From the IMG/VR virus record IMGVR_UViG_3300045988_102159, positions 1-64,000 of that record: 64,000 nucleotides of DNA; one strand, written 5' to 3'. Positions 1-64,000 of the stretch are shown one piece after another. The number at the start of each line of letters is the position of its first letter. The stretch's first letter is position 1. The notes below the pieces were generated by a model. That model worked only from the letters and a program-made list of their open reading frames with translations. It ran no database searches and was not told the DNA's origin. The DNA comes from a virus. The position numbers were made by a program, and so were the translations under genes.

Positions 1-168
1 AATAACAAGAATAGTTACGCAGATAATTGTAATAGACCCAATATCCATTATTCTTCTTTCTCTTGGATTTTATTTAAATATATTATATAGCAAAAAAGTC
101 CCAAAGTCAATAGAAACTTTGGGACTAATTTATATTATTTTGTGTTTACTTCAATATTCAATTGTAAA

Positions 169-681
169 CTAAATTGCTTTTAGTTGGTCAATGATTGGCA
201 AAATTTGCATGTTACTTGTGCCGATAGCGTAATTTTGCTGTTCTGAAATAAATATAATTTTGTCAAACGGCTCATCGTCTTGCGGAGAGATTTTGCATCT
301 ATACATTTCAGAAATTTCTTCTTCGCTGATACGATGGTATTTATCACGATTCTTGTTACGTTCAACTGCTACATTTTTTGGAATTTCAACCCAAACGCAA
401 ACTACTTCGCAACCATTGCAATTTACATTGTTGAAAAACTTATCGCGCTCAATACGATTGATATTTCGGTCATTCGCCACAACGTAACGATGTGATTTCA
501 AAGCGATATTAACAGCATTGTAAAAACGTTTGTCAACTGTATCAGCATTTTCTGAATTATACATGCGACAATTGTCTCTCTTGATTGACATGCAATCTTC
601 ATGTGAATCTTGAATTGCCTTTGCAAATATAGATTTTCCACTCTGCGTTACGCCGCACATTAAAACTAGCGTATGCTTCAT
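169..681 (-). CDS. P-loop polynucleotide 5'-kinase-like protein (kinase domain only)
   Basis: 170-aa ORF with Walker A CGVTQSGKS near the N-terminus. Blocks IKRDN and NDRNINRIERD...VERNKNR parallel the T4 Pnk kinase-domain layout. No phosphatase domain. Confidence 0.55.
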   Translation of the reverse strand: MKHTLVLMCGVTQSGKSIFAKAIQDSHEDCMSIKRDNCRMYNSENADTVDKRFYNAVNIALKSHRYVVANDRNINRIERDKFFNNVNCNGCEVVCVWVEIPKNVAVERNKNRDKYHRISEEEISEMYRCKISPQDDEPFDKIIFISEQQNYAIGTSNMQILPIIDQLKAI

Positions 682-687
682 TTTAGC

Positions 688-1071
688 CTACCAATAGATA
701 GAATACTTACTAATAGTAATATCAATGCGGTCAATTACGGGACGGAAAAAAGTAGCTTGATAATTTGAAATACATACTACCTTATAACCAAGAGACTCTT
801 CAATGGCAGCAAAGACTTCTTTCTGCTGGTAAGTAAAGTCTTTTTTTTCTGCTGGCACTAGCTTACCGCTTTGAATAATTTCATCATAGTAATCATACTC
901 ATGAGGGAAGAAGTCTACACTATTCTTACCGTTATTGGCGGCAGCTTCAATAGTTTCCATTACAATTGTAAAATAATCGTATGTTTGAGCTTTATTAAAT
1001 CGCTCTTCCTTTTTCTTTTTTAATGCGTCATTGCGCATTTCACGTGCTTGCTCTGCTGTAATTGGTTCCAT
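688..1071 (-). CDS. hypothetical protein
   Basis: 127-aa ORF, 6 nt upstream of the kinase-like gene on the same strand. No motif recognised. Confidence 0.55.
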   Translation of the reverse strand: MEPITAEQAREMRNDALKKKKEERFNKAQTYDYFTIVMETIEAAANNGKNSVDFFPHEYDYYDEIIQSGKLVPAEKKDFTYQQKEVFAAIEESLGYKVVCISNYQATFFRPVIDRIDITISKYSIYW

Positions 1072-1167
1072 GTAATATCCTTTCTTTTATGCGTTGGCTA
1101 TATTATAAACTATAACTATAATATTTGTCAATAATTTTTTAGAGACAATTTGAGTAAAAATTTTTTC

Positions 1168-1196
1168 TTGACAAAAGATTTGAAAATCATTATACT
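1168..1196 (+). promoter_or_regulatory. sigma70-like promoter with no ORF directly downstream
   Basis: TTGACA 1168-1173, 17-nt spacer, TATACT 1191-1196. The next credible ORF starts at 1562. Confidence 0.5.
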
Positions 1197-1250
1197 TTTA
1201 ACTGGGTTGTTAAGGGGTTTACCCCTTAAATATATATAATATAATTTATA

Positions 1251-1317
1251 TTAGTTTATAATGTAATTACATTAGTTTATATATTAGTTTATATTAGTTT
1301 ATATAAAATAGTTTATA
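1251..1317. repeat. five direct copies of TTAGTTTATA (iteron-like)
   Basis: Copies at 1251, 1272, 1284, 1294 and a degenerate one at 1308. The 12-nt palindrome atgtaattacat (1261-1272) lies between copies 1 and 2. Confidence 0.7.
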
Positions 1318-1388
1318 GGTATATATTGACTTTTATATATATAAGATATATTATATAATTGTTTTATATATAAAAGATTTTATTACAA

Positions 1389-1477
1389 AGAAATTCCTGT
1401 GCTACGCACAGTAATTTCTATTAAAAGAAGAGAAAAAGGATTAAAGAAAAATAAACTACTTTGCTACGCAAAGTAGT
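1389..1477. other. two stem-loops sharing the apex tGC-TAC-GCa
   Basis: Hairpin 1 (1389-1419): agaaattcctgtgc/gcacagtaatttct, one mismatch. Hairpin 2 (1455-1477): actactttgc/gcaaagtagt, perfect 10 bp. Both have a TAC triloop and sit in a purine-rich stretch. Confidence 0.6.
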
Positions 1478-1511
1478 AAAAAGAAACAGGGAAAAGAGAA
1501 GAAAAAAGTTC

Positions 1512-1540
1512 TTGCGTGCGGCCAAAAATTTGTGTATAAT
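1512..1540 (+). promoter_or_regulatory. sigma70-like promoter
   Basis: TTGCGT 1512-1517, 17-nt spacer, TATAAT 1535-1540, just upstream of the RBS and ATG at 1562. Confidence 0.5.
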
Positions 1541-1561
1541 GTAATTACGAAAGGAAACAAA

Positions 1562-2461
1562 ATGAAAACTATAAAGGAACAAATTATTGATTATATAGAA
1601 CAACATCCTAATTGCACTACATTTGAGTGTCAAGAATCCATTGGTTGTACGATTAATTACGTTAGAATTGTCTTTAAAAAAATTGGTTATAAAGCTCCAA
1701 TAGTTCAACCAAAAAGAATTAAATACGTTGAAGGAAATGTTATAGGCGATAATAACGTATTTTTTAAACAACGTTTAGATAGTGAAAACGGAATCTTTAT
1801 ATGTCCTCTTTGTGGAAAAGAATTTGCTGGAAGTATTAGTTGCGTTGGTAAAGGACTTATTAAATCTTGTGGTTGTTTACATGATGCAGCTGCCAGAAAT
1901 AATACATTTAAAGATTTAACTGGACAAAAATTTGGAAAACTTACTGTTCAATATTGTCTTCCTTATAGTACTTCTGAAAATAGAGCGATTTGGCATTGTG
2001 TTTGTGAATGTGGTGGAGAAAAAGATGTAGTTGGTAAGTCTTTAAGACAAGGTCATACTATATCATGTGGATGCTCTAATTCAAAAGGAGAAGTAAAATT
2101 AAAACAGATATTAACTTTGTTAAAAATAAAATTTGAAGAACAAAAAACTTTTGAAGATTTTATTACTGAACATAATCGTTATTATAGATTTGATTTTTAT
2201 TTACCTGAATATAATACTTGTATAGAATATGATGGCAAACAACATTATAAAGTTACTGGTTGGCAAACAGAAGAAAAATTAGCTGATACAAAATACAAAG
2301 ACTCTATTAAGAATAGTTATTGTATTGAAAATAATATAACACTTATTAGAATTCCATATACATATTATGATGATATAAATGAAGAAACTATTTCAAATTT
2401 ATTGAAAGGGGTAAAAGATGGCACACTTCAACAAGTATGTACATTTGGAGAGGTCTACTAG
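1562..2461 (+). CDS. free-standing PD-(D/E)XK (DUF559/Vsr-like) putative homing endonuclease, paralog A
   Basis: ATG 1562 follows RBS gaaagga. Cys-rich repeats (WHCVCECGGEKDV). C-terminal block YRFDFYLPEYNTCIEYDGKQHY...LIRIPY is shared with the ORFs at 18939 and 40365. Confidence 0.6.
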   Translation: MKTIKEQIIDYIEQHPNCTTFECQESIGCTINYVRIVFKKIGYKAPIVQPKRIKYVEGNVIGDNNVFFKQRLDSENGIFICPLCGKEFAGSISCVGKGLIKSCGCLHDAAARNNTFKDLTGQKFGKLTVQYCLPYSTSENRAIWHCVCECGGEKDVVGKSLRQGHTISCGCSNSKGEVKLKQILTLLKIKFEEQKTFEDFITEHNRYYRFDFYLPEYNTCIEYDGKQHYKVTGWQTEEKLADTKYKDSIKNSYCIENNITLIRIPYTYYDDINEETISNLLKGVKDGTLQQVCTFGEVY

Positions 2462-3350
2462 GCAGGAAGTCCAAAATTTCGTTGGAAGGGACGTAATTTT
2501 ACAAGTTAAATTAGATGGTACGTCAGCTTCTATCTGGGTAGATGATAATGGAAATATCGCTTGCGGTAGCCGCACTCGTGAGATTTCTATCGAGAAGGAT
2601 AATGCTGGTTTCGCTGATTATATCGCAAATACTGATGATGCTGATGTCAAGGCACTAAAGGATTGGTTGCTTGACCATCCTAACTATATTGTATACGGAG
2701 AATGGCTAAATGGGCTGAATGGCCGCAAGTTTACTGGTACAATCAAGACTTATCTTGAGGGCGGATTCTTCATCTTCGATATTCTAAATACTGATGATGG
2801 TGAGTATATTGATTATGATGTTTGGTATCCAGTGGTAAGTAAGTTCTATCATCGTTGTGTTCCTGTTATTTGCCGCATCAGCAATATGACTTGGGACGAT
2901 GTTAATAAACATGTTGACGAGTGTACTTACAATCTTCCGAAAGGAACTATCGGAGAGGGCATCGTAATTAAGGCTTATCCTTGCGTGCGCGACCCGTGGG
3001 GTAATATCCAGATTGCCAAGATTGTCCGTGATGAGTGGCATCATGATAAGTCTAAGAAGAAGACTGTCTATACTGGTACTGATTCTTTGGAGAAGGAGTT
3101 TGTAGATAAGTATTGCACTGATGCTTTTGTCGAGAAGGAAATCAATAAGGTTCTTATCGCTCTAGATATGGACGAGATTGATTGCAAGAATGGCAAGTTC
3201 TTCGGCATGGCTATCAACAAGGTTCTTGACGAGCTTATTGAAGAGAATTTCTGGGATTTCTTCAAGAAGAATAAGGCTAATTCTGTAAAGTTGGCCGCAA
3301 TCAAGGGTCTTGCTCAGGCACGAGTGCGTGAGTACATTCTTAACAACTAA
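2418..3350 (+). CDS. ATP-dependent RNA ligase-like nucleotidyltransferase
   Basis: Motif I VKLDGTS (KxDG adenylylation lysine) and motif III-like IVYGEWL. RBS aaagggg lies before the ATG. A separate DNA ligase is encoded at 15974. Confidence 0.55.
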   Translation: MAHFNKYVHLERSTRQEVQNFVGRDVILQVKLDGTSASIWVDDNGNIACGSRTREISIEKDNAGFADYIANTDDADVKALKDWLLDHPNYIVYGEWLNGLNGRKFTGTIKTYLEGGFFIFDILNTDDGEYIDYDVWYPVVSKFYHRCVPVICRISNMTWDDVNKHVDECTYNLPKGTIGEGIVIKAYPCVRDPWGNIQIAKIVRDEWHHDKSKKKTVYTGTDSLEKEFVDKYCTDAFVEKEINKVLIALDMDEIDCKNGKFFGMAINKVLDELIEENFWDFFKKNKANSVKLAAIKGLAQARVREYILNN

Positions 3351-3381
3351 ATAAAATTTTAAGTGGGCTGTCAAATTTTTC

Positions 3382-3410
3382 TTGACGGTTCACTTTTTAT
3401 ATGTTATAAT
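3382..3410 (+). promoter_or_regulatory. sigma70-like promoter
   Basis: TTGACG 3382-3387, 17-nt spacer, TATAAT 3405-3410. Confidence 0.55.
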
Positions 3411-3448
3411 TATGCCAAAAGAAAAAAGACATTCTCTAGGGAGATTTA

Positions 3449-3661
3449 ATGACACTCGAAGATGCAATCATTCAAGGCCGACCTGAATATAAGACTTTCG
3501 ATTTATTCGGTTTAGTTAATCAAGGTGGATATACGCATTTTGTATGGCTTGGCAATGTTGACCAAGTATATGATTGCTATCAAGACCAAGAGATAGAAGC
3601 AATTAATAATTTTACAAAAGAAATTCGTTTAAAGAATATTGTAGAAGAATGGGAGTATTAA
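3449..3661 (+). CDS. hypothetical protein
   Basis: 70-aa ORF with RBS gggag, first gene after the promoter. Confidence 0.5.
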   Translation: MTLEDAIIQGRPEYKTFDLFGLVNQGGYTHFVWLGNVDQVYDCYQDQEIEAINNFTKEIRLKNIVEEWEY

Positions 3662-3664
3662 ATT

Positions 3665-3868
3665 ATGTGGATGATTTACGGCAAGCGTACTAAAGAGCCT
3701 TATATTGATAAGCAGTTCCGTATGCTTACGGCAAAAGGTATGCGCACGACTGATTCAAGCAAAGCAATGATGTTTGTTGAGAAAAATGATGCCGAAGCAT
3801 TCCTTGAGAAAGTCAAAGCTGGCAAGACTTATTACGACCCTATCTTTGAAATTCGCAAGGCTCGTTAA
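3665..3868 (+). CDS. hypothetical protein
   Basis: 67-aa ORF with RBS gggag, tightly packed. Confidence 0.5.
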   Translation: MWMIYGKRTKEPYIDKQFRMLTAKGMRTTDSSKAMMFVEKNDAEAFLEKVKAGKTYYDPIFEIRKAR

Positions 3869-4110
3869 TGTATACATATATTGGCGAAGACTGGATATAT
3901 AAAAATCTTGTGCCGCCAATGGATGTTGAACTGAAACATGGACAGAAATATGATATTCATATTGAATCTAATGCTCAGACGATATATATAAACGGTGTTC
4001 CTATGAGCACAGAAGCAACAGAAATAAGAGTCATTTTGCCGCCAACCTATCAAGCATGGATTCCATACAATCCAGCCAGATTTGTAAAAGATTGGCAGAC
4101 AAATGGATGA
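3868..4110 (+). CDS. hypothetical protein
   Basis: 80-aa ORF with a TAATG stop-start overlap with the previous ORF. Ends in TGA. Confidence 0.5.
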   Translation: MYTYIGEDWIYKNLVPPMDVELKHGQKYDIHIESNAQTIYINGVPMSTEATEIRVILPPTYQAWIPYNPARFVKDWQTNG

Positions 4111-4435
4111 TTACACTATTGTTAGCTTGCATTGTCATGAATGCGATAATGATTCATGTCCATTGTGCCGCATAGGTGAGTATGTTCCAGAAGAATCTAG
4201 ACAAGGATGCACTAGAAAATTAGACGATGATACATATGCGGAATATGAACATATAAATAATGAGATTCTACCCTTTCTCTCTCTTGGTATGTATCAAAAT
4301 GAGATTGAAAGGGTAGATGAATTTTTAAATTATGTCTATAAAAGATGTCCTATAGGTACATTTTTAGATGAAAAAGGTAAATCTGTCGGCATTAAAAAGA
4401 AAATAATTGACAAATGCAACTCTGAAATGATATAA
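4103..4435 (+). CDS. hypothetical Cys-rich protein
   Basis: 110-aa ORF overlapping the previous stop (ATGGATGA). N-terminal CHECDNDSCPLC suggests a zinc-binding motif. Confidence 0.5.
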   Translation: MDDYTIVSLHCHECDNDSCPLCRIGEYVPEESRQGCTRKLDDDTYAEYEHINNEILPFLSLGMYQNEIERVDEFLNYVYKRCPIGTFLDEKGKSVGIKKKIIDKCNSEMI

Positions 4436-4462
4436 TATAGTGGAACGAAGAAAGGAAACTAT

Positions 4463-5248
4463 ATGAATAAATCAGAGATGCTTACTTTTCTTGACAATAA
4501 GTTTCATAATTGTAATCCTGAATTCTTGAAATTGTCTCAGGTATATTTTGAAGATGAAGATGGTGACATATTTTGCGACTTCATTAAACAATTAGGAAAT
4601 AGTATGGGCGCAGATTGTGTTCATGGTGGATGTTCTAAATCTGTATTTCATTTTAATGAATTTGAAGATTATGTTTTTAAGATTCCTTATATCGGCTATG
4701 CATATATTGCAGATGAAGATACACAGTATTATAAGGATTGCGCAGAAGAAGAACGTGTACCTAGTTATTTTTGTTTCGATGATGTAACGCTGTATAAAAA
4801 CGCAAGTAATGATGGTCTTTATCCAGTAGACGCAAATGATTACTGCGCAGCAGAAGAATACATCTATCGAATGGCTCGTAAATACAAGGTTCATCAAATG
4901 CTTGCCAAAACTACGTTTCTTGGTTTTGTATGCGGCATTCCTGTATATGTTTCTGCAAATGCAGGAAAAACATATAGTCCTAAAAAGCAAAGCAATGAGA
5001 CTAGTAAGATTGCAAAAGACATGATTGATAAAAGCCGCAAAGAGCACAAAGATAGCTATAGTGAATTTTATACTACAGAGTGCGGCGTGTTTATTGAGAC
5101 ATATGGTCGCAAAGCAACTCAACGTTTTATTGATTTTCTTTATAAAGAAAAAATTTCAGATTTGCACAATGGCAACTATGGTTATGATGCTCTTGGCAAT
5201 TTGAAAATTATTGATTATTCAGGTTTCCATGACCTAGATGTTTTCTAA
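4463..5248 (+). CDS. putative protein-kinase-fold protein
   Basis: 261 aa with RBS gaaagga. Candidate catalytic loop DLHNGN followed by IIDYSG (DFG-like). Candidate VAIK-like lysine in YVFKIP. Confidence 0.35.
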   Translation: MNKSEMLTFLDNKFHNCNPEFLKLSQVYFEDEDGDIFCDFIKQLGNSMGADCVHGGCSKSVFHFNEFEDYVFKIPYIGYAYIADEDTQYYKDCAEEERVPSYFCFDDVTLYKNASNDGLYPVDANDYCAAEEYIYRMARKYKVHQMLAKTTFLGFVCGIPVYVSANAGKTYSPKKQSNETSKIAKDMIDKSRKEHKDSYSEFYTTECGVFIETYGRKATQRFIDFLYKEKISDLHNGNYGYDALGNLKIIDYSGFHDLDVF

Positions 5249-5256
5249 AATTATAC

Positions 5257-5286
5257 TTGACAAGTAATATAAACAGATGTTATAAT
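5257..5286 (+). promoter_or_regulatory. sigma70-like promoter
   Basis: TTGACA 5257-5262, 18-nt spacer, TATAAT 5281-5286. Confidence 0.55.
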
Positions 5287-5324
5287 ATAAGAAAGTTTTC
5301 CTTCCAAGAGAAAGTGATAATTAT

Positions 5325-6755
5325 ATGTCTAAGTTTAATGAAAAGATTAAGCCAGAGCGCGCTATGTCATACGAGGGCGGCGATAATTACAAGAAGGATG
5401 TTCTTGAAGATTGGATGAACTTCCTTTTCTCTAGCAAGATGGACGATGGTTTCTATGAGAATGCCGCTACGCAGCAGACTCGTTTCATCGAGCTTACCAA
5501 TCTTGTAATTGATAAGTATGGTGCTGAGTTTGCCGGAAAGTGCGCTATGTTTGCGCGAAATCAACTAGGTATGCGTAGTGTTTCACATCTTGTTGCGGCA
5601 ATGCTGAATGGTCAGAGCTTTGAGCGCAAGCGCGATTTCTACAAGGCTTTTTGTCATCGTCCTGATGACATGTCTGAGATTTTCGCTGCTGTTGACATGC
5701 TTGGCGGCAAGCGTTCTCATGCTATGGTTCGTGGATTTGCAGACTATATGTCTGGTCTTTCTGAGTATAATCTTATGAAGTATCAGATGAAGGGCAAGCG
5801 CTATAACATGTATGACCTTATCAATATCATTCATCCTAAGAGTGATATTGTTGATGATTACATGAATGGTAAGCTAGAAGCGGCTGATACTTGGGAAGTC
5901 AATATCTCCACTGGCAAGGATAGCTGGAAGAACATGGTTGAGGGTAATCGTCTCGGTTATCTTGCTCTTATCCGCAATTTGAATAACATTCTTTCAGATA
6001 ATGTTGATGATGAATGGATTAAGCGCAATCTTGTAGACCAGCTTATCAATGAAGTTTCTATCAAGAAGTCTCTTGTATTTCCTTATCAGATTTATACCGC
6101 TTATCGTAATCTGAAGATTCAGAACTTTGCTGTCATTACGGCGCTTGATACTGCTTTCCGTATTGCCTGCGGCAACATGCCTAAGCTGGAAGGTAATTCC
6201 GTTATCATGCTTGATGTCTCTGGTTCGATGGAAGACCGATACGGAAATAAGTCTAATCTTACCATTAAGGAAGTAGGCGCTTGCTATGCTGCTGCTCTAT
6301 ACATCAATGGTAACTGCGATTTTGTAAAGTTCGGCAACGATGCAAAGTCTGCAACTTTTAAGAAGGCTTGCGGACCGTTCCAAGTCATTCGTGAAATGTG
6401 TGAGAACGATAATTGCGGTTATGGAACTGATATTGCTCCTGCTTTCGGTATTATCAGTGACAAAAAGTACGACCGCATCTTCGTTATCTCTGACATGCAG
6501 GTGATGGCAAGGCAGTACACTTATTGGGGATACAGCACTGACGGTATGCGTAACTATAATAATTACTGCGCCGCACATGGCCGCACGATTCTTTATAGTT
6601 TCGACCTCGGCAACTATTCTAGTCAGATTGCTAATCCTAATAATTCTGACGTTCACCTAATGACAGCTCTGAATGATAACGTTTTCAAGATGCTTGAGTA
6701 TGTAGAAAATGGTGGTAATCTGTACGACTACATCAACGATAACTACCATTTCTAA
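5325..6755 (+). CDS. TROVE/Ro60-like protein with C-terminal vWA domain
   Basis: 476 aa. N-terminal SYEGGDNYKKDVLEDWMNFLF...FYE resembles the TROVE start. MIDAS motif MLDVSGSM and later ISDMQ match a vWA domain. Size and order fit bacterial Rsr. Confidence 0.6.
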   Translation: MSKFNEKIKPERAMSYEGGDNYKKDVLEDWMNFLFSSKMDDGFYENAATQQTRFIELTNLVIDKYGAEFAGKCAMFARNQLGMRSVSHLVAAMLNGQSFERKRDFYKAFCHRPDDMSEIFAAVDMLGGKRSHAMVRGFADYMSGLSEYNLMKYQMKGKRYNMYDLINIIHPKSDIVDDYMNGKLEAADTWEVNISTGKDSWKNMVEGNRLGYLALIRNLNNILSDNVDDEWIKRNLVDQLINEVSIKKSLVFPYQIYTAYRNLKIQNFAVITALDTAFRIACGNMPKLEGNSVIMLDVSGSMEDRYGNKSNLTIKEVGACYAAALYINGNCDFVKFGNDAKSATFKKACGPFQVIREMCENDNCGYGTDIAPAFGIISDKKYDRIFVISDMQVMARQYTYWGYSTDGMRNYNNYCAAHGRTILYSFDLGNYSSQIANPNNSDVHLMTALNDNVFKMLEYVENGGNLYDYINDNYHF

Positions 6756-6771
6756 TTTCTTTCTTTTGGTA

Positions 6772-6797
6772 AAGGCACCCACGAGGGTGCCTTTTTT
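6772..6797 (+). terminator. intrinsic terminator
   Basis: aaggcaccc-acga-gggtgcctt followed by a T-run. Confidence 0.75.
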
Positions 6798-6800
6798 GTA

Positions 6801-6829
6801 TTGACACTGATTAATAAATCTGTTATAAT
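6801..6829 (+). promoter_or_regulatory. sigma70-like promoter
   Basis: TTGACA 6801-6806, 17-nt spacer, TATAAT 6824-6829. Confidence 0.6.
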
Positions 6830-6854
6830 ACATATATAGAGAAAGGATATAGAA

Positions 6855-7706
6855 ATGGCAGAAAAGTTAGATAAGATTCAGAACAGGGTCGAAGAGCATC
6901 TTGATGCTATCATTGACACAGGAAAGTATTCGCAGTATCCGTATCTTGTATGCGCCGCAAATGGCTCAATGAATTATAATCTATGGGACGAAGAGTCTGA
7001 TGTTGATACAAAATTGCTTATGATTCCAACAGCATATGATTTGTTTTTGGATAAGAAGCATCTTAATAAAGTTGAGATTATGGATAATGGCGAGCATTGT
7101 ACCGTAAAAGATTTTCGAGATTATTTTAAGATTATCCATAAGGCAAATATTAACTTCTTGGAGATTCTTTGTACTGAGTATTACGTTGTGAATCCTCAGT
7201 ATAAGATTTATTGGGAATACCTTCGTAAACATTGTGATGATATTGCTAACCTTAATCCGCAGAAGCTAATCTTTTCTTCTCTTGGAATGGCTATGGAAAA
7301 GGCAAAAAAGATTTGCCATGATTCTCCTGCAAACCATGAGCTGATTGAAAAGTACGGATATGTGGCAAAGGAACTACATCATATCATGCGACTGTATCTG
7401 TTTGTCAAGCGTTATCTTATTGATGGAGCATCATTCTCAGAAGCTATCTGGATTGATGAACGTAATTCTTTAGGCAAAGAGAACCTATATCGTGATGAAA
7501 TGATGGCTATTAAACGTTATGGTATTATCTATTCGTCAGAAGATGCAAAGGCAAAGGCAGAACACTATGTAATGAAAATGGATGAGCTTATTGAGAATAA
7601 TTCTAAGTTTATTCCTGAGCCGTCTAAGGATGCGGCAGATGCACTTGAATCGACTCAGTTCTGTATCATGAATGCTTATATATCCGCAGCCTATAATAAA
7701 CGATAA
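6855..7706 (+). CDS. Pol-beta-superfamily nucleotidyltransferase (RlaP-like)
   Basis: 283 aa. NGSMNYNLWDEESDVDTKLLMIP gives the GS...DxD pattern in the arrangement typical of the RlaP/Nuc-transf family found in RNA-repair operons. Confidence 0.5.
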   Translation: MAEKLDKIQNRVEEHLDAIIDTGKYSQYPYLVCAANGSMNYNLWDEESDVDTKLLMIPTAYDLFLDKKHLNKVEIMDNGEHCTVKDFRDYFKIIHKANINFLEILCTEYYVVNPQYKIYWEYLRKHCDDIANLNPQKLIFSSLGMAMEKAKKICHDSPANHELIEKYGYVAKELHHIMRLYLFVKRYLIDGASFSEAIWIDERNSLGKENLYRDEMMAIKRYGIIYSSEDAKAKAEHYVMKMDELIENNSKFIPEPSKDAADALESTQFCIMNAYISAAYNKR

Positions 7707-7717
7707 GGAGAAAACAA

Positions 7718-8128
7718 ATGTCGCATTGTCAGCTTACAGATTGCTATTGGAATGAGGAAACTAAGGTAGCATCAGTTACTATTACTTCACAATGGGGTAA
7801 ATTCGTTGAATACGCTAAGCCACATGATGAAGATATGGACGTTGCTAATAAGTGGATTGGTTGGAGCATTGCCGAATACAAGTGCCGCATGAAGTTACAG
7901 CAGAAGCGTGCGGCAGCTATGCGTGAACGTTATAACGGTCTTGTGGCTTATGAGGACCAACTTTGGTATTCATTTAAGTACAATGATGCACTTCGCTATG
8001 CCAAAAAGGATTGGTATGATGCTCGTGATAAGTATCGTGCTTTAAAGAATAATTTCCATGCATTTTGTAAAGACCAAGTAGAAAGCCGCAGGAAGTTTTT
8101 AGAGGATTTAGAGAAAAAGGGACTGTAA
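7718..8128 (+). CDS. hypothetical protein
   Basis: 136-aa ORF with RBS aaggag. Confidence 0.5.
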   Translation: MSHCQLTDCYWNEETKVASVTITSQWGKFVEYAKPHDEDMDVANKWIGWSIAEYKCRMKLQQKRAAAMRERYNGLVAYEDQLWYSFKYNDALRYAKKDWYDARDKYRALKNNFHAFCKDQVESRRKFLEDLEKKGL

Positions 8129-8172
8129 CTTATGATTGGTGTCGATTGCTATAATCGGCATCCATTTTTTTG

Positions 8173-8201
8173 TTGACAATTGAAAATGAAAATGATATAA
8201 T
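8173..8201 (+). promoter_or_regulatory. sigma70-like promoter
   Basis: TTGACA 8173-8178, 17-nt spacer, TATAAT 8196-8201, preceded by an imperfect hairpin plus T-run. Confidence 0.6.
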
Positions 8202-8224
8202 ATCTGTAAATAGAAAGGAGATTC

Positions 8225-9697
8225 ATGGCTAAGAATGATTATACTAAAGAATCTATTCAATCGTTAACACCAAGAGAACATGTAAGAAAACGTCCATCTA
8301 TGTATTGTGGCGATACTTCAACTCCAAATCAGCTTATGATGGAGCTGTTTAGTAATGCTCTTGACGAACATAACATTGGTCATGGTGATATTATTGATGT
8401 ATCAATTGAAAAAAGCGGTTTGTGCCGTATTGAAGATTTTGCTCAAGGATTTCTTGTAGATGAAGTGCGAGAAGATGGTAAAACTGTTTTTCAAGCTGCA
8501 TTCGATACTATGAATACATCTGGCAAATATACAGATGATGGAGTATATGAAGGTTCAAGTTTGGGCCTTAACGGAATTGGTACAAAATTAGTAACATATC
8601 TATCTAAGAATGTAATGGCAGAAACAGTTCGTGAAGGTAAATGGGAATGTAATAGTTTTTCAGATGGTGTATGTTATAGTCATCAAAGTGGAAACGCTAA
8701 AGAAACTGCTCATACTGGTACGACTGTTACTTATCTTCCAGACGAACAATTTTTTGATACAGATAAAACATCGGTTTCATTTTTCAAAAAGTTTTTCAAT
8801 GATATTACCTGTATTTGTCCAACTTTAACAGTATTTTTAAATGGTGAAAAGATTAGCCATAACAGTATTGAAGATATGTTAGATGAAAAACGCGGTAAAG
8901 ACATTGAAATTGTTGGTAATCATTTTGTTATGAATACTGATAAAATCAATCTAGCTATGACTTTTACATCCGGCAGTCAAACAAAGATTATTCCATATGT
9001 CAACTATGGTATTACATCATCTGGACCGCATATTACGGGAATTAAATCAACTCTCACTCGTGTATTTAATAACTGGGCAAAAGAAAATAATCTTTTAACT
9101 GCTAAAGATAAAAATCTTGATGGTGCTGCAATCCAAGAAGGCATTGTATTGGTATGCAATATCAATAGCAAGGGTGTTAAATATAATGCGCAGGTAAAAG
9201 ACGATATTATTGATATGGATACTTCTTTTACTACTGCTCTTGGTCAGCAACTAGAAGTATGGCTAGATAGCAATCCAGAAGACGCAAAGGCTATTCTTGA
9301 AAAGGCTATCCTTGCGCGAAAAGCAGCAGAAGCAGCTAAACGTGCGCGTGCAGCAGTTAAAAATAATAAGAAACGTGGCAGTAACTTTTTGAAAATGCCA
9401 ACAAGTCTATCCGATTGTTGGTCAAAAGACCGTTCTATTTGCGAACTATATTTAACAGAAGGTCGAAGTGCATCTTCAAACATGGTTGCTGGTAGAGATT
9501 CTAAGTTCCAAGCTGTTTATGGAGTTCGAGGAAAAATGCTTTCTGTGTTAAAGGCAAAACAAGAAAGTATTATAAAGAATCAAGAAATCAATAATTTGAT
9601 TCAAGCTCTTGGTTTAGAGTTTAATCCTAAAACTGCAAAGTGCATTTATGATAAATCTAAATTAAGGTATGATAAAATTATTACTGCTACTGATGCT
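8225..9697 (+). CDS. gyrB: type IIA topoisomerase subunit B (GyrB/ParE-like), exon 1
   Basis: GHKL motifs ELFSNALDEH and GLNGIGTKL; Toprim LTEGRSA. The frame hits TAA two codons after ...ITATDA. The exon ends in U at 9697. Confidence 0.85.
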
Positions 9698-9751
9698 AAA
9701 TAAAATTGGCTGTGTAATATTTTTCTATTAATCAATAGGGTGCTTATTTTC

Positions 9752-9780
9752 TTGACAAAACATTATAATTATGGTATGAT
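9752..9780 (+). promoter_or_regulatory. intron-internal sigma70-like promoter upstream of the endonuclease ORF
   Basis: TTGACA 9752-9757, 17-nt spacer, TGgTATGAT ending 9780 (extended -10). Confidence 0.45.
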
Positions 9781-9918
9781 AGATTTCATATTAGATATAG
9801 ATGGAAGTCAAGTTGATAGGCGCTAACGGGGAAACCTAAATTATATATTTATAACATGGCAATCCCGTGACAAATTTTGTAAATCTAGCGCCTTTCAAAG
9901 AAATAGAAAGGTGTAAAC

Positions 9919-10875
9919 ATGGTAGGTATTTATAAGATAGTCAACAACATAAATGGCAAGTTTTATGTTGGTCAGAGTAATAACATAGATAGACGATGGT
10001 TAGAGCATTGTTCTCCGAGTAGGTATAAGCAGAGCAATATTCCAGTTGATTGGGCAATACACAAGTATGGAAAAGAAAACTTTTCTTTAATTGTTCTTCA
10101 AGAATGTTCTATAGAAGAATTAAATGAATTAGAAACATATTGGATTGAAAAGACTAACGCGGTTGAAGAAGGATATAATTGTAATATTGGCGGAGATTGC
10201 GGTTCTCGTGGAGAATGGAATCCTAGAGCTAAATTATCTGTATCTGATGTAATGTTTATTCGTAAATGCTATAATGAAAGGCTTATAACACAAAAAGAAG
10301 CGTATGAAACAGTAAAAGACAAAGTGTCTTTTAGCTCTTTTCAAGCTGTATGGCAAGGTAGAACTTGGGCAGAAATAATGCCAGAAGTATATACAGAGGA
10401 TAATAAAAATTATTATAAAAAAATGGCTGCGGTAAAGGTTTGTTCTAAGCTAACAGAAGAACAAATAATGTCAGCACGAAAGAAATATGCAGCTGGTGCG
10501 CAGGCTAAAGAGCTTTATAAAGATTACAAAGACATTATTACATATGAAAGTTTTCAGGGTATTTTATGCGGAAGATCAAATAAGCATTTACCATATTTCC
10601 ACAAGAAAACAAATAGATGGATTTTTCCAGGAGAACAGCCAGAAAAGAACGCCAATAGAGTAAATGATAATTCTGGTAGATATACTACCAATGCGTATTC
10701 TGACGAAGAAGTGCTTGAGTTTAGAAAACAATATGTTTCACAAAATTATAAAGAAGTCTATGAGAATAGCGATAAACGCCTTTCTAAAGAGTCTTTTCAA
10801 AAAATGCTAACTGGAAGAACTTACACTAATGTACCTGTTTATTCTAAAAAAACTCATGAATGGATTTACAAATAA
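9919..10875 (+). CDS. GIY-YIG homing endonuclease (intron-encoded)
   Basis: N-terminal GIYKIVNNINGKFYVGQS...RRWLEH...YWIEK...GYN, a classic GIY-YIG module, followed by a long linker and DNA-binding region. Confidence 0.85.
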   Translation: MVGIYKIVNNINGKFYVGQSNNIDRRWLEHCSPSRYKQSNIPVDWAIHKYGKENFSLIVLQECSIEELNELETYWIEKTNAVEEGYNCNIGGDCGSRGEWNPRAKLSVSDVMFIRKCYNERLITQKEAYETVKDKVSFSSFQAVWQGRTWAEIMPEVYTEDNKNYYKKMAAVKVCSKLTEEQIMSARKKYAAGAQAKELYKDYKDIITYESFQGILCGRSNKHLPYFHKKTNRWIFPGEQPEKNANRVNDNSGRYTTNAYSDEEVLEFRKQYVSQNYKEVYENSDKRLSKESFQKMLTGRTYTNVPVYSKKTHEWIYK

Positions 10876-10998
10876 AGTTGTATCGACTATCGCCGAAGCG
10901 GGCGAGTAAAACTATTATTGATACATAGTTTGAAATAATATCTTGTATTTTAATACAATAAGAGATAGTCAGGGCTTATAGAAATATAAGAATAACTG

Positions 10999-11218
10999 GA
11001 TTTTGATGGTTTCGCAATTGAAAACTTAATGCTTAATATCTTTTGGTATATTTGTCCAGAACTTATTTTAAATGGTCACGTATATAGTTCTGAACCCCCA
11101 CTTTTCAGAGTAATTACAAAGAAAAATGAGTATATATATTTAAAAGATGATGCAGCATTACAGCAATATAAACAAAAACATCCGAATAATGTTAAAGCAA
11201 TTACTAGAATGAAAGGGT
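10999..11218 (+). CDS. gyrB: type IIA topoisomerase subunit B, exon 2
   Basis: Encodes DFDGFAIENLMLNIFWYICPELILNGHVYSSEPPLFRV...ITRMKG, matching the GyrB TDADVDGxHI...AxPPLY...KGLGE region. Last nt t11218 is codon position 1 of Leu. Confidence 0.8.
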
Positions 11219-12307
11219 AAGAGATAGTCTGGCCCTTATCTGTTTTTCCGCTTATCAGCGGGGTCGCAAATGCGGCTAACGAGGGAGTCTAACCACTATT
11301 ATGAATAATATCTGGGCGAAAAGGGATTAGCCGAGTATTATATTTTTCATATATAGTAGAAGATAATCTCGTGGAAAATATTTTACTATTACATAAATTA
11401 TCTTCTAATGTTTTTATATATAGAAAGAAGGTAGTTTATGAGTTTTAAGACTTTACATGAACAATATAAGCGTCCAGAAAATATTACTGGAATTTATAAA
11501 ATTACTAATTTAATTAATAATAAAAGTTATATAGGAAAAAGCATACATATCCCAAGACGATTTTTAGAACATAGAAGTTCAAATGAATGGCAACGAAATC
11601 CAAATAAACCGTTATATCTTGCTTTTAAGAAATATGGATTAGAAAATTTTACCTTTGAAGTTATAGAAAGATGTTCTAAAGAAGAATTAAATGAAAGAGA
11701 AAAATACTGGATTGCTAAATTAGATACTCAAGATTCTGATAAAGGATATAATATTACGGCTGGTGGGGACGGACATGATTCAGATGAAAATCATCCAAAC
11801 CATAAGTTGACTAGGCAAGACGTTATAGATATACGCACTAGGTATGGCAATCTAGAACGAAAAATGGATGTAGAAGAAGATTATAAGGATAAAATTGGAC
11901 CTAGTGGTTTCGCTAAAATCTGGAAAGGTGAAACTTGGAGCGATATTATGTCAGAGGTATATACGGAAGAAAATAAAAAATTCCATAAAAATGATACTGG
12001 GTTAAAAGGTTCTAAGAATGGCAGAGCTTTACTAACTGAGCAAGACGTTTATAATATTCGTTTACGAAAAAAACAAGGCGAACATTGGGAAAAAGTATAT
12101 GAAGATTATAGACATACTGGAATTAAAAAATCTTCTTTTCATTTAACTTGGGATAATAGAAACTGGAAACATGTAATAGTAGAATAAATCTGTAACGACT
12201 ATCCACGTTGTGGTGGAATACTAGCGCTATTGATACGCGCTGGGAAAATGTAGACTGCTTATAGCAGAAGAAATAGTCTGTACTCAATAGAAATATTGAG
12301 ATTTACG
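11219..12307 (+). mobile_element. group I intron 2 in topoisomerase B gene, with GIY-YIG ORF
   Basis: 1089 nt. Guide gccctt (11232-11237) pairs with exon end aagggt, with U.G at the splice site. Ends in G12307. Splicing rebuilds KG-L-GE. Confidence 0.8.
11438..12187 (+). CDS. GIY-YIG homing endonuclease (intron-encoded)
   Basis: GIYKITNLINNKSYIGKS...RRFLEH...YWIAK...GYN. Confidence 0.85.
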   Translation: MSFKTLHEQYKRPENITGIYKITNLINNKSYIGKSIHIPRRFLEHRSSNEWQRNPNKPLYLAFKKYGLENFTFEVIERCSKEELNEREKYWIAKLDTQDSDKGYNITAGGDGHDSDENHPNHKLTRQDVIDIRTRYGNLERKMDVEEDYKDKIGPSGFAKIWKGETWSDIMSEVYTEENKKFHKNDTGLKGSKNGRALLTEQDVYNIRLRKKQGEHWEKVYEDYRHTGIKKSSFHLTWDNRNWKHVIVE

Positions 12308-12492
12308 TAGGTGAACAGGATGCTGACGAATTATCATATTGTCTATTAGACCCATCCACTCGAAACATCAGTCTGCTAACTGTTGAAGATGTTGAAAAAG
12401 CAAATAATATGTTCAATGATTTATATGGTAAAAAGGTTGAGCCGAGAGTAGAGTTTTTAAATAAACACTTGGAGGAAGCAAATATTGGATAA
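12308..12492 (+). CDS. gyrB: type IIA topoisomerase subunit B, exon 3
   Basis: Encodes (L)GEQDADELSYCLLDPSTRNISLLTVEDVEKANNMFNDLYGKKVEPRVEF, collinear with the GyrB C-terminus. The three exons sum to 1878 nt (625 codons plus stop). Confidence 0.8.
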
Positions 12493-12706
12493 ATCAAATC
12501 TTATTGAAGTTGTTCAACAGAATTTTATTGACAGCTCATATGATGTAAATTGTAATAGGGCTTTTCCAAATGTTAAAGATGGATTAAAGCCTGGCCAAAG
12601 ATGTATTCTATGGGAAATGTATACAAAAAAATATACTAGTGACAAACCGCATGTTAAATCAGCAAAAATTGACGGAGGTGTAGCGGCGCTGTACTGGCCG
12701 CACGGT
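12485..12706 (+). CDS. gyrA: type IIA topoisomerase subunit A (GyrA/ParC-like), exon 1
   Basis: TTG start overlaps the subunit B stop. Encodes RAFPNVKDGLKPGQRCILW...KSAKIDGGVAALYWPHG, the GyrA N-terminal signature. The frame stops 3 codons after HG. Confidence 0.8.
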
Positions 12707-14088
12707 AGAATTAACTAATAGATTATATTTTTTATGGGCATATCTCTATTATTTTGTATATCTATTTTTTATATTATATAGCGATAAATAATATAAGAAA
12801 GGATATAAATATGAAAGCAGTAAAAGTATCAACCTATGAAGCAACTAAGTTTTATATGGAAGAGAATGAAAAAGGTTTGTCAAAATCAAAAGTAGCAGAT
12901 ATGTTTAAAATAGATAGGCATAGTTTTTGTAAATTAACTTGGAAAGATAAGTATAAAGAATTAGTATTTCCAAAAGAAGACAATGGATATTGCTATTATT
13001 TTGAACCAAAAGAATGGGAAGCAATTCAAGAATATATAAATAATCCTAATATTACTAAAAAAGAAATTAGAGATAAATATAATATATCTCAAAATGGAGT
13101 TTTTAGTCATTGGCTAGAGGTTCTTGGATACGAGGATACAGTTAGATATAAATACAATTTTAAAAGAGATATTTTTAGAGAAGAACCAACTCCAGAAATG
13201 GCATATTGGCTTGGTTTCTTATTAGCAGATGGTTGTATTATTGAAAATAAAATCAAAGGGAATTCAAAAGATTATATTTCATATAATGTTACTGTTCGTC
13301 TTGGAGATAAAGACAAAGAACACGTATATAAATTTGCTAAGTTTTTACAATATCCAGAAGAAAAATTAAATGAAGTTATTAAACCTTGCTATGGCGGTGC
13401 TTATGACAGGAATAATCTTTGTTGGGTTATTGATGTTTGCAGCACTGATTTATGTAAAGACTTACAAAAATATAATATTACTCCAAGAAAAAGCCTAAAA
13501 GAAAAGCCATTTATTTTTAATGATAGAGAGCTTGAATTAAATTATATTAGAGGTATTATTGACGGCGATGGATGGATTAGAAAACCCACTACAAGAGATT
13601 TAAGAATGGGTGTAGTTGGTTCAGAAGAAGTTTGTAATTATATTAGCAGTGTTTTAAAAGAGTATTTTCCTCATAAAATGGAACATGCAAAACCAAAAGC
13701 CCATAGCGAAAGTATTAGTTCAGATTTATATTATTGGCAAACGACTTGCCGAGAAGGAACTAAAAACGTATTAGAATTATTATATCCAGAAAATTGTCCT
13801 ATTTATTTAGATAGAAAATATGATTTAGCGCGTGCCGTGCTAAAACTGCTGAATTAAGCGGGAAAGCTAAGTTTAATATTAAATTAATATTGAATATGCT
13901 AATCCGAACCGAAGGCTAGTAATAAAATATTAGTCAGGGGCAGAGCATAGAAGATGAAACTGTAATTACAGAATATAATTCTTCCAAGAGTCAGCGGCTA
14001 CTTAATAATTTAAGTAGAAAAGATATGCCGAACTTATAGGAAACTATAAGAAATAGAGGATAAAAAGCCTTTATGATAACAAAAATTG
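12707..14088 (+). mobile_element. group I intron in topoisomerase A gene, with LAGLIDADG ORF in the P1 loop
   Basis: 1382 nt. Guide gccgtg (13834-13839, inside the ORF 3' end) pairs with exon end cacggt. The 3' 230 nt are homologous to the dnaB intron. Ends in G14088. Confidence 0.75.
12811..13857 (+). CDS. LAGLIDADG homing endonuclease (double-motif)
   Basis: ATG 12811 follows RBS aaggat. Two dodecapeptide motifs: LGFLLADGCI and IRGIIDGDGWI. Confidence 0.85.
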   Translation: MKAVKVSTYEATKFYMEENEKGLSKSKVADMFKIDRHSFCKLTWKDKYKELVFPKEDNGYCYYFEPKEWEAIQEYINNPNITKKEIRDKYNISQNGVFSHWLEVLGYEDTVRYKYNFKRDIFREEPTPEMAYWLGFLLADGCIIENKIKGNSKDYISYNVTVRLGDKDKEHVYKFAKFLQYPEEKLNEVIKPCYGGAYDRNNLCWVIDVCSTDLCKDLQKYNITPRKSLKEKPFIFNDRELELNYIRGIIDGDGWIRKPTTRDLRMGVVGSEEVCNYISSVLKEYFPHKMEHAKPKAHSESISSDLYYWQTTCREGTKNVLELLYPENCPIYLDRKYDLARAVLKLLN

Positions 14089-15945
14089 ACGCAAGCAATC
14101 TACGAAACCTTTGCTCGTATGTCTCAGCCTTTTACCAACAATGTACCAGAGGTTGATTTTCATGGAGCGAATGGCAATGTAATCTTGGGTGGAGACGCAA
14201 TCGCCGCAGACCGTTATACAGAAGCACGTCTTTCTAAAATTACAGAAGAGTTCATGCTTAATGGTATTGAAAAAAATACAGTTCCAATGGTTCTGAACTT
14301 TAGCGAAGACGAATATATGCCAGTAGTATTACCGTCATATTTTCCTAGACTTCTTGTTAATGGTGCTCAGGGCATCGGCGTTTCGATTGCCAATAATTGG
14401 TTGCCGCATAATCTTAAAGAAACAATTAACTTAATTGGAAAATATGTTAAAACAGGAAAATTTGAAGCAGATGAATACTATCCTGATTTTCCTACTGGTT
14501 GTACGATTGTTAATAAAGATGAGTTATCTTCAATCAATGAAACCGGAAAAGGTAAAGTAATTGTAGAAGCTACATATAATATTGATGGTAATGAAATTAC
14601 TTTTACTGAAATGCCATATCAAGTATACATAGAACCTTTAATTGCAAAAATTAAAGAACTAATTGAATCAGAAGATTTAATTGGTATTAAAGATGTATAT
14701 AACAAGAGTGACAAAAATGGCATAGCTTTAGTTGTTGAATGTCAAAAAGGATATACGGCAGAAAATGTATTACAGCAGCTATTCCAAGCAACTCCTTTAA
14801 GGTCGCAATATAATGTTAATCAGAATGGAATTATCAGTAAAACGCCAGTGCTTTTAAATTTACAACAAACTGTAGACGAATATCTGTTCCATTGTTTTGA
14901 ATGTTTGAAACGTGAAACTGAATATGATAAGAATCTTGCTGCACAAAGGAAAGAGATTCTAGAAGGATTAAAGTTTGCTTTAACAAACATTGATAAAATT
15001 ATTGAAATTATTCGTGGCTCAAATGATAAAACAAGTGCGGCAAATGAACTTAAAAAAGAATTTGAATTTACAGATAGACAAACTAAATCAATTCTTTCAA
15101 TGCCACTAATGAAATTAACTAAGTTGGATACTCAATCAATTAAAAAAGAGCTAATAGAAAAGAATGAAATCATTGCAAAGTGTGATTTAATCTTAAATGA
15201 TAAAAAGGAACTTGATAAAGTATTCTTAGCAAAGCTCAAAGATATGGGCAGGAAATATAGCACTCCACGCCGCACTAAAGTAGTCCAAAAAGAAATTACA
15301 AAGACGAAAAAGGCAAGGTCTTCTGCGCCAAAAGAGAATAGGAATTTTGTTATTGCCTTTAATCCTCTTGGCTATCTACAGAAAGTCTCACCTTCTAAGT
15401 ACAAGAGTGACGGTAGCCTTGCATTTACTGTATCTGAAGATAGAAAAGTAGCTTTGTTCTCGAATAAAGGACGATTCTTTAGGATTGCTCTTTCAGATAT
15501 TAAAGAATGCGGACCAAAGGATAAGGGAACAGCTATCGGTGCAATTATCAATCTTGATAATGACGAAAAAATTATTACAATTCACAACGATGTATTCGTA
15601 GATAAGCCTTATATGTTCTTTGTTACAGAGGACGGCAAGGTTAAGAAGTGTGAAGGTAAACAATTCGCTGGCGGCACACGTAACGTTAAAGGTTCTGTGG
15701 CCTTTAAGACCGATAGCAAAATTGTCAGCATCCAAGAGACAAATGGATGTGTTGTAACATTAACGTCAACCAAGAGACAGATTAGTTTCATGGCTGATAG
15801 TGTGCGGGCAAGCAGTATTCGCTCTGGCGGCATGTGCGGCATTAAGCTAGACGATGATGATAAGATTGTATCCATGACAATCACTGAGCCGCAGAATTTC
15901 ACAGGTAAAATTGCAAACAAGGGTGGACGAGGGATTCTTCTTTAA
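14089..15945 (+). CDS. gyrA: type IIA topoisomerase subunit A, exon 2
   Basis: Begins TQAIYETFARMSQPF, gap-free against GyrA DSAVYDTIVRMAQPF but with T where Asp is canonical. Catalytic-Tyr context AADRYTEARL; C-terminal beta-rich domain. Confidence 0.8.
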   Translation, partial: TQAIYETFARMSQPFTNNVPEVDFHGANGNVILGGDAIAADRYTEARLSKITEEFMLNGIEKNTVPMVLNFSEDEYMPVVLPSYFPRLLVNGAQGIGVSIANNWLPHNLKETINLIGKYVKTGKFEADEYYPDFPTGCTIVNKDELSSINETGKGKVIVEATYNIDGNEITFTEMPYQVYIEPLIAKIKELIESEDLIGIKDVYNKSDKNGIALVVECQKGYTAENVLQQLFQATPLRSQYNVNQNGIISKTPVLLNLQQTVDEYLFHCFECLKRETEYDKNLAAQRKEILEGLKFALTNIDKIIEIIRGSNDKTSAANELKKEFEFTDRQTKSILSMPLMKLTKLDTQSIKKELIEKNEIIAKCDLILNDKKELDKVFLAKLKDMGRKYSTPRRTKVVQKEITKTKKARSSAPKENRNFVIAFNPLGYLQKVSPSKYKSDGSLAFTVSEDRKVALFSNKGRFFRIALSDIKECGPKDKGTAIGAIINLDNDEKIITIHNDVFVDKPYMFFVTEDGKVKKCEGKQFAGGTRNVKGSVAFKTDSKIVSIQETNGCVVTLTSTKRQISFMADSVRASSIRSGGMCGIKLDDDDKIVSMTITEPQNFTGKIANKGGRGILL

Positions 15946-15973
15946 TCTACCCTTTTCTTTCTATTGGAGGAAT

Positions 15974-17008
15974 ATGTCTCTAAATATTTATCCCGCAATG
16001 CTGGTGGGCAAAGCACCAAAGAATTATGAGGACATGTTAAAAAATGTTCCCATTATTGGTACAGTCAAAAAAGATGGATATTTCTCGCAGTTAGTAAAAG
16101 ATAACAACGAGGTTCATCTGTATAGCCGCACAGTTTCTAAAAAGACCGGTTATTATAGTGACAATATTGAGAAGGTGCCGCATATTAAAAATTGGGCTAT
16201 GAATGAACTTCCAAATGGTACATGTATTATCGGTGAGGTTTATTATCCTAATGGTACCTCTAAGAACGTAACATCAGTCCTAGGTGCTCTACCAGAGAAA
16301 GCTATTGAACGTCAGAAAGGCGAGTACGGCAAAATTCATTTTTATATGCACGATATGCTTGCATATAGCGGCGAAGATTATGTTATGAATAATGTAACAT
16401 ATGATTACCGTTATAGTAATCTTTGTGAGTACATTGATATTGCCACTCCTTTAATTCCAGAACTTGAAGTTGCACAATGTTATGATAACGCTTATCTAGA
16501 CCTCGATAAGGTCACAACTGATAAACTTGCCGCAGGTGAAGAAGGTATGGTATTTCGTGTAGAGAATGGTCTATATGCACCTGGTAAGCGACAGCCAAAA
16601 GTCATGTTCAAAATTAAGCAGGCACAGAATGATATTGATTTTGTGATTACAGAAGTTCTGCCGCCAGAGTATCTTTATACTGGTAAAGAATCTGAGACTT
16701 GGCCGTATAAAGATAAAGAAGGTAATCTAATTACAAAGGCCGCATATTATGGTTGGGCTGGTGCCTTACGACTTGGCGCATATGATAATGCGGGAAATCT
16801 TGTGTCTATTGGTCGTGTATCTTCTGGTCTTACAGACAATCTTAAAGCTGACCTTGCAGCCAATCCTGATAAATATATTGGAACTGTTGTAGAGGTAAAC
16901 TGTATGAGTCTTGACAAGAAGAATAAAACTTTTAGGCATCCTTATCTGTCTAGGCTTCGTCCTGATAAACCAGCACATGACTGCAAGCTAGAAGAAATTT
17001 TTAGCTAA
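15974..17008 (+). CDS. lig: ATP-dependent DNA ligase
   Basis: ATG 15974 follows RBS ggagg. Motif I TVKKDGY, motif III IIGEVYY, motif IV EGMVFR, motif V MFKIK. Confidence 0.8.
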   Translation: MSLNIYPAMLVGKAPKNYEDMLKNVPIIGTVKKDGYFSQLVKDNNEVHLYSRTVSKKTGYYSDNIEKVPHIKNWAMNELPNGTCIIGEVYYPNGTSKNVTSVLGALPEKAIERQKGEYGKIHFYMHDMLAYSGEDYVMNNVTYDYRYSNLCEYIDIATPLIPELEVAQCYDNAYLDLDKVTTDKLAAGEEGMVFRVENGLYAPGKRQPKVMFKIKQAQNDIDFVITEVLPPEYLYTGKESETWPYKDKEGNLITKAAYYGWAGALRLGAYDNAGNLVSIGRVSSGLTDNLKADLAANPDKYIGTVVEVNCMSLDKKNKTFRHPYLSRLRPDKPAHDCKLEEIFS

Positions 17009-17011
17009 GTC

Positions 17012-17040
17012 TTGACTTTTAAAATGTTTTATGTTATTAT
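17012..17040 (+). promoter_or_regulatory. sigma70-like promoter
   Basis: TTGACT 17012-17017, 17-nt spacer, TATTAT 17035-17040. Confidence 0.55.
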
Positions 17041-17074
17041 ATATATGAAATATAAAATAAAGTAAAGGAGTTAT

Positions 17075-17347
17075 ATGATTACTATTACCAAGCCAGTATT
17101 TTCAGACAATGCCAAAAAGGTTCTAAAGCATTTACAGGAGAATCAGGGTAAAGATGAAACTTTTAAGGACATTGCCAAAGCTGTTCATCTAACCGATAAG
17201 GTTACTAATTGCATTATCACTTCATCGCTTGTTCGCAAAGGTTATGCGGTTCGTGAACTACAGTCTGATGGCGGCACTAACTTTATTCGCCTTACAGATG
17301 AAGGTATGAAAGTTGACCCTGAAATCACTGTAACATACACTAAGTAA
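17075..17347 (+). CDS. small putative winged-helix DNA-binding protein
   Basis: 90-aa ORF with RBS aaaggag. The pattern FKDIAKAVHLTDKVTNCIITSLVRKGY resembles an HTH recognition region. Confidence 0.4.
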   Translation: MITITKPVFSDNAKKVLKHLQENQGKDETFKDIAKAVHLTDKVTNCIITSSLVRKGYAVRELQSDGGTNFIRLTDEGMKVDPEITVTYTK

Positions 17348-17348
17348 T

Positions 17349-18233
17349 ATGGCTCTTGAACTTATTATAGCTGTTGTCTGCGCTGTTATATTTATCATAT
17401 GCGGCTATAGTGTCGGTGTTATAGTTGGTAGAAAAGAAACATGTGATATAGTTAAAGAGAACAATAAAGAAGTTCTTATTGCGCGAGAGCATATTGAATA
17501 TCAAATTCAAAATGAAAAAGCACATTTAAAATCTCTCCAAGAGAATGTGAAACAACAGAAGCAGAGCTTTGAAGATTTTGAAAAACTTGAAAAGGAAAAT
17601 ATCATGAAGAATCTTCGTGACTTCCAGATTCAAGTCAATGAAGATAAAGCCGAATATATTGAACAGATTCAGATTCTTCAAAGCTCACTTGATAAGTTAC
17701 AGCGCCAAAAGGCTGCGACAATTGAAGCGTTTCAACGTGAACAGGCGGTTCAAGATTCTAAAGATAATTATCGTATCATTATCGAAGATAGCGACAAGGC
17801 AGATATTGATATTTTAAATTCGTTTAAGAACCGCCTTTCTAACCCAGAAATTCTTTCAAAGCTAATCTGGTCAACGTATTTTCAAAAGAAAGCAAAGGCT
17901 TTATTCGTCAATATTGTTGGAACTGAAAAAGTCTGCGGTATTTATAAGATTACAGACATAAATGATATGAAGTGTTATATAGGACAGTCTGTAGATATTG
18001 CAAATCGCTTTACGCAGCACTGTCGTTGCGGATGCGGCATAAAGACTCCTAAAGATAATAAGCTGTATGCGGCGATGCTTAGAGATGGTTTAGACCAATT
18101 TACATTTGAAGTCGTTGAGCTTTGCCCGCAAGAAGAATTAAATGAAAAAGAAAAATATTATATTGATGTATATAATTCAGTTAACTATGGTTTCAATTCA
18201 CAGGATGGTGCAAATGGGAAAAGTAACGATTAA
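17349..18233 (+). CDS. membrane-anchored coiled-coil protein with C-terminal GIY-YIG nuclease domain
   Basis: N-terminal hydrophobic helix LIIAVVCAVIFIICGYSVGVIVG, then about 130 aa rich in heptad-like Q/E/K. C-terminal part reads CGIYKITDINDMKCYIGQS...RFTQH...YYIDVY...GFN. Confidence 0.6.
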   Translation: MALELIIAVVCAVIFIICGYSVGVIVGRKETCDIVKENNKEVLIAREHIEYQIQNEKAHLKSLQENVKQQKQSFEDFEKLEKENIMKNLRDFQIQVNEDKAEYIEQIQILQSSLDKLQRQKAATIEAFQREQAVQDSKDNYRIIIEDSDKADIDILNSFKNRLSNPEILSKLIWSTYFQKKAKALFVNIVGTEKVCGIYKITDINDMKCYIGQSVDIANRFTQHCRCGCGIKTPKDNKLYAAMLRDGLDQFTFEVVELCPQEELNEKEKYYIDVYNSVNYGFNSQDGANGKSND

Positions 18234-18924
18234 CAGTAATACTATTAAGAATCCTATTACGTTAATTGGAGAAATGGCTGGCCCTTGTTATGGCACAGAT
18301 ACCAGTAACGTAGAGAAGAACTATAAGCGCGGTCTTTCTTGTATAAAAGATGGGCATTTCCGCACACTTGAATTTGGAGAAGTATGGTTTGTTCTAGAAG
18401 GGTATTCAGCAAAGGTAATTCGAGAATTCTATACTCATAATGGTGGAGCGCCTACACGTCTACAGGCAAGTACGCGTTATATCAAATATCAAGATTTTGA
18501 TTATGTAGTTCCTCCAAAAATCGCGGCAAATGAAGATGCGAAGCAAATGTACGATTCTTGTATGAAAGCTATTGCCGAAGCAACTACTTATATGCAAAAG
18601 GAATGCGGAATTCCGCAGGAAGATGCAAACATGGTTCTTCCTCTTGGAATGACAACAACCGTCAGTTGCCGATTCAACGCCCGCACTCTTATGGCTATGG
18701 CCGAACAACGTCTATGCACTCGTGCCTATTGGGAATTTAGGCAGCTAATGAAAGATATAATTGAAGCATTATCTGAGTATTCTGATGAATGGAAAACTAT
18801 TTGTGATTTATTTTTTAAGTGCAAATGTGACAAAGCTGGTTATTGTCTAGAGCATAAGTCGTGCGGAAAATACCCTAAAAAAGTTATTGACAAAAGAGAA
18901 GATATAAGATATAATATAGTATAA
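18214..18924 (+). CDS. thyX: FAD-dependent thymidylate synthase ThyX
   Basis: ATG 18214 follows RBS aggatgg and overlaps the previous gene by 20 nt. Blocks HFRTLEFGEVWFVLEGYS, QASTRY and RLCTRAYWEFRQL parallel ThyX signatures. Confidence 0.7.
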   Translation: MGKVTINSNTIKNPITLIGEMAGPCYGTDTSNVEKNYKRGLSCIKDGHFRTLEFGEVWFVLEGYSAKVIREFYTHNGGAPTRLQASTRYIKYQDFDYVVPPKIAANEDAKQMYDSCMKAIAEATTYMQKECGIPQEDANMVLPLGMTTTVSCRFNARTLMAMAEQRLCTRAYWEFRQLMKDIIEALSEYSDEWKTICDLFFKCKCDKAGYCLEHKSCGKYPKKVIDKREDIRYNIV

Positions 18925-18938
18925 AAGAGATGAAATAA

Positions 18939-19949
18939 ATGCCACCAAAAGAGAAAGAAGGAGATTTTATTGGTACAAAAGGTACAATTGTACATAAGCT
19001 CTTAGGAACAGACAAAGGACATAATTTAGTCGGTGAATTTGAATGCCCACTATGTAGACAAAATAATATCGTATCTTATTTTACAACTACTTATACAAAT
19101 GTAAGAACAGATAAAATAAGTTATTGCTCTAAGCACGAAGGTATAGAAGGTGCGCAACATCGTGACCTTAGAAAATGTACTACAGATGATTTTGATAAGA
19201 TGATTGGCAAAAAATTTGGGAGATTAACCCCATTGTCTTATGGAGAACGTACGTCTCGTGGCATGATGTTTGTATGTCGTTGTGATTGTGGGAACATGAA
19301 AACTGTACGTTATAGTGATTTAAAGAGTGGGTTTGTACGGTCATGCGGATGTTTGGCTAAAGAAACTCGTCAGCGAATTGGAAAAATGACGGCTGCTAAT
19401 AACCCTACGTTCAACCCTAAAAATCTTGCTGGGCAACAAAGTGGAACGTGGACAGCACTATATCGTTTAGATAAACAGTCTAAAAATGGAACGTATTATT
19501 GGCGTTGTATATGTCAAAATGGACATTACAATGATATTTTAAGTAGTAATTTTCCTAGGACTAAGACATGCCGACAATGTAAAAATTCTGATACTTCTTT
19601 AGGAGAAAATGCAATTCAATCTATATTAAACGATTTAGGTATTTTTTTTAATAAAGAAAAAGAAATAGATGGATGCTGCTATAAAAGACCGTTAAGATTT
19701 GATTTTTATCTGCCTGACTATAATTGTTGTATAGAATTTGACGGAATACAGCATTTTAAGCCAACTAATTTCTCACATGACAATTTTGAAACAAGAAAAA
19801 TAAGAGATTCTATAAAAGAAGAGTTTTGCAAAGAAAATAAAATAGCACTTGTTAGATTTGATTATACAGAATTGGACAAAATTGATAAAGAATATTTTCT
19901 TGACAAAATGAAACAAAATGGTATACTTATAGAACAAAGTGATAAATGA
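18939..19949 (+). CDS. free-standing PD-(D/E)XK (DUF559/Vsr-like) putative homing endonuclease, paralog B
   Basis: FGRLTPL...CRCDCGNMKTV repeats. C-terminal LRFDFYLPDYNCCIEFDGIQHF...LVRFDY. Confidence 0.6.
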   Translation: MPPKEKEGDFIGTKGTIVHKLLGTDKGHNLVGEFECPLCRQNNIVSYFTTTYTNVRTDKISYCSKHEGIEGAQHRDLRKCTTDDFDKMIGKKFGRLTPLSYGERTSRGMMFVCRCDCGNMKTVRYSDLKSGFVRSCGCLAKETRQRIGKMTAANNPTFNPKNLAGQQSGTWTALYRLDKQSKNGTYYWRCICQNGHYNDILSSNFPRTKTCRQCKNSDTSLGENAIQSILNDLGIFFNKEKEIDGCCYKRPLRFDFYLPDYNCCIEFDGIQHFKPTNFSHDNFETRKIRDSIKEEFCKENKIALVRFDYTELDKIDKEYFLDKMKQNGILIEQSDK

Positions 19950-19966
19950 TACAAGAAAGGATTTAC

Positions 19967-20926
19967 ATGTTTAAAACAATCAATGGGTGCCATATCGAAG
20001 GCTATGTATTTTCAACTGACCGTCTCGCACAGCGTGTCTCTAAAAAGACTAATACTCCATTTATTAACGGCACAGTGAATATTGCCACTGATGATAAAGG
20101 TCTTAACGTTGTCCCTGTATTTTTCCGTTACGTTACTGAAACTTTCAAAAGCGGTAAACCTAATCCTGCATGGGAGATTCTGACTGCTCTTATCGACCAT
20201 GAGGGTTCAGATACTTTTGAAGCTGTAGGTACTTCTGCTCTCAAGGTTCGTATTGATGGTTCTGTTGGCACTAATGATTTCGTATCTCGTGATGGTGAAG
20301 TAGTTTCTCCTAAACGTGTCGAAGGTCAGTTTATGCACGTTATGACCAATGAGATTTCTGAAAATCCTGCAACCTTTGATGTCGATATGCTGATTGCAAA
20401 TGCAGCTGAGCAGGAAGTTGAAGATGGCGATGATTTTGTCAAGCTACGTGGTTACGTTTTTGATTATCGTGGTGACGTTCTTCCTGTTGATGTTAACGTT
20501 CGTTCCAAGGGCGGCATGGATTACTTCATCGACCAAGATATTTCTAATAAGAATCCTCTTCTAACTCATATCAAGGGTTCTATTGTATCTCAGGCTATTA
20601 CGACTGAGAAGACTGAGGAATCTGCATTTGGCGACCCAGTAGTTCATAAGGTTGTTCGTCATGTTCGTTCTTGGGATGTTACTTGGGCTGCGGTTGAGCC
20701 TTATGAGTGGGATGATGAATCTACTATTACTAAGAAGGAATTCAAGCAGAAACTAGATGAGCGTGAAGAGCGTATGGCAGAACTCAAGCGTAATCATGAC
20801 GAGTATCAGGCTAGTCGTAATGGTGGTCAGAATTTTGCGGCTGTCAAGGAATCTCCAAAGCCTGCACTTAAGACTGAGGTACAGACTGATACAGACGAAG
20901 ATGACGACGAGGATTGGCCCTTCTAG
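19967..20926 (+). CDS. ssb: single-stranded DNA-binding protein (phage type)
   Basis: ATG 19967 follows RBS aaagga. The acidic C-terminal tail ends DEDDDEDWPF, the SSB partner-binding tip pattern. Confidence 0.55.
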   Translation: MFKTINGCHIEGYVFSTDRLAQRVSKKTNTPFINGTVNIATDDKGLNVVPVFFRYVTETFKSGKPNPAWEILTALIDHEGSDTFEAVGTSALKVRIDGSVGTNDFVSRDGEVVSPKRVEGQFMHVMTNEISENPATFDVDMLIANAAEQEVEDGDDFVKLRGYVFDYRGDVLPVDVNVRSKGGMDYFIDQDISNKNPLLTHIKGSIVSQAITTEKTEESAFGDPVVHKVVRHVRSWDVTWAAVEPYEWDDESTITKKEFKQKLDEREERMAELKRNHDEYQASRNGGQNFAAVKESPKPALKTEVQTDTDEDDDEDWPF

Positions 20927-21000
20927 TCAAGTATTAGATAATTGAATAGACAGGGGAGAGATTAAGTTCTCTCCCTTTATAGGATAGAAAAGGATTTAAA

Positions 21001-21255
21001 ATGGAATTTAATTTTACGACATGTGCGGCTCCTGCCGATAACGCTTTCGGCAAGACCGTTTCAAAGTATGCAGAGCCAGTAAAGTCTTTCTACGAGTCTG
21101 GCGATGAACATCAGTGTATGGCGTGCGCTGATGCTGATGAAGCAAAGCGCATCTATAAGGGTCTTTATTCATATGTTCATGGAAATAGCTGCGAGTATAA
21201 GGATAAGGTTAGCACTTGCCGCCGAGACAATGTTATTTATCTAAATCGTATTTAA
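21001..21255 (+). CDS. hypothetical protein
   Basis: 84-aa ORF with RBS aaaagga. Confidence 0.5.
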   Translation: MEFNFTTCAAPADNAFGKTVSKYAEPVKSFYESGDEHQCMACADADEAKRIYKGLYSYVHGNSCEYKDKVSTCRRDNVIYLNRI

Positions 21256-21303
21256 TAGCAGATAGCAAAATATTAAACCAAGAGAGAAAAGAGAAAGTAA
21301 TAT

Positions 21304-21396
21304 ATGGCAATTGATATCTTTAATATTGAACCTCACAAAGTTAGTCGTTCGCTAGAGGGCTATACAATCATGTTTTACGGTGAGCCTAAAACGGGT
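21304..21396 (+). CDS. Sak4-like (AAA_24) recombination ATPase, exon 1
   Basis: 31 codons ending FYGEPKTG, the first half of Walker A. The frame stops 4 codons later. Confidence 0.7.
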
Positions 21397-22354
21397 GCTA
21401 CTAATTAAATGTTTTGCTCGTATATAATTGGGTAAATTGCGGGAAAGTCTTGATATTTTACTTATTTACTAAGCATTTTTGATGTGGCTGATGGTAATTC
21501 TTAAGGTATAGTAACAATAATAAGTAGAGAGATAATCCGCAGCGCTTTCTTTTAGAAGCGTTCAACGACTAGGTTTTATAACCGTAACTTTTATAAGTGA
21601 AATGCCCGATGGCATTAGTTGTGGAGAATTAAAATGAAAGAACAATGGAAAAAGATTTTTATTAATGGTCAATCTACAGTATATTCTGTCTCTAATTTAG
21701 GAAGAATACGGAATGACAAGAAAATGTCTATTTTAGATGGATATGTTAACAACAATGGTTATTCAATGGTTCATCTTCGTTATAGGATTGACAAAATGTG
21801 TAGTATTCATCGACTTGTTATGAGAGCCTTTAAACCGTGTGACGAAATGGATGATTTACAAGTTAATCATATTGATGGGAACAAACAAAATAATAATGTT
21901 CTTAACTTAGAATGGTGTGATTCGCTTTATAATATTCGTCATTCTTTTCGGACTGGACTTCAATCTAAAGAATTCCGTAAAACGTATTGTTATGATTTAG
22001 AAGGCAACTTTTTAAAGGAATATGAATGCGCAACAGATGCAGCCAAAGATTTAAATATAGATGTTTCTAATATTATTAGATGCTTAAACGAAGAGCAAAG
22101 TCATTATTTATCTTGGCAATTTAAATCTTATAAAAAAGGTAAAATTGATGAATGGTGTAACCCGCATAAAAATCAAGTTTATGTATATTTTGATAACGGG
22201 CAGTTTTATAAAGCCTACAAGTCTCAAGACGAATGTGCAAAAGATTTAGGACTTGGAAAGGCTTCAGTAAGTCGGTATATCCGAGGAATTAGAAAACTGC
22301 CAGATTTTGTTTTTTCAAAAATTCCACTCTAATGTTTTAAGATATAGTCTACTG
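21397..22354 (+). mobile_element. group I intron in Sak4-like ATPase gene, with HNH ORF
   Basis: 958 nt. Guide gctcgt (21416-21421) pairs with exon end acgggt. Ends in G22354. Blocks tgcgggaaa, aatccgcagcg and cgttcaacgacta are shared with the dnaE intron. Confidence 0.75.
21634..22332 (+). CDS. HNH homing endonuclease (NUMOD4 N-terminus, HTH repeats)
   Basis: EQWKKI...YSVSNLGRIRN (NUMOD4-like). HNH core VNHIDGNKQNNNVLNLEW...NIRH. Two HTH-like repeats: AAKDLNIDVSNIIRCL and CAKDLGLGKASVSRYI. Confidence 0.8.
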   Translation: MKEQWKKIFINGQSTVYSVSNLGRIRNDKKMSILDGYVNNNGYSMVHLRYRIDKMCSIHRLVMRAFKPCDEMDDLQVNHIDGNKQNNNVLNLEWCDSLYNIRHSFRTGLQSKEFRKTYCYDLEGNFLKEYECATDAAKDLNIDVSNIIRCLNEEQSHYLSWQFKSYKKGKIDEWCNPHKNQVYVYFDNGQFYKAYKSQDECAKDLGLGKASVSRYIRGIRKLPDFVFSKIPL

Positions 22355-23278
22355 AAAACATCAACAGCAGCCAAATTTCCAAAAGCCTTACTATTAGGTT
22401 TTGAGGTTGGTTATCTTACCATTGGCGGCGTTAAAGCCATTCCTATTAATAAGTGGTCTGAATTTAAGCAGATTCTAAAGCAGCTTAAAGACCCAAAGGC
22501 TCATGAAATGTATAGCAATATTATTGTCGATACTGCGGACATTGCTTATGACCTTTGTGAAAAGTACATCTGCAATCAAGCTGGCGTATCTACAATCCGT
22601 GAAATCCCGTATGGCGGCGGCTTTAGCCAGACCAGTAAAGAGTTCGATGAATGTCTTCGCACTATTCCTCAAATGGGATATGGCCTAGTTATGATTTCAC
22701 ACAGTCAAGATAAGACTTTTACTGATGAAAATGGTAATGAATATAATCAGATTGTTCCTACTCTTAGTAATCGTCCGCGTCTAATTGTTGACCGAATGAG
22801 TGACGTTATCGGCTACGCTCATCCAGTAGAAGATGAAGATGGCAGCACTCATACTGTTCTATATATGCGCGGAACCCCTCGATTCGTAGCTGGTTCTCGA
22901 TTTAAGTATACGCCTGATTCTATTGACTTCACCTACGATAATCTTGTTAAGGCTATTGGTGATGCAATTGATAAGCAGGCAGAGGAAGATGCTGGCAAGT
23001 TTGTTACTGATGAACGTACTAATGCGTATAAAGTCAACGAAGGTCCTGACTTTGAAGCTATGAAGAATGAGTTCAAGGAATTAACTGTCAAGATTCAGCA
23101 CAGCGTTTCTAAGGATGAATTCAAGAAGTCTTGGGCGCCTAAGATTATCGAAATTACAGATAAGTATCTCGGTGTCGGCAAGAAGGTCAATGACTGTACT
23201 GCCAAGCAAGCTGAACAGCTTTCACTTATCCTCGATGACCTCAAAGACCTACTGTCTAATGGAATTGATGTAGCTTAA
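22355..23278 (+). CDS. Sak4-like (AAA_24) recombination ATPase, exon 2
   Basis: Starts KTSTAAKFPKALLL, completing Walker A as GEPKTGKT. Walker B-like IIVDTAD. In frame with exon 1 after splicing. Confidence 0.7.
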   Translation, partial: KTSTAAKFPKALLLGFEVGYLTIGGVKAIPINKWSEFKQILKQLKDPKAHEMYSNIIVDTADIAYDLCEKYICNQAGVSTIREIPYGGGFSQTSKEFDECLRTIPQMGYGLVMISHSQDKTFTDENGNEYNQIVPTLSNRPRLIVDRMSDVIGYAHPVEDEDGSTHTVLYMRGTPRFVAGSRFKYTPDSIDFTYDNLVKAIGDAIDKQAEEDAGKFVTDERTNAYKVNEGPDFEAMKNEFKELTVKIQHSVSKDEFKKSWAPKIIEITDKYLGVGKKVNDCTAKQAEQLSLILDDLKDLLSNGIDVA

Positions 23279-23282
23279 TTTT

Positions 23283-23314
23283 AAAGACCGTCCATAATTG
23301 GGCGGTCTTTTTTG
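23283..23314 (+). terminator. intrinsic terminator
   Basis: aaagaccgtcc/gggcggtcttt stem (one mismatch) plus a T-run. Confidence 0.65.
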
Positions 23315-23343
23315 TTGACAAAATCTCCTGAATATGCTATAAT
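23315..23343 (+). promoter_or_regulatory. sigma70-like promoter
   Basis: TTGACA 23315-23320, 17-nt spacer, TATAAT 23338-23343. Confidence 0.6.
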
Positions 23344-23367
23344 TATATTATAAAGTTAGGAGAAAAT

Positions 23368-23886
23368 ATGGCAAAGCAAAAACCTGTTAAATGCCCATAT
23401 TGTGGTCAAATGATTGACCGTGATTATGAGTTCGATTGGAAAAAGATTGGCAACCGATATTGGCATGATGAATGTTATATCAAAAGCCAAGAGGAAAAAG
23501 AAAAAAATAAAGATAAGCTGAAAAAGCAACGAGAAGCAGTCATGAAAATGGCTGGCAAATACCTCGGCGCATATGTAGACTATCAGAAGGTCGCTCTAAA
23601 TATGGGACAACTTATCAAAATTGGTGTTACATATGAGCAAATGGCTAAATCTTTAAAGTATTGGTATGAAATAAAACATAATGACCCGAATAGGTCGAAT
23701 GGCGGCATATGGATTGTCAAATCAATTTATATCGAAGCAGAAAACTATTTCAAGCGATTGGAAGAGATTAGAACCGTACAGAGTGAAGAACAAGTGAACA
23801 CAGATATTACAGATGAACATCGTGTATTTGTGCGGCCAAGGGATGTAAATATCTATAGAAAAAAGCCACGTTTCAACTTGGAATAG
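23368..23886 (+). CDS. zinc-ribbon protein, function unknown
   Basis: 172 aa with RBS aggag. CPYCGQ...WHDEC at the N-terminus. Confidence 0.5.
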   Translation: MAKQKPVKCPYCGQMIDRDYEFDWKKIGNRYWHDECYIKSQEEKEKNKDKLKKQREAVMKMAGKYLGAYVDYQKVALNMGQLIKIGVTYEQMAKSLKYWYEIKHNDPNRSNGGIWIVKSIYIEAENYFKRLEEIRTVQSEEQVNTDITDEHRVFVRPRDVNIYRKKPRFNLE

Positions 23887-23898
23887 AAGGGAGGATAT

Positions 23899-24582
23899 TT
23901 GATTAGTAAATACTATGATTCTGTCGCGGCATTACAGGTAATTGGATGTTGTATGCGGAAACCTGAATACTTGGCGGCAGATGGACAATACTTCTTTTCA
24001 GAGCACGACTTTTGCAATGATTTACATAAGGTAGTATTTGGCGCTTTGTATAGTCTATATAACGCAGGTGTAACTGACCATCTTGCGCGAGAAATTGAAA
24101 ATTATCTTAAAGATAAGCCGAAAGCATATGCAATCTATAAAGCTAATAAAGGTCGAGAGTGGATGTTTGAAACTCATGCAAATGCTCACTTAGATGCTTT
24201 TGAGTATTATTATAGCCGTCTAAAGAAAATGTCTTTACTTCGCGCATATGATGATGTTGGTGTAGATGTATCTGATATTTATGACCCTGATAATATTTTA
24301 GATTCTGCAAAGAAGCAGGCACAAGACGAATATCTTGACGGCACGACATTAGAGCAATTAGCTGATGATATAGAGGGTAAATTTTATTTTATCAGGGATT
24401 TATATGTAGACAATAACGATAATGACTCTGTTGCTATTGGCGATAATGTCCAAAAGATTGTAGATGAATTGGCACAGCACCCTGCTCGTGGTTGGGCGAT
24501 GTATGATTTATATGAAGATGCAATCGCTATGGGCGCACGACCTGGCCGTTTTTATTTAAGAAGTGCGGCAACAGGTGTCGGT
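23899..24582 (+). CDS. dnaB: DnaB-family replicative helicase, exon 1
   Basis: TTG start after RBS aagggagga. N-terminal domain, then ...SAATGVG, which is Walker A minus its Lys. Confidence 0.75.
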
Positions 24583-24813
24583 AAAATGATTTGCCGACAA
24601 TAAACTGGGGAGAAAATCTGGAACCCTAAACTAAAAGGCAAGGGAATCAGAGGTGAAGATTAATTTTAAATTAACCAGCCGCAACGCATAGCAGGTGAAA
24701 AGATATAATCCTGCCACGAGGCCCCGGCTTTCTTTATAAGAAAGAAAAGATATGCTGAACTTGCGGGAAACCGTAAGAACCATAGGATAAAAAGCCTATG
24801 GGGTAACAAATTG
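24583..24813 (+). mobile_element. ORF-less group I intron in dnaB (231 nt)
   Basis: Guide gccgac (24593-24598) pairs with exon end gtcggt. Ends in G24813. Its GAAA-capped helix covaries with the gyrA intron homolog. Confidence 0.8.
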
Positions 24814-25692
24814 AAATCAAGAACTGGTGTTGCTGATGCTTGTTTTTTCTCATGTTCTGAGTATTATTCAGATGAAGGTAAATGGGAGCGTTTATATAAT
24901 CGAGTACCTACTTTATATATTTCAGTAGAGTTAGACATTGAAGAGCTTACAACTATGGCGCTAGCTTTTATCGGCAATATTCCAGAAGACCATATTGTTG
25001 AAATGGATTTACTTACTTTTGAAGAGGAAGAGCGATTAAAGAGAGCTGTAAAGATTCTAGAAGAAGCGCCACTTCGTATGGAATATCTTCCTAATTATGG
25101 TATGAAAGATGTTGAGAATTGTATTAAACGCAATATGCGCAAATACAAATATCCACGATTAGATGAACATGGCAATACAGATTACCTAACTTTTCAATGT
25201 GTTGTCTTTGACTATCTAACATCATCTATTAAGATGATTGAAGAAATCTCACATGGAACTGGTGTAAAAATCCGTGAGGACCAGATTCTATTCCTTATGT
25301 CATCTAAACTTAAAGAAATAGCTGTCGAAAATAATATCTTTCTCTTGTCAAGCACGCAAATTAATGGTAGTTACAAGCAAGAGAAAATCTTAGACCAGAA
25401 CATGCTGGCTGGTGCAAAATCAATCGCAAACAGAATCGACTATGGTGAAATCATGGTCGATTGCACAGATGAAGATATTCAAGATATTGAAGGTGTTTTG
25501 GCGCAGCATCCCGGCATGTGTCCACCAAATGTAAAAAGAAGCGTATATAAGAATCGACGAGGGAAATTCAACCGTGTTATTTGTTGGATGCGCGCGAATA
25601 AAGGTACTTGTCGATATAAGACTTTATTTGTAACTGACTTCTCTTTCAAACCAATAGACAAAGATGAAATCTTCCAGAAGAAGAAAGAATAG
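24814..25692 (+). CDS. dnaB: DnaB-family replicative helicase, exon 2
   Basis: Starts KSRTGVADACFF, so Walker A becomes GVGKS. RecA-like core with Walker B-like VVFDYL. Confidence 0.75.
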   Translation, partial: KSRTGVADACFFSCSEYYSDEGKWERLYNRVPTLYISVELDIEELTTMALAFIGNIPEDHIVEMDLLTFEEEERLKRAVKILEEAPLRMEYLPNYGMKDVENCIKRNMRKYKYPRLDEHGNTDYLTFQCVVFDYLTSSIKMIEEISHGTGVKIREDQILFLMSSKLKEIAVENNIFLLSSTQINGSYKQEKILDQNMLAGAKSIANRIDYGEIMVDCTDEDIQDIEGVLAQHPGMCPPNVKRSVYKNRRGKFNRVICWMRANKGTCRYKTLFVTDFSFKPIDKDEIFQKKKE

Positions 25693-25695
25693 GAG

Positions 25696-26775
25696 GTGCG
25701 GGAATTGGGATACGATAAAGCAAAGGTAAAGGAATCAATTGAGCCAGAAAACGTATATGATATTCTAGAATACTTTGGCGCAGAGCCAGAAATGTATTCT
25801 GACTATATCATTTCCCGCACAATCTGTCACAATGGCATTGGTGAAGGTTCAAAGAAATTATATTATTATTTTGAGAATAGTATGTTTAATTGCTATACTG
25901 AGTGCGGCGCATTCGATATTTTTGAACTTGTTGAGAAAGTTAAGAATATAGATTTAAATTCCGCAATCTATTTCGTGGTTAATTTCTTAAATCTTCAAAT
26001 TGATTTAGATAATGATATTGACATAAAAGATAGTCAAGAAGACTGGAAAATATTCAATAGATATAAAGAGCAAAAAGATGTAAATGTAAATGATAATACC
26101 ATTGAGTTGCCAGAATATGATATATCTATTATTCAGCATTATCCTCAACCTATTATTTCCTCTTGGTCTAATATCTCAAAAGAGGTGTGTGATTTTGCGC
26201 AAATTCATTATGACCCTCTTGGCGGCAATATCCTTATCCCACATTTTGACCAGAATGATAGGTGCGTAGGTATTCGGCAGAGAACTATTATCCAAGAGCA
26301 AGAGAAAAAAGGAAAATACAAACCTTGGCGAGTTCATGGTCAACTTTATAATCATGCTCTTGGCTTTAACTTGTACGGTCTGAACTGGGCTAAGGAAAGA
26401 ATTGGAGAAATACAGACTGCTGTTGTAGTCGAGAGCGAAAAGAGCGTCTTGTCTTTCCAGACTTATTATGGAACCAGCAATAACATATGTGTCGCAACAT
26501 GCGGCAGTTCCTTGTCCAAATATCAATTCAAACTTCTTAAAGATGCTGGATGTAAAGAAATCGTTATCGCATTTGACCATGACTTTGATGAATATGGTTC
26601 AGATGAAAGTCTAAAGATTGAAGAAAAGATTGCCAAGATTGGTAACAAATATAAACCGTATATGAATATGTCTGTAGTCTTTGATAGAGAAAATATTTTA
26701 GGATATAAGGCAAGTCCATTAGACCAAGGTAAAGATGTATTTATGTATCTATTTAAGAATAGGATTATGTTATAA
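25696..26775 (+). CDS. dnaG: DnaG-like DNA primase
   Basis: Zn-finger-like CHNG...CYTECG. Toprim VVVESEKSVL and IAFDHDFD. TTG at 25705 is better spaced from AGGAGG than the GTG at 25696. Confidence 0.65.
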   Translation: MRELGYDKAKVKESIEPENVYDILEYFGAEPEMYSDYIISRTICHNGIGEGSKKLYYYFENSMFNCYTECGAFDIFELVEKVKNIDLNSAIYFVVNFLNLQIDLDNDIDIKDSQEDWKIFNRYKEQKDVNVNDNTIELPEYDISIIQHYPQPIISSWSNISKEVCDFAQIHYDPLGGNILIPHFDQNDRCVGIRQRTIIQEQEKKGKYKPWRVHGQLYNHALGFNLYGLNWAKERIGEIQTAVVVESEKSVLSFQTYYGTSNNICVATCGSSLSKYQFKLLKDAGCKEIVIAFDHDFDEYGSDESLKIEEKIAKIGNKYKPYMNMSVVFDRENILGYKASPLDQGKDVFMYLFKNRIML

Positions 26776-27002
26776 TGTGTGTTACAATTGGACAAATCAT
26801 AGTTTTAATACTTGTGTTTCTGTCACCGATTCTTTTGTGTCTTGCTATCATTGCAGCTTGTATTATTATAGATAAATGGGTAGATATTATATTTTATCCT
26901 TTTGAGATTCTTCGTGATAATGTTGATAATTACAGGCAGAAAAGAGATTTAGAATCATGGTATGAAGAAAGCGAAAATAACCAAGAGAAAGATACAATAT
27001 GA
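26775..27002 (+). CDS. small membrane protein
   Basis: 75 aa. Hydrophobic N-terminal 35 aa (IIVLILVFLSPILLCLAIIAACIII). ATGT overlap with the primase stop. Confidence 0.5.
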   Translation: MCVTIGQIIVLILVFLSPILLCLAIIAACIIIDKWVDIIFYPFEILRDNVDNYRQKRDLESWYEESENNQEKDTI

Positions 27003-27229
27003 CAGAAGATGATAAATTAAAGATTCTCAGTTATCACCGCAAACATCAGCGCTGTTGATATTGTAAATATTATTTTTATCCATATGTGCCGCATGAGCTA
27101 AAATTTACTAGCACCGTTCCTCCTGAATGTGCTATTAAAGATAAACGGATTTATCCTTATATCTTAGGTTTTAAAACGTTAGCAGGATGTATGTACAAAG
27201 AGTTTGGAGTTGATGAAAATAGATTATAA
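26999..27229 (+). pseudogene. small ORF interrupted by an in-frame TGA inside a C-x-x-C
   Basis: ATG 26999 (ATGA overlap), 19 codons, TGA 27056-27058, then 56 more open codons to TAA 27227. The context is RC-TGA-YC. Confidence 0.3.
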
Positions 27230-28964
27230 ATTATATAAGCCAACATTGGATAACTTGACACCTCAACAACAAATTTTATATAATAGAGATATTCCAGTAG
27301 AAGAACAAAGTAACTGGCTTAATGCCTATTGGAATGATGTAAATGATTTTCATCTATTAAAGAACATTAAAGACGCAGCTGTAATGATTATTAATCATTG
27401 TATGTGGACAAGCTCAAAGATTACTATTCTCCAAGATGCAGACGCAGATGGATTGACTTCTAGCTCCATTATAGCCAACTATATTCATCGCATTTGTAGC
27501 AAGGAACCGACCATCCTAATCCATGAAGGAAAAGCTCACGGACTTGCGGATATTGATTTAGATAAGATTATAGAGACTACCAATCTTCTTATTCTTCCAG
27601 ATTCATCTAGTAATGATTACGAACAACATAAGTATCTTCATGACAATGGCGTAGATATTGTAATCGCGGACCACCACTATTGTGAAAAATATTCTGAGGA
27701 CGCTATTGTAGTAAATAATCAATTAGACGATTATCCTAATAAAAACTTTTGCGGAGCAGGTGTTACATGGCAACTATGCCGTCAGATGGATGAACTTCTT
27801 CACTTTGATTATGCAAATGATTTAGTTGACTTGTGCGCTCTTGGTCTTTGCGGAGATATGATGGATTACCATGAGAAAGAAGTGAGAGCGCTTGTCAATA
27901 TCGGTTACGCTAATGTCAAGAACAAGTTCTTTAAAGCATTCATAGACAAACAAGAGTTTTCTTTAAATAAGATGAATGGTCTTAACTATCTTAGTTCTAG
28001 CTTTTATGTGGTTCCTTATCTGAATAGCTGCTGTCGAACTGGTGAAATGGTAGAGAAACGTCTTCTTATTAACGCTCTATTGGATTACAAATGTGATACA
28101 ATGATTCCATCATCCAAGAGAGGTGAAAAAGGTAAAGAAGTTCCTCTTTGGCAAGAAGCTATTACTGTTATTGAACGAGTGAAACGTAGACAGACTAAGC
28201 TACAAGACGAAGCTATGGAGTTTTTTGAATATCAGATTCAGTCTAAAAAGCTAACAGATAATGCTATCATTACTTGTGTATGCGGCAAAGATGATGCTGA
28301 ACCAGGCATTTTAGGTTTGGTGGCGAATAAAATCCAAGCCAAATACCAGCATCCTACATTGGTCTTGCAGGAAGTTGAAGAGGAAGACGGAGTACATCTA
28401 AAAGGGTCTGCTCGTAATTACTCTTATTGTCCTGTTGAAGATATGCGTAGTCTTTGTGAAGATACTGGCATTGTCGATTATGCTTCTGGGCATGGGTCTG
28501 CATTTGGCTTGTCTTTGCCTTTAGAGAACTTTTATGAGTTCTTAGACAAGACTAATGAGCAATACAAAGGTATTGATTTTAAGCCTGTCTATCTCGTGGA
28601 TTATATTTGGAATTATAACAATATTAATCCTAAATATGTTCTTGATATTGCGGAGCTAAATATTTATGGTCAGGGTATTCCAGAATCTAAAGTTGTAGTA
28701 GAAGATATTGCATTGGACAATGTTAATGTCCAGCTTCTAGGTGAAGCAAAAGGACATCCTACTATTAAAATTTCTCTACCTTCTGGTGTAGATATTATGA
28801 AATTCAAATCTTCTAGGGAAGAATTTGAAGAATGGACAAGTGGAGAAAAGAAACTAACCATTGTAGGAACGTGTTCCAAGAACGAATGGATGGGAAACGT
28901 TACGCCGCAAATTCTAATTGATGATTTTGAATTAGAGGATTATGAAGAGGAATGGGTATTTTAA
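27213..28964 (+). CDS. recJ: DHH-family RecJ-like single-strand exonuclease
   Basis: DHH motifs LQDADADGLTS, IVIADHH and GAGVTWQL. ATG 27213 follows RBS ggag. Confidence 0.7.
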   Translation: MKIDYKLYKPTLDNLTPQQQILYNRDIPVEEQSNWLNAYWNDVNDFHLLKNIKDAAVMIINHCMWTSSKITILQDADADGLTSSSIIANYIHRICSKEPTILIHEGKAHGLADIDLDKIIETTNLLILPDSSSNDYEQHKYLHDNGVDIVIADHHYCEKYSEDAIVVNNQLDDYPNKNFCGAGVTWQLCRQMDELLHFDYANDLVDLCALGLCGDMMDYHEKEVRALVNIGYANVKNKFFKAFIDKQEFSLNKMNGLNYLSSSFYVVPYLNSCCRTGEMVEKRLLINALLDYKCDTMIPSSKRGEKGKEVPLWQEAITVIERVKRRQTKLQDEAMEFFEYQIQSKKLTDNAIITCVCGKDDAEPGILGLVANKIQAKYQHPTLVLQEVEEEDGVHLKGSARNYSYCPVEDMRSLCEDTGIVDYASGHGSAFGLSLPLENFYEFLDKTNEQYKGIDFKPVYLVDYIWNYNNINPKYVLDIAELNIYGQGIPESKVVVEDIALDNVNVQLLGEAKGHPTIKISLPSGVDIMKFKSSREEFEEWTSGEKKLTIVGTCSKNEWMGNVTPQILIDDFELEDYEEEWVF

Positions 28965-29216
28965 ATGAAACTTCAAATTGAAGAAGCTGAACTGAGGAAT
29001 CTTGCACATAAGGCAGCACGTTATGATATTATTATGGATGCTCTTATTCGTGAAAAGTTCGATAAGATTGACATTTATAGTGATTGGGAAATGACTGAAG
29101 ACTATATGCAAGACATTATCAATCAGCAGCCAAGTGATATTAAGCCTGTAAACGAAGATAAAATTAAAGCAGACCGAGATTGGATGGATAAGCATCCTGA
29201 CTTTGGAATAATTTAA
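28965..29216 (+). CDS. hypothetical protein
   Basis: 83-aa ORF starting immediately after the previous TAA. Confidence 0.5.
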   Translation: MKLQIEEAELRNLAHKAARYDIIMDALIREKFDKIDIYSDWEMTEDYMQDIINQQPSDIKPVNEDKIKADRDWMDKHPDFGII

Positions 29217-29220
29217 TTTA

Positions 29221-29259
29221 AAAAGCCCTCTAGTTTTTATTTGACTAGAGGGCTTTTTT
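29221..29259 (+). terminator. intrinsic terminator
   Basis: aaaagccctctag/ctagagggctttt stem plus a T-run. Confidence 0.75.
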
Positions 29260-29269
29260 GTGTTATAAT
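29241..29269 (+). promoter_or_regulatory. sigma70-like promoter overlapping the terminator
   Basis: TTGACT 29241-29246, 17-nt spacer, TATAAT 29264-29269. Confidence 0.5.
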
Positions 29270-29311
29270 ATATTTATAAAGAAAATCCAATAGAAAGGAG
29301 TAGCATAGATT

Positions 29312-29719
29312 ATGCGAATGGCAAAATGTCCTATGTGCGGACAGCATAATGTTAACAATTTTAAGAAGAACAACAAATGGTATTCAACTTGCTATAATAA
29401 GGAGTGCGGCTATACTACTGAGGTTGGTATGCCGACACGTAAAATGAGTCGCTTTAATTGGAATCTAAACTATGAGCGTCTAACTGGCGAGACTCTTCCT
29501 GATGAAATGACTGGCCGTCAGAAGGGCGCTTATATGAAAAAAGAGATTCGTTGTGGCGTACCTGAACTAGTCCAGTGTTTCACTCAAGAAGACTTTGAAA
29601 AGTGGGAAGAAAAATACGACTATAAAGACATCAATTGGGTTAAGGTCACCGGAAAGCGCGCAGGAGCAGCCCGCCGCAAAGCCCGTGCTAAAGAACGCGC
29701 TAAAAAAGAAGCAAACTAA
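29312..29719 (+). CDS. zinc-ribbon protein with basic C-terminal tail
   Basis: 135 aa. CPMCGQ...CYNKECG. C-terminal RKARAKERAKKEAN. Confidence 0.5.
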   Translation: MRMAKCPMCGQHNVNNFKKNNKWYSTCYNKECGYTTEVGMPTRKMSRFNWNLNYERLTGETLPDEMTGRQKGAYMKKEIRCGVPELVQCFTQEDFEKWEEKYDYKDINWVKVTGKRAGAARRKARAKERAKKEAN

Positions 29720-29750
29720 TTTAAGATTTAAGAAAGGTTGGTAGAACTTA

Positions 29751-32255
29751 GTGCTTGACAAATATCCCGGCAGCCTTCACAACCATACAGATTTCTCAAA
29801 TCTTAGACTTAAAGATTCAATTAACACAGTAGACCGTTTAATGGATTATGCTTTGGAACTTGGTCAAGATGTATTAGCCTTTACAGAGCATGAATCAGTA
29901 GCTAATGCAGTCAAGATTCAAGAAGCATATGAAAAGCGCAAACAGGATAATCCAAATTTCAAAGTGATTCTTGGCAATGAGATATACCTGGTCCGCAATG
30001 GGCTTAATAAAGATAATTTTAATCCAGAAGAAGATAGGTATTTTCACTTCATTCTATTGGCTAAAAACACAGAAGGCCACAAGCAAATTCGTGAGATTTC
30101 AACGCGAGCTTGGATGCGTTCTTATATGGCTCGTGGTATGCGGCGAGTGCCAACATATTATCAAGACTTAATTGATATTATCGGTAAAAATAAAGGTAAC
30201 GTTATTGCTTCAACCGCGTGCCTCGGAGGGCAATTACCAGCTTATCTTCTCAAATATAAGCAAACAAACGATAAAGCATATATTAAACAAGCTATCAAAT
30301 GGCTTAATGGAATGGTTAAACTTTTCGGCAAGGGTAATTTCTTTCTAGAAATGCAACCTTCTAATAATGAAGAGCAAATCTATGTTAATAAGTTGATTAA
30401 AGAACTATCTCATAAATTAGATATTCCATATATTATCACTTGTGATGCTCATTATTTAAAGAAAGATGAAGCATTCATCCATGAGACATACTTGAAATCT
30501 CAAAATGGTGAGCGTGAAGTCTCTGAGTTCTATGCAACTACCTATCTCATGGGAACAGAAGAACTTGAAGAATTCTTTGAATATTTTACAAAAGAAGATA
30601 TCTGTGCCGCATATGAAAATATTGAATATATTAAGAATCAATGCGAAGATTATAATCTTAAAAAGCCTTTAAAGATTCCTCAACTACCTTGGAAATATAG
30701 CTATATCACAGACGAGCAAGTAAAATCTTTTCAAGATAAAATTCCTAACCTAAAATATCTTACTGAATCTGATTTTGAAGGTGACAAACTTCTTGGCAGA
30801 CTAATTATTCAAGGCATCCAAGAGAAAGAAGATTTACAGAATCAAGATGCTTATGATGAAATCAACATTGAACTAGAGTCTGTCTATCAAAGTTCTCTTG
30901 TAAATAAAACGCATTGGTCTTCATATTTTCTTAACTTGCAGAAAATCATTGATACCATTTGGGAAGCCGGTTCTATTGTTGGCTGTTCAAGAGGAAGTGG
31001 CGGTGGCTTCCTTATCTTATATGTTCTGGGCATTATCCAGATTAACTGTCTAAGAGAGACTACAAAGACATTCCACTGGAGGTTCCTTAATCCCGCACGT
31101 GTCTCTGTCTTAGATGTAGATATTGATGTATCTGGTCTGCGCCGCAAGCAAATCTTAGACAAGTTTAGAGAAGTCTATGGAGAAGATAGAGTCTGTAATG
31201 TTCTTACTCTTGGTACAGAAAGTACGAAATCAGCCATTCTAAGTGCGGCAAGAGGTCTCGGAATTGATAATGATGTGGCGCAATACATTGCTTCTCTAGT
31301 CCCTTCTGACCGTGGCTTAATTCGTTCTTTGCATCAATGCTACTATGGCGATAGCAAAGAAGGAATGAAACCAGTTATTCCTTTTGTCAATGAAATGAAG
31401 CAGCGTCCAAAACTGTGGGAAGTTGCTTGTCGAATTGAAGGTCTAATTTGTCGCTCTGGAATACACGCGGGAGGACTTGTCTTCGTTGATGAACCATTTA
31501 CGGAGACGGCGGCTCTTATGCGTGCTCCCGATGGGACTATTATTAGTCAATTTGACCTCCACGACTTGGAGAAATTATCGCTCATTAAATACGACTTGCT
31601 TTCGGTCGAGGCGATGGACAAGATTCAGGTCTGCCTTGAACTGTTAGTAAAATACGGTTATCTTAAATGGTCTGGAACCCTGAGAAAAACTTACGAAGAT
31701 GCTATCGGTATCTACAATCTAGAACGAACAGATTCTAAGATGTGGAAAATGGTATGGGAACATAAGATTCAATCTTTATTCCAAATGGAAAAGTCAAGTG
31801 GAATTCAAGGCATCGCGCTAACACATCCTAAATCTGTTGACGATTTAGCCACTCTTAACAGTGTGATTCGACTTATGGCGCAAGAAAAAGGCGCTGAAAC
31901 ACCTCTTGAAAAATATGCAAGATTCAAGAAAGATATTTCTTTATGGTATCAAGAAATGGACTCTTATGGTCTAACAAAAGAAGAACAAAAGATTCTTGAA
32001 CCCGTTCTTAAAATCTCTTATGGTCTGTGCGAGTCTCAAGAGCGCTTTATGATGCTTGTCCAGATTCCAGAGTGTGGCGGCTTTGACCTAAACTTCGCCG
32101 ATCGGTTAAGAAAATCTGTCGCAAAGAAGGACCCGGCTGGATACAAGGCTTGTGAAAAGGAATACTTTGAACGAGTCCAAGAACGCGGCTTGAGTAAAAA
32201 CCTTTGCAATTACGTATGGAACGTATGTGTCGCAACAAGTCGAGGATATGGCTTT
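29751..32255 (+). CDS. dnaE: DNA polymerase III alpha subunit (DnaE-like), exon 1
   Basis: GTG start. PHP domain SLHNHTDFS...AFTEHES. The exon ends ...ATSRGYGF and the frame stops 3 codons later. Confidence 0.8.
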
Positions 32256-32540
32256 AAAACGAATTGAAGCCCTATATAGTGATATATAGTACAAATTGCC
32301 TAACATGCGGGAAACTCCTAAAACTTTATATTACTAAACTAATACAGCAATGTATTAGCGGCAAAGAGTAATGTCTGAGATATAGTAATAAGATATAAAG
32401 ATATGTGGACAATCCGCAGCGAAGTTTCTATTTAAAATAGAAAAACGTTCAGAGACTATAATGGCACATCTTATATAAGATGAAGGTATAGTCCAGACAG
32501 CAACCAGTTTACTGGGCTTATGAAAATTAGTGCTGTAAAG
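32256..32540 (+). mobile_element. ORF-less group I intron in dnaE (285 nt)
   Basis: Guide gaagcc (32266-32271) pairs with exon end ggcttt. Ends in G32540. Shares core blocks with the Sak4-gene intron. Confidence 0.8.
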
Positions 32541-33893
32541 AATTTGAGCCATACTTTGGCTTACTCACTTGTAGCCCTTCAAGAAATGAATCTTGCTTAC
32601 AAATACCCTATTATCTTTTGGAATTGCGCAAACTTAATTGTAGATAGTGGTACAATTGAAGGTATTGATGACAAAACATCTGATTATAATAAGATTGCAC
32701 GTGCCGTCAATAAAAACAAATTAGCAGGAATTAAAGTATCGCTTATTGACATAAATAAGTCAGAGCTATCTTTCACGCCAGACGCAGAAACAAATACAAT
32801 TCATTATGGTCTTGGCGGTTTACAAGGTGTAGGCAACGAAGTCGCGCAAACGATTATCAATAATCGCCCATATAATTCTATAGAAGATTTTATGGATAAG
32901 ACAAAAGTAAATAAAACAGTTATGGTTTCCTTAATTAAATCTGGAGCTTTTGACCAATTCGGCAAACGCAAAGATATTATGAAGCAATATCTATATACTA
33001 CAATCAATCCCAAAAAACGTTTAACTATGCAGAACTTTAATGCACTTATCGAAAATAATCTTGTGCCGCAAAAACTCAAATTCCAAAAGCAAGTATTTAA
33101 TTTTAATAAAGGGCTGAAAAAAGATTACAAATATAATGCAGATTATTTTGCATTAGAGGGTGTTTACTACAAATTTTATGTTAAGTTTTTCAATGAAGAT
33201 AATATTGAACCAATAGACAATAAGCTATGTTTAAACAAAAAGGCATGGAAAAAAGAATATAATTCAGTAATGAGTGCGGCCAAACAATATATTGCGGATA
33301 ATCAACAAGAGCTATTAGATAAGTTAAACAATAAAATGTTAAAAGATGCTTGGAATAAATATGCGGCAGGTACAATTTCTCATTGGGAAATGGAAAGTCT
33401 AGGCATGTATTATCATAAGCATGAATTAGTTAATATTGATAGTTCATTATATGATATTGTAGATTATACGAAACTTAACCGCACGCCTATTGTAGATTAT
33501 ACATTTAAGCGTAACGGCGCGGAGATTCCAATTTTTAAAACTTTTAAAATTGCTGGAACAGTTATTGCAAAAGATGAAATGCACTCACAAATTACTTTAC
33601 TTACTACTACTGGCGTAGTGGAAGTTAAAATGTCTAAAGAATATTTTTCACAATACAATAAACGTATTAGTGAAGTCAGACCAGACGGCACTAAAAAAAT
33701 TATGGAACAAGGTTTCTTCCAGCGTGGCACAATGTTGGTATGCAATGGTATTAGACGTGGAGATACTTTCGTATTAAAGGCGTATAAACGTAAAGGAAAT
33801 GTACAGCATCAACTATATAAAATTACGAAAGTAAATAAAGATGGCACCATAGAAATGACCAATAATCGTTATGGCGAAAATGTTGACAATTAA
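32541..33893 (+). CDS. dnaE: DNA polymerase III alpha subunit, exon 2
   Basis: Starts NLSHTLAYSLVALQ, giving GYGFNLSHTLAY across the junction (compare DnaE GYGFNKSHAAAY). HhH region and OB-fold-like C-terminus. Confidence 0.8.
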   Translation, partial: NLSHTLAYSLVALQEMNLAYKYPIIFWNCANLIVDSGTIEGIDDKTSDYNKIARAVNKNKLAGIKVSLIDINKSELSFTPDAETNTIHYGLGGLQGVGNEVAQTIINNRPYNSIEDFMDKTKVNKTVMVSLIKSGAFDQFGKRKDIMKQYLYTTINPKKRLTMQNFNALIENNLVPQKLKFQKQVFNFNKGLKKDYKYNADYFALEGVYYKFYVKFFNEDNIEPIDNKLCLNKKAWKKEYNSVMSAAKQYIADNQQELLDKLNNKMLKDAWNKYAAGTISHWEMESLGMYYHKHELVNIDSSLYDIVDYTKLNRTPIVDYTFKRNGAEIPIFKTFKIAGTVIAKDEMHSQITLLTTTGVVEVKMSKEYFSQYNKRISEVRPDGTKKIMEQGFFQRGTMLVCNGIRRGDTFVLKAYKRKGNVQHQLYKITKVNKDGTIEMTNNRYGENVDN

Positions 33894-33911
33894 ATAAAGT
33901 TATGTTATAAT
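33883..33911 (+). promoter_or_regulatory. sigma70-like promoter
   Basis: TTGACA 33883-33888 (inside the last dnaE codons), 17-nt spacer, TATAAT 33906-33911. Confidence 0.55.
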
Positions 33912-33961
33912 ATAGGAGTAAACAAAAAGGAAATGTTTGCTCCTATATTTTTGGAGGTTTA

Positions 33962-34588
33962 ATGAAACCAATTGTAATTGGCATTTGCGGTAAGTCGAGT
34001 GCTGGCAAAGATTTTGTTGCCACTCGATTGGTTGAAGAGTATAAGAAGATTGGAATCCCAGCGAAAAAGGTAATCAGTTATACAACTCGTCCTCCAAGAG
34101 AGGGAGAAGTTGACGGCGTAGATTATCATTTCGTTGATTTAGAAACTTTTATTGAAATGCAATATGATAATAAGTTTATTGAACATACCGAGTTTCGCGG
34201 TTGGCGATATGGCACTGCTATTGATTCATTCGATGATGATTGTGTAAATATCTGCGTTCTTAATCCTACTGGTATGTACTCTTTACATAAATACTATCGT
34301 CATACTCGTTCAATTGCGGCATGTGAATTATTTTATCTTAAAGTTCCGTTCTTTACGCGACTTAAACGTTCTATAAAACGTGAACATACTTTTAAATGTG
34401 AGTTTATCAGACGAGCGTTTGCGGACAATCATGATTTCCTAGATTACGATGAATATTTTGGATATATGGAAAATGAGCATCTTCTTCCTTATTGTCATGG
34501 CCGCATAGATTTTGTATCCAAAATTATGAATAATGATAGACTAATTTATGAAACTTCAAAGTTAAAGCATCAACTTTTATCCAAATAA
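33962..34588 (+). CDS. guanylate-kinase-like nucleoside monophosphate kinase
   Basis: P-loop GICGKSSAGKD. Signature YTTRPPREGEVDGVDYHFV. Confidence 0.65.
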   Translation: MKPIVIGICGKSSAGKDFVATRLVEEYKKIGIPAKKVISYTTRPPREGEVDGVDYHFVDLETFIEMQYDNKFIEHTEFRGWRYGTAIDSFDDDCVNICVLNPTGMYSLHKYYRHTRSIAACELFYLKVPFFTRLKRSIKREHTFKCEFIRRAFADNHDFLDYDEYFGYMENEHLLPYCHGRIDFVSKIMNNDRLIYETSKLKHQLLSK

Positions 34589-34650
34589 ACGCATGGACAT
34601 AAGTTTAGAAAGTTTATTAACTAAATTTTATATAATAGAAAGAGGATAAA

Positions 34651-35032
34651 ATGATTTTTCAAGTACGATAAGGAGTGTTTGAAACTAATTCAAGCTCAAC
34701 ACATACGTTAACTATCTGCTCAAAAGATGATTTTGACAAGTGGAAACATGGCGAGGTATTCTGGCTTGATAACGATTGGCACAAGTTAGATACAAATAAG
34801 AATTTTGTCACTCCAGAAGAACTGAAAGAGCTTGCGGAAAAGCCTTATGCCGCAAGATAAATGGGATATGTTCTATATGGGTGATGAAGGTAGCTCCACG
34901 ATGTATGTTGATATGGTCAATCGTGAGTTTGCGGCGAATTCTACGTCTGAAACTCGCTATCCTCTTTTGGACAATGTAGAAGATATGTTGAAAGTAATTC
35001 ACCAAGAGAAGAAGGGAAAAGATATTGACTAA
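34651..35032 (+). pseudogene. disrupted ORF (in-frame TAA plus +1 frame break)
   Basis: ATG 34651 with RBS aagagga, TAA at codon 7. The same frame continues GVFETNSSSTH... to 34860, and the sequence then continues in the +1 frame from about 34832 to 35032. Confidence 0.35.
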
Positions 35033-36224
35033 ATATATTACAAAGCGAAATGGAAATAAAGTAGAGTTCGATATTTCTAAGATTGAAAATGCGGTATTTC
35101 GTGCGGCATGTGATGTTTCTGGTACTCATGGATGGACATCAACGTTTTGTCATGAGGTTGCGAAAGATATTGCGCATGATTTTGAAAAAGCTGAGTATTA
35201 TCATGACGGCATGACGGTAGAAGAGATTCAAGATGCTGTTGAAGAACTGCTCATGGGCGATTTTCCGCATGTTGCAAAGTCATATATGATTTATCGTTAC
35301 GAACATCAGATTGCACGCCAGAAACAACTTGACAAAGAGTTTTTTGAAGTAATTGGCAACTATGAAGATGGCTATTGGGCAACAGAAAATTCAAATAAAC
35401 GAGCAGAATTAGTTACAACCCAACGAGACTACCTTGCCGGGGTTGTAAGTAGAGATATTGCAAGAAACTATATTTTCCCAAAAGATATTGTAAAAGCCCA
35501 TGATGAAGGTATTATTCACATTCATGATATGGATTATGCCGCGCAAAAAACCCTTACAAATTGTTGCTTAATTAACTTAGAAGATATGTTGCAGAATGGA
35601 ACCGTTATTAACGGAGTAACTATTGATAAACCACATCGTTTAATCACAGCTTCGACGATTGCAAGCCAAATTATTGCCTGCGTTGCTAGTTCACAATATG
35701 GTGGGTCGTCAATTACACTGACTCACCTTGCTCCTTTTGTTAGGGATAGTTACAATTTATATTTAGAAAAATATAAAAATCGTGGTTTTAGTGAAGAGCT
35801 ATCTATTAAATACGCTAAAGAAGACACAAAGAAAGAAATTGCTGATTCCATCCAGACTTTAAATTATCAAATCAATTCTTTAATGACTACAAATGGTCAG
35901 ACACCTTTCTTGACGATTTTCTTATATCTGAATGAAACCGAAGAGTACAAGGAAGAATTAGCGGCTTTAATTAAAGAAATGCTGAACCAACGAATCCTTG
36001 GCATGAAGAATCGTCAAGGCGTATATGTGACCGTTGCTTTTCCAAAATTAATTTATTGTCTTGAAGAAGATAATATTAAAGAGGGTACTAAATATTGGTA
36101 TCTTACTGAGCTTGCGGCAAAGTGTTCTGCTAAACGTTTAGTTCCAGATTATATTTCAGAAAAAGTTATGAAGCAGCTAAAAGTAGACAGTAATGGTAAC
36201 GGTCATTGCTTCCCTTCGATGGGT
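35025..36224 (+). CDS. nrdD: anaerobic ribonucleoside-triphosphate reductase NrdD, exon 1
   Basis: TTG start after RBS gaaggg. ATP-cone ITKRNGNKVEFDISKIENA. The exon ends ...CFPSMG. Confidence 0.85.
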
Positions 36225-36421
36225 CAGTGTAAACTATAGCCCATATAAAATCTTTTGAATTCGGATAGGACTTAGATTTAAGTTGAGTCCGAGCTAAATA
36301 AATGTGTATCGACTATCTGTGATGAATGTAACAGAGTAAAGTAGTTAAACTACTTGAAGAAAAAGACTATCCAATAAGATAGATGATATAGTCAGTGCGG
36401 CAGGTGACTGCCGATAACATG
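36225..36421 (+). mobile_element. ORF-less mini group I intron in nrdD (197 nt)
   Basis: Guide gcccat (36239-36244) pairs with exon end atgggt. Ends in G36421. Core blocks gtatcgactatc and gatatagtcag. Splicing rebuilds PSMG-CRSFL. Confidence 0.75.
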
Positions 36422-37072
36422 TGTAGAAGTTTCTTATCGGTATGGCCGAAAGATGAAAATAAGTTTTATGGACGTGCAAACATTGGAGTTTGTACAATTA
36501 ATTTACCAGATGCAGCCTTTTCTTCTAATGGTGATAAAGACAAATTCTGGCAACTATTAGATGAACGTGCTGAAATGTGCCACACAGTACACAAAATCAG
36601 GGCAAACCGTATTGCAAATACGCAAGCAAAGGTTGCTCCTATTTTATGGTGTGATGGCGCTTTAGCAAGATTAAAACCAGAAGATACTTTAGGTAAGCTG
36701 GTTTATAGCGGTTATCTTACCGCTTCTCTTGGTATGGCTGGCTTATACGAGTGTACTAAGTATATGACTGGTGAAAGTTTAAGCGAACCAAAAGGCAACG
36801 CATTTGGTAAACAGGTAATGAACTTTTTAAATAAAAAATGTGAAGAGTGGAAAGCCGAAGATGGTATCGCATATTCGCAATACGGTACTCCTTTAGAAAG
36901 CAGCACGTATACGTTTGCTAAAAGTTTAAGAAAGCGTTTTGGAAAAGTAAAAGGAGTAACGGACGATAGAGATTATATTACTAACTCTTATCATATTCCA
37001 GTATTTGAACATATTGACGCTTTCTCTAAGCTGTCTATCGAATCTGGTTTCCAGTCGCTTTGTCAGGGTGGT
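36422..37072 (+). CDS. nrdD: NrdD, exon 2
   Basis: Starts CRSFLSVW...GRANIGVCTINLPDAA, collinear with NrdD. Ends ...FQSLCQGG. Confidence 0.85.
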
Positions 37073-38062
37073 TAGATTCAATATAACCTTTTTGTAGCCA
37101 CCCAAAATCGCGTGAACTGTTATCCAACAGGTGTCTATTTAAAATAGGCTAACGGTAAAAATCATTTGACAATACCGTGCTAAATTATTATAATATAATA
37201 AAAAGTGTACAGACTAATTATTAGGTCGGGGATGGATGCCGTCCGAAGTGCGCGAGGTGTGAAGCAGTGTTTTCCTGCTACGCTAAGATATAGTCGAAAG
37301 GTAAAAAATGAAAAATCAATGTGAAATTTGTGGAAGAGAAACAAATAGAATTTATCACGTTTGGGGATATACTCTATGCTCTAAACATATGCATCAATAT
37401 CATAAATATGGAAAGTTTTTAGATAATAATCCAAGAACCAATAACGATTTAAACGACTTTTATCAAGACAAAGACAATCCAAACATTACATACTTTAATT
37501 TATATAATCAAAAGAATGAGTGCATTGGACGCTTTATTGTAGACACAGAAGACGTATCTAAAATTAGATATAAAAAATGGCGCAAAAGTCATGGTCACGT
37601 TGTAACGGGCTTACCAGCAAAAGGCACCCAACAAGACTTAACTCATATCCTTCTAGACTTTGACCCAAAAGAAGATAGATATATTGTTATTGACCATATT
37701 AACGGGGACGCTTTAGATAATAGAAAGCAGAATCTAAGAATTTGTACACAAGGAGAAAATTGTTGCAATAAAAAACTAGCTTCTAACAATACTAGTGGTT
37801 TTAATGGAATATCTTATAGAAAAGATAAAGATAGATATGACCCAGAAATTAGAATGCAAAACAAAAGATGTCATTTAGGCTACAGCAAAACGCTAGAAGA
37901 AGCAGTTTATAGACGATATGTGGCAGAAGAGCTTGTATTCGAAAACTATGTAAGAGAAGAAGAGCATGAAAAAGCTCGCCTTTTTACTCAAAATCTTCCG
38001 CAAAAGGAAAAAGAACGCTTAGAAAAAATTGTAAAAGCAAAATTAAAAGCTAAAGACCTTTG
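37073..38062 (+). mobile_element. group I intron 2 in nrdD, with HNH-AP2 ORF
   Basis: 990 nt. Guide gccacc (37097-37102) pairs with exon end ggtggt. Ends in G38062. The catalytic core lies 5' of the ORF. Confidence 0.8.
37166..37194 (+). promoter_or_regulatory. intron-internal sigma70-like promoter upstream of the HNH ORF
   Basis: TTGACA 37166-37171, 17-nt spacer, TATAAT 37189-37194. Confidence 0.45.
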
Positions 38063-38069
38063 GCAATAA
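37308..38069 (+). CDS. HNH homing endonuclease with AP2-like DNA-binding domain
   Basis: HNH core IDHINGDALDNRKQNLRICTQGENCCNK. AP2-like SGFNGISYRKDKDRYDPEIRMQNKRCHLGYSKTLEEA. The stop codon lies 7 nt inside nrdD exon 3. Confidence 0.8.
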   Translation: MKNQCEICGRETNRIYHVWGYTLCSKHMHQYHKYGKFLDNNPRTNNDLNDFYQDKDNPNITYFNLYNQKNECIGRFIVDTEDVSKIRYKKWRKSHGHVVTGLPAKGTQQDLTHILLDFDPKEDRYIVIDHINGDALDNRKQNLRICTQGENCCNKKLASNNTSGFNGISYRKDKDRYDPEIRMQNKRCHLGYSKTLEEAVYRRYVAEELVFENYVREEEHEKARLFTQNLPQKEKERLEKIVKAKLKAKDLWQ

Positions 38070-38404
38070 GTTATATTGAAACTACAAATCTACAAGGTAA
38101 TATTAAAGCTGTAGAAAAAGTTATTCAATTTATTTATGACCATATTATGTATGCAGAACTAAATACTAAAAGCGATTATTGTCAAGTATGTGGGTACGAT
38201 GGTGAAATTGAATTAAAATATAATGAGGAACAACACAAACATTATTATCAATGCCCAAATTGTGGTAATAAAAATTTTGATAAAATGAATATTGCTCGCA
38301 GAGTTTGCGGTTATATTTCTACCAGCCTCCCAAACGAGGGCCGCTTAGGCGATATTGCAGATAGATATGTTCACATTGATGACCATGAGATTGGTGAAGA
38401 ATGA
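38063..38404 (+). CDS. nrdD: NrdD, exon 3 (glycyl-radical C-terminus)
   Basis: AISYIET...CQVCGYDG...CPNCGN...ARRVCGYIS: zinc ribbon plus the RVCGY glycyl-radical motif. The three exons sum to 730 codons plus stop. Confidence 0.85.
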   Translation, partial: AISYIETTNLQGNIKAVEKVIQFIYDHIMYAELNTKSDYCQVCGYDGEIELKYNEEQHKHYYQCPNCGNKNFDKMNIARRVCGYISTSLPNEGRLGDIADRYVHIDDHEIGEE

Positions 38405-38925
38405 GATATTTTCAAATAAGGTCAATGGACATTAGCAATGGCATAGGCATTGGCACTAGCGTCTTTCTATCTGGCTGTCATTTCCATTGCAAGAATTGCC
38501 ATAACCAAGAGTTATGGGATTTTAATAGTGGCAATGAATATACCAATGATGCTAAGAATAAAATCTTAAAGACTATCCAACCAAAATGGGTAGAAAGATT
38601 TTCAATTCTAGGTGGAGAACCATTAGAAACAATTAATTTAAAAGAGCTATTAGCTCTTATTGAAAATATCAAGGTATTACGACCTGATATTAAGATTTGG
38701 ATTTATACTGGATACACCTATGAACAGCTCCAAGAGAGAATCAAAAAGAATAAAGACGATTATTATCTAGAACCCATTTTGCGACTCGCTGATGTTCTAG
38801 TAGATGGCCCATTTATCCAAGAGAAGAAAGACTTAACGCTTGCTTTTAAAGGCAGCTCTAATCAACGAGTAATTGACCTTCAAAAGACACATGCGGCAAA
38901 TGATATTGTGCTTTTGGATATTTAA
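38401..38925 (+). CDS. nrdG: anaerobic RNR activating protein NrdG (radical SAM)
   Basis: CHFHCKNCHN (CxxxCxxC). ATGA overlap with the nrdD stop. Confidence 0.85.
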   Translation: MRYFQIRSMDISNGIGIGTSVFLSGCHFHCKNCHNQELWDFNSGNEYTNDAKNKILKTIQPKWVERFSILGGEPLETINLKELLALIENIKVLRPDIKIWIYTGYTYEQLQERIKKNKDDYYLEPILRLADVLVDGPFIQEKKDLTLAFKGSSNQRVIDLQKTHAANDIVLLDI

Positions 38926-38929
38926 GTAT

Positions 38930-38965
38930 GAGGGATAGATTTTATTCTATCCCTCATTTTTTTTT
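38930..38965 (+). terminator. intrinsic terminator
   Basis: gagggatag/ctatccctc stem followed by a 9-T run. Confidence 0.8.
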
Positions 38966-38966
38966 A

Positions 38967-38995
38967 TTGACTTTTACCTTTCAATCTGTTATAAT
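38967..38995 (+). promoter_or_regulatory. sigma70-like promoter
   Basis: TTGACT 38967-38972, 17-nt spacer, TATAAT 38990-38995. Confidence 0.6.
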
Positions 38996-39026
38996 ATAAT
39001 AGAACAAAGAAGAGAAAGGAAACAGC

Positions 39027-39398
39027 TTGGACACTACTATTAATAATTACGAAATTAACAAAAAAATGTATGCCAAGATTACGCCACCTTCACAAGATGA
39101 AGTAAATGCAATGTTCGTCAATGTAGGGGCATGGCTTTCAACGCATCATAAAAAACATTATTATATGCTACTTAATAATGAACTTCATTATTACACTACC
39201 TTTAATCTTAAAAACCCAAATTATGATAAGATGATTCAAGAACTCAAAGAATGCCTTGCGTTCCGTGGCCGCATTCTCGACATTGAATATCAGCACGCCG
39301 AAGATACTTATCAGATTTGGATTAAAGAATATAAAACCGATAATGTTTATATGTTTATGCTATTTGAAGCAGAAGATTTTGTAATTGAGGTGGAATAA
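39027..39398 (+). CDS. hypothetical protein
   Basis: 123-aa ORF with TTG start after RBS gaaagga. Confidence 0.45.
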   Translation: MDTTINNYEINKKMYAKITPPSQDEVNAMFVNVGAWLSTHHKKHYYMLLNNELHYYTTFNLKNPNYDKMIQELKECLAFRGRILDIEYQHAEDTYQIWIKEYKTDNVYMFMLFEAEDFVIEVE

Positions 39399-39646
39399 TG
39401 AATAAGCTAATCGTGGCGGCTTTTCCCGCATCAGCTATTAAGTTTATGGTACAAGGTGATACAGAGCAAGTTGATTCACAGAAGATGTGTTGGTTTCCTG
39501 AATTTGAGGAAAACTTCACTCCATACCTAGAGAAAGAATATGCTATCCAAGAAATTTATGTTCTTGGACCTAAGAGTTATATTCCAGAAGTAGTAAGTAA
39601 AATCAAGGGTCTTACGACTCTACCCGTTATTGAGGAAGGTATTTAA
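39398..39646 (+). CDS. hypothetical protein
   Basis: 82-aa ORF with TAATG overlap. Confidence 0.45.
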   Translation: MNKLIVAAFPASAIKFMVQGDTEQVDSQKMCWFPEFEENFTPYLEKEYAIQEIYVLGPKSYIPEVVSKIKGLTTLPVIEEGI

Positions 39647-39648
39647 TT

Positions 39649-39960
39649 ATGCGCCATTACGTTATCAAGAACACTGCCGAGTATCGTGTTGAGACGATTG
39701 AAGATGTAGTAGCTTTTCGTGAAGAACTACAGAAGCAGGCCGCACAGGATGGTTATTCTCTATCTGCATTTAGCTATTCCGAAAAGCTAGTTAAGGAAAA
39801 GGGAATTGTGGTAGATTCGTTCTATCAAGTTAAAGCTGTATTTACTGTAAATGATATTAAGGAGCCTACAATCCCTATCTTTGATGTAGAGTTACCTTAC
39901 GCGGCAGAGTCTATGCTTTCTACTAATGACGATGATAGTGAGGATGATATTTTTGAGTAA
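39649..39960 (+). CDS. hypothetical protein with acidic C-terminus
   Basis: 103-aa ORF ending NDDDSEDDIFE. Confidence 0.45.
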   Translation: MRHYVIKNTAEYRVETIEDVVAFREELQKQAAQDGYSLSAFSYSEKLVKEKGIVVDSFYQVKAVFTVNDIKEPTIPIFDVELPYAAESMLSTNDDDSEDDIFE

Positions 39961-40384
39961 TTCAGAAACTATTAAGATTCGTTATATTAATTCTCCTAAG
40001 CTAGAGCAGAATGAAAAAGGTGGTTGCATTGATTTATATAATGCAAATGAAATTACTTTAAAGAAAGGAGACTGGGGTTTTATTCATCTAGGCATTTCTA
40101 TGAAACTACCAGATGGATATGACGCTATTCTTCTGCCTAGGTCTTCAACCTTTAAGCGTTATGGTATTCTCTTAACGAACGGAGCTGGATATATCGACAA
40201 TAGTTTTAATGGGTCTGATGATGAATGGCTCGCTTGCGTATTAGCGACGCGAGATATTACAATTCCAAAAGGCGTTAGGTGCTTTCAATTCCGTTTACTT
40301 AAACAGCAGGCTGATATAACCTTTGAAGAAACAGATAGTTTGAATTTAAACAACAGAGGGTCGTATGGCAGCTCAGGGGTCTAA
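39926..40384 (+). CDS. dut: dUTPase (trimeric family)
   Basis: Motifs GCIDLYN, LLPRSS, NGAGYIDNSFNG and RGSYGSSG. TTG at 39953 after RBS gtgagga may be the true start. Confidence 0.75.
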   Translation: MTMIVRMIFLSNSETIKIRYINSPKLEQNEKGGCIDLYNANEITLKKGDWGFIHLGISMKLPDGYDAILLPRSSTFKRYGILLTNGAGYIDNSFNGSDDEWLACVLATRDITIPKGVRCFQFRLLKQQADITFEETDSLNLNNRGSYGSSGV

Positions 40385-41171
40385 TAAACGTTATAAATAT
40401 AACGACGGAGACGTAATAAACGGTTTCAAGTTAATACATCGTGGCCCAATGTCTAAAACTAAAAAGTCATGTATTAGCACTTTTGAATGTCCATTCTGCC
40501 ACAGAGAATTTCAAGCAGATTTGTATAATATTAGCGGCACAAAGTATCACTATAAATCTTGTGGATGCAAGAAAATAAATCCAGAAACCGGTTTGTCGGC
40601 CAACATAAAAGATTTAACCGGCAAACGTTTTGGTATGTTAACAGTTGATAAAATATCCGATAAACGAGTTCCGCATCCAAGTGGAGGCTATTACATTTAC
40701 TGGGATTGTACATGCGATTGCGGCAATAAAAAGACGGTTGCTGGAAATAAACTTGTATCAGGACGCGTCTTCACCTGTGGGAAACACAATTTATCAAAAG
40801 GCGAAATTAAAATAAAAAACATATTAGATAATTTAAATATAGAATATATTCATCAATATACAATAGACAATTGCAGAAATCCAAAAACAAATCATTTACT
40901 ATTTTTTGATTTTTATTTACCGCTATACGAAACTATCATTGAATTTGATGGAGAGCAACATTTTCATATTCCAAAAAATAAAAAATCAACATTTTTTACT
41001 CAAGAGGAAATTGATAATATTCAATATAGAGATATGATTAAAACAAAATATTGCGAGCAAAATGACTATGATTTAATTAGAATACCTTATATGAATTATG
41101 ATATTTTAGATGAAAATTATTTTACAAATAAACTTATTATCCATAAGGAAAGAGGAACATGGACAAGATAA
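40365..41171 (+). CDS. free-standing PD-(D/E)XK (DUF559/Vsr-like) putative homing endonuclease, paralog C
   Basis: FGMLTV...WDCTCDCGNKKTV. C-terminal LFFDFYLPLYETIIEFDGEQHF...LIRIPY. Confidence 0.6.
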   Translation: MAAQGSNKRYKYNDGDVINGFKLIHRGPMSKTKKSCISTFECPFCHREFQADLYNISGTKYHYKSCGCKKINPETGLSANIKDLTGKRFGMLTVDKISDKRVPHPSGGYYIYWDCTCDCGNKKTVAGNKLVSGRVFTCGKHNLSKGEIKIKNILDNLNIEYIHQYTIDNCRNPKTNHLLFFDFYLPLYETIIEFDGEQHFHIPKNKKSTFFTQEEIDNIQYRDMIKTKYCEQNDYDLIRIPYMNYDILDENYFTNKLIIHKERGTWTR

Positions 41172-42010
41172 TTGAATCTACTATTAAAAAGCTAGAGACA
41201 GTTGCCATTGACCCATATCCTACACTTAATCCTACTCTTGGTGTTATCCATCGAGCTGATAATGCAGCCGCAGGCTCGTATCTTAGCTCCATTAGGCGTA
41301 ATGCTGCGAAATATGGTTCGACTATAATCTCAGCTCAATGCGATACAATTCAAGATGCAAGTCTACAAATTCGCAGATGGTCACAAAACCCTAATATCAA
41401 CGGAATCATTCTTATCTCAGATTATGGCGAAGCGACTCAATCATTATATAATATGATTCCAATGCGACTTGATATTGATGGTCTTTCTAATAAATCTGCG
41501 GCACATCTATATGGCAGTAAAGACCCTATCGCATATCGTAAAGCTCCATGCACTGCCGTTGCATGTTTAAAGATTATCCAAACTCTATACGACAATAATC
41601 TCGCAGGTCTTAATGTCGCCGTTGTTGGTAGGTCTATGCGAGTTGGGCGACCTCTCGCAGAGCTATTATTGCAGCAAGACTGTACTGTAACACTTTATCA
41701 CAGTAAAAGTAAATTTATTTCAACAGAAGGAATGAATAATTTTAGCGATAAAGATGTATTTGTTTCTGCTATTGGACAACCAAAGCATTTTAATACCTCT
41801 AATCTTGATGCTTTCCGTTTAAATATCATTGATGTTGGCATAAATTATGACGAACAAGGACATATTTGCGGCGATGTCGATTATGATAGTGTTAAAGATT
41901 TAGCTGATTATATCACACCAGTTCCAAATGGCGTAGGTGCTGTTACAAATACTGTGCTGTTTGCTAAGCTATATGCAAACAAACTTGACTTCACAGGGAT
42001 TGATGCTTAA
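41159..42010 (+). CDS. folD: FolD-like methylene-THF dehydrogenase/methenyl-THF cyclohydrolase
   Basis: PCTAVACLKI...VAVVGRSMRVGRPLAELLL...TVTLYHSKS...IIDVGINY...GDVDY...ITPVPNGVGAVT parallels the FolD signature blocks. Confidence 0.7.
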   Translation: MDKIIESTIKKLETVAIDPYPTLNPTLGVIHRADNAAAGSYLSSIRRNAAKYGSTIISAQCDTIQDASLQIRRWSQNPNINGIILISDYGEATQSLYNMIPMRLDIDGLSNKSAAHLYGSKDPIAYRKAPCTAVACLKIIQTLYDNNLAGLNVAVVGRSMRVGRPLAELLLQQDCTVTLYHSKSKFISTEGMNNFSDKDVFVSAIGQPKHFNTSNLDAFRLNIIDVGINYDEQGHICGDVDYDSVKDLADYITPVPNGVGAVTNTVLFAKLYANKLDFTGIDA

Positions 42011-42504
42011 TGCGTCTCTTGGCACTCGACCAAGCTAGTCGAGTAACAGGCGTGGCAATTTTTGATGATGATAAATTAGTCAAATACGGCACTTTTGAAA
42101 TTAAGTCAAACCAAGAGCTAGGTAAAAGATTAACGCAGTTTCTTGAGAATCTAGATAAGCTATATGTGGCATATCACTTTGATGCTGTAGCCTATGAAGA
42201 TATTCAATTACAAATGGGTAATGTTGAAACGTATCGCCGTCTCGCATATATTCAGGCCATGATTCTCTTTTGGTGTGAGAAGCATGAAAAGAATCTATAT
42301 TGTCTTTCTCCATCACACTGGCGTAAGATTTTAAAAGATAAATATGGTATGTCATGGGGTAGAAAAAGAGCAGAACAAAAACAAACTGCAATTGATTTTA
42401 TCCAAGAGCACTACAAAAAAGAAGTAGATAGCGATACCGCAGATGCTATTTGTATTGGGTGTGCGGCCAATATTGAAATCAATAAAAATGAATCGGCTTT
42501 CTAA
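42010..42504 (+). CDS. RuvC-like Holliday junction resolvase
   Basis: LALDQASRVTGVAIF (catalytic D), AYEDIQ (E) and DTADAICIG (D). ATGA-type overlap with folD. Confidence 0.7.
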   Translation: MRLLALDQASRVTGVAIFDDDKLVKYGTFEIKSNQELGKRLTQFLENLDKLYVAYHFDAVAYEDIQLQMGNVETYRRLAYIQAMILFWCEKHEKNLYCLSPSHWRKILKDKYGMSWGRKRAEQKQTAIDFIQEHYKKEVDSDTADAICIGCAANIEINKNESAF

Positions 42505-42510
42505 AGCCAT

Positions 42511-42555
42511 AAAAAAAGAGGGGTATTCTCAATTAAGAGAATACCCCTTATTTTA
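42511..42555. terminator. bidirectional intrinsic terminator at the convergence of early and late modules
   Basis: ggggtattctc/gagaatacccc stem (42520-42547), flanked by an A7 run upstream and a T-rich run downstream. Confidence 0.8.
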
Positions 42556-42560
42556 TTTAA

Positions 42561-43607
42561 TTAAAAAGGATTAGCATCAGAAATACAAACCTGTAGACGG
42601 TCAAGAGCTTCACCATACATGCCAGCGAAATCATCGCCACCGTATGTAGAGCCATCATCGCATACAGAGTTTAGCCAACCTTCACGGTCAACTGTTTGTG
42701 AACGATAGTATACTTGCTTATATTCTTCACCCTTTGGTGTAATATAATACATGCGGACACCATCAATCGCATGGCCACCAATACCAGCGCAGCCGTTAAC
42801 GAGGTCATTTTTGTTGCCCTGAGATACGTAGTCTAACCAGCCGTCCTGCTGGGTATGAACCTGGTACTTTAGAGTACCACGGTCAGCCCAAGCGCACAGA
42901 TAATCGTGCTTGCCGCAAGGCACACCAGCAAAGCCGTTGGAATCAGAATTATTAAAGTTGGTTACTGTATCATTCCAGCCGCCATTGAGGTTGCGTAGAG
43001 CATAGTGAACATTAACTAGAGCTTTACCCTGCGGAGCCTTGTTAGTAGGAGCAGGCGCAGGAACAGGTTTATTTGTAGAAGGAGCAGGAGCCGCTTCGGT
43101 GCCGTTCTTCATTGCATCATACCAAGCCTGCGCTCGACTCATATATTCAGCGTTTTGACTACCAGCTAGTTCGCCAGGACACGCCGTAGACGAAAAATAG
43201 CGATGTGGGAAGACATTGACTAGCCATTGAGGACGACCAAGATTGTAATAGAGGCAAAGAGCAGCGACAAGATGCGCACCAGACTCTAAAGCAGCAGGGA
43301 AGACTGTCCAAGGATTGCTGTTGTTATTAGCGTGCTCAATAGAGATAGTATGTGTATTTGCATACCAGTTGCCGCAAGCCCAAGCAGTATCCCAATCATT
43401 GACCATCTGGCCGATTTTGCCATCAGCCTGAACCGCATAGTGGGCCGAAGTCTGTGAATGGCTCCATAGATTATAGCACTGGTCGATAGAAAGATTACCA
43501 GCCATATGATGAATGGTAATACCAGTAATATTAGCACCTTCACGACCTGCGGTATAGTCGCAAGGCAGAATCTTGGTTACATCAGCTTGAATGTTTTTCC
43601 AATCCAT
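42561..43607 (-). CDS. endolysin: N-acetylmuramoyl-L-alanine amidase with C-terminal ChW-like repeats
   Basis: Amidase_2/PGRP pattern ITIHHMAG...HYAV...ISIEHAN...HRYFSSTACPG. P/A-rich linker. Two repeats with conserved GW (DGWLDYV, EGWLNSV). Confidence 0.8.
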   Translation of the reverse strand: MDWKNIQADVTKILPCDYTAGREGANITGITIHHMAGNLSIDQCYNLWSHSQTSAHYAVQADGKIGQMVNDWDTAWACGNWYANTHTISIEHANNNSNPWTVFPAALESGAHLVAALCLYYNLGRPQWLVNVFPHRYFSSTACPGELAGSQNAEYMSRAQAWYDAMKNGTEAAPAPSTNKPVPAPAPTNKAPQGKALVNVHYALRNLNGGWNDTVTNFNNSDSNGFAGVPCGKHDYLCAWADRGTLKYQVHTQQDGWLDYVSQGNKNDLVNGCAGIGGHAIDGVRMYYITPKGEEYKQVYYRSQTVDREGWLNSVCDDGSTYGGDDFAGMYGEALDRLQVCISDANPF

Positions 43608-43627
43608 AATTTTCCTTTCTATTGGAA

Positions 43628-43653
43628 ATAAAAAAGGGAGCCGTTAGGCTCCC
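43628..43653 (-). terminator. hairpin plus T-run between holin and endolysin
   Basis: On the minus strand, gggagcc-taac-ggctccc is followed by tttttt. Confidence 0.55.
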
Positions 43654-43663
43654 TTGTGTAACA

Positions 43664-43954
43664 TTATTTAGATTCTTTATCGGAACCGTTGAGAAGATTT
43701 TTATAGGCTTCAAAAAGACCTGTACTTGCCAAACCACTACTTAATCCTGCAACTACAACATCAACAGTAATTGGAACACCTGTTGTGACGGCAGTAAAGA
43801 TTGTGGCGGCAACGCCAAGCACACCTACGATAAGAGGAATAAAACGGTTAATAGAATCATTTGGAATCAAGTTCTTAATAATGTAGCCGACCAAAAGACA
43901 TAGAATAACTACACTAGGAACAAGATAGGTAGAGATAGTTGATAAATCAAACAT
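43664..43954 (-). CDS. holin
   Basis: 96 aa with three hydrophobic segments, directly upstream of the endolysin. RBS aggag. Confidence 0.65.
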   Translation of the reverse strand: MFDLSTISTYLVPSVVILCLLVGYIIKNLIPNDSINRFIPLIVGVLGVAATIFTAVTTGVPITVDVVVAGLSSGLASTGLFEAYKNLLNGSDKESK

Positions 43955-43965
43955 TGTTAAATCTC

Positions 43966-44142
43966 CTATTCAGATTTATAATTCTTGAATTCCTCAAGAA
44001 TTTCATCAGCTTGAGCCTGAGATAGCTTAGGATAGCTAGCAAGAATATCATCAAGAGTTTCGCCACGGTCTAGACGAATCTTAACGGCTTTCTTAACGAT
44101 TTTAAAAGCGAGTGCGGAAACACCTTTAGTGGGACGTGCCAT
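43966..44142 (-). CDS. small helical protein, paralog 1 (not in the supplied ORF track)
   Basis: 58 aa: MARPTKGVSALAFKIVKKAVKIRLDRGETLDDILASYPKLSQAQADEILEEF... The start overlaps the upstream stop as TAATG. Confidence 0.55.
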   Translation of the reverse strand: MARPTKGVSALAFKIVKKAVKIRLDRGETLDDILASYPKLSQAQADEILEEFKNYKSE

Positions 44143-44297
44143 TATTCATCACTTCCTGATACAATCTCAGAAACAAGTTCATTAAGGTCATCAATGTCAG
44201 ATTCCATCTGGATAAAACGATTAACGACAAACTTCTTAACAGTGCCGATAATGGTAATTAGCAATGCACAAGCAATTACACCTAGAATAAAGTCCAT
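44142..44297 (-). CDS. small membrane protein with acidic tail (not in the supplied ORF track)
   Basis: 51 aa: MDFILGVIACALLITIIGTV... ending LVSEIVSGSDE. Confidence 0.5.
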   Translation of the reverse strand: MDFILGVIACALLITIIGTVKKFVVNRFIQMESDIDDLNELVSEIVSGSDE

Positions 44298-44299
44298 AA

Positions 44300-44461
44300 T
44301 TACTCACTTTCTTTTGGAGTATAGAATTCACGAAGTTCGGCAGTCTGCTCCGCAGACAGCTTAGGATAGCTGGCGAGAATGTCTTCCAGTTCTTCACCAC
44401 GCTCAAGACGGATTTGTACTGCACTTTTAACGATTTTAAAAGCCATTTTAGATACTGCCAT
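44300..44461 (-). CDS. small helical protein, paralog 2 (not in the supplied ORF track)
   Basis: 53 aa: MAVSKMAFKIVKSAVQIRLERGEELEDILASYPKLSAEQTAEL... The start overlaps the upstream stop as TAATG. Confidence 0.55.
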   Translation of the reverse strand: MAVSKMAFKIVKSAVQIRLERGEELEDILASYPKLSAEQTAELREFYTPKESE

Positions 44462-44982
44462 TATTCATCACTTCCTGCAACGATTTCAGATAACATGATA
44501 GTTAAGTCACCGATAGATGTAGTGTTGGATTCAAGCTGGTCAGGACCATTTTCCATAAAGGCAGCCTGCTTTGCCTGCTTTTCTTCCATTTCCTTACGTT
44601 CTTTAAGTTCGGCTTCGGTATATAGAACGTAACGCTGAATATCCTCATATTCATCATATGCGTCTTTATGTTCTACATGCTCTTGGTCAATTACAGACTT
44701 GATTTCCGCGCCATGATAGACATTACCTTCGCCTTGGTCTACGTATTCAAATACACCAGCTTGGTCATCAATGACTTTGACATGTGCATCCGTATTACCA
44801 TCAACAAACATCTGTGAACCATCTTCAAAAGCAAAACGGATTACTTCGTAATGCTTTTTCTCAGGAATTTCAGCTTGTTCCTCATGGTGTGCGACAAATT
44901 TCTTATCAGACTTTAGATAGCCCTTTGTGGTATCAACGTCAGATTCTTTAATCTCAACGTCTTCCTCGTTTAGAATTTTCAT
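44461..44982 (-). CDS. acidic protein, function unknown
   Basis: 173-aa ORF with C-terminus MLSEIVAGSDE, matching the tail of the 51-aa membrane protein. Confidence 0.55.
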   Translation of the reverse strand: MKILNEEDVEIKESDVDTTKGYLKSDKKFVAHHEEQAEIPEKKHYEVIRFAFEDGSQMFVDGNTDAHVKVIDDQAGVFEYVDQGEGNVYHGAEIKSVIDQEHVEHKDAYDEYEDIQRYVLYTEAELKERKEMEEKQAKQAAFMENGPDQLESNTTSIGDLTIMLSEIVAGSDE

Positions 44983-45009
44983 TTATACTCCTTTTATTTC
45001 CTAGGATTT

Positions 45010-45987
45010 TTATCCCTTATTGATATATACAGCCTTAATCGTAGCCCCTTCTGGAATATTAACATAACAAATAGGTTGTAAAGCAACTTTAATATGAGTT
45101 GCGGCACTCCAATCAGAAGCAATTGAATTGTCATAATTATATATCCTAGCACGAACATAACAATTATTATTGTTCTTCAAACCCATAATAAATGAATTTA
45201 GTGAAGGGTCAGATGAACTTACAGATATAACATTGCCAGATGCAACCTGGAATTCAGACCAAGAAGACCCTCCATCAGTGGAATATTGCCATTCTATTTT
45301 TTCAGAAGGATATAGCGTATCTGTTTTATCACATGTAAAATTAAAACTTCCAGCAGAAGGAAAAATGACGCCAACAGGATTAACAATCGTCGGAGCTATA
45401 GGTGCTGTATAAATTGTATTCGTGCTTTGATGCGTGGATTGACCAGCAGAGTTATATGAATTGACTCTAAACTCATATTTATGGTTGACAGAGACATCAT
45501 ATGTCGTACTGGTAGCTTTTGTATTTAAAATATTTTCCCAGTCTTCATCATCAACTCTTACGTCAACATGATTTCCTGTAGGAGTGCTTGTACCAGAACC
45601 ATTATTCGTCCAAGAGATAGTGACAGTTGAACCAGATAATACCGCCTTTTGATTAGTTACTACAGGAGGGACTACAACAGACGGAGGTGTTGCAGGAACG
45701 CTAACAGTTGTACTTGCAGAGCTATTGTCGAAATTGCTCCAACTTGGCCCACCGGCACTTACTGAATATGTACGCACACTTGTACTGTTTCCTACGTTAT
45801 ACGAGTGAGTCCAAGAAAAACTAGCACCATAAGGAATAGTACGGTACATATATTGTCGCGTACCGTTACATTCAGTCCAAAAGGTTTCAGTCACATTACT
45901 ATAAGTGTAGCCATTATTTGTAAATGTACCTGTTACATTTACAGTATTCTGATTTGCGCTAGCAGAAACAGAATATCTACTTCCCAT
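45010..45987 (-). CDS. fibronectin type III repeat structural protein (fibre or decoration)
   Basis: 325 aa. The segment TVTISWTNNG...YEFRVNSYNSAGQS is typical of FN3. Confidence 0.55.
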   Translation of the reverse strand: MGSRYSVSASANQNTVNVTGTFTNNGYTYSNVTETFWTECNGTRQYMYRTIPYGASFSWTHSYNVGNSTSVRTYSVSAGGPSWSNFDNSSASTTVSVPATPPSVVVPPVVTNQKAVLSGSTVTISWTNNGSGTSTPTGNHVDVRVDDEDWENILNTKATSTTYDVSVNHKYEFRVNSYNSAGQSTHQSTNTIYTAPIAPTIVNPVGVIFPSAGSFNFTCDKTDTLYPSEKIEWQYSTDGGSSWSEFQVASGNVISVSSSDPSLNSFIMGLKNNNNCYVRARIYNYDNSIASDWSAATHIKVALQPICYVNIPEGATIKAVYINKG

Positions 45988-46033
45988 TCAGTTCCTCCTT
46001 CCATTTTTTAAATCGTATTTTACTAATATACAT

Positions 46034-46068
46034 AAAAAATGGGCAGAACTATTTACATAATTCTGCCC
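46034..46068 (-). terminator. intrinsic terminator
   Basis: On the minus strand, a gggcagaa/ttctgccc stem followed by tttttt. Confidence 0.7.
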
Positions 46069-46080
46069 AAAAACTTTAAG

Positions 46081-46374
46081 CTACTTATACATATCAATTA
46101 ATGTCTTGACATGTGCCACACCATCAATTATCTTCTTGTTTTGCCAATCAAACAGATTCTGCACTATATCAGTTTGTTCTCCAAGAGATTCATAAGCCTT
46201 GAGTAAATGTGAATGTAATATCTGTATGTGAGAATACTCTTGCTTAGACAAATCATTATACATATTAGATAGTTGCGGCGAATCGTCTTTCAATGACAGC
46301 GCTAGCTCCGCATATTCCTTTGCGCCGCATATTTCATCATCAACTTGGTCAAGTAGCGTTTTAAAAATTTCCAT
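46081..46374 (-). CDS. two-helix ferritin-like protein (single ExxH)
   Basis: 97 aa. AKEYAELA in helix 1 and QEYSHIQILH in helix 2, a half-ferritin pattern. Confidence 0.35.
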   Translation of the reverse strand: MEIFKTLLDQVDDEICGAKEYAELALSLKDDSPQLSNMYNDLSKQEYSHIQILHSHLLKAYESLGEQTDIVQNLFDWQNKKIIDGVAHVKTLIDMYK

Positions 46375-46781
46375 TACGCAATCTTTACTACAATAATGTT
46401 GGCGATACGGACGCTTGTAGCGTTTAATGCCTTGACATTAATTGTAGCCTGCGGAGCATTGCAAGGAACTGTGACAAGTGCTGAAAACGCCTGAGACGCA
46501 AGATTACCTACTGCGGCACCTGTATCAATAGCATGTGCCGCTGGAAGAGCGTTGCCGTTGCGATACATTTGTGTTTCTATTGGTCCTTCTGCTGTTGCGG
46601 CAAATGTGAAATTTGCCATAATCTGATAAAGACCGCTATTGTTAATAGTGATGTTCTTACCATCGCACGAGATGCACTTATTAGATACTGTGGAGCTAGG
46701 TACTGGAATGGTGTCGCCAGCAGCTAGTGTAAGCGCCGTAGCGCTATCATAAGTGAATCTGCCTACTGTTTTGATGCCCAT
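46374..46781 (-). CDS. C1q/TNF-like (BclA C-terminal-like) jelly-roll domain protein
   Basis: 135 aa. The pattern NNSGLYQIMANFTF...MYRNGNALP...VRIANIIVVKIA matches the BclA-CTD/C1q beta-sandwich layout. No collagen stalk. Confidence 0.45.
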   Translation of the reverse strand: MGIKTVGRFTYDSATALTLAAGDTIPVPSSTVSNKCISCDGKNITINNSGLYQIMANFTFAATAEGPIETQMYRNGNALPAAHAIDTGAAVGNLASQAFSALVTVPCNAPQATINVKALNATSVRIANIIVVKIA

Positions 46782-46806
46782 AATAAACTCCTAAAGATAG
46801 ATAGGA

Positions 46807-47424
46807 TTAAAAAGTAGCTCCATTGCAACCGCAGCCACAAGGAGTAGCGAAGTTAGGTACTACGCCATAACCATAAGGGGAAATACGAGGTACGCCGCAG
46901 AACATATTCTGGGTTTTAAGCTCGGAAACTTGAGCCTGTAGAGACTCAATCTTATCCTGTGCAAGAGCATCTAGAATCTTTTGGGTCTGTGCGGTGGTGT
47001 TCTCGTTGATAGAAGCGGTGTTCATTGCAGCACTGTATTTAAGGTCTGCCGTGGCCTGCTTATTCTCGCAGCAACAATTCGCTAGCTGGCTAGAAAGCGC
47101 ATAGTTACCATCTTTGATAGCATCCTGAGTAGATGCGAAGTTGCGTAAATTCTCATAGCCAACAGATGCTAGACCTTGTGAAGTCTGCATGAACTGTGTT
47201 TGCATTAGGTCAGACAGACGGCCAACGCTATTTTCAAGGTTATTGAAATTCATAGCGCTGCAAAGGTCTGCTTCGGTAACAGGCTGTTCAGTGGTGTTGC
47301 GATTCCAGCCATTACCATACATAAATAGGAAAAGAACAATAATCCAAATCCAGCCACCAGCACCGCCCCAATTGTCGTTGTCTTTGGTGACTGCCGCAAT
47401 ATCGGATAGAGACATATTTTCCAT
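46807..47424 (-). CDS. Cys-rich membrane protein
   Basis: 205 aa. Gly-rich TM GGAGGWIWIIVLFLFMYGNGW, a CCC triplet, a coiled-coil segment and a C-terminal PCGCGCNG. Confidence 0.5.
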   Translation of the reverse strand: MENMSLSDIAAVTKDNDNWGGAGGWIWIIVLFLFMYGNGWNRNTTEQPVTEADLCSAMNFNNLENSVGRLSDLMQTQFMQTSQGLASVGYENLRNFASTQDAIKDGNYALSSQLANCCCENKQATADLKYSAAMNTASINENTTAQTQKILDALAQDKIESLQAQVSELKTQNMFCGVPRISPYGYGVVPNFATPCGCGCNGATF

Positions 47425-47486
47425 AATAATCTTCTTTCTATCGTGGTGTATAGAAATATTTTATCCTGTGCGCACAAGAGGATAAA

Positions 47487-47696
47487 CTAATTGAAGAATT
47501 TAGCTATATTCATAGCCTGTTGTTTTAGTGTCTCAAACTGCTGTTGAGACATTTGCCCAGAAGAGATAAGAGACTGAACTTTCTCTTGGGCTTGTTGAGG
47601 TGTGATGTTACTACTTTTAATGAAGTCCAACAACTCGGTCATTGGGTTGTTTTGCGGCATTTGTGTTTGCTGCAAGGTTTGAAATAATTGATTCAT
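47487..47696 (-). CDS. small Gln-rich protein
   Basis: ATG 47696 follows a strong RBS (ggaaggag). 69 aa. Confidence 0.45.
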   Translation of the reverse strand: MNQLFQTLQQTQMPQNNPMTELLDFIKSSNITPQQAQEKVQSLISSGQMSQQQFETLKQQAMNIAKFFN

Positions 47697-48000
47697 ACTG
47701 CTCCTTCCATTTGTTGAATTCATCTTTTGTTATATAGTTATCCGCAGTTTGCGGCTCAACTTTTTTGAAGGAGTATTCTGAAATGGTAGATATACCATTC
47801 ATATCAGTTTCTTTTAAATAAAAAATATCCTTATTTGAATCCATAAGCAACGCTTTCGTTCCGCGAGGAACGGCACAGCTTTCCGCTTCTTGACGATTAG
47901 ACACAAATCTAACGCCTTGAATTTGATTTGCGGGTGTGTACGCGCTATTCTGCATAGGCATATATGGCGCATATGGATTGAAATAAGGATATTCGTTCAT
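47617..48000 (-). CDS. hypothetical protein
   Basis: 127-aa ORF with RBS aaggaga. Its last 80 nt overlap the next ORF in another frame. Confidence 0.45.
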   Translation of the reverse strand: MNEYPYFNPYAPYMPMQNSAYTPANQIQGVRFVSNRQEAESCAVPRGTKALLMDSNKDIFYLKETDMNGISTISEYSFKKVEPQTADNYITKDEFNKWKEQYESIISNLAANTNAAKQPNDRVVGLH

Positions 48001-48044
48001 GGTGTTCTCCTTAGTGATATGTAGTAATACATATATATATAAAA

Positions 48045-48111
48045 GAAGATATGGTAAGATTTAATCTATAGTGTGGTATGGAATCTGATTTAACTTCATT
48101 ACCATATCTTC
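48045..48111 (-). terminator. 13-bp perfect inverted repeat with 41-nt loop (possible terminator)
   Basis: gaagatatggtaa (48045-48057) pairs with ttaccatatcttc (48099-48111). A T-rich run follows on the minus strand. Confidence 0.4.
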
Positions 48112-48188
48112 GTAGTGTCTTTAAGATTTTTCTCTCTACTATACCTAAAAATTAAAGGGTAAAAATTATAATACTTTGCCCAAATATT

Positions 48189-48770
48189 TTAAATTTTAAT
48201 CCAAATTTTGCATGTATCGCTAGTAGGTTGTGTGCTAGATATGATTATAATATCGTTCGCTGCTTTGGCATTGAGCTTTGTATTTATTTCACTTTCAGTG
48301 TAATAGCGGTCATCGTGAGTATGACCAGTATCAGACTTACCGTCAAGTGCAGATTTAACAACCTTACTTTGAACTGGATTGGTAGAATTAGCAACAAATG
48401 ATGCATCTACAACGGTCTTGTTTGCGCCAGTAGCAACACTATCAAGTTTAGACTTATCTGCGGCAGACATAAGACCATCTGCACTGGCAGTAGCATTATT
48501 ATATATAGTATTTGAATCTGTAACGTTAACAGAACTACCGTCACTACCTTTGAGAGTAATTGTGCTGCCACTCTTGGTTAAAGTGTAAGTAGTATTTGTA
48601 TTGATATTATCTTTAATCTGAATCAGAGAGGACGAAGAAATACCCATCCACAAAGTGCCGGTATCAGTTGCAACATATAATGCACCATCCAATACTTTGT
48701 TTTCGGCAGTGAGTGCTTTGATATTAGGTTCTTTATCTCTGATAAATTTTACTCTTGCTATCTTGCTCAC
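48189..48770 (-). CDS. tail fibre protein (short)
   Basis: 193 aa. Fibre repeat GHTHDDRYYTESEINTKL. C-terminus CKIWIKI resembles that of the 509-aa fibre. Confidence 0.6.
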   Translation of the reverse strand: MSKIARVKFIRDKEPNIKALTAENKVLDGALYVATDTGTLWMGISSSSLIQIKDNINTNTTYTLTKSGSTITLKGSDGSSVNVTDSNTIYNNATASADGLMSAADKSKLDSVATGANKTVVDASFVANSTNPVQSKVVKSALDGKSDTGHTHDDRYYTESEINTKLNAKAANDIIIISSTQPTSDTCKIWIKI

Positions 48771-48891
48771 ATCCTTTCTGATATATTATTTGATAGAAGA
48801 CCAAATTAAATCATCTGGCGTAGCAAAGCCAGAAGCAATTTTAATATCACAACTGTATTTGATATTATTTTCATGATACTCGTGATATCTA

Positions 48892-48935
48892 AAAGAAAAT
48901 AGACGCAGTTGGGGTCTACGAAAATAGACCCCAAC
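48892..48935 (-). terminator. intrinsic terminator
   Basis: On the minus strand, a gttggggtcta/tagaccccaac stem followed by a T-rich run. Confidence 0.65.
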
Positions 48936-49009
48936 GCATCATACTCTGATTGCACGCCTGTGTAAAATTTAATATCAGCAGACATACAATCTCTTTAATT
49001 TAATTTAAA

Positions 49010-50422
49010 TTAGAGCGTCTGCCACTCAATTAGGCTGTTAGCATACTCCTTAGCAGATTTAAGAGCATCGTCGGCCTTTTTAGTAGCGTCTGTAGCAGCA
49101 GCGTCAACAGCTTCGGTCTTCTTTGTGTCGGCATAAGTCTTAGCTTCAGAAAGAGCGCCAGCAGCAGCACCAGAAGCATCAAAGGCACCGCTGTTTTGAT
49201 AGGCAGCAGAACCTAGACCCTTAACAGCAACGTCTGTACCTTTGACAGAGATTGTGCCGTTAGCGGTACCAGAAATAACGTCAGCGGCCTGAACAGCAGT
49301 ATCAGCCTTAGCGCCCTGAGCAGCGGTAGCATAATTCTTAGCTAGACCATCGGAATAAGCCTTGGCATCTTCAAGAGCCTTGTCAGCCTTTTTACCAGCT
49401 TCGGTGATAGCAGCATCCTTAGCGGCATCAGCCTTTGTGGTGGCATCGGTCGCGGCAGCAGCAATAGCAGCATCCTTGGCGGCATCGGCTTTCTCCTGAG
49501 CATCTGTAGCAGCTTCGCTCTTAGCAGTAGCAATAGCACCAGTTACTTCGTCCTTAGTAAAGTAATTGCTGAGGTCTGCGTCAGAAGTACCAATACGCTC
49601 AAAAGCACCATTGATAAGCATGTATTCAGTATAAACAGACTTGTTGGAGCCTGCGGCATCGGTGCTACCAGCATCGGGAACCATATAGATAGTATCTTCG
49701 TTGGCTTCTGAAACCTCGGGAAGAACGCTAACGATTTCACGCTTGAGGTGGTGCGCATTAGCTACGGCAGCAGCAATAGCGGTATTGGCTTCATCCTTTG
49801 TATAGGCATCGGCGATACCGTAACCAGCAAGAGTAGTAGCTTTGTTAGATTTCTTGTCGATGTTGGCCTGTAGCTCGGTTTTAGCAGCGGTAACCTGACG
49901 GGTTGTTTCAGCAGCAGCTGCTTCAATAGCTTCTGTCTTCTTAGTGGCAGAATCAGCTTTGGCATCTTCTAGAGCTTTGTCGGCTTTAGAAGTAGCGTCT
50001 GTGGCAGCGGCGTCAATAGCAGCCTGCTTAGCATCAGCAGCAGCTTTCTTGATAGAGCCTTCGCCTTCACCTTGAATAACTGTTAATTTTTCATCTGCGG
50101 CAGAAATATTATTTTCAGCAGTAGTAACGCGCTGGGTAAGAGCAGAAAGGTCTGCAGAAACGGTTGTTGGCTTAACAACTGTGATATACTTAGTGCCATC
50201 CCAATAGGCAACATTATCTCCTTTGTCACCTACAATATATAGAGTATTAATTTTACCTTGTTCTGGAAGTGCACTTACTTTCTCATAAATGCCACCAGAG
50301 TATGGGGTATTACCTTTGTAAATGCGCTGCTCTTCTTCTACAAAATAAAGAGTATTAGCATCTTTATTTTCAAGACCTTGATAGCCAGCAAGAGTAGCAG
50401 CTACAAATTTAACTTGACTCAT
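49010..50422 (-). CDS. Ala-rich coiled-coil fibre protein, paralog 1
   Basis: 470 aa with repeated KADKALEDAKA-type heptads. Shares the block TLAGYGIADAYTK...HLKR.IV..LP...TIYMVP with the ORF at 50865. Confidence 0.6.
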   Translation of the reverse strand: MSQVKFVAATLAGYQGLENKDANTLYFVEEEQRIYKGNTPYSGGIYEKVSALPEQGKINTLYIVGDKGDNVAYWDGTKYITVVKPTTVSADLSALTQRVTTAENNISAADEKLTVIQGEGEGSIKKAAADAKQAAIDAAATDATSKADKALEDAKADSATKKTEAIEAAAAETTRQVTAAKTELQANIDKKSNKATTLAGYGIADAYTKDEANTAIAAAVANAHHLKREIVSVLPEVSEANEDTIYMVPDAGSTDAAGSNKSVYTEYMLINGAFERIGTSDADLSNYFTKDEVTGAIATAKSEAATDAQEKADAAKDAAIAAAATDATTKADAAKDAAITEAGKKADKALEDAKAYSDGLAKNYATAAQGAKADTAVQAADVISGTANGTISVKGTDVAVKGLGSAAYQNSGAFDASGAAAGALSEAKTYADTKKTEAVDAAATDATKKADDALKSAKEYANSLIEWQTL

Positions 50423-50433
50423 TCATATCTCCT

Positions 50434-50856
50434 TTAAATAGTTGTCCATTCTGTATTATTAGCAACACACATATATGTATGAAGGGCCGCATTCCATTTA
50501 TAAATTGCTTTATCGGCAATATATATCATAGTTTCTTTTCCTTCTTTTGGAAAATCTTTAACAGAAGTACCAAAAGTTATGGTTTGTAAATTAGAAGGAG
50601 TAAGCTGTTTCCACCCGTCTTTATAACGCCACATTACGCCAGTTTCTTCTACATAATAGTAGCCTTCAACTGGCGCTAATTTATCAATTCTATCTTTGTC
50701 TGTAGGAAATTCTTGGATACAATTGTATTTAATTCGTAGACCGTTATAATCTAAATAGAGGTGACGTGTATCGGAAACAAAAACTAAATTTCCATCGCTA
50801 ACTGGTAATTTATTTAATTTTGCGGCCACAGTTGTATATACACGAACTACAGCCAT
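50434..50856 (-). CDS. hypothetical structural protein
   Basis: 140-aa ORF between the two fibre paralogs. Confidence 0.5.
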   Translation of the reverse strand: MAVVRVYTTVAAKLNKLPVSDGNLVFVSDTRHLYLDYNGLRIKYNCIQEFPTDKDRIDKLAPVEGYYYVEETGVMWRYKDGWKQLTPSNLQTITFGTSVKDFPKEGKETMIYIADKAIYKWNAALHTYMCVANNTEWTTI

Positions 50857-50864
50857 TTTAACTC

Positions 50865-52217
50865 CTAAAATTCTACAATTGTTAAAGCGTTATCCGTGTA
50901 AGTTTTAGAAGTTTCAATGGCTTCTTTCTTTGCTGCTGCAATTGCTTCTGCACTAGCAGTTCCACCGGAACCTACGCTTGTATCAATATACTGCTTAATA
51001 GTAGTACCTTCGGCAATGTCACCGACTTTTTCAGAAAGAATAGTCTTTACTTGAGCAGCATCGACTTTAGTATTTAAATTCTCTTGGATGGGAGAAATTT
51101 GACTATCGGTATATGCTTTAGCTTGTTCAAGTGTCGTGGCATCTTGAGTGTCAGTATATGCTTTTGCATCTTCAAGAGCCTTTGCAGCGGCGCCTGCTTT
51201 TTCATAATTGGCAGCAAGACCGTCGGCATATTCTTTTGCGCTTATCAGAGTGACAGTATCTTTTTCAACAGCAGCGGCAATGGCGGCAGCTTGAGCCGCA
51301 TCTGCTTTCTTCTGTGCTTCTGCAATAGCGGCAGCTTGAGCGGCATCAGCCTTGGTTGTCGCATCAGCGGCAGCAGCGTCAACAGCATCTTGCTTGGCAG
51401 TTGTAACTTCATCTTTAGTCGCGTAACCAGAAAGGTCTACCTTGCTATCACCGATTTTTTCAAATTTCTTAACTTCGCCAGCTACAACGAGAATATATTC
51501 ATCATAATGGTCATCAACTGGAACCATATAGATAGTATTAGCATCAGCTTCATCGACAACAGGGAGAGCATCGACAATAGCGCGCTTTAAGTGGTCTGCT
51601 TTCGCAATAGCAGAAGCGATTGCAGTATCAGTTGCTTCTTTTGTATAAGCATCAGCAATGCCGTATCCAGCCAAAGTAGTTGCTTTATCAGCCTTGCCAG
51701 CGACAGTAGTATCTGTATATGCCTTTGCATCTGCAAGAGCTTTCTTTACAGAGCCTTCACCTTCACCGGTTAAGCTATCTAATTTAGCTTGAATGGCTTC
51801 AATGATTGCTTTAAGATTCTCAACTTGTTCAAAAATTACTTTGAAACCAGAACCGGTATAAATATATCCTTTGTTATCTGTAGTATTAATATAGATAACA
51901 CCTTGTTCTTGGTCGGTTTCTGGAAGAGCTTCTACTACCTTAACATACTCTTTTACCTTGGTTGGGTCAATTTCACCATCAATTCCAATAGGAGAAAGAT
52001 TAAAACCTGTACCCTCAGCTTTTGGTTGAAGCATATATGCTTTATACTTACCATCAACCAATGCGGTAATGACTTGACCGCCATAAGCAATAGCTGAATC
52101 TGCATAGGTCTGTGCGGCTGCTAGCGTCTCATGGACACTTGAAGCATCAAGTGGAAGAGCATTACCACGAGAATAGGCTTTTACAGCAACCAATAGTTTT
52201 GTGCTATCAATAGCCAT
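50865..52217 (-). CDS. Ala-rich coiled-coil fibre protein, paralog 2
   Basis: 450 aa, same central block and Ala/Lys/Asp heptads as the ORF at 49010. Confidence 0.6.
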   Translation of the reverse strand: MAIDSTKLLVAVKAYSRGNALPLDASSVHETLAAAQTYADSAIAYGGQVITALVDGKYKAYMLQPKAEGTGFNLSPIGIDGEIDPTKVKEYVKVVEALPETDQEQGVIYINTTDNKGYIYTGSGFKVIFEQVENLKAIIEAIQAKLDSLTGEGEGSVKKALADAKAYTDTTVAGKADKATTLAGYGIADAYTKEATDTAIASAIAKADHLKRAIVDALPVVDEADANTIYMVPVDDHYDEYILVVAGEVKKFEKIGDSKVDLSGYATKDEVTTAKQDAVDAAAADATTKADAAQAAAIAEAQKKADAAQAAAIAAAVEKDTVTLISAKEYADGLAANYEKAGAAAKALEDAKAYTDTQDATTLEQAKAYTDSQISPIQENLNTKVDAAQVKTILSEKVGDIAEGTTIKQYIDTSVGSGGTASAEAIAAAKKEAIETSKTYTDNALTIVEF

Positions 52218-52233
52218 AGTTTATAACTCCTTT

Positions 52234-53238
52234 CTAAATGGTTACTGTAAATGTCATTGGAGCTGCGGCAGGAGCAGCCATAGCGTAACTATAAACTTTA
52301 TAGTTTGCAGCTGTTGCTCCGTTGGCACCTTCGACAGACACGGTTTGCTTGGTAAAGCTAGAAGCCATACCAATATCATTTGTTTCTTCATATTTAACTT
52401 GGCTTACATCACGAAGAGTCGCAGGATAAGCAAAAATAATATACTGCTGTCCCTGAGCAACTTTAATAGTAAGTTTGGTACCAGCAGTAGGATTAAGAGT
52501 CTTACCAGTAAGACCACGTACAATTGCAGAATTTAATTCAGGGACAGAGCCTACGCCAGTACCATAAAAAGCGTTCCGCTTTCCAATATAAGAAAGTACA
52601 TTTGATGTAATAGAGCCAGCAGTAATATGACCAGCTGGGGAATCGTCCCCAAGATTATCCTGCTTGATTGCACCCTCGGCATAAGAAGCAATAGCTTTAA
52701 AAGAAGTGGTACCTTCTCCAATAGTAATTGAATGGTCAGATAGAACTAGTGGGCTAGTAGTACCCTCAAGTACGTCTACAGTACCATCAGAAATTTTAAT
52801 TGCGGTAAGAGCGCCAGCATCTTGCTTCGTAAAGTTTGCTGTCATGGTTGCTGTAAGTGAGGTGCCGACTTCATAATTGCCCGGTTGAGCGCCTTTTGAA
52901 ACCGCAAGAGAAATCTTAGGTGCAATATATGTAGCAGGTACACGTTTCATAATAATCTTTTTAATTAATGCATCTAAATCAGTACCAGCTTCAATAACAT
53001 CACCAGTCTTGATACCTCCAACACTTCCACCAACACCTAGTTGAACAGTGTGAGCCTGTTTAGACTTAGCATTGCCAAGAGTATGCGGTACTTTAGAATC
53101 ATCTACATAAATCATATTATCTTCTGTAGAAATAACGACACTATTTGTACCAATAGTCCCAGCGGTAATACTGTCATTTAGTTTTGTTTCAGAACCATGA
53201 AAAAAACTAATTTTTTTTGCATTTTCTGCATCAGCCAT
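52234..53238 (-). CDS. structural protein (fibre or baseplate-associated)
   Basis: 334-aa Gly/Thr/Ser-rich, beta-type composition. Confidence 0.5.
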   Translation of the reverse strand: MADAENAKKISFFHGSETKLNDSITAGTIGTNSVVISTEDNMIYVDDSKVPHTLGNAKSKQAHTVQLGVGGSVGGIKTGDVIEAGTDLDALIKKIIMKRVPATYIAPKISLAVSKGAQPGNYEVGTSLTATMTANFTKQDAGALTAIKISDGTVDVLEGTTSPLVLSDHSITIGEGTTSFKAIASYAEGAIKQDNLGDDSPAGHITAGSITSNVLSYIGKRNAFYGTGVGSVPELNSAIVRGLTGKTLNPTAGTKLTIKVAQGQQYIIFAYPATLRDVSQVKYEETNDIGMASSFTKQTVSVEGANGATAANYKVYSYAMAAPAAAPMTFTVTI

Positions 53239-53301
53239 ATGTTTGTAACCCCTCTCTATTGAGTATAAAAATTTTTATATATATAAAAATAAACCATATA
53301 G

Positions 53302-53910
53302 CTAAAATTCTCGAATCTTAACTTCTGCGCTGATAGCTATCTGGTCTAATTTATTTTCTACTGAAACGGCTTTATCATATGCACTTGTTGCAATTTGTTT
53401 GATTTCTTTTGTTTCCTTTGTCCATTCTTGAAATTCTTTACGTTGTTCATCCATTTGTTTTTCCATCTTGTCTCCAAGAGTAGCAAGATGGATTACAGCA
53501 TTTTGAAAAGCGCTAAAATCATCAGAAACGACAAACGCAGAGCCGTCATTTGGGTCGGACAATACATGTACAAGAAAATTCGTACTAGAAGCAATTGATA
53601 CCGAATCAACTAATTCGACACAACAAAGCACGTCTCCTTCATGTAACATGGCTTGCGGCCATTTAATTTCCCATACGATAGGGTCTTCATGTGTTTTTGT
53701 AAAAACATTATATCCTTTTATATCTAGTTGAACATGCCGCCAACTCAAATAAACTTTTGTATCTGCGACACATTGCGCAGCAGCTTCTTGGTCGAAAATA
53801 ATTCTAAAAGTACGACCGTTCGCATCTGCGCCGCCAGCTACAATAGGGTCTTTAATATCTTGGTCAAGAGACTTTAAATTGACTGTAACTGTTTTCAATT
53901 CCTGACTCAT
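53302..53910 (-). CDS. BppU-N-like baseplate protein
   Basis: 202 aa. N-terminal DANGRTFRIIF...VYLSW...IKGYNVF resembles the BppU N-terminal Ig-like domain. Coiled-coil C-terminus. Confidence 0.4.
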   Translation of the reverse strand: MSQELKTVTVNLKSLDQDIKDPIVAGGADANGRTFRIIFDQEAAAQCVADTKVYLSWRHVQLDIKGYNVFTKTHEDPIVWEIKWPQAMLHEGDVLCCVELVDSVSIASSTNFLVHVLSDPNDGSAFVVSDDFSAFQNAVIHLATLGDKMEKQMDEQRKEFQEWTKETKEIKQIATSAYDKAVSVENKLDQIAISAEVKIREF

Positions 53911-54435
53911 TTATTCACTCCTTTCATTGCTCTTTTGGCTTACAATAAATTGTGGATTGGAAAGATTGATTCTCGGTAGTTCGCGTATCTCTTCCATTAA
54001 GCCATCAATGAATGAGTTGCCGCCTGCCGCTTTGTAATATAAATATCTGCGCTCCAGAGATTCTAGATTAAGGTCATCAATAGCCTTGATTTCATAGCAA
54101 AAATAGTGATGCTTGTCAATGATATAACTGCGAGAATTTTCCTGCAATCTTTCAAGAGTAAGTTTTTCATGCTCTTGTAGTGTTTTAATATCATTCGATT
54201 GATTGCTAATTTCTTGACTAAGTTTTTTAATATCTGCTTGCAACGAAGCAATACTTTCTATAATCTCAGAGTGCTTTGTATCTTTAAGTGTCTGATAGTT
54301 GAAATATTTTTTTAATTTATCATAAAAATATTCCAATAGCTCACTTAAAAATTTAAAAGCGACAGCTAAAGTCACAACTAGCATAACGATAGCTCCGAAA
54401 GAGTATTGCGACACCAGTTGCGACAAAGCATCCAT
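53911..54435 (-). CDS. membrane-anchored coiled-coil protein
   Basis: The internal ATG at 54435 avoids overlap with tip paralog 5. TM FGAIVMLVVTLAVAF, then coiled coil. Confidence 0.45.
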   Translation of the reverse strand: MDALSQLVSQYSFGAIVMLVVTLAVAFKFLSELLEYFYDKLKKYFNYQTLKDTKHSEIIESIASLQADIKKLSQEISNQSNDIKTLQEHEKLTLERLQENSRSYIIDKHHYFCYEIKAIDDLNLESLERRYLYYKAAGGNSFIDGLMEEIRELPRINLSNPQFIVSQKSNERSE

Positions 54436-54514
54436 TCTCGGCAATATCCCTTCTTCTCTACATAGTCTAATATAATATGAAAATAATTTGCATTTGATTT
54501 TAGGAATTTGCCCA

Positions 54515-54547
54515 TAAAAAAACGAGGGAAACATAAAGTTTCCCTCG
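54515..54547 (-). terminator. intrinsic terminator closing the tip-gene array
   Basis: On the minus strand, cgagggaaac-tttat-gtttccctcg followed by ttttttt. Confidence 0.75.
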
Positions 54548-54553
54548 AATAAA

Positions 54554-55030
54554 TTAAGCTGTACGTCTGTACATATTACAGGTGATGTATGCGGGGCGTG
54601 AATCCCAATATAACTCTTTTGTAACCATAACAGGATGTGATATAGAACCAACAGAACTTGCAATATTAGCATTACAACTATGGTTATATTGAGAATGTAC
54701 CTTTGTATCGTCTGCCAACTTAATAATATTATCAGTATATTTCTTTGAATTAGAAACATTCACAAAATTACATAATGATATATCTATGTCTGCATTCCAA
54801 GTTGGAACGATTGTGCCATACCAAGCACCATATACATACGAAAAGCCGATATTACCAGAAAAGCCACCAGTAGAATTCAGGGCATTGTTTTCACTAGAGG
54901 ATTGTAAAAATTTCCCATCAATCTTTTCCCAAGAGCCACCAACTGAATCTACTGGAGATACATCGCTAAAAGTAATATATACCGAACCAATAGGATAAAC
55001 AATGTCTAGGAGGTTAACAAAATTTGACAT
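54554..55030 (-). CDS. receptor-tip (tail-collar-like) paralog 5
   Basis: 158 aa: MSNFVNLLDIVYPIGSVYITFSDVSPVDSVGGSWEKI ... NMYRRTA. RBS aggagg. Confidence 0.7.
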   Translation of the reverse strand: MSNFVNLLDIVYPIGSVYITFSDVSPVDSVGGSWEKIDGKFLQSSSENNALNSTGGFSGNIGFSYVYGAWYGTIVPTWNADIDISLCNFVNVSNSKKYTDNIIKLADDTKVHSQYNHSCNANIASSVGSISHPVMVTKELYWDSRPAYITCNMYRRTA

Positions 55031-55054
55031 TATGCAACACCTCCTAGCATATAG

Positions 55055-55453
55055 CTAGGCTGTTCGGAAATAGATGTTAAAAGCCCTGTACTTTGGACGA
55101 TTGTCAAACGGCTTATAAGAATATTGCGCATCTTGGTTCTTGCCATCAGCAACGCGTGACACATCAAAACCATAAACACCGTTGCCCGGAGCAAAGAAAC
55201 TAATAGTTTTTGGTAATCCAAACGCGTCGCAAGTGCCGCCTGTAACCCAAACATTTGACGGCAGATTTGCGACAGAAAGTTTACCTTCATTTGTTCCACC
55301 TGTTGCACCGGGCGTTCCATTGCAAATGAAAGTGTCGCTGTCGAGCTTCGTCCATGTTCCACCAATTGAATCTGCTGGTGAGACTGAATTATTTGAGATA
55401 AATACTGACCCAACTGGGTAGACAATATCCAAGAGGTTAACGTAGTTAGACAT
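55055..55453 (-). CDS. receptor-tip (tail-collar-like) paralog 4
   Basis: 132 aa: MSNYVNLLDIVYPVGSVFISNNSVSPADSIGGTWTKL ... NIYFRTA. RBS gaggtgg. Confidence 0.7.
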   Translation of the reverse strand: MSNYVNLLDIVYPVGSVFISNNSVSPADSIGGTWTKLDSDTFICNGTPGATGGTNEGKLSVANLPSNVWVTGGTCDAFGLPKTISFFAPGNGVYGFDVSRVADGKNQDAQYSYKPFDNRPKYRAFNIYFRTA

Positions 55454-55471
55454 ACGCCACCTCGCTTAGAT

Positions 55472-55852
55472 TTAAGCGGTTCGATACCAGATGAAGCAAG
55501 TTGTGTAGGGCGGCAAGTTGTTGTGTGCTGCCCCCCCCCCTGTAAAGTTACCTTGATTGTCATTCGCTGATAAATAATTACTACTGCTATTAGAGCAGGT
55601 CACGCTAGAACCACCAAAAGCTGATGCCCATGTTGATACCCATAATCTATGATGATGATTAGGCATTTCATCAATAGTCAAGGTATGCGTTGCTTCGCCG
55701 CCAGTTTGATTTGCAGTATCAGCACCATAAAGGAATGTCTTAATCTGTGTCCATGTACCACCAATAAAATCAGCAGGTGATGTTGCATCCATGCTTTGAT
55801 AAATTGAGCCTACTGGATATACAATATCCAATAGGTTTACAAAATTACTCAT
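55472..55852 (-). CDS. receptor-tip (tail-collar-like) paralog 3, containing an in-frame G10 tract
   Basis: 126 aa: MSNFVNLLDIVYPVGSIYQS...GGEATHTLTIDEMPNHHH...FTGGGAAHNNLPPY...WYRTA. The GGG codons come from the homopolymer. Confidence 0.7.
   Translation of the reverse strand: MSNFVNLLDIVYPVGSIYQSMDATSPADFIGGTWTQIKTFLYGADTANQTGGEATHTLTIDEMPNHHHRLWVSTWASAFGGSSVTCSNSSSNYLSANDNQGNFTGGGAAHNNLPPYTTCFIWYRTA
55531..55540 (-). repeat. homopolymer C10 (G10 on the coding strand)
   Basis: Counted directly: ten consecutive C, inside paralog 3. Confidence 0.95.
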
Positions 55853-55896
55853 TTATATCCTTTCTAATTTAATAGAAAGAATATTATAAAATCTTC

Positions 55897-56352
55897 TTAG
55901 GCTGTTCTCTTATATACATTTATAGAATAGTGATATGGAATATGTTGCTGTTGGTCTGTTACAAAATTACCATTATCATCAATTCTCCAAGTATCTTTAG
56001 TCCACAAATTCCAACCAGAATCGCCGCCATCTGCTCCGCCATATGACAAGAATTGCCATGCGTTGCCAGTAGCAGCATTAGTGAGCCAAAAACCAATATT
56101 GGCGTATTGCGCCTTAGCACTATGCCAAGCAAAAACCTGGTGTTGATGGTCTGGAATGGCGAGCTTAGAAATCGTATCACTGCCAGAAAAACGCCCAGCT
56201 AAACTGTAAGTATCGCCACTTGCCGCAAGCAAGCAATTTTCAATTTGTTCCCAAGTTCCGCCGATAGAATCAGCAGGAGAAGTGGCATTGGTAGTAATAT
56301 AGATACTTCCAACTGGATAAATAATGTCAAGAAGATTTACAAAATTAGACAT
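55897..56352 (-). CDS. receptor-tip (tail-collar-like) paralog 2
   Basis: 151 aa: MSNFVNLLDIIYPVGSIYITTNATSPADSIGGTWEQI...PDHQHQ...NVYKRTA. Confidence 0.7.
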   Translation of the reverse strand: MSNFVNLLDIIYPVGSIYITTNATSPADSIGGTWEQIENCLLAASGDTYSLAGRFSGSDTISKLAIPDHQHQVFAWHSAKAQYANIGFWLTNAATGNAWQFLSYGGADGGDSGWNLWTKDTWRIDDNGNFVTDQQQHIPYHYSINVYKRTA

Positions 56353-56396
56353 GGCAAACCACCATGCCTAGAACAGCCATTGAAGAAGAAGCTACA

Positions 56397-56444
56397 TTAC
56401 TGTAGCCCCCCCCAATGACTGTGATTAGTCATTAAGTTTTTCAT
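56397..56444 (-). CDS. leader mini-ORF b (15 codons in the present phase)
   Basis: MKNLMTNHSHWGGLQ, RBS aaaggat. Homologous to mini-ORF a around M-x-N-H-(S/T)-x-x-G-G. Confidence 0.4.
   Translation of the reverse strand: MKNLMTNHSHWGGLQ
56406..56413 (-). repeat. homopolymer C8 (G8 on the coding strand)
   Basis: Counted directly: eight consecutive C, inside the mini-ORF upstream of paralog 2. Confidence 0.95.
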
Positions 56445-56487
56445 AATATCCTTTCATTTAGGATATTAGATAAGTTAATGTGAGTAA

Positions 56488-56886
56488 TTATGCGGTTCTA
56501 CGATACATATGAACTGTTATATATGGTGGCATATTATTATGAGCTTGGCTACCGCCCCTAACTGGATTCGCTGTTATATCCGTATTGCCACCGCCGCCTG
56601 AGACGCCGCCTATGCTATAACCTCCTGAATTGAAATTATAAGATACAGACCAGGCCCATACATTGTCTCTAAACTCGTGATGATGCGCAGGAATTTCATT
56701 AATAGTTAGCTTGTGCGTTTCTTCGCCACCAGTAATACCAGTGGTACCAGCAGAGCCATACAAGAAAGTATTTTCTAATAATTCCCATGTGCCGCCAATA
56801 ACATCTGTCGGAGACGTTTCATTGAATGTTATATATACGCTGCCAACTGGATATATGATATCAAGCAGATTTACAAAATTACTCAT
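56488..56886 (-). CDS. receptor-tip (tail-collar-like) paralog 1
   Basis: 132 aa: MSNFVNLLDIIYPVGSVYITFNETSPTDVIGGTWELL...GGEETHKLTINEIPAHHH...AHNNMPPY...MYRRTA. RBS aggagg. Confidence 0.7.
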   Translation of the reverse strand: MSNFVNLLDIIYPVGSVYITFNETSPTDVIGGTWELLENTFLYGSAGTTGITGGEETHKLTINEIPAHHHEFRDNVWAWSVSYNFNSGGYSIGGVSGGGGNTDITANPVRGGSQAHNNMPPYITVHMYRRTA

Positions 56887-56909
56887 ATAACCCTCCTAGG
56901 TCGAGAGCA

Positions 56910-56966
56910 TTAACTAAGAGGAATGCCCCCCCCCAGAAGAGTATGATTCTTCATGGTATCTAACAT
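56910..56966 (-). CDS. leader mini-ORF a (18 codons in the present phase)
   Basis: MLDTMKNHTLLGGGIPLS, RBS aaaggt. Confidence 0.4.
   Translation of the reverse strand: MLDTMKNHTLLGGGIPLS
56926..56934 (-). repeat. homopolymer C9 (G9 on the coding strand)
   Basis: Counted directly: nine consecutive C, inside the mini-ORF upstream of paralog 1. Confidence 0.95.
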
Positions 56967-57100
56967 CTTTAATTACCTTTCTTATATAATGTTAAATAAA
57001 ATTTTAATAATCTATTGGAAAAGCTCCGCAGAAATTAATTCATTAAACTTATTCACATAAAACTCCTTTTCTTTCTTAGAATTATATTCTATATCTATAT

Positions 57101-57135
57101 GAAAAAAGGGCAAAACCCATAATAGGATTTTGCCC
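57101..57135 (-). terminator. intrinsic terminator opening the tip-gene array
   Basis: On the minus strand, a gggcaaaa/ttttgccc stem followed by tttttt, immediately after the 509-aa fibre gene. Confidence 0.7.
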
Positions 57136-57144
57136 AAAACTATA

Positions 57145-58674
57145 TTAGATTTTAACCCATAGTTTAATATGCTCTTCTGTAGGAGTATCAGTGCCAACAT
57201 ATACAGTACCAACATCATCCGCAAGTTTAGAATTAGTAACAGCTTTATCTGCAATTTTAGCAGACGTAACTTTACCGTCACCAATAGTAGTAGTCATTGT
57301 AATAGGATTTACTGTATTAAAACTTGTGGTAGATGTTGTGATATCACCACTTAATGCAACAGTATTATTAAACTTGTTCGCAGATTGAGCATTGGTGGCG
57401 CTAGTCGCATTACCCTCTACATTACCAGTTAGATTGCCGACAAACTTTGTGGCATATACATAGCTCCATTTAGCATTAGAAGCACCAAGATTATAAGAGT
57501 TATCAACGCTTGGTGTCATTGTTCGGCCAATCAGATTACCAGTTAAAGTACCGCCAGATAGCTTTAAATAGCTTGTATCGTGATTGTGGTTAGCAGTTGC
57601 AGCGCCGATATTAGCGCAAGTAAGATTAACGTTACCCTTACGATAACTTGTCTCAGCATCGCCCTTAACACCCATGACCTCGCCAGCGATTTGCCATGTA
57701 CCATCTCCACAAAGGAACTTATTGTGATTTCCAGCCGCAGGAGCCGGGACAAGACCAGCATTTCCAGCAGAAGAAGCAGTAGCACCTTTCATTATATCTG
57801 GTTTAGTGTTATCTACATCAAACGAAACAGCAGAAGACCCATCAAAAGTAATAGCTTGAGTAGTTGTAGTAGTACCTGTACCGCTAATAAGATTTACTGA
57901 TAAACTATGACTAACTTTACCAGCAGTAGTAGCATTAGTAGCATTATCTGCATTGGCAGCATGAGTGGCTTCAAGCGCTGTACCAGCTTTGTACTCTTGG
58001 TATCCTGCATCAGAATTTAGTTTACTATCATCAACGACAATATACATAACACCAGTATCATCTTGGATAACACTATCGCCAGTCTGTACTTGAGTGTTAG
58101 TTAATTGAAAACGTGCAGTTTTATTTGCAACATGGACTAATCGCTCTAATGCACCGTGTGGAATTGTATTTAAAGGTAACACTCCAGTGACACTTGCGGC
58201 ATCAATTGATGGAATTGTAATAGAGATATTTCCAGAACCATCAAAATTAGCACTGCCTGTGCCACCATTATTGCCGCCTTTAACGCTAATTGAGCGTGCG
58301 TTTTTTAATTTTGTAGCAGTATCAGCATTACCAGTAACGTTACCAGTAAGATTTCCAGTGAATCCGCCATTACCAGTAACCCTACCTGCGAAAGTCGTAG
58401 GAGAGGTAACTGATTGCGCGTTAGTAGTTGTCTTATCTAACTTATTATTTGCGTTATCATTAACAGCCTTTACTGCTTTTGGTGTCGCGGCAACAACTCC
58501 TGTAGCTGCACTATCTGTAGCATCTATAGCATCCGAAAGCCAGACTTCACCGCGCTTGTTGTTGGTAGCATCTGGCGCAACGTAAATCGGCCTATATGTT
58601 TTAAGCGTAGGGTCATACACTTTGGCAACAAAATTATTTTTCATTGTAGAATCATTTGGATTACCTTTAGCCAT
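57145..58674 (-). CDS. tail fibre protein (long)
   Basis: 509 aa. NKRGEVWLSDAIDATDSAATGVVAATPKAVKAV and SAGNAGLVPAPAAGNHNKFLCGDGTWQ are typical fibre motifs. Repeated GNLTGNV. Ends KLWVKI. Confidence 0.7.
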   Translation of the reverse strand: MAKGNPNDSTMKNNFVAKVYDPTLKTYRPIYVAPDATNNKRGEVWLSDAIDATDSAATGVVAATPKAVKAVNDNANNKLDKTTTNAQSVTSPTTFAGRVTGNGGFTGNLTGNVTGNADTATKLKNARSISVKGGNNGGTGSANFDGSGNISITIPSIDAASVTGVLPLNTIPHGALERLVHVANKTARFQLTNTQVQTGDSVIQDDTGVMYIVVDDSKLNSDAGYQEYKAGTALEATHAANADNATNATTAGKVSHSLSVNLISGTGTTTTTQAITFDGSSAVSFDVDNTKPDIMKGATASSAGNAGLVPAPAAGNHNKFLCGDGTWQIAGEVMGVKGDAETSYRKGNVNLTCANIGAATANHNHDTSYLKLSGGTLTGNLIGRTMTPSVDNSYNLGASNAKWSYVYATKFVGNLTGNVEGNATSATNAQSANKFNNTVALSGDITTSTTSFNTVNPITMTTTIGDGKVTSAKIADKAVTNSKLADDVGTVYVGTDTPTEEHIKLWVKI

Positions 58675-58685
58675 TCGCTACCTCC

Positions 58686-59039
58686 TTACTCATTAGCATC
58701 TTTATAGATAACGTCTACAATTGTCTCTGGCGGCATACTCTTCTCAAAAGTGAATTTTAGCTTTGAACCAAAATCACCATCAAACTCAAGAATACCTGTT
58801 TCATTCACTTTATATGAAAATTCACTCTCGTTCGTAGTGATTGTAATATCATAATCAGGAATTTGCGGGAACAGGAGAAGTTCTTCTTTACCTTCATTTA
58901 ACGCACGATATTCAGAATACGCAATAGGCTGACGCTTTGGAATCTGAATACCAATATGCACATAAGAATTACCCGCACCAGCATTAAATGTATGACTTGA
59001 TTTTATGGAAAATGGACCTTTAATTTGTTCAAGTTTCAT
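58686..59039 (-). CDS. hypothetical structural protein
   Basis: 117-aa ORF, tightly packed with its neighbours. Confidence 0.5.
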   Translation of the reverse strand: MKLEQIKGPFSIKSSHTFNAGAGNSYVHIGIQIPKRQPIAYSEYRALNEGKEELLLFPQIPDYDITITTNESEFSYKVNETGILEFDGDFGSKLKFTFEKSMPPETIVDVIYKDANE

Positions 59040-59041
59040 AT

Positions 59042-61357
59042 CTATGCTCCAAACTGATAGGTACTAGACCAATAGGAAGGAATTGCATTGTCTGAAACTG
59101 TTACAGAATTCTGCAAGAAAGCAAGACCTTCTGATGTTAAAGTTTTAAGGCTCTCGTAACTGGCCGCACTTTCATCCATTAGCTTTACATCACGCATACC
59201 AGTATCCGCAATCTTACCAAGATAATACCACGTACTTAAATTATAATCAAATGCATAAAACTCTTTATCGCTCTTGGCATCATCTTGCGGTTGATAGGTA
59301 ACAATTTTGCCTAAATTAGATTGGCCACCGGGCTGATTTTGCGCACCCGTAAGACCGAACGGGAATTCACGATTTAAATAAGTAATAATATCTGCATCAG
59401 TAAGTCCTGCGGCAGTTAATTGTGCTTTAGTAATATTAAAGCCAATTAGAATACCAGCTTGGTCTTTAATAGTGCCAAGGTCTTTCCAGTATACATCTAC
59501 ACCATAATCAGGAATAGAGGTATCATATTTCATTGCATCGTTATTTGAAATCCAACCATCTGTTGCAACTTTGACACGATGCGATGGGTCACTATAAAGA
59601 ACAAATAGATGCCAGTCGGAAGGACGAACTACAAGACGCTCAATTGAATTAATCGGTTCACTAACTTTAACAGGATTTGGATTGCTATTATATTTTACCC
59701 AAATATTCTTATCAGCATTGATACCTTCGTCCATATAAATTGATTGAACTGTGGTAATCTTATAATTCTCGCCACCATCAGAGGTTTTTAATGTAATTTC
59801 TTCACCAGTATTGAATACAAGTGTAGTTTCACCAATATCATTAACACGTGCGGCAGTTAAGAGTTTTAATTTTGCTGGGCTGATTTTATCGCCAGTAGTC
59901 GTGTTAATTGTAATCTGACCATTTGCTTGATTAATCGTAATATCTTTTACCCAAGTCAGTCTATTTTGAGCAGCAATACCACCATCATTAAAGGTACAAA
60001 CAAAATCGCCAGTATTTTCATCTAGCGAAACAGAGCTAATCCATCGAATGTGTTTAAGTATTTTTTTACCGCTAGCAGGCACTTTTCCTCCGTCAGTTCC
60101 TGCAAAGGTTCCGATAACATCGCCGTTATCTTGAATCTCAAGACCCTTTACCCATGTAAGGTCTGTCTCATATGCTGGCGAATCATTATTGAAATCCATC
60201 TTGAAATGACCGCCTGCGGCACCATCGCCAGTAGATAGAGCAACTCCTGTTACCCATTTAATTTTCTTGGTAAATACAGTGTCATCATTATGAGTATAAG
60301 ATACAGTTAAAGTACCTTTATCATCAACGGTAATATTTTTGATGATATTAAAATCACCCAGATAAATTAAAATTGGGTCTGGGTTAACCTGTTTATCATA
60401 AATATATAATTCATATACTACAATCTGACGATGTTTAGCAATATCGTCTTCCATATCAATACCGTTGGCATCATCCGTATAATCAGCAGTGCCTTTAACG
60501 GTCGCAAGACCAGTAATTGGGTCAACGATAATATTTTTTGTAGAATAAACTTTACCACGCATCTCGTCAGTCATTTTAATAACTTTAAGATTACGTAATG
60601 TATCACCTTTTAAGCCTTTTGGAATACCCATATCCCAGTATTCCCAGAATGGATGTGTCTTATCATCAATGCGGCTAATAGAAGTCATATCAGCATCTTT
60701 TTTAATATTACCTGCCGCATCATATTGAGAAACTGCGTGAGCCTTATAGTCAATTACTGTATATGGAAACTTCATTCCTACATAGAACCAAGAATCCGCG
60801 TCTTCATCGTCCTTGCGGATATTGACCCATGTATATTCAATGTCATCGTTGAAAGATTCCCCGTCTTTACCAGGAACTAGTGTACGATTTTGAACATTAA
60901 ATTTAAAATCTTTTTTAAGCGTACCGCCAACATCTTGCCAATTACCGCTAGCATCTTGTTTCCAATTGGTAACAACAGTGCCGTCAGCGTTTTGGCTGAC
61001 TGGATACCTGCGATAAGTGTTCTCTTCAAGAGTCTTTGTTGAAATCTTTTCTACATTATCAATCGTGTCTACTTGGAAGAAAGGCGTTCCGCTAGACGGA
61101 CCAACGATTTGTCCAATTGCAATACTGCCAGCTGTCTGCGCATTCTGATAGTCTAAGCCGCGTCTAAAAATTTTTCCGTTATCAGGATGGTTCTTATTTT
61201 TCGTGGAGATAAGGCAATACTCGCCGTACCAGACTTCGGTGAAATTACTACCTTGCGAGAACTTCTGCTTCATCTCGTCTACGGAACTAAAAGAAGCCTT
61301 GATTACAAAGCTAACTCCTTCATGTCCACCATAAAGTGAATTCATCAGTCTATTCAC
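59042..61357 (-). CDS. large baseplate or tail structural protein
   Basis: 771-aa ORF whose start overlaps the upstream gene by 8 nt. No catalytic motif recognised. Confidence 0.5.
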   Translation of the reverse strand: MNRLMNSLYGGHEGVSFVIKASFSSVDEMKQKFSQGSNFTEVWYGEYCLISTKNKNHPDNGKIFRRGLDYQNAQTAGSIAIGQIVGPSSGTPFFQVDTIDNVEKISTKTLEENTYRRYPVSQNADGTVVTNWKQDASGNWQDVGGTLKKDFKFNVQNRTLVPGKDGESFNDDIEYTWVNIRKDDEDADSWFYVGMKFPYTVIDYKAHAVSQYDAAGNIKKDADMTSISRIDDKTHPFWEYWDMGIPKGLKGDTLRNLKVIKMTDEMRGKVYSTKNIIVDPITGLATVKGTADYTDDANGIDMEDDIAKHRQIVVYELYIYDKQVNPDPILIYLGDFNIIKNITVDDKGTLTVSYTHNDDTVFTKKIKWVTGVALSTGDGAAGGHFKMDFNNDSPAYETDLTWVKGLEIQDNGDVIGTFAGTDGGKVPASGKKILKHIRWISSVSLDENTGDFVCTFNDGGIAAQNRLTWVKDITINQANGQITINTTTGDKISPAKLKLLTAARVNDIGETTLVFNTGEEITLKTSDGGENYKITTVQSIYMDEGINADKNIWVKYNSNPNPVKVSEPINSIERLVVRPSDWHLFVLYSDPSHRVKVATDGWISNNDAMKYDTSIPDYGVDVYWKDLGTIKDQAGILIGFNITKAQLTAAGLTDADIITYLNREFPFGLTGAQNQPGGQSNLGKIVTYQPQDDAKSDKEFYAFDYNLSTWYYLGKIADTGMRDVKLMDESAASYESLKTLTSEGLAFLQNSVTVSDNAIPSYWSSTYQFGA

Positions 61358-62297
61358 CTACCTCTTCTGTGTCTTTATTTGAGAATTCATAGTCTACTGT
61401 GAATGAATCATTAAAATCACGAGCGACTACACCAAGAGAAGAAATAGGAACTTCTGATAGCTCATAAAATCCACTTGGTCCAATTTTAATCTCTTCGCCG
61501 TTAATAGCCATCATCAAACCGGAATGGCCCCAAACGCCAATCCTGTCTAGATTCGCATTTGAATTCATGCTATTAACAAGATTGTTTACTTTATAAAGTT
61601 CACATACAGTTTTATCAATATCTAGTATGCGGCCATATTCAGTACCATTCTGTGTAGTATGCTGAATATTATAATCCTCAGATTGCCTTGTCATAGACAA
61701 AACAATAGATACAAAACTTTCTTCTATTGGTCTAAAAATCATTTCAAATAAGCCGTATCTCTCGCTAACATCAGTTTTCCATGATGCAGTAAGAGCTACG
61801 ATATTACACTTATCTGTCTGTTCATATCCTGTGCTACCTGTACCAAGATAATATTTTTTATCTGTTTCTCGATAATACAATGCACCATTGATATTGCTTT
61901 GCCCATATTTAAGAGGAATCATGGCATTTATGCTGCCATCTTTTTTCTCGTATAGAGCAACACTATATACATTAGTCCCGTCTCCACCAGCATTAACATT
62001 AACGGTCTTGATATACTGATAAGAACCTTGATTAGTATCCTTATTTTTCATTAGCTTAATAGTGAATTCCATAGAATAGTTCATGTCTTGCGGAATCTTC
62101 ACTTTTAAATAATAATCTTGACCTTTTGAAAACTGCTCGTCGGGAATGATAGCAACATCTTTGAAACCTGTATTTTTTTCATCTAATCCAGTAATATCAA
62201 TGTTGGAGCTTACATATTCTTTCTTGAAAGACATACTTGTAATACAATTACTACTTGCACCAGCATATCTATACTGACCGATATTTGTGGTCGCCAT
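61350..62297 (-). CDS. baseplate or tail structural protein
   Basis: 315-aa ORF with RBS aaggagg. Confidence 0.5.
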   Translation of the reverse strand: MATTNIGQYRYAGASSNCITSMSFKKEYVSSNIDITGLDEKNTGFKDVAIIPDEQFSKGQDYYLKVKIPQDMNYSMEFTIKLMKNKDTNQGSYQYIKTVNVNAGGDGTNVYSVALYEKKDGSINAMIPLKYGQSNINGALYYRETDKKYYLGTGSTGYEQTDKCNIVALTASWKTDVSERYGLFEMIFRPIEESFVSIVLSMTRQSEDYNIQHTTQNGTEYGRILDIDKTVCELYKVNNLVNSMNSNANLDRIGVWGHSGLMMAINGEEIKIGPSGFYELSEVPISSLGVVARDFNDSFTVDYEFSNKDTEEVGE

Positions 62298-62335
62298 TTC
62301 CCCTCCTTTTATCTCTAAAACATAACCTAATATAA

Positions 62336-62375
62336 AATAAAAAATAGGGCAAACCGATTATACGGTTTTGCCCTA
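62336..62375 (-). terminator. intrinsic terminator
   Basis: On the minus strand, a tagggcaaaaccg/cggtttgcccta stem (one bulge) followed by tttttt. Confidence 0.65.
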
Positions 62376-62378
62376 TTA

Positions 62379-64000
62379 CTAGAATCTCTCTATTGACTGA
62401 TTGCATGAGACAGTCATTGCATTGCCCGGTCCAAGAGGAATAGAAAGTGTGTTTAAATTATAGTCACCATATGTATTAGTAGAGGTATCATTTAATTCAA
62501 TTCTAGAATTAGGCTCTAAGTAGAACACTGGTAGTCCAGTAATTGATACCGAGTTTTGATAAGTTGTATGCAGATATAATTCATATTTCACTTGGTCAAA
62601 TGCACCATTTTTATAACCACCAGTAGCAAGATTATAAAAAATTTCACCACGCACCTGAGTATATGGCATACCATTATCTTCACATTCCTGTTGCTTTGTC
62701 CTGCCTTTGTCATCTTCATCAGCATTGATAAATACGATGTTTGGAATTTCAGGCGCGAATAGGCAATTCACAGTATCAGATGATACTGCATCTGTTCTGC
62801 GGCCAATAGCAGAAACAGAGAATTGACCTAAATCGGATGTTGAAGAATCAATAAAATCTAAGAAGTAATTACCATCTGTCAACGAAGACGTAAGTAATTC
62901 CGCATTTTCTTTTTCTCTAATAAACTTTTGGTCTACAAGGTCATAAACTTGCGGCCAAAACGCATCAAGCTCTTCAAAATAATAATCAGTATCTATCCTA
63001 CAATTATGTGCATATTGTAGAACATCTCCTTGCCAACCAGCAATACTATCAATTTTTGCATAATAATTACCAGAATCAATACCATTCTTTTTAGCTAACA
63101 TGCCTTCAAGATAAAGCTCAGTACGCCAGTCTTTAACAAGATAACCTCCATTGACTATTGGAGCTGGTACTGGCTTATCTTCTTCTTTAGTGTCCTCAGA
63201 ACTAGTTTCCGCAATAGTAGATACTGACAACGTATCTACTGCTGGATAATATGCTGAACATTTTAAAGACTTATATGTATCGTCTTTCCAATAGTAAGCA
63301 AACTTATTTGTGGCATCGAAATAAATAGTATTAAATTCACCAATAGAAGGAAAATCATTCTTCGTTGTATACACCGTAGGAAATGCGGCTTTTATTTCTT
63401 GGGTAGACTCTTCTGTATATAATAATAAATTATAATATGTATTATAATAATTATTACCACGTTCATCTGATGTAACAGGCAAAGGTTTGCGGTCAATACA
63501 AAGATGATAACGAACGTCTACTTGCTGTTGACTATTTGTACCTTGGCGTTTGCCTTGAATAATAAAATCATTTTTAATATTATTAAATTGAGGTGTTTTG
63601 CTAATACTGATAATATTGTCTTTGTCACTAAAAGTATATACACTTTTACCTGTAGTCGTTTCTACAAGATAATCGTGTTTCTTCATATCATTTACTAAAG
63701 TAGTTGCTTGCGTGGTATTAAGATAATTCTTAACTTCCCTAAAATGAAATACACCAAATTCATCATAGAAATATTCAAAATTACCAAGATAGCTTTTAAT
63801 CTTATCGAGTACAGATGTTACGCTTTCGCCAAGATTGGCAGACAGTTCAGAATCATATACAAAATCATCATAAACATAACCACAGTCTTGACCACTTAAA
63901 ATCTCAATAGTACCATCTTCTAATGTTTCTGGTTTGTCAATATATGCCGCATACCATATAACTCCAGCGCTACCACTTTGTTTGGGCACGAGATACAACG
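62379..64000 (-). CDS. large tail or baseplate structural protein (5' end outside the window)
   Basis: The frame stays open to the window edge. The M at 63998 in the ORF track is a TTG and probably internal. Confidence 0.5.
   Translation of the reverse strand, partial: LYLVPKQSGSAGVIWYAAYIDKPETLEDGTIEILSGQDCGYVYDDFVYDSELSANLGESVTSVLDKIKSYLGNFEYFYDEFGVFHFREVKNYLNTTQATTLVNDMKKHDYLVETTTGKSVYTFSDKDNIISISKTPQFNNIKNDFIIQGKRQGTNSQQQVDVRYHLCIDRKPLPVTSDERGNNYYNTYYNLLLYTEESTQEIKAAFPTVYTTKNDFPSIGEFNTIYFDATNKFAYYWKDDTYKSLKCSAYYPAVDTLSVSTIAETSSEDTKEEDKPVPAPIVNGGYLVKDWRTELYLEGMLAKKNGIDSGNYYAKIDSIAGWQGDVLQYAHNCRIDTDYYFEELDAFWPQVYDLVDQKFIREKENAELLTSSLTDGNYFLDFIDSSTSDLGQFSVSAIGRRTDAVSSDTVNCLFAPEIPNIVFINADEDDKGRTKQQECEDNGMPYTQVRGEIFYNLATGGYKNGAFDQVKYELYLHTTYQNSVSITGLPVFYLEPNSRIELNDTSTNTYGDYNLNTLSIPLGPGNAMTVSCNQSIERF

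Follow-up and report, generated by a model that had tools for sequence, protein, structure and literature searches.

Bacterial simple-sequence contingency loci are known from Neisseria, Haemophilus, and Campylobacter. At some of them, including lex2A/lex2B of Haemophilus influenzae and hpuA/hpuB of Neisseria meningitidis, a repeat in an upstream open reading frame (ORF) controls the downstream gene by polarity or coupling. The phage locus described here would share with these loci homopolymer slippage that sets the phase, one permissive phase in three, and an effect that reaches a downstream cistron. It is unlike them in that the repeat lies in a dedicated, phage-encoded leader of 15 to 40 codons that has no other apparent function and is repeated before many cassettes. 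Phages also diversify their host range by diversity-generating retroelements and by invertible tail fiber segments, such as those of Mu (Gin) and P1 (Cin). These are functional analogues of the present locus, since they provide alternative receptor-binding ends from one genome, but a reverse transcriptase, template repeat, recombinase, and inverted repeats play no part in the leaders, which would act as independent ON/OFF switches of single cassettes.

Hypermutable polyG tracts have been described in receptor-binding protein (RBP) genes of the Campylobacter Fletchervirus phages (Sorensen et al. 2021, as summarized in PMC12823448, bioRxiv 10.1101/2025.10.21.683753). As far as that summary describes them, these phages share with ours a G-run of 7 to 11 nt in the receptor-binding module, several such runs per genome, and a presumed role in receptor bet-hedging. 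One of the three runs reported below would work exactly as the summary describes, by a frameshift within the ORF. The other two differ: the Fletchervirus tract is inside the RBP ORF and its slippage truncates the RBP, whereas here the tract has a short cistron to itself, which, when read through, terminates on the start codon of the RBP gene. A 2025 review of phase variation makes no mention of coupling, a leader peptide, or an upstream ORF.

Translational coupling via a short upstream ORF or an overlapping stop and start is documented for the iraD leader (PMC5574718) and in a survey of uRBS (PMC13285730). To the extent that these two sources cover the cases, the features in common are a leader ORF with its own ribosome binding site (RBS), a stop a few nucleotides from the downstream start, and a structured downstream initiation region. 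Coupling in the known cases, within the same limits, is constitutive or controlled by protein or RNA, whereas the gate proposed here would be the heritable, reversible length of a DNA run.

A cluster of five tip genes with three G-runs

The window, meaning the whole 64-kb stretch of DNA that was analyzed, belongs to a human gut phage whose host is probably a member of the Clostridia or another Firmicute. The phage is unrelated to the Fletchervirus lineage of Campylobacter phages: megablast found no match to the locus among 50,697 phage records, and the best matches of its Pol III alpha, only ∼38% identical, were in phages of Gram-positive hosts. No tRNA was found in the window. All features described here are on the minus strand. 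A tail fiber gene of 509 aa (57145..58674), identified by Pfam Phage_fiber_2 and PHROG tail fiber families, is located 5′ of the tip cluster, and the fibers of 25 relatives are 79 to 97% identical to it. A terminator-like hairpin with T6 after the fiber gene (57108..57135) delimits the tip transcription unit at its 5′ end; it is conserved in relatives, where it lies 5′ of leaders that we call type C. A second terminator-like hairpin with T7 (54523..54547) ends the cluster. Rfam gave no family above threshold in 54400-57400, with subthreshold matches only, at the terminators.

Between these hairpins are five tandem genes for free-standing Gp10_C tip proteins (PF21939): P1 (56488..56886, 132 aa, E = 1.8e-19), P2 (55897..56352, 151 aa, E = 7.5e-10), P3 (55472..55852, 126 aa, E = 3.1e-21), P4 (55055..55453, 132 aa), and P5 (54554..55030, 158 aa). 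Their scores of 71.5, 40.3, 77.2, 35.1, and 33.6 bits, respectively, all exceed the Pfam gathering threshold of 27 bits, and on this basis all five resemble the C-terminal domain of the T4 baseplate protein gp10. In T4 gp10, the domain is at the C-terminal end of a long fiber/baseplate protein, whereas here it is free-standing, in proteins of 126 to 158 aa whose first residue is also that of the domain. The sole match to a solved structure was a weak one (E = 0.19), between the N terminus of P1 and residues 449-487 of gp10. The initial annotation had recognized two tip paralogs; both are present, but they are only two of the five.

Three G-runs, of 9, 8, and 10 nt, are the only G/C runs of at least 6 nt in the 64 kb, and all lie within 1.4 kb of the tip cluster; 0.14 runs of at least 8 nt would be expected in a sequence of this length. 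Each of the three exceeds the length of about 7 nt at which a homopolymer is taken to be able to slip. The terminator-bounded cluster of five genes, the third run, and the absence of any further G/C run of at least 6 nt extend the context beyond that of the initial annotation. The third run, G10 (55531..55540), is in P3, which thus carries an internal switch. It encodes Gly-Gly-Gly before AHNNLPPY and is in frame as sequenced, and it is a classical in-gene ON/OFF run. Runs homologous to it break the frame in four relatives (L003, L012, L022, and L024). P4, which starts 18 nt past the P3 stop, and P5 have no run. The P3 run was also considered as a three-way switch, through a 177-codon alternative frame that crosses P4 and ends on the P5 start; this idea was dropped because synonymous shuffles leave such a frame open often enough that it does not stand out (P = 0.20).

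The remaining two runs are in short ORFs upstream of P1 and P2. Leader mini-ORF a (MLDTMKNHTLLGGGIPLS*, 18 codons plus stop; 56910..56966) has its ATG at 56966 and its TAA at 56912-56910, with an AAAGG Shine-Dalgarno (SD) sequence upstream, and contains G9 (56926..56934). Leader mini-ORF b (MKNLMTNHSHWGGLQ*, 15 codons plus stop; 56397..56444) has its ATG at 56444, preceded by AAAGGA, its TAA at 56399-56397, and G8 (56406..56413). Both are in an early-stop phase as sequenced. This agrees with the initial annotation, which had described two mini-ORFs with G9 and G8, each with its own RBS and each terminating early, as well as distances of 39 nt (a) and 53 nt (b) from run to tip start. Removal of one G gives exactly the read-through peptides that it had predicted, addition of two being equivalent, so that leader a would be read through as G8 or G11 and leader b as G7 or G10. 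The read-through stop is then the TAA in ATGAGTAA (56879..56886) and in ATGTCTAA (56345..56352), where it overlaps the start codons of P1 and P2, respectively. One G more leads to early stops, again as predicted, as do two fewer, and this is the frame of the tip gene itself. No phase joins either leader to its tip gene. Run length directly changes only the frame of the leader; that the tip gene is affected in turn is an inference from the frame logic.

Farther upstream lies what remains, without a run, of a type C leader ORF, GTGAATAAGTTTAATGAATTA...TAG (57012..57056); its 5′ sequence is that of the type C leaders in relatives, where Gn follows ...GACCTCTCTA. A switch based on promoter spacing, with the run between −35 and −10 elements, was ruled out: a scan limited to sigma-70-type promoters found no promoter-like hexamers spanning either leader run.

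Two earlier arguments for a common design of leaders a and b lost force on analysis. The mini-ORFs had been called homologous, but local alignments of their 5′ halves (P = 0.07) and 3′ halves (P = 0.23) were not significant. The geometry had been called identical, and the TAA is indeed at +6 to +8 of the tip gene in both cases; this part is trivial, because the Met-Ser-Asn codons are conserved (ATG AGT AAT and ATG TCT AAT). The nontrivial part of the geometry is the frame that stays open from the run to the start. In dinucleotide shuffles, one open phase alone had a P of 0.72 for leader a and 0.74 for leader b. A stricter criterion, one phase open to the start and closure of both others within 24 nt, gave a P of 0.21 (a) and 0.11 (b), for a joint probability of ∼0.02, so that the window taken alone exceeds chance only by a narrow margin. 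By itself it would not justify the claim of a switch, and it is the relatives that carry the case.

Leaders and run lengths in related gut phages

The same leaders, with 7 to 11 G, were found in 44 related gut-phage contigs. Type A leaders, to which leader a belongs, occur in L003, L007, L080, L157, L160, and L162-L165 with alleles G7, G8, G9, and G10. The natural G8 alleles, in L157 and L162, encode exactly the read-through peptide predicted from the window. Type B, the type of leader b, is represented by 25 distinct leaders with cores of 7 to 14 nt and pure alleles of G8, G9, G10, and G11; five of them are pure G10, the read-through length (L003, L004, L012, L163, and L164). The alleles of types C and D range from G5 to G11. 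In near-identical pairs of contigs, every indel was within a G-run. In 25 relatives, there were 63 runs of at least 7 nt in the ∼5 kb after the fiber gene versus a single one in the remaining 404 kb; the runs are all G on the sense strand. The runs and the polymorphism of their lengths are direct observations.

The frame logic also recurs. About 17 leader families repeat it, although the sequence after the run is largely unrelated. In 15 of the 17, a single phase comes as close as 6 nt or less to the downstream start before it stops, and each of the other two is closed within 24 nt, against 3.67 families expected (Poisson-binomial P of ∼4e-10 if the families are independent). The families share some sequence modules and are not fully independent. 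The read-through stop falls between −6 and +5 of the tip start in 15/17 families, at +5 for leaders a and b, with junctions that include TAATG, TAAATG, TAGTG, TAATTG, ATGA, GTGA, and ATGNNTAA. The stop is just before or across the start in seven families (TAATG, TAAATG, TAGTG, TAATTG, and TAAatATG), which is the classical arrangement for coupling. A Shine-Dalgarno sequence precedes the leader start codon in 15 of the 17 leader ORFs, as judged by eye and scored only in part. Among distinct tip genes, a G-rich core was found in front of all 24 with an upstream gap of at least 70 nt and in none of the 41 with a short gap.

Absence of the mini-ORFs, or of a conserved stop-start register, from relatives had been named at the outset as grounds for rejecting the idea of a switch. 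Instead, leaders a and b recur, their run lengths vary, and the register recurs with them. The relatives thus support the proposal of the initial annotation that tract length sets a translational-coupling switch, although which way such a switch works, and that it works by coupling, remain inferences.

Predicted RNA structure and a proposed coupling mechanism

Predicted folds bury the SD sequence or the AUG of the tip genes (z = −7.4 for the whole type B leader, −4.7 for type C, and −2.4 for type A). Upstream of P1, ACUCUUCUGGG and the rest of the run are predicted to pair with CUCUC...CCUAGGAGGGU in a hairpin (56890..56942) that buries the P1 SD sequence, with a minimum free energy of −32.9 kcal/mol (z = −2.4; only four distinct sequences were available). 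Three hairpins are predicted around leader b. The first (56441..56470) covers the SD sequence and AUG of the leader by pairing of 56470-56460 with 56452-56441, consistent with the hairpin over this RBS noted initially, and is kept in all type B relatives. The second, a long hairpin (56373..56422), pairs the leader b run with the CUUCUUCUUC stretch and has the early-stop codons in its apical part. The third (56346..56370), of 10 to 11 bp, has the P2 AUG in its 3′ arm and is also terminator-like; relatives have only one-sided G-U changes in it. Compensatory covariation is essentially absent (0/44 pairs in type B, 2/50 in type C) because the relatives are too similar. The predicted energy needed to open the RBS did not differ between leader-preceded and leaderless tip genes (median of 11.0 versus 11.5 kcal/mol; Mann-Whitney P = 0.81).

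We read this as a contingency locus that acts through translational coupling by a leader ORF, and we place the probability of this reading at roughly 0.6; without expression data, both its direction and the coupling are inferred. It drew no support from the accessibility of the RBS, from covariation in the hairpins, or from the phases in which interrupted runs are frozen, and the predominance of early-stop alleles, described below, speaks against it. The G-runs would be hypermutable contingency sites in short, separately translated leader cistrons, outside the tip genes. Their length would be altered by slippage during phage DNA replication, itself an inference, and would set the reading phase of the leader 3′ of the run. 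Two of the three phases would make ribosomes stop 6 to 14 nt past the run, inside the hairpin. In the third, they would cross the structured region that contains the SD sequence and AUG of the tip gene and terminate at the stop that overlaps or abuts the tip start, in ATGAGTAA or ATGTCTAA here. Termination at this point may open the site, so that a ribosome reinitiates and the tip protein is made; both read-through as the ON state and termination-reinitiation as the effector are inferred. In the genome as sequenced, P1 and P2 would be behind early-stop leaders and are presumed OFF, P3 would be ON via its internal G10, and P4 and P5 would be unswitched. Such a design might allow stochastic switching of an alternative receptor-binding tip with no poly-Gly extension on the conserved N terminus (MSNFVNLLD...).

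Alternative readings and implications

The polarity could be the reverse, with read-through ribosomes occluding the SD sequence and AUG of the tip gene (OFF) and the early-stop phases leaving a strong SD sequence free (ON). RBS occlusion mediated by an upstream ORF is a described mechanism, at least in the part of the uRBS survey that bears on it (PMC13285730), and the tip genes have good SD sequences of their own, AGGAGGG in the case of P1. Only about a quarter of the pure runs are in the read-through phase, leaving ∼75% of sequenced alleles in early-stop phases, and the modal G9 is an early-stop length for types A, C, D, and E. Occlusion is likewise compatible with the equal RBS accessibility of leaderless tips and with the intact tip genes behind frozen (interrupted) early-stop leaders in 6 of 8 cases. 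Yet occlusion does not need the stops at −6 to −2 (TAATG, TAGTG, and TAAATG) that 7/17 families have and that are a hallmark of positive coupling, and tip starts are predicted to be structured, at ∼12 to 13 kcal/mol to open. In sister lineages (L097/L098, L175, and L137-2454), the leader and its run are fused in frame to the gene, and read-through is therefore necessarily ON there. A frozen read-through type A allele (GGTGGGGG), moreover, is kept with an intact tip gene in at least six diverged genomes. We regard reversed polarity as distinctly unlikely. Frozen runs as a group showed no read-through bias (6 to 4, then ∼8 to ∼8 independent events). The occurrence of frozen runs in both phases with intact downstream genes also fits a second reading, in which the leaders have no present regulatory role and are old N-terminal extensions with an in-frame run (compare L097 and L175), the runs persisting mainly as microhomology junctions for recombination or deletion of cassettes. 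The run-less type C remnant in the window speaks for such a vestige, as do hybrid leaders joined exactly at the run, which combine the 5′ part of type A with the 3′ part of type B (L009), C with B (L001 and L154), or D with C or E (L016, L004, L024, L155, and L170). A vestige would not, however, maintain one open and two closed phases in 15/17 families or an SD sequence and start codon on nearly every leader, nor would it give the strict association of long gaps with G-rich cores (24/24 versus 0/41), and we consider this reading unlikely.

Polarity of frameshifted upstream genes is established for bacterial operons, and the gate might accordingly act on transcription: an early leader stop would uncouple the ribosome from RNA polymerase, and transcription would then be ended by Rho or by a hairpin at the start of the tip gene, which for P2 is terminator-like, unless read-through prevented it. 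The hairpin at 56370-56346, which is followed by AUUUUG and was flagged as terminator-like, and the hairpins immediately 3′ of most runs (GCUAC-NNNN-GUAGC) could serve in this way. The U-tracts are short, though, with 4 U, and fall within a coding stretch under constraint for Asn-Phe-Val, P3 to P5 would be lost as well because they are downstream in the same transcription unit, and the stop-start overlaps would be unnecessary, all of which makes a transcriptional gate improbable to much the same degree as reversed polarity. More doubtful still is a change of phase at the level of RNA or the ribosome, by transcriptional slippage or by programmed frameshifting on the run with the hairpin as stimulator, which would give a fixed fraction of read-through that is not heritable. 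Runs of 8 to 11 nt directly followed by a stable hairpin would suit it, and the restriction of all runs to G on the mRNA strand hints at a constraint on RNA. The hairpin, at 0 to 1 nt past the run, is nonetheless closer than classical frameshift stimulators, and differences in DNA length between near-identical contigs were seen directly; such slippage could add leakiness to DNA-level variation but not replace it. Homopolymers are error-prone, and the geometry of the window has a chance probability of ∼0.02, so run lengths that are assembly or sequencing errors and mini-ORFs that are chance ORFs have to be considered. This explanation is already very unlikely, and hardly credible given the 63 runs inside the region versus 1 outside, the same leaders with a discrete length each in many independent assemblies, and a frame logic that recurs across families.

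If coupling through the leaders is correct, the switch has a new design, in which a disposable leader cistron holds the slippery run and a stop-start overlap relays the decision; therefore, the switched protein needs no repeat of its own. The design is testable and could be engineered. Such loci resemble the noise of metagenome annotation, as "frameshifted" genes or "hypothetical small ORFs," and the mixture of states is hidden by consensus assembly, so that prediction of host range for these phages from one assembly is incomplete. We suggest, only tentatively and with less than even confidence, that the array as a whole is a previously undescribed modular system of host-range diversification, in which each tip or fiber module stands behind a leader and G-run unit that is both a heritable stochastic coupling switch, leaving the protein untouched, and a recombination joint for the swap or deletion of cassettes. 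In that case, 3 to 8 independent switches per genome would give one lysate with many receptor-binding combinations. The contingency locus itself, if confirmed, would add a third route of host-range bet-hedging to those provided by diversity-generating retroelements and by invertible segments, and it would extend phase-variable receptor-binding proteins from Campylobacter phages to abundant uncultivated human-gut phages of ∼140 kb that probably infect Clostridia or other Firmicutes.

Tip genes, relatives, and the distribution of G-runs

All relevant features of the tip cluster lie on the minus strand. The tail fibre gene (509 aa, 58674-57145) matches the Pfam Phage_fiber_2 repeat and PHROG tail fibre families. 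Behind it lie a strong terminator-like hairpin (57135-57108) and five Gp10_C paralogs in tandem, P1 (56886-56488), P2 (56352-55897), P3 (55852-55472), P4 (55453-55055), and P5 (55030-54554). P1 and P2 correspond to paralogs 1 and 2 of the initial annotation. A second terminator-like hairpin (54547-54523) lies at the end of the cluster. P1 to P5 (126-158 aa) share the N-terminus MSN(F/Y)VNLLDI(I/V)YP(V/I)GS, and each is a free-standing Gp10_C domain (PF21939; 33.6-77.2 bits versus a cut-off of 27), a domain that usually terminates long fibre or baseplate proteins at their C-terminus, as judged from PHROG alignments and a weak match to residues 449-487 of gp10. Other genes of the window encode gyrase A and B, RecJ, anaerobic ribonucleotide reductase (RNR), and an Amidase_2 endolysin. 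A 476-aa protein (5325-6755, plus strand) matches the TROVE (Ro60-like) domain (E = 5.8e-14); its gene adjoins replication genes (Pol III alpha at 29751-32267, gyrase A and B, RecJ, and anaerobic RNR).

Only three runs of G or C of at least 6 nt occur in the 64-kb window, in the leader mini-ORFs ahead of P1 (leader a) and P2 (leader b) and inside P3; the expected number of runs of at least 8 nt is 0.14. The P3 run, missed by the initial annotation, is a G10 (55540-55531, minus) in frame, read as Gly-Gly-Gly directly ahead of the conserved AHNNLPPY. A 177-codon out-of-frame ORF (55030-55563, minus) leads from this run through all of P4 to a TAATG over the P5 start; it is not unusual under synonymous-codon shuffling (P = 0.20) and is probably due to chance. 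The initial annotation likewise overlooked what remains of a type C leader ORF that has no run (GTGAATAAGTTTAATGAATTA...TAG; 57056-57012, minus) and directly follows the fibre terminator together with a conserved AT-rich box. The type C leader of relatives carries a G-run and precedes its own tip gene. The remnant suggests a cassette deletion in this genome.

A fibre protein search yielded 25 closely related IMG/VR contigs (~135-147 kb, fibres 79-97% identical), more divergent lineages were added by search with a tip alignment, and the exact 23-nt leader b pattern was found in 19 more contigs, labelled human-gut metagenome. Megablast against phage records gave no match, and no isolated phage is closely related. 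Pol III alpha is ~38% identical to versions in phages of Gram-positive hosts. Where relatives of the tip proteins occur in genome bins, these are chiefly gut MAGs of Clostridia, Firmicutes, or Bacilli, which hints at a host in these groups without proving it.

In the close relatives, 63 G-runs of at least 7 nt lie in the ~5 kb 3' of the fibre gene (123 kb summed), versus 1 in the other 404 kb. All 63 (L001-L025, region 11400-16500 of each locus) have G on the sense strand and none has C. For runs inside genes this bias is explained by Gly codons; in leaders it hints that a constraint acts at the RNA level or through the direction of replication. Two classes of run were distinguished. Those in short leader ORFs, such as a and b, form class I; those located within tip genes toward the C-terminus, such as the P3 G10, form class II. 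Class II frame breaks were found in L003 (14925), L012 (13198), L022 (12587 and 13496), and L024 (13241). As judged from these frame-broken homologous runs, the P3 G10 is a putative classical in-gene ON/OFF switch. Some tip genes combine a leader run with an internal one near the C-terminus, two switches in series (L003, 13531 plus 14041; L012, 12800 plus 13198; L022, 12189 plus 12587; L024, 12844 plus 13241). P2 of the window has lost the internal run of such genes.

In many relatives among L003-L025, the interval from the fibre stop (~11557) to the first tip gene holds one to three additional genes, 130-420 aa in length (for example, L005 11620-12787 and L023 11630-13333). Their products start with MVSDGTNFSEF..., MAKAYYP..., or VSELYLSDGK... 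and finish with the C-terminal motif of the fibre (...K(L/I)W(I/V)(K/Q)I); a separate G-run leader belongs to each gene, directly after the preceding stop codon. These additional genes are absent from the window.

Frame logic of the leader cistrons

The mini-ORFs described in the initial annotation are right to the base. Leader a (start 56966, minus) encodes MLDTMKNHTLLGGGIPLS as sequenced and has a G9 (56934-56926) that ends 39 nt from the P1 start; leader b (start 56444, minus) encodes MKNLMTNHSHWGGLQ and has a G8 (56413-56406) that ends 53 nt from the P2 start. Loss of one G (or gain of two) gives the two long peptides that had been predicted, ending at the TAA of ATGAGTAA in a and of ATGTCTAA in b, and gain of one G (or loss of two) gives the predicted early stops by entering the tip gene's own frame, where two stops lie ahead of the start. 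The geometry had been called identical; the TAA at +6 to +8 is indeed present in both, but this is automatic because the Met-Ser-Asn codons are conserved. Homology of the two mini-ORFs was not supported, as neither their 5' halves (P = 0.07) nor their 3' halves (P = 0.23) are significantly similar. In dinucleotide shuffles of the post-run sequence, a phase open to the start has P = 0.72 for a and 0.74 for b, and P is 0.21 and 0.11 for the strict pattern, in which one phase reaches the start without a stop and the other two close within 24 nt. Therefore, the frame pattern of the window by itself is only suggestive.

The mini-ORFs and their stop-start register recur in relatives as type A (leader a), type B (leader b), and further leader families with one open phase. 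Type A alleles have G7, G8, G9, G10, or the interrupted GGTGGGGG, and the G8 alleles of L157 and L162 encode exactly MLDTMKNHTLLGGAFLLVNALDLGGLYE. For type B, 25 different versions were recovered, their cores ranging from 7 to 14 nt; the read-through versions, five with pure G10 and four others, lead to CATGTCTAA or CATGCCTAA. Near-identical contigs (L007/L008, L097/L098, and L109/L132) have indels in G-runs only. Other leader types, located ahead of other tips or of additional fibre modules, have unrelated post-run sequences, and each type has one phase ending at the downstream start. The junctions are TAATG (type C), GTGA (type E), ATGGCTAA and TTGGCTAA (types F and O), TAAATG (L109-3540), ATGA (L109-4459), TAGTG (L109-2502 and L107-4467), and TAATTG (L107-3501). 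With one representative per family, 15 of 17 families fit the strict pattern versus 3.67 expected (P about 4e-10 if independent). Some modules are shared, bringing the effective number nearer ten, and the excess is still large. A clear Shine-Dalgarno (SD) sequence was judged by eye, with partial scores, in 15/17 leaders. In the close relatives, a G-rich core lies in the gap ahead of all 24 distinct tip genes with gaps of at least 70 nt versus none of 41 short-gap genes.

Several leaders are hybrids joined exactly at the G-run: A5'+B3' (L009, 12653-12804), C5'+B3' (L001, 11589-11740, and L154), and D5'+C3' or D5'+E3' (L016, L004, L024, L155, and L170, near 11588). The run, often with a shared hairpin (CTACTGCGGTAGC), appears to behave as a recombination joint for cassette shuffling or deletion. 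In the L097/L098 lineage (1257-3990), L175 (599-1997), and L137 (L137-2454), a short N-terminal ORF with a G-run forms an in-frame fusion with the gene, placing the run behind a ~23-codon N-terminal extension of the tip domain as a direct switch; read-through is therefore ON there. The near-identical L097 and L098 differ in four of six runs (9,9,9,8,9,8 against 7,7,8,8,8,8).

Predicted RNA structure

The predicted type B fold (-51.4 kcal/mol, z = -7.4 versus shuffles) has three hairpins. One covers the leader's own RBS, as had been proposed for leader b; a second, long one pairs the G-run with CUUCUUCUUC and has the early-stop codons in its apical part; and a third, of 10 bp, holds the AUG of P2 in its 3' arm. 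AUUUUG follows this last hairpin (56346-56370, minus), which was classed as terminator-like and could lend the switch an attenuation-like, transcriptional component. In type A, ACUCUUCU and the run are predicted to pair with the P1 SD region (z = -2.4); the predicted type C fold joins ACCUCUCU, which lies 5' of the run, to the tip SD, and the run itself to CCUCCC (z = -4.7). Immediately 5' of most leader runs is a CU-rich, anti-SD-like stretch (CTCTTCT, CCTCTCTA, CTCTCTCTT, CCTTCTCTT, CATCTCCT, or CCCTTCT; for example, window 56935-56942, L022 11640-11648, and L109 3530-3539), for which pairing with the SD of the downstream gene is predicted in types A and C. The predicted hairpins would fit an unmasking model, with soft support. 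Compensatory covariation in them is negligible (0/44 pairs in type B, 2/50 in type C), and the predicted energy to open the SD and AUG does not differ between leader-preceded and leaderless tip genes (11.0 versus 11.5 kcal/mol, P = 0.81). Leaderless tip genes start 18-66 nt after the previous tip gene; by one possible inference, every tip start is closed and relies on ribosomes from upstream.

A putative run-gated switch

We consider the likeliest explanation, with a probability of about 0.6, to be a leader phase set by slippage and coupled to the tip gene by termination-reinitiation. The runs would be contingency sites whose length is altered by replication slippage, and this length would set the phase of a dedicated leader cistron. 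In one phase, ribosomes would cross the structured tip initiation region, stop on or adjacent to the start codon of the tip gene, and re-initiate there, so that the tip is made; in the other two they would stop a few codons past the run, leaving the tip silent or low. Switch polarity, coupling, and switching within populations are all inferred, without expression, read-level, or experimental data.

The opposite polarity, in which read-through occludes the tip RBS, is unlikely but cannot be ruled out: early-stop alleles make up about 75% of the total, intact tip genes lie behind 6/8 frozen early-stop leaders, and predicted RBS accessibility is the same with or without a leader. Against this, stops sit at -6 to -2 of the start, in-frame fused homologues exist, and a frozen read-through allele is kept in six or more genomes. 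It is doubtful that leaders are vestigial or merely recombination joints, a reading for which the hybrids are real evidence but which leaves the frame logic unexplained. Transcriptional gating via terminator-like hairpins or Rho, a variant of the same switch, seems about as improbable as reversed polarity. RNA-level slippage or frameshifting, which could add leakiness, is a still weaker candidate, and an artefact is the least credible of all.

Repeats in an upstream ORF control a downstream gene in bacteria at lex2A/lex2B and hpuA/hpuB, and coupling of translation through a short upstream ORF is an established mechanism. A 2025 preprint deals with homopolymer "contingency loci" of phages generally. 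Campylobacter Fletchervirus phages are known to have polyG tracts inside RBP genes (as cited in PMC12823448 and bioRxiv 10.1101/2025.10.21.683753), and class II runs such as the P3 G10 would be switches of the same kind. In the papers searched, we found no account of a run-gated leader cistron in a phage, or of such arrays in gut phages.

Under the termination-reinitiation mechanism, P1 and P2 would be OFF as sequenced, P3 would be ON, and P4 and P5 would be unswitched. The design is plausibly indirect because a poly-Gly extension could not be carried by the conserved N-terminus of the tip. The modal G9 is an early-stop phase in types A, C, D, and E, and runs inside genes are mostly in frame (about 9/11, by our own reading). 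By inference, this combination fits a default tip plus rarely activated alternatives.
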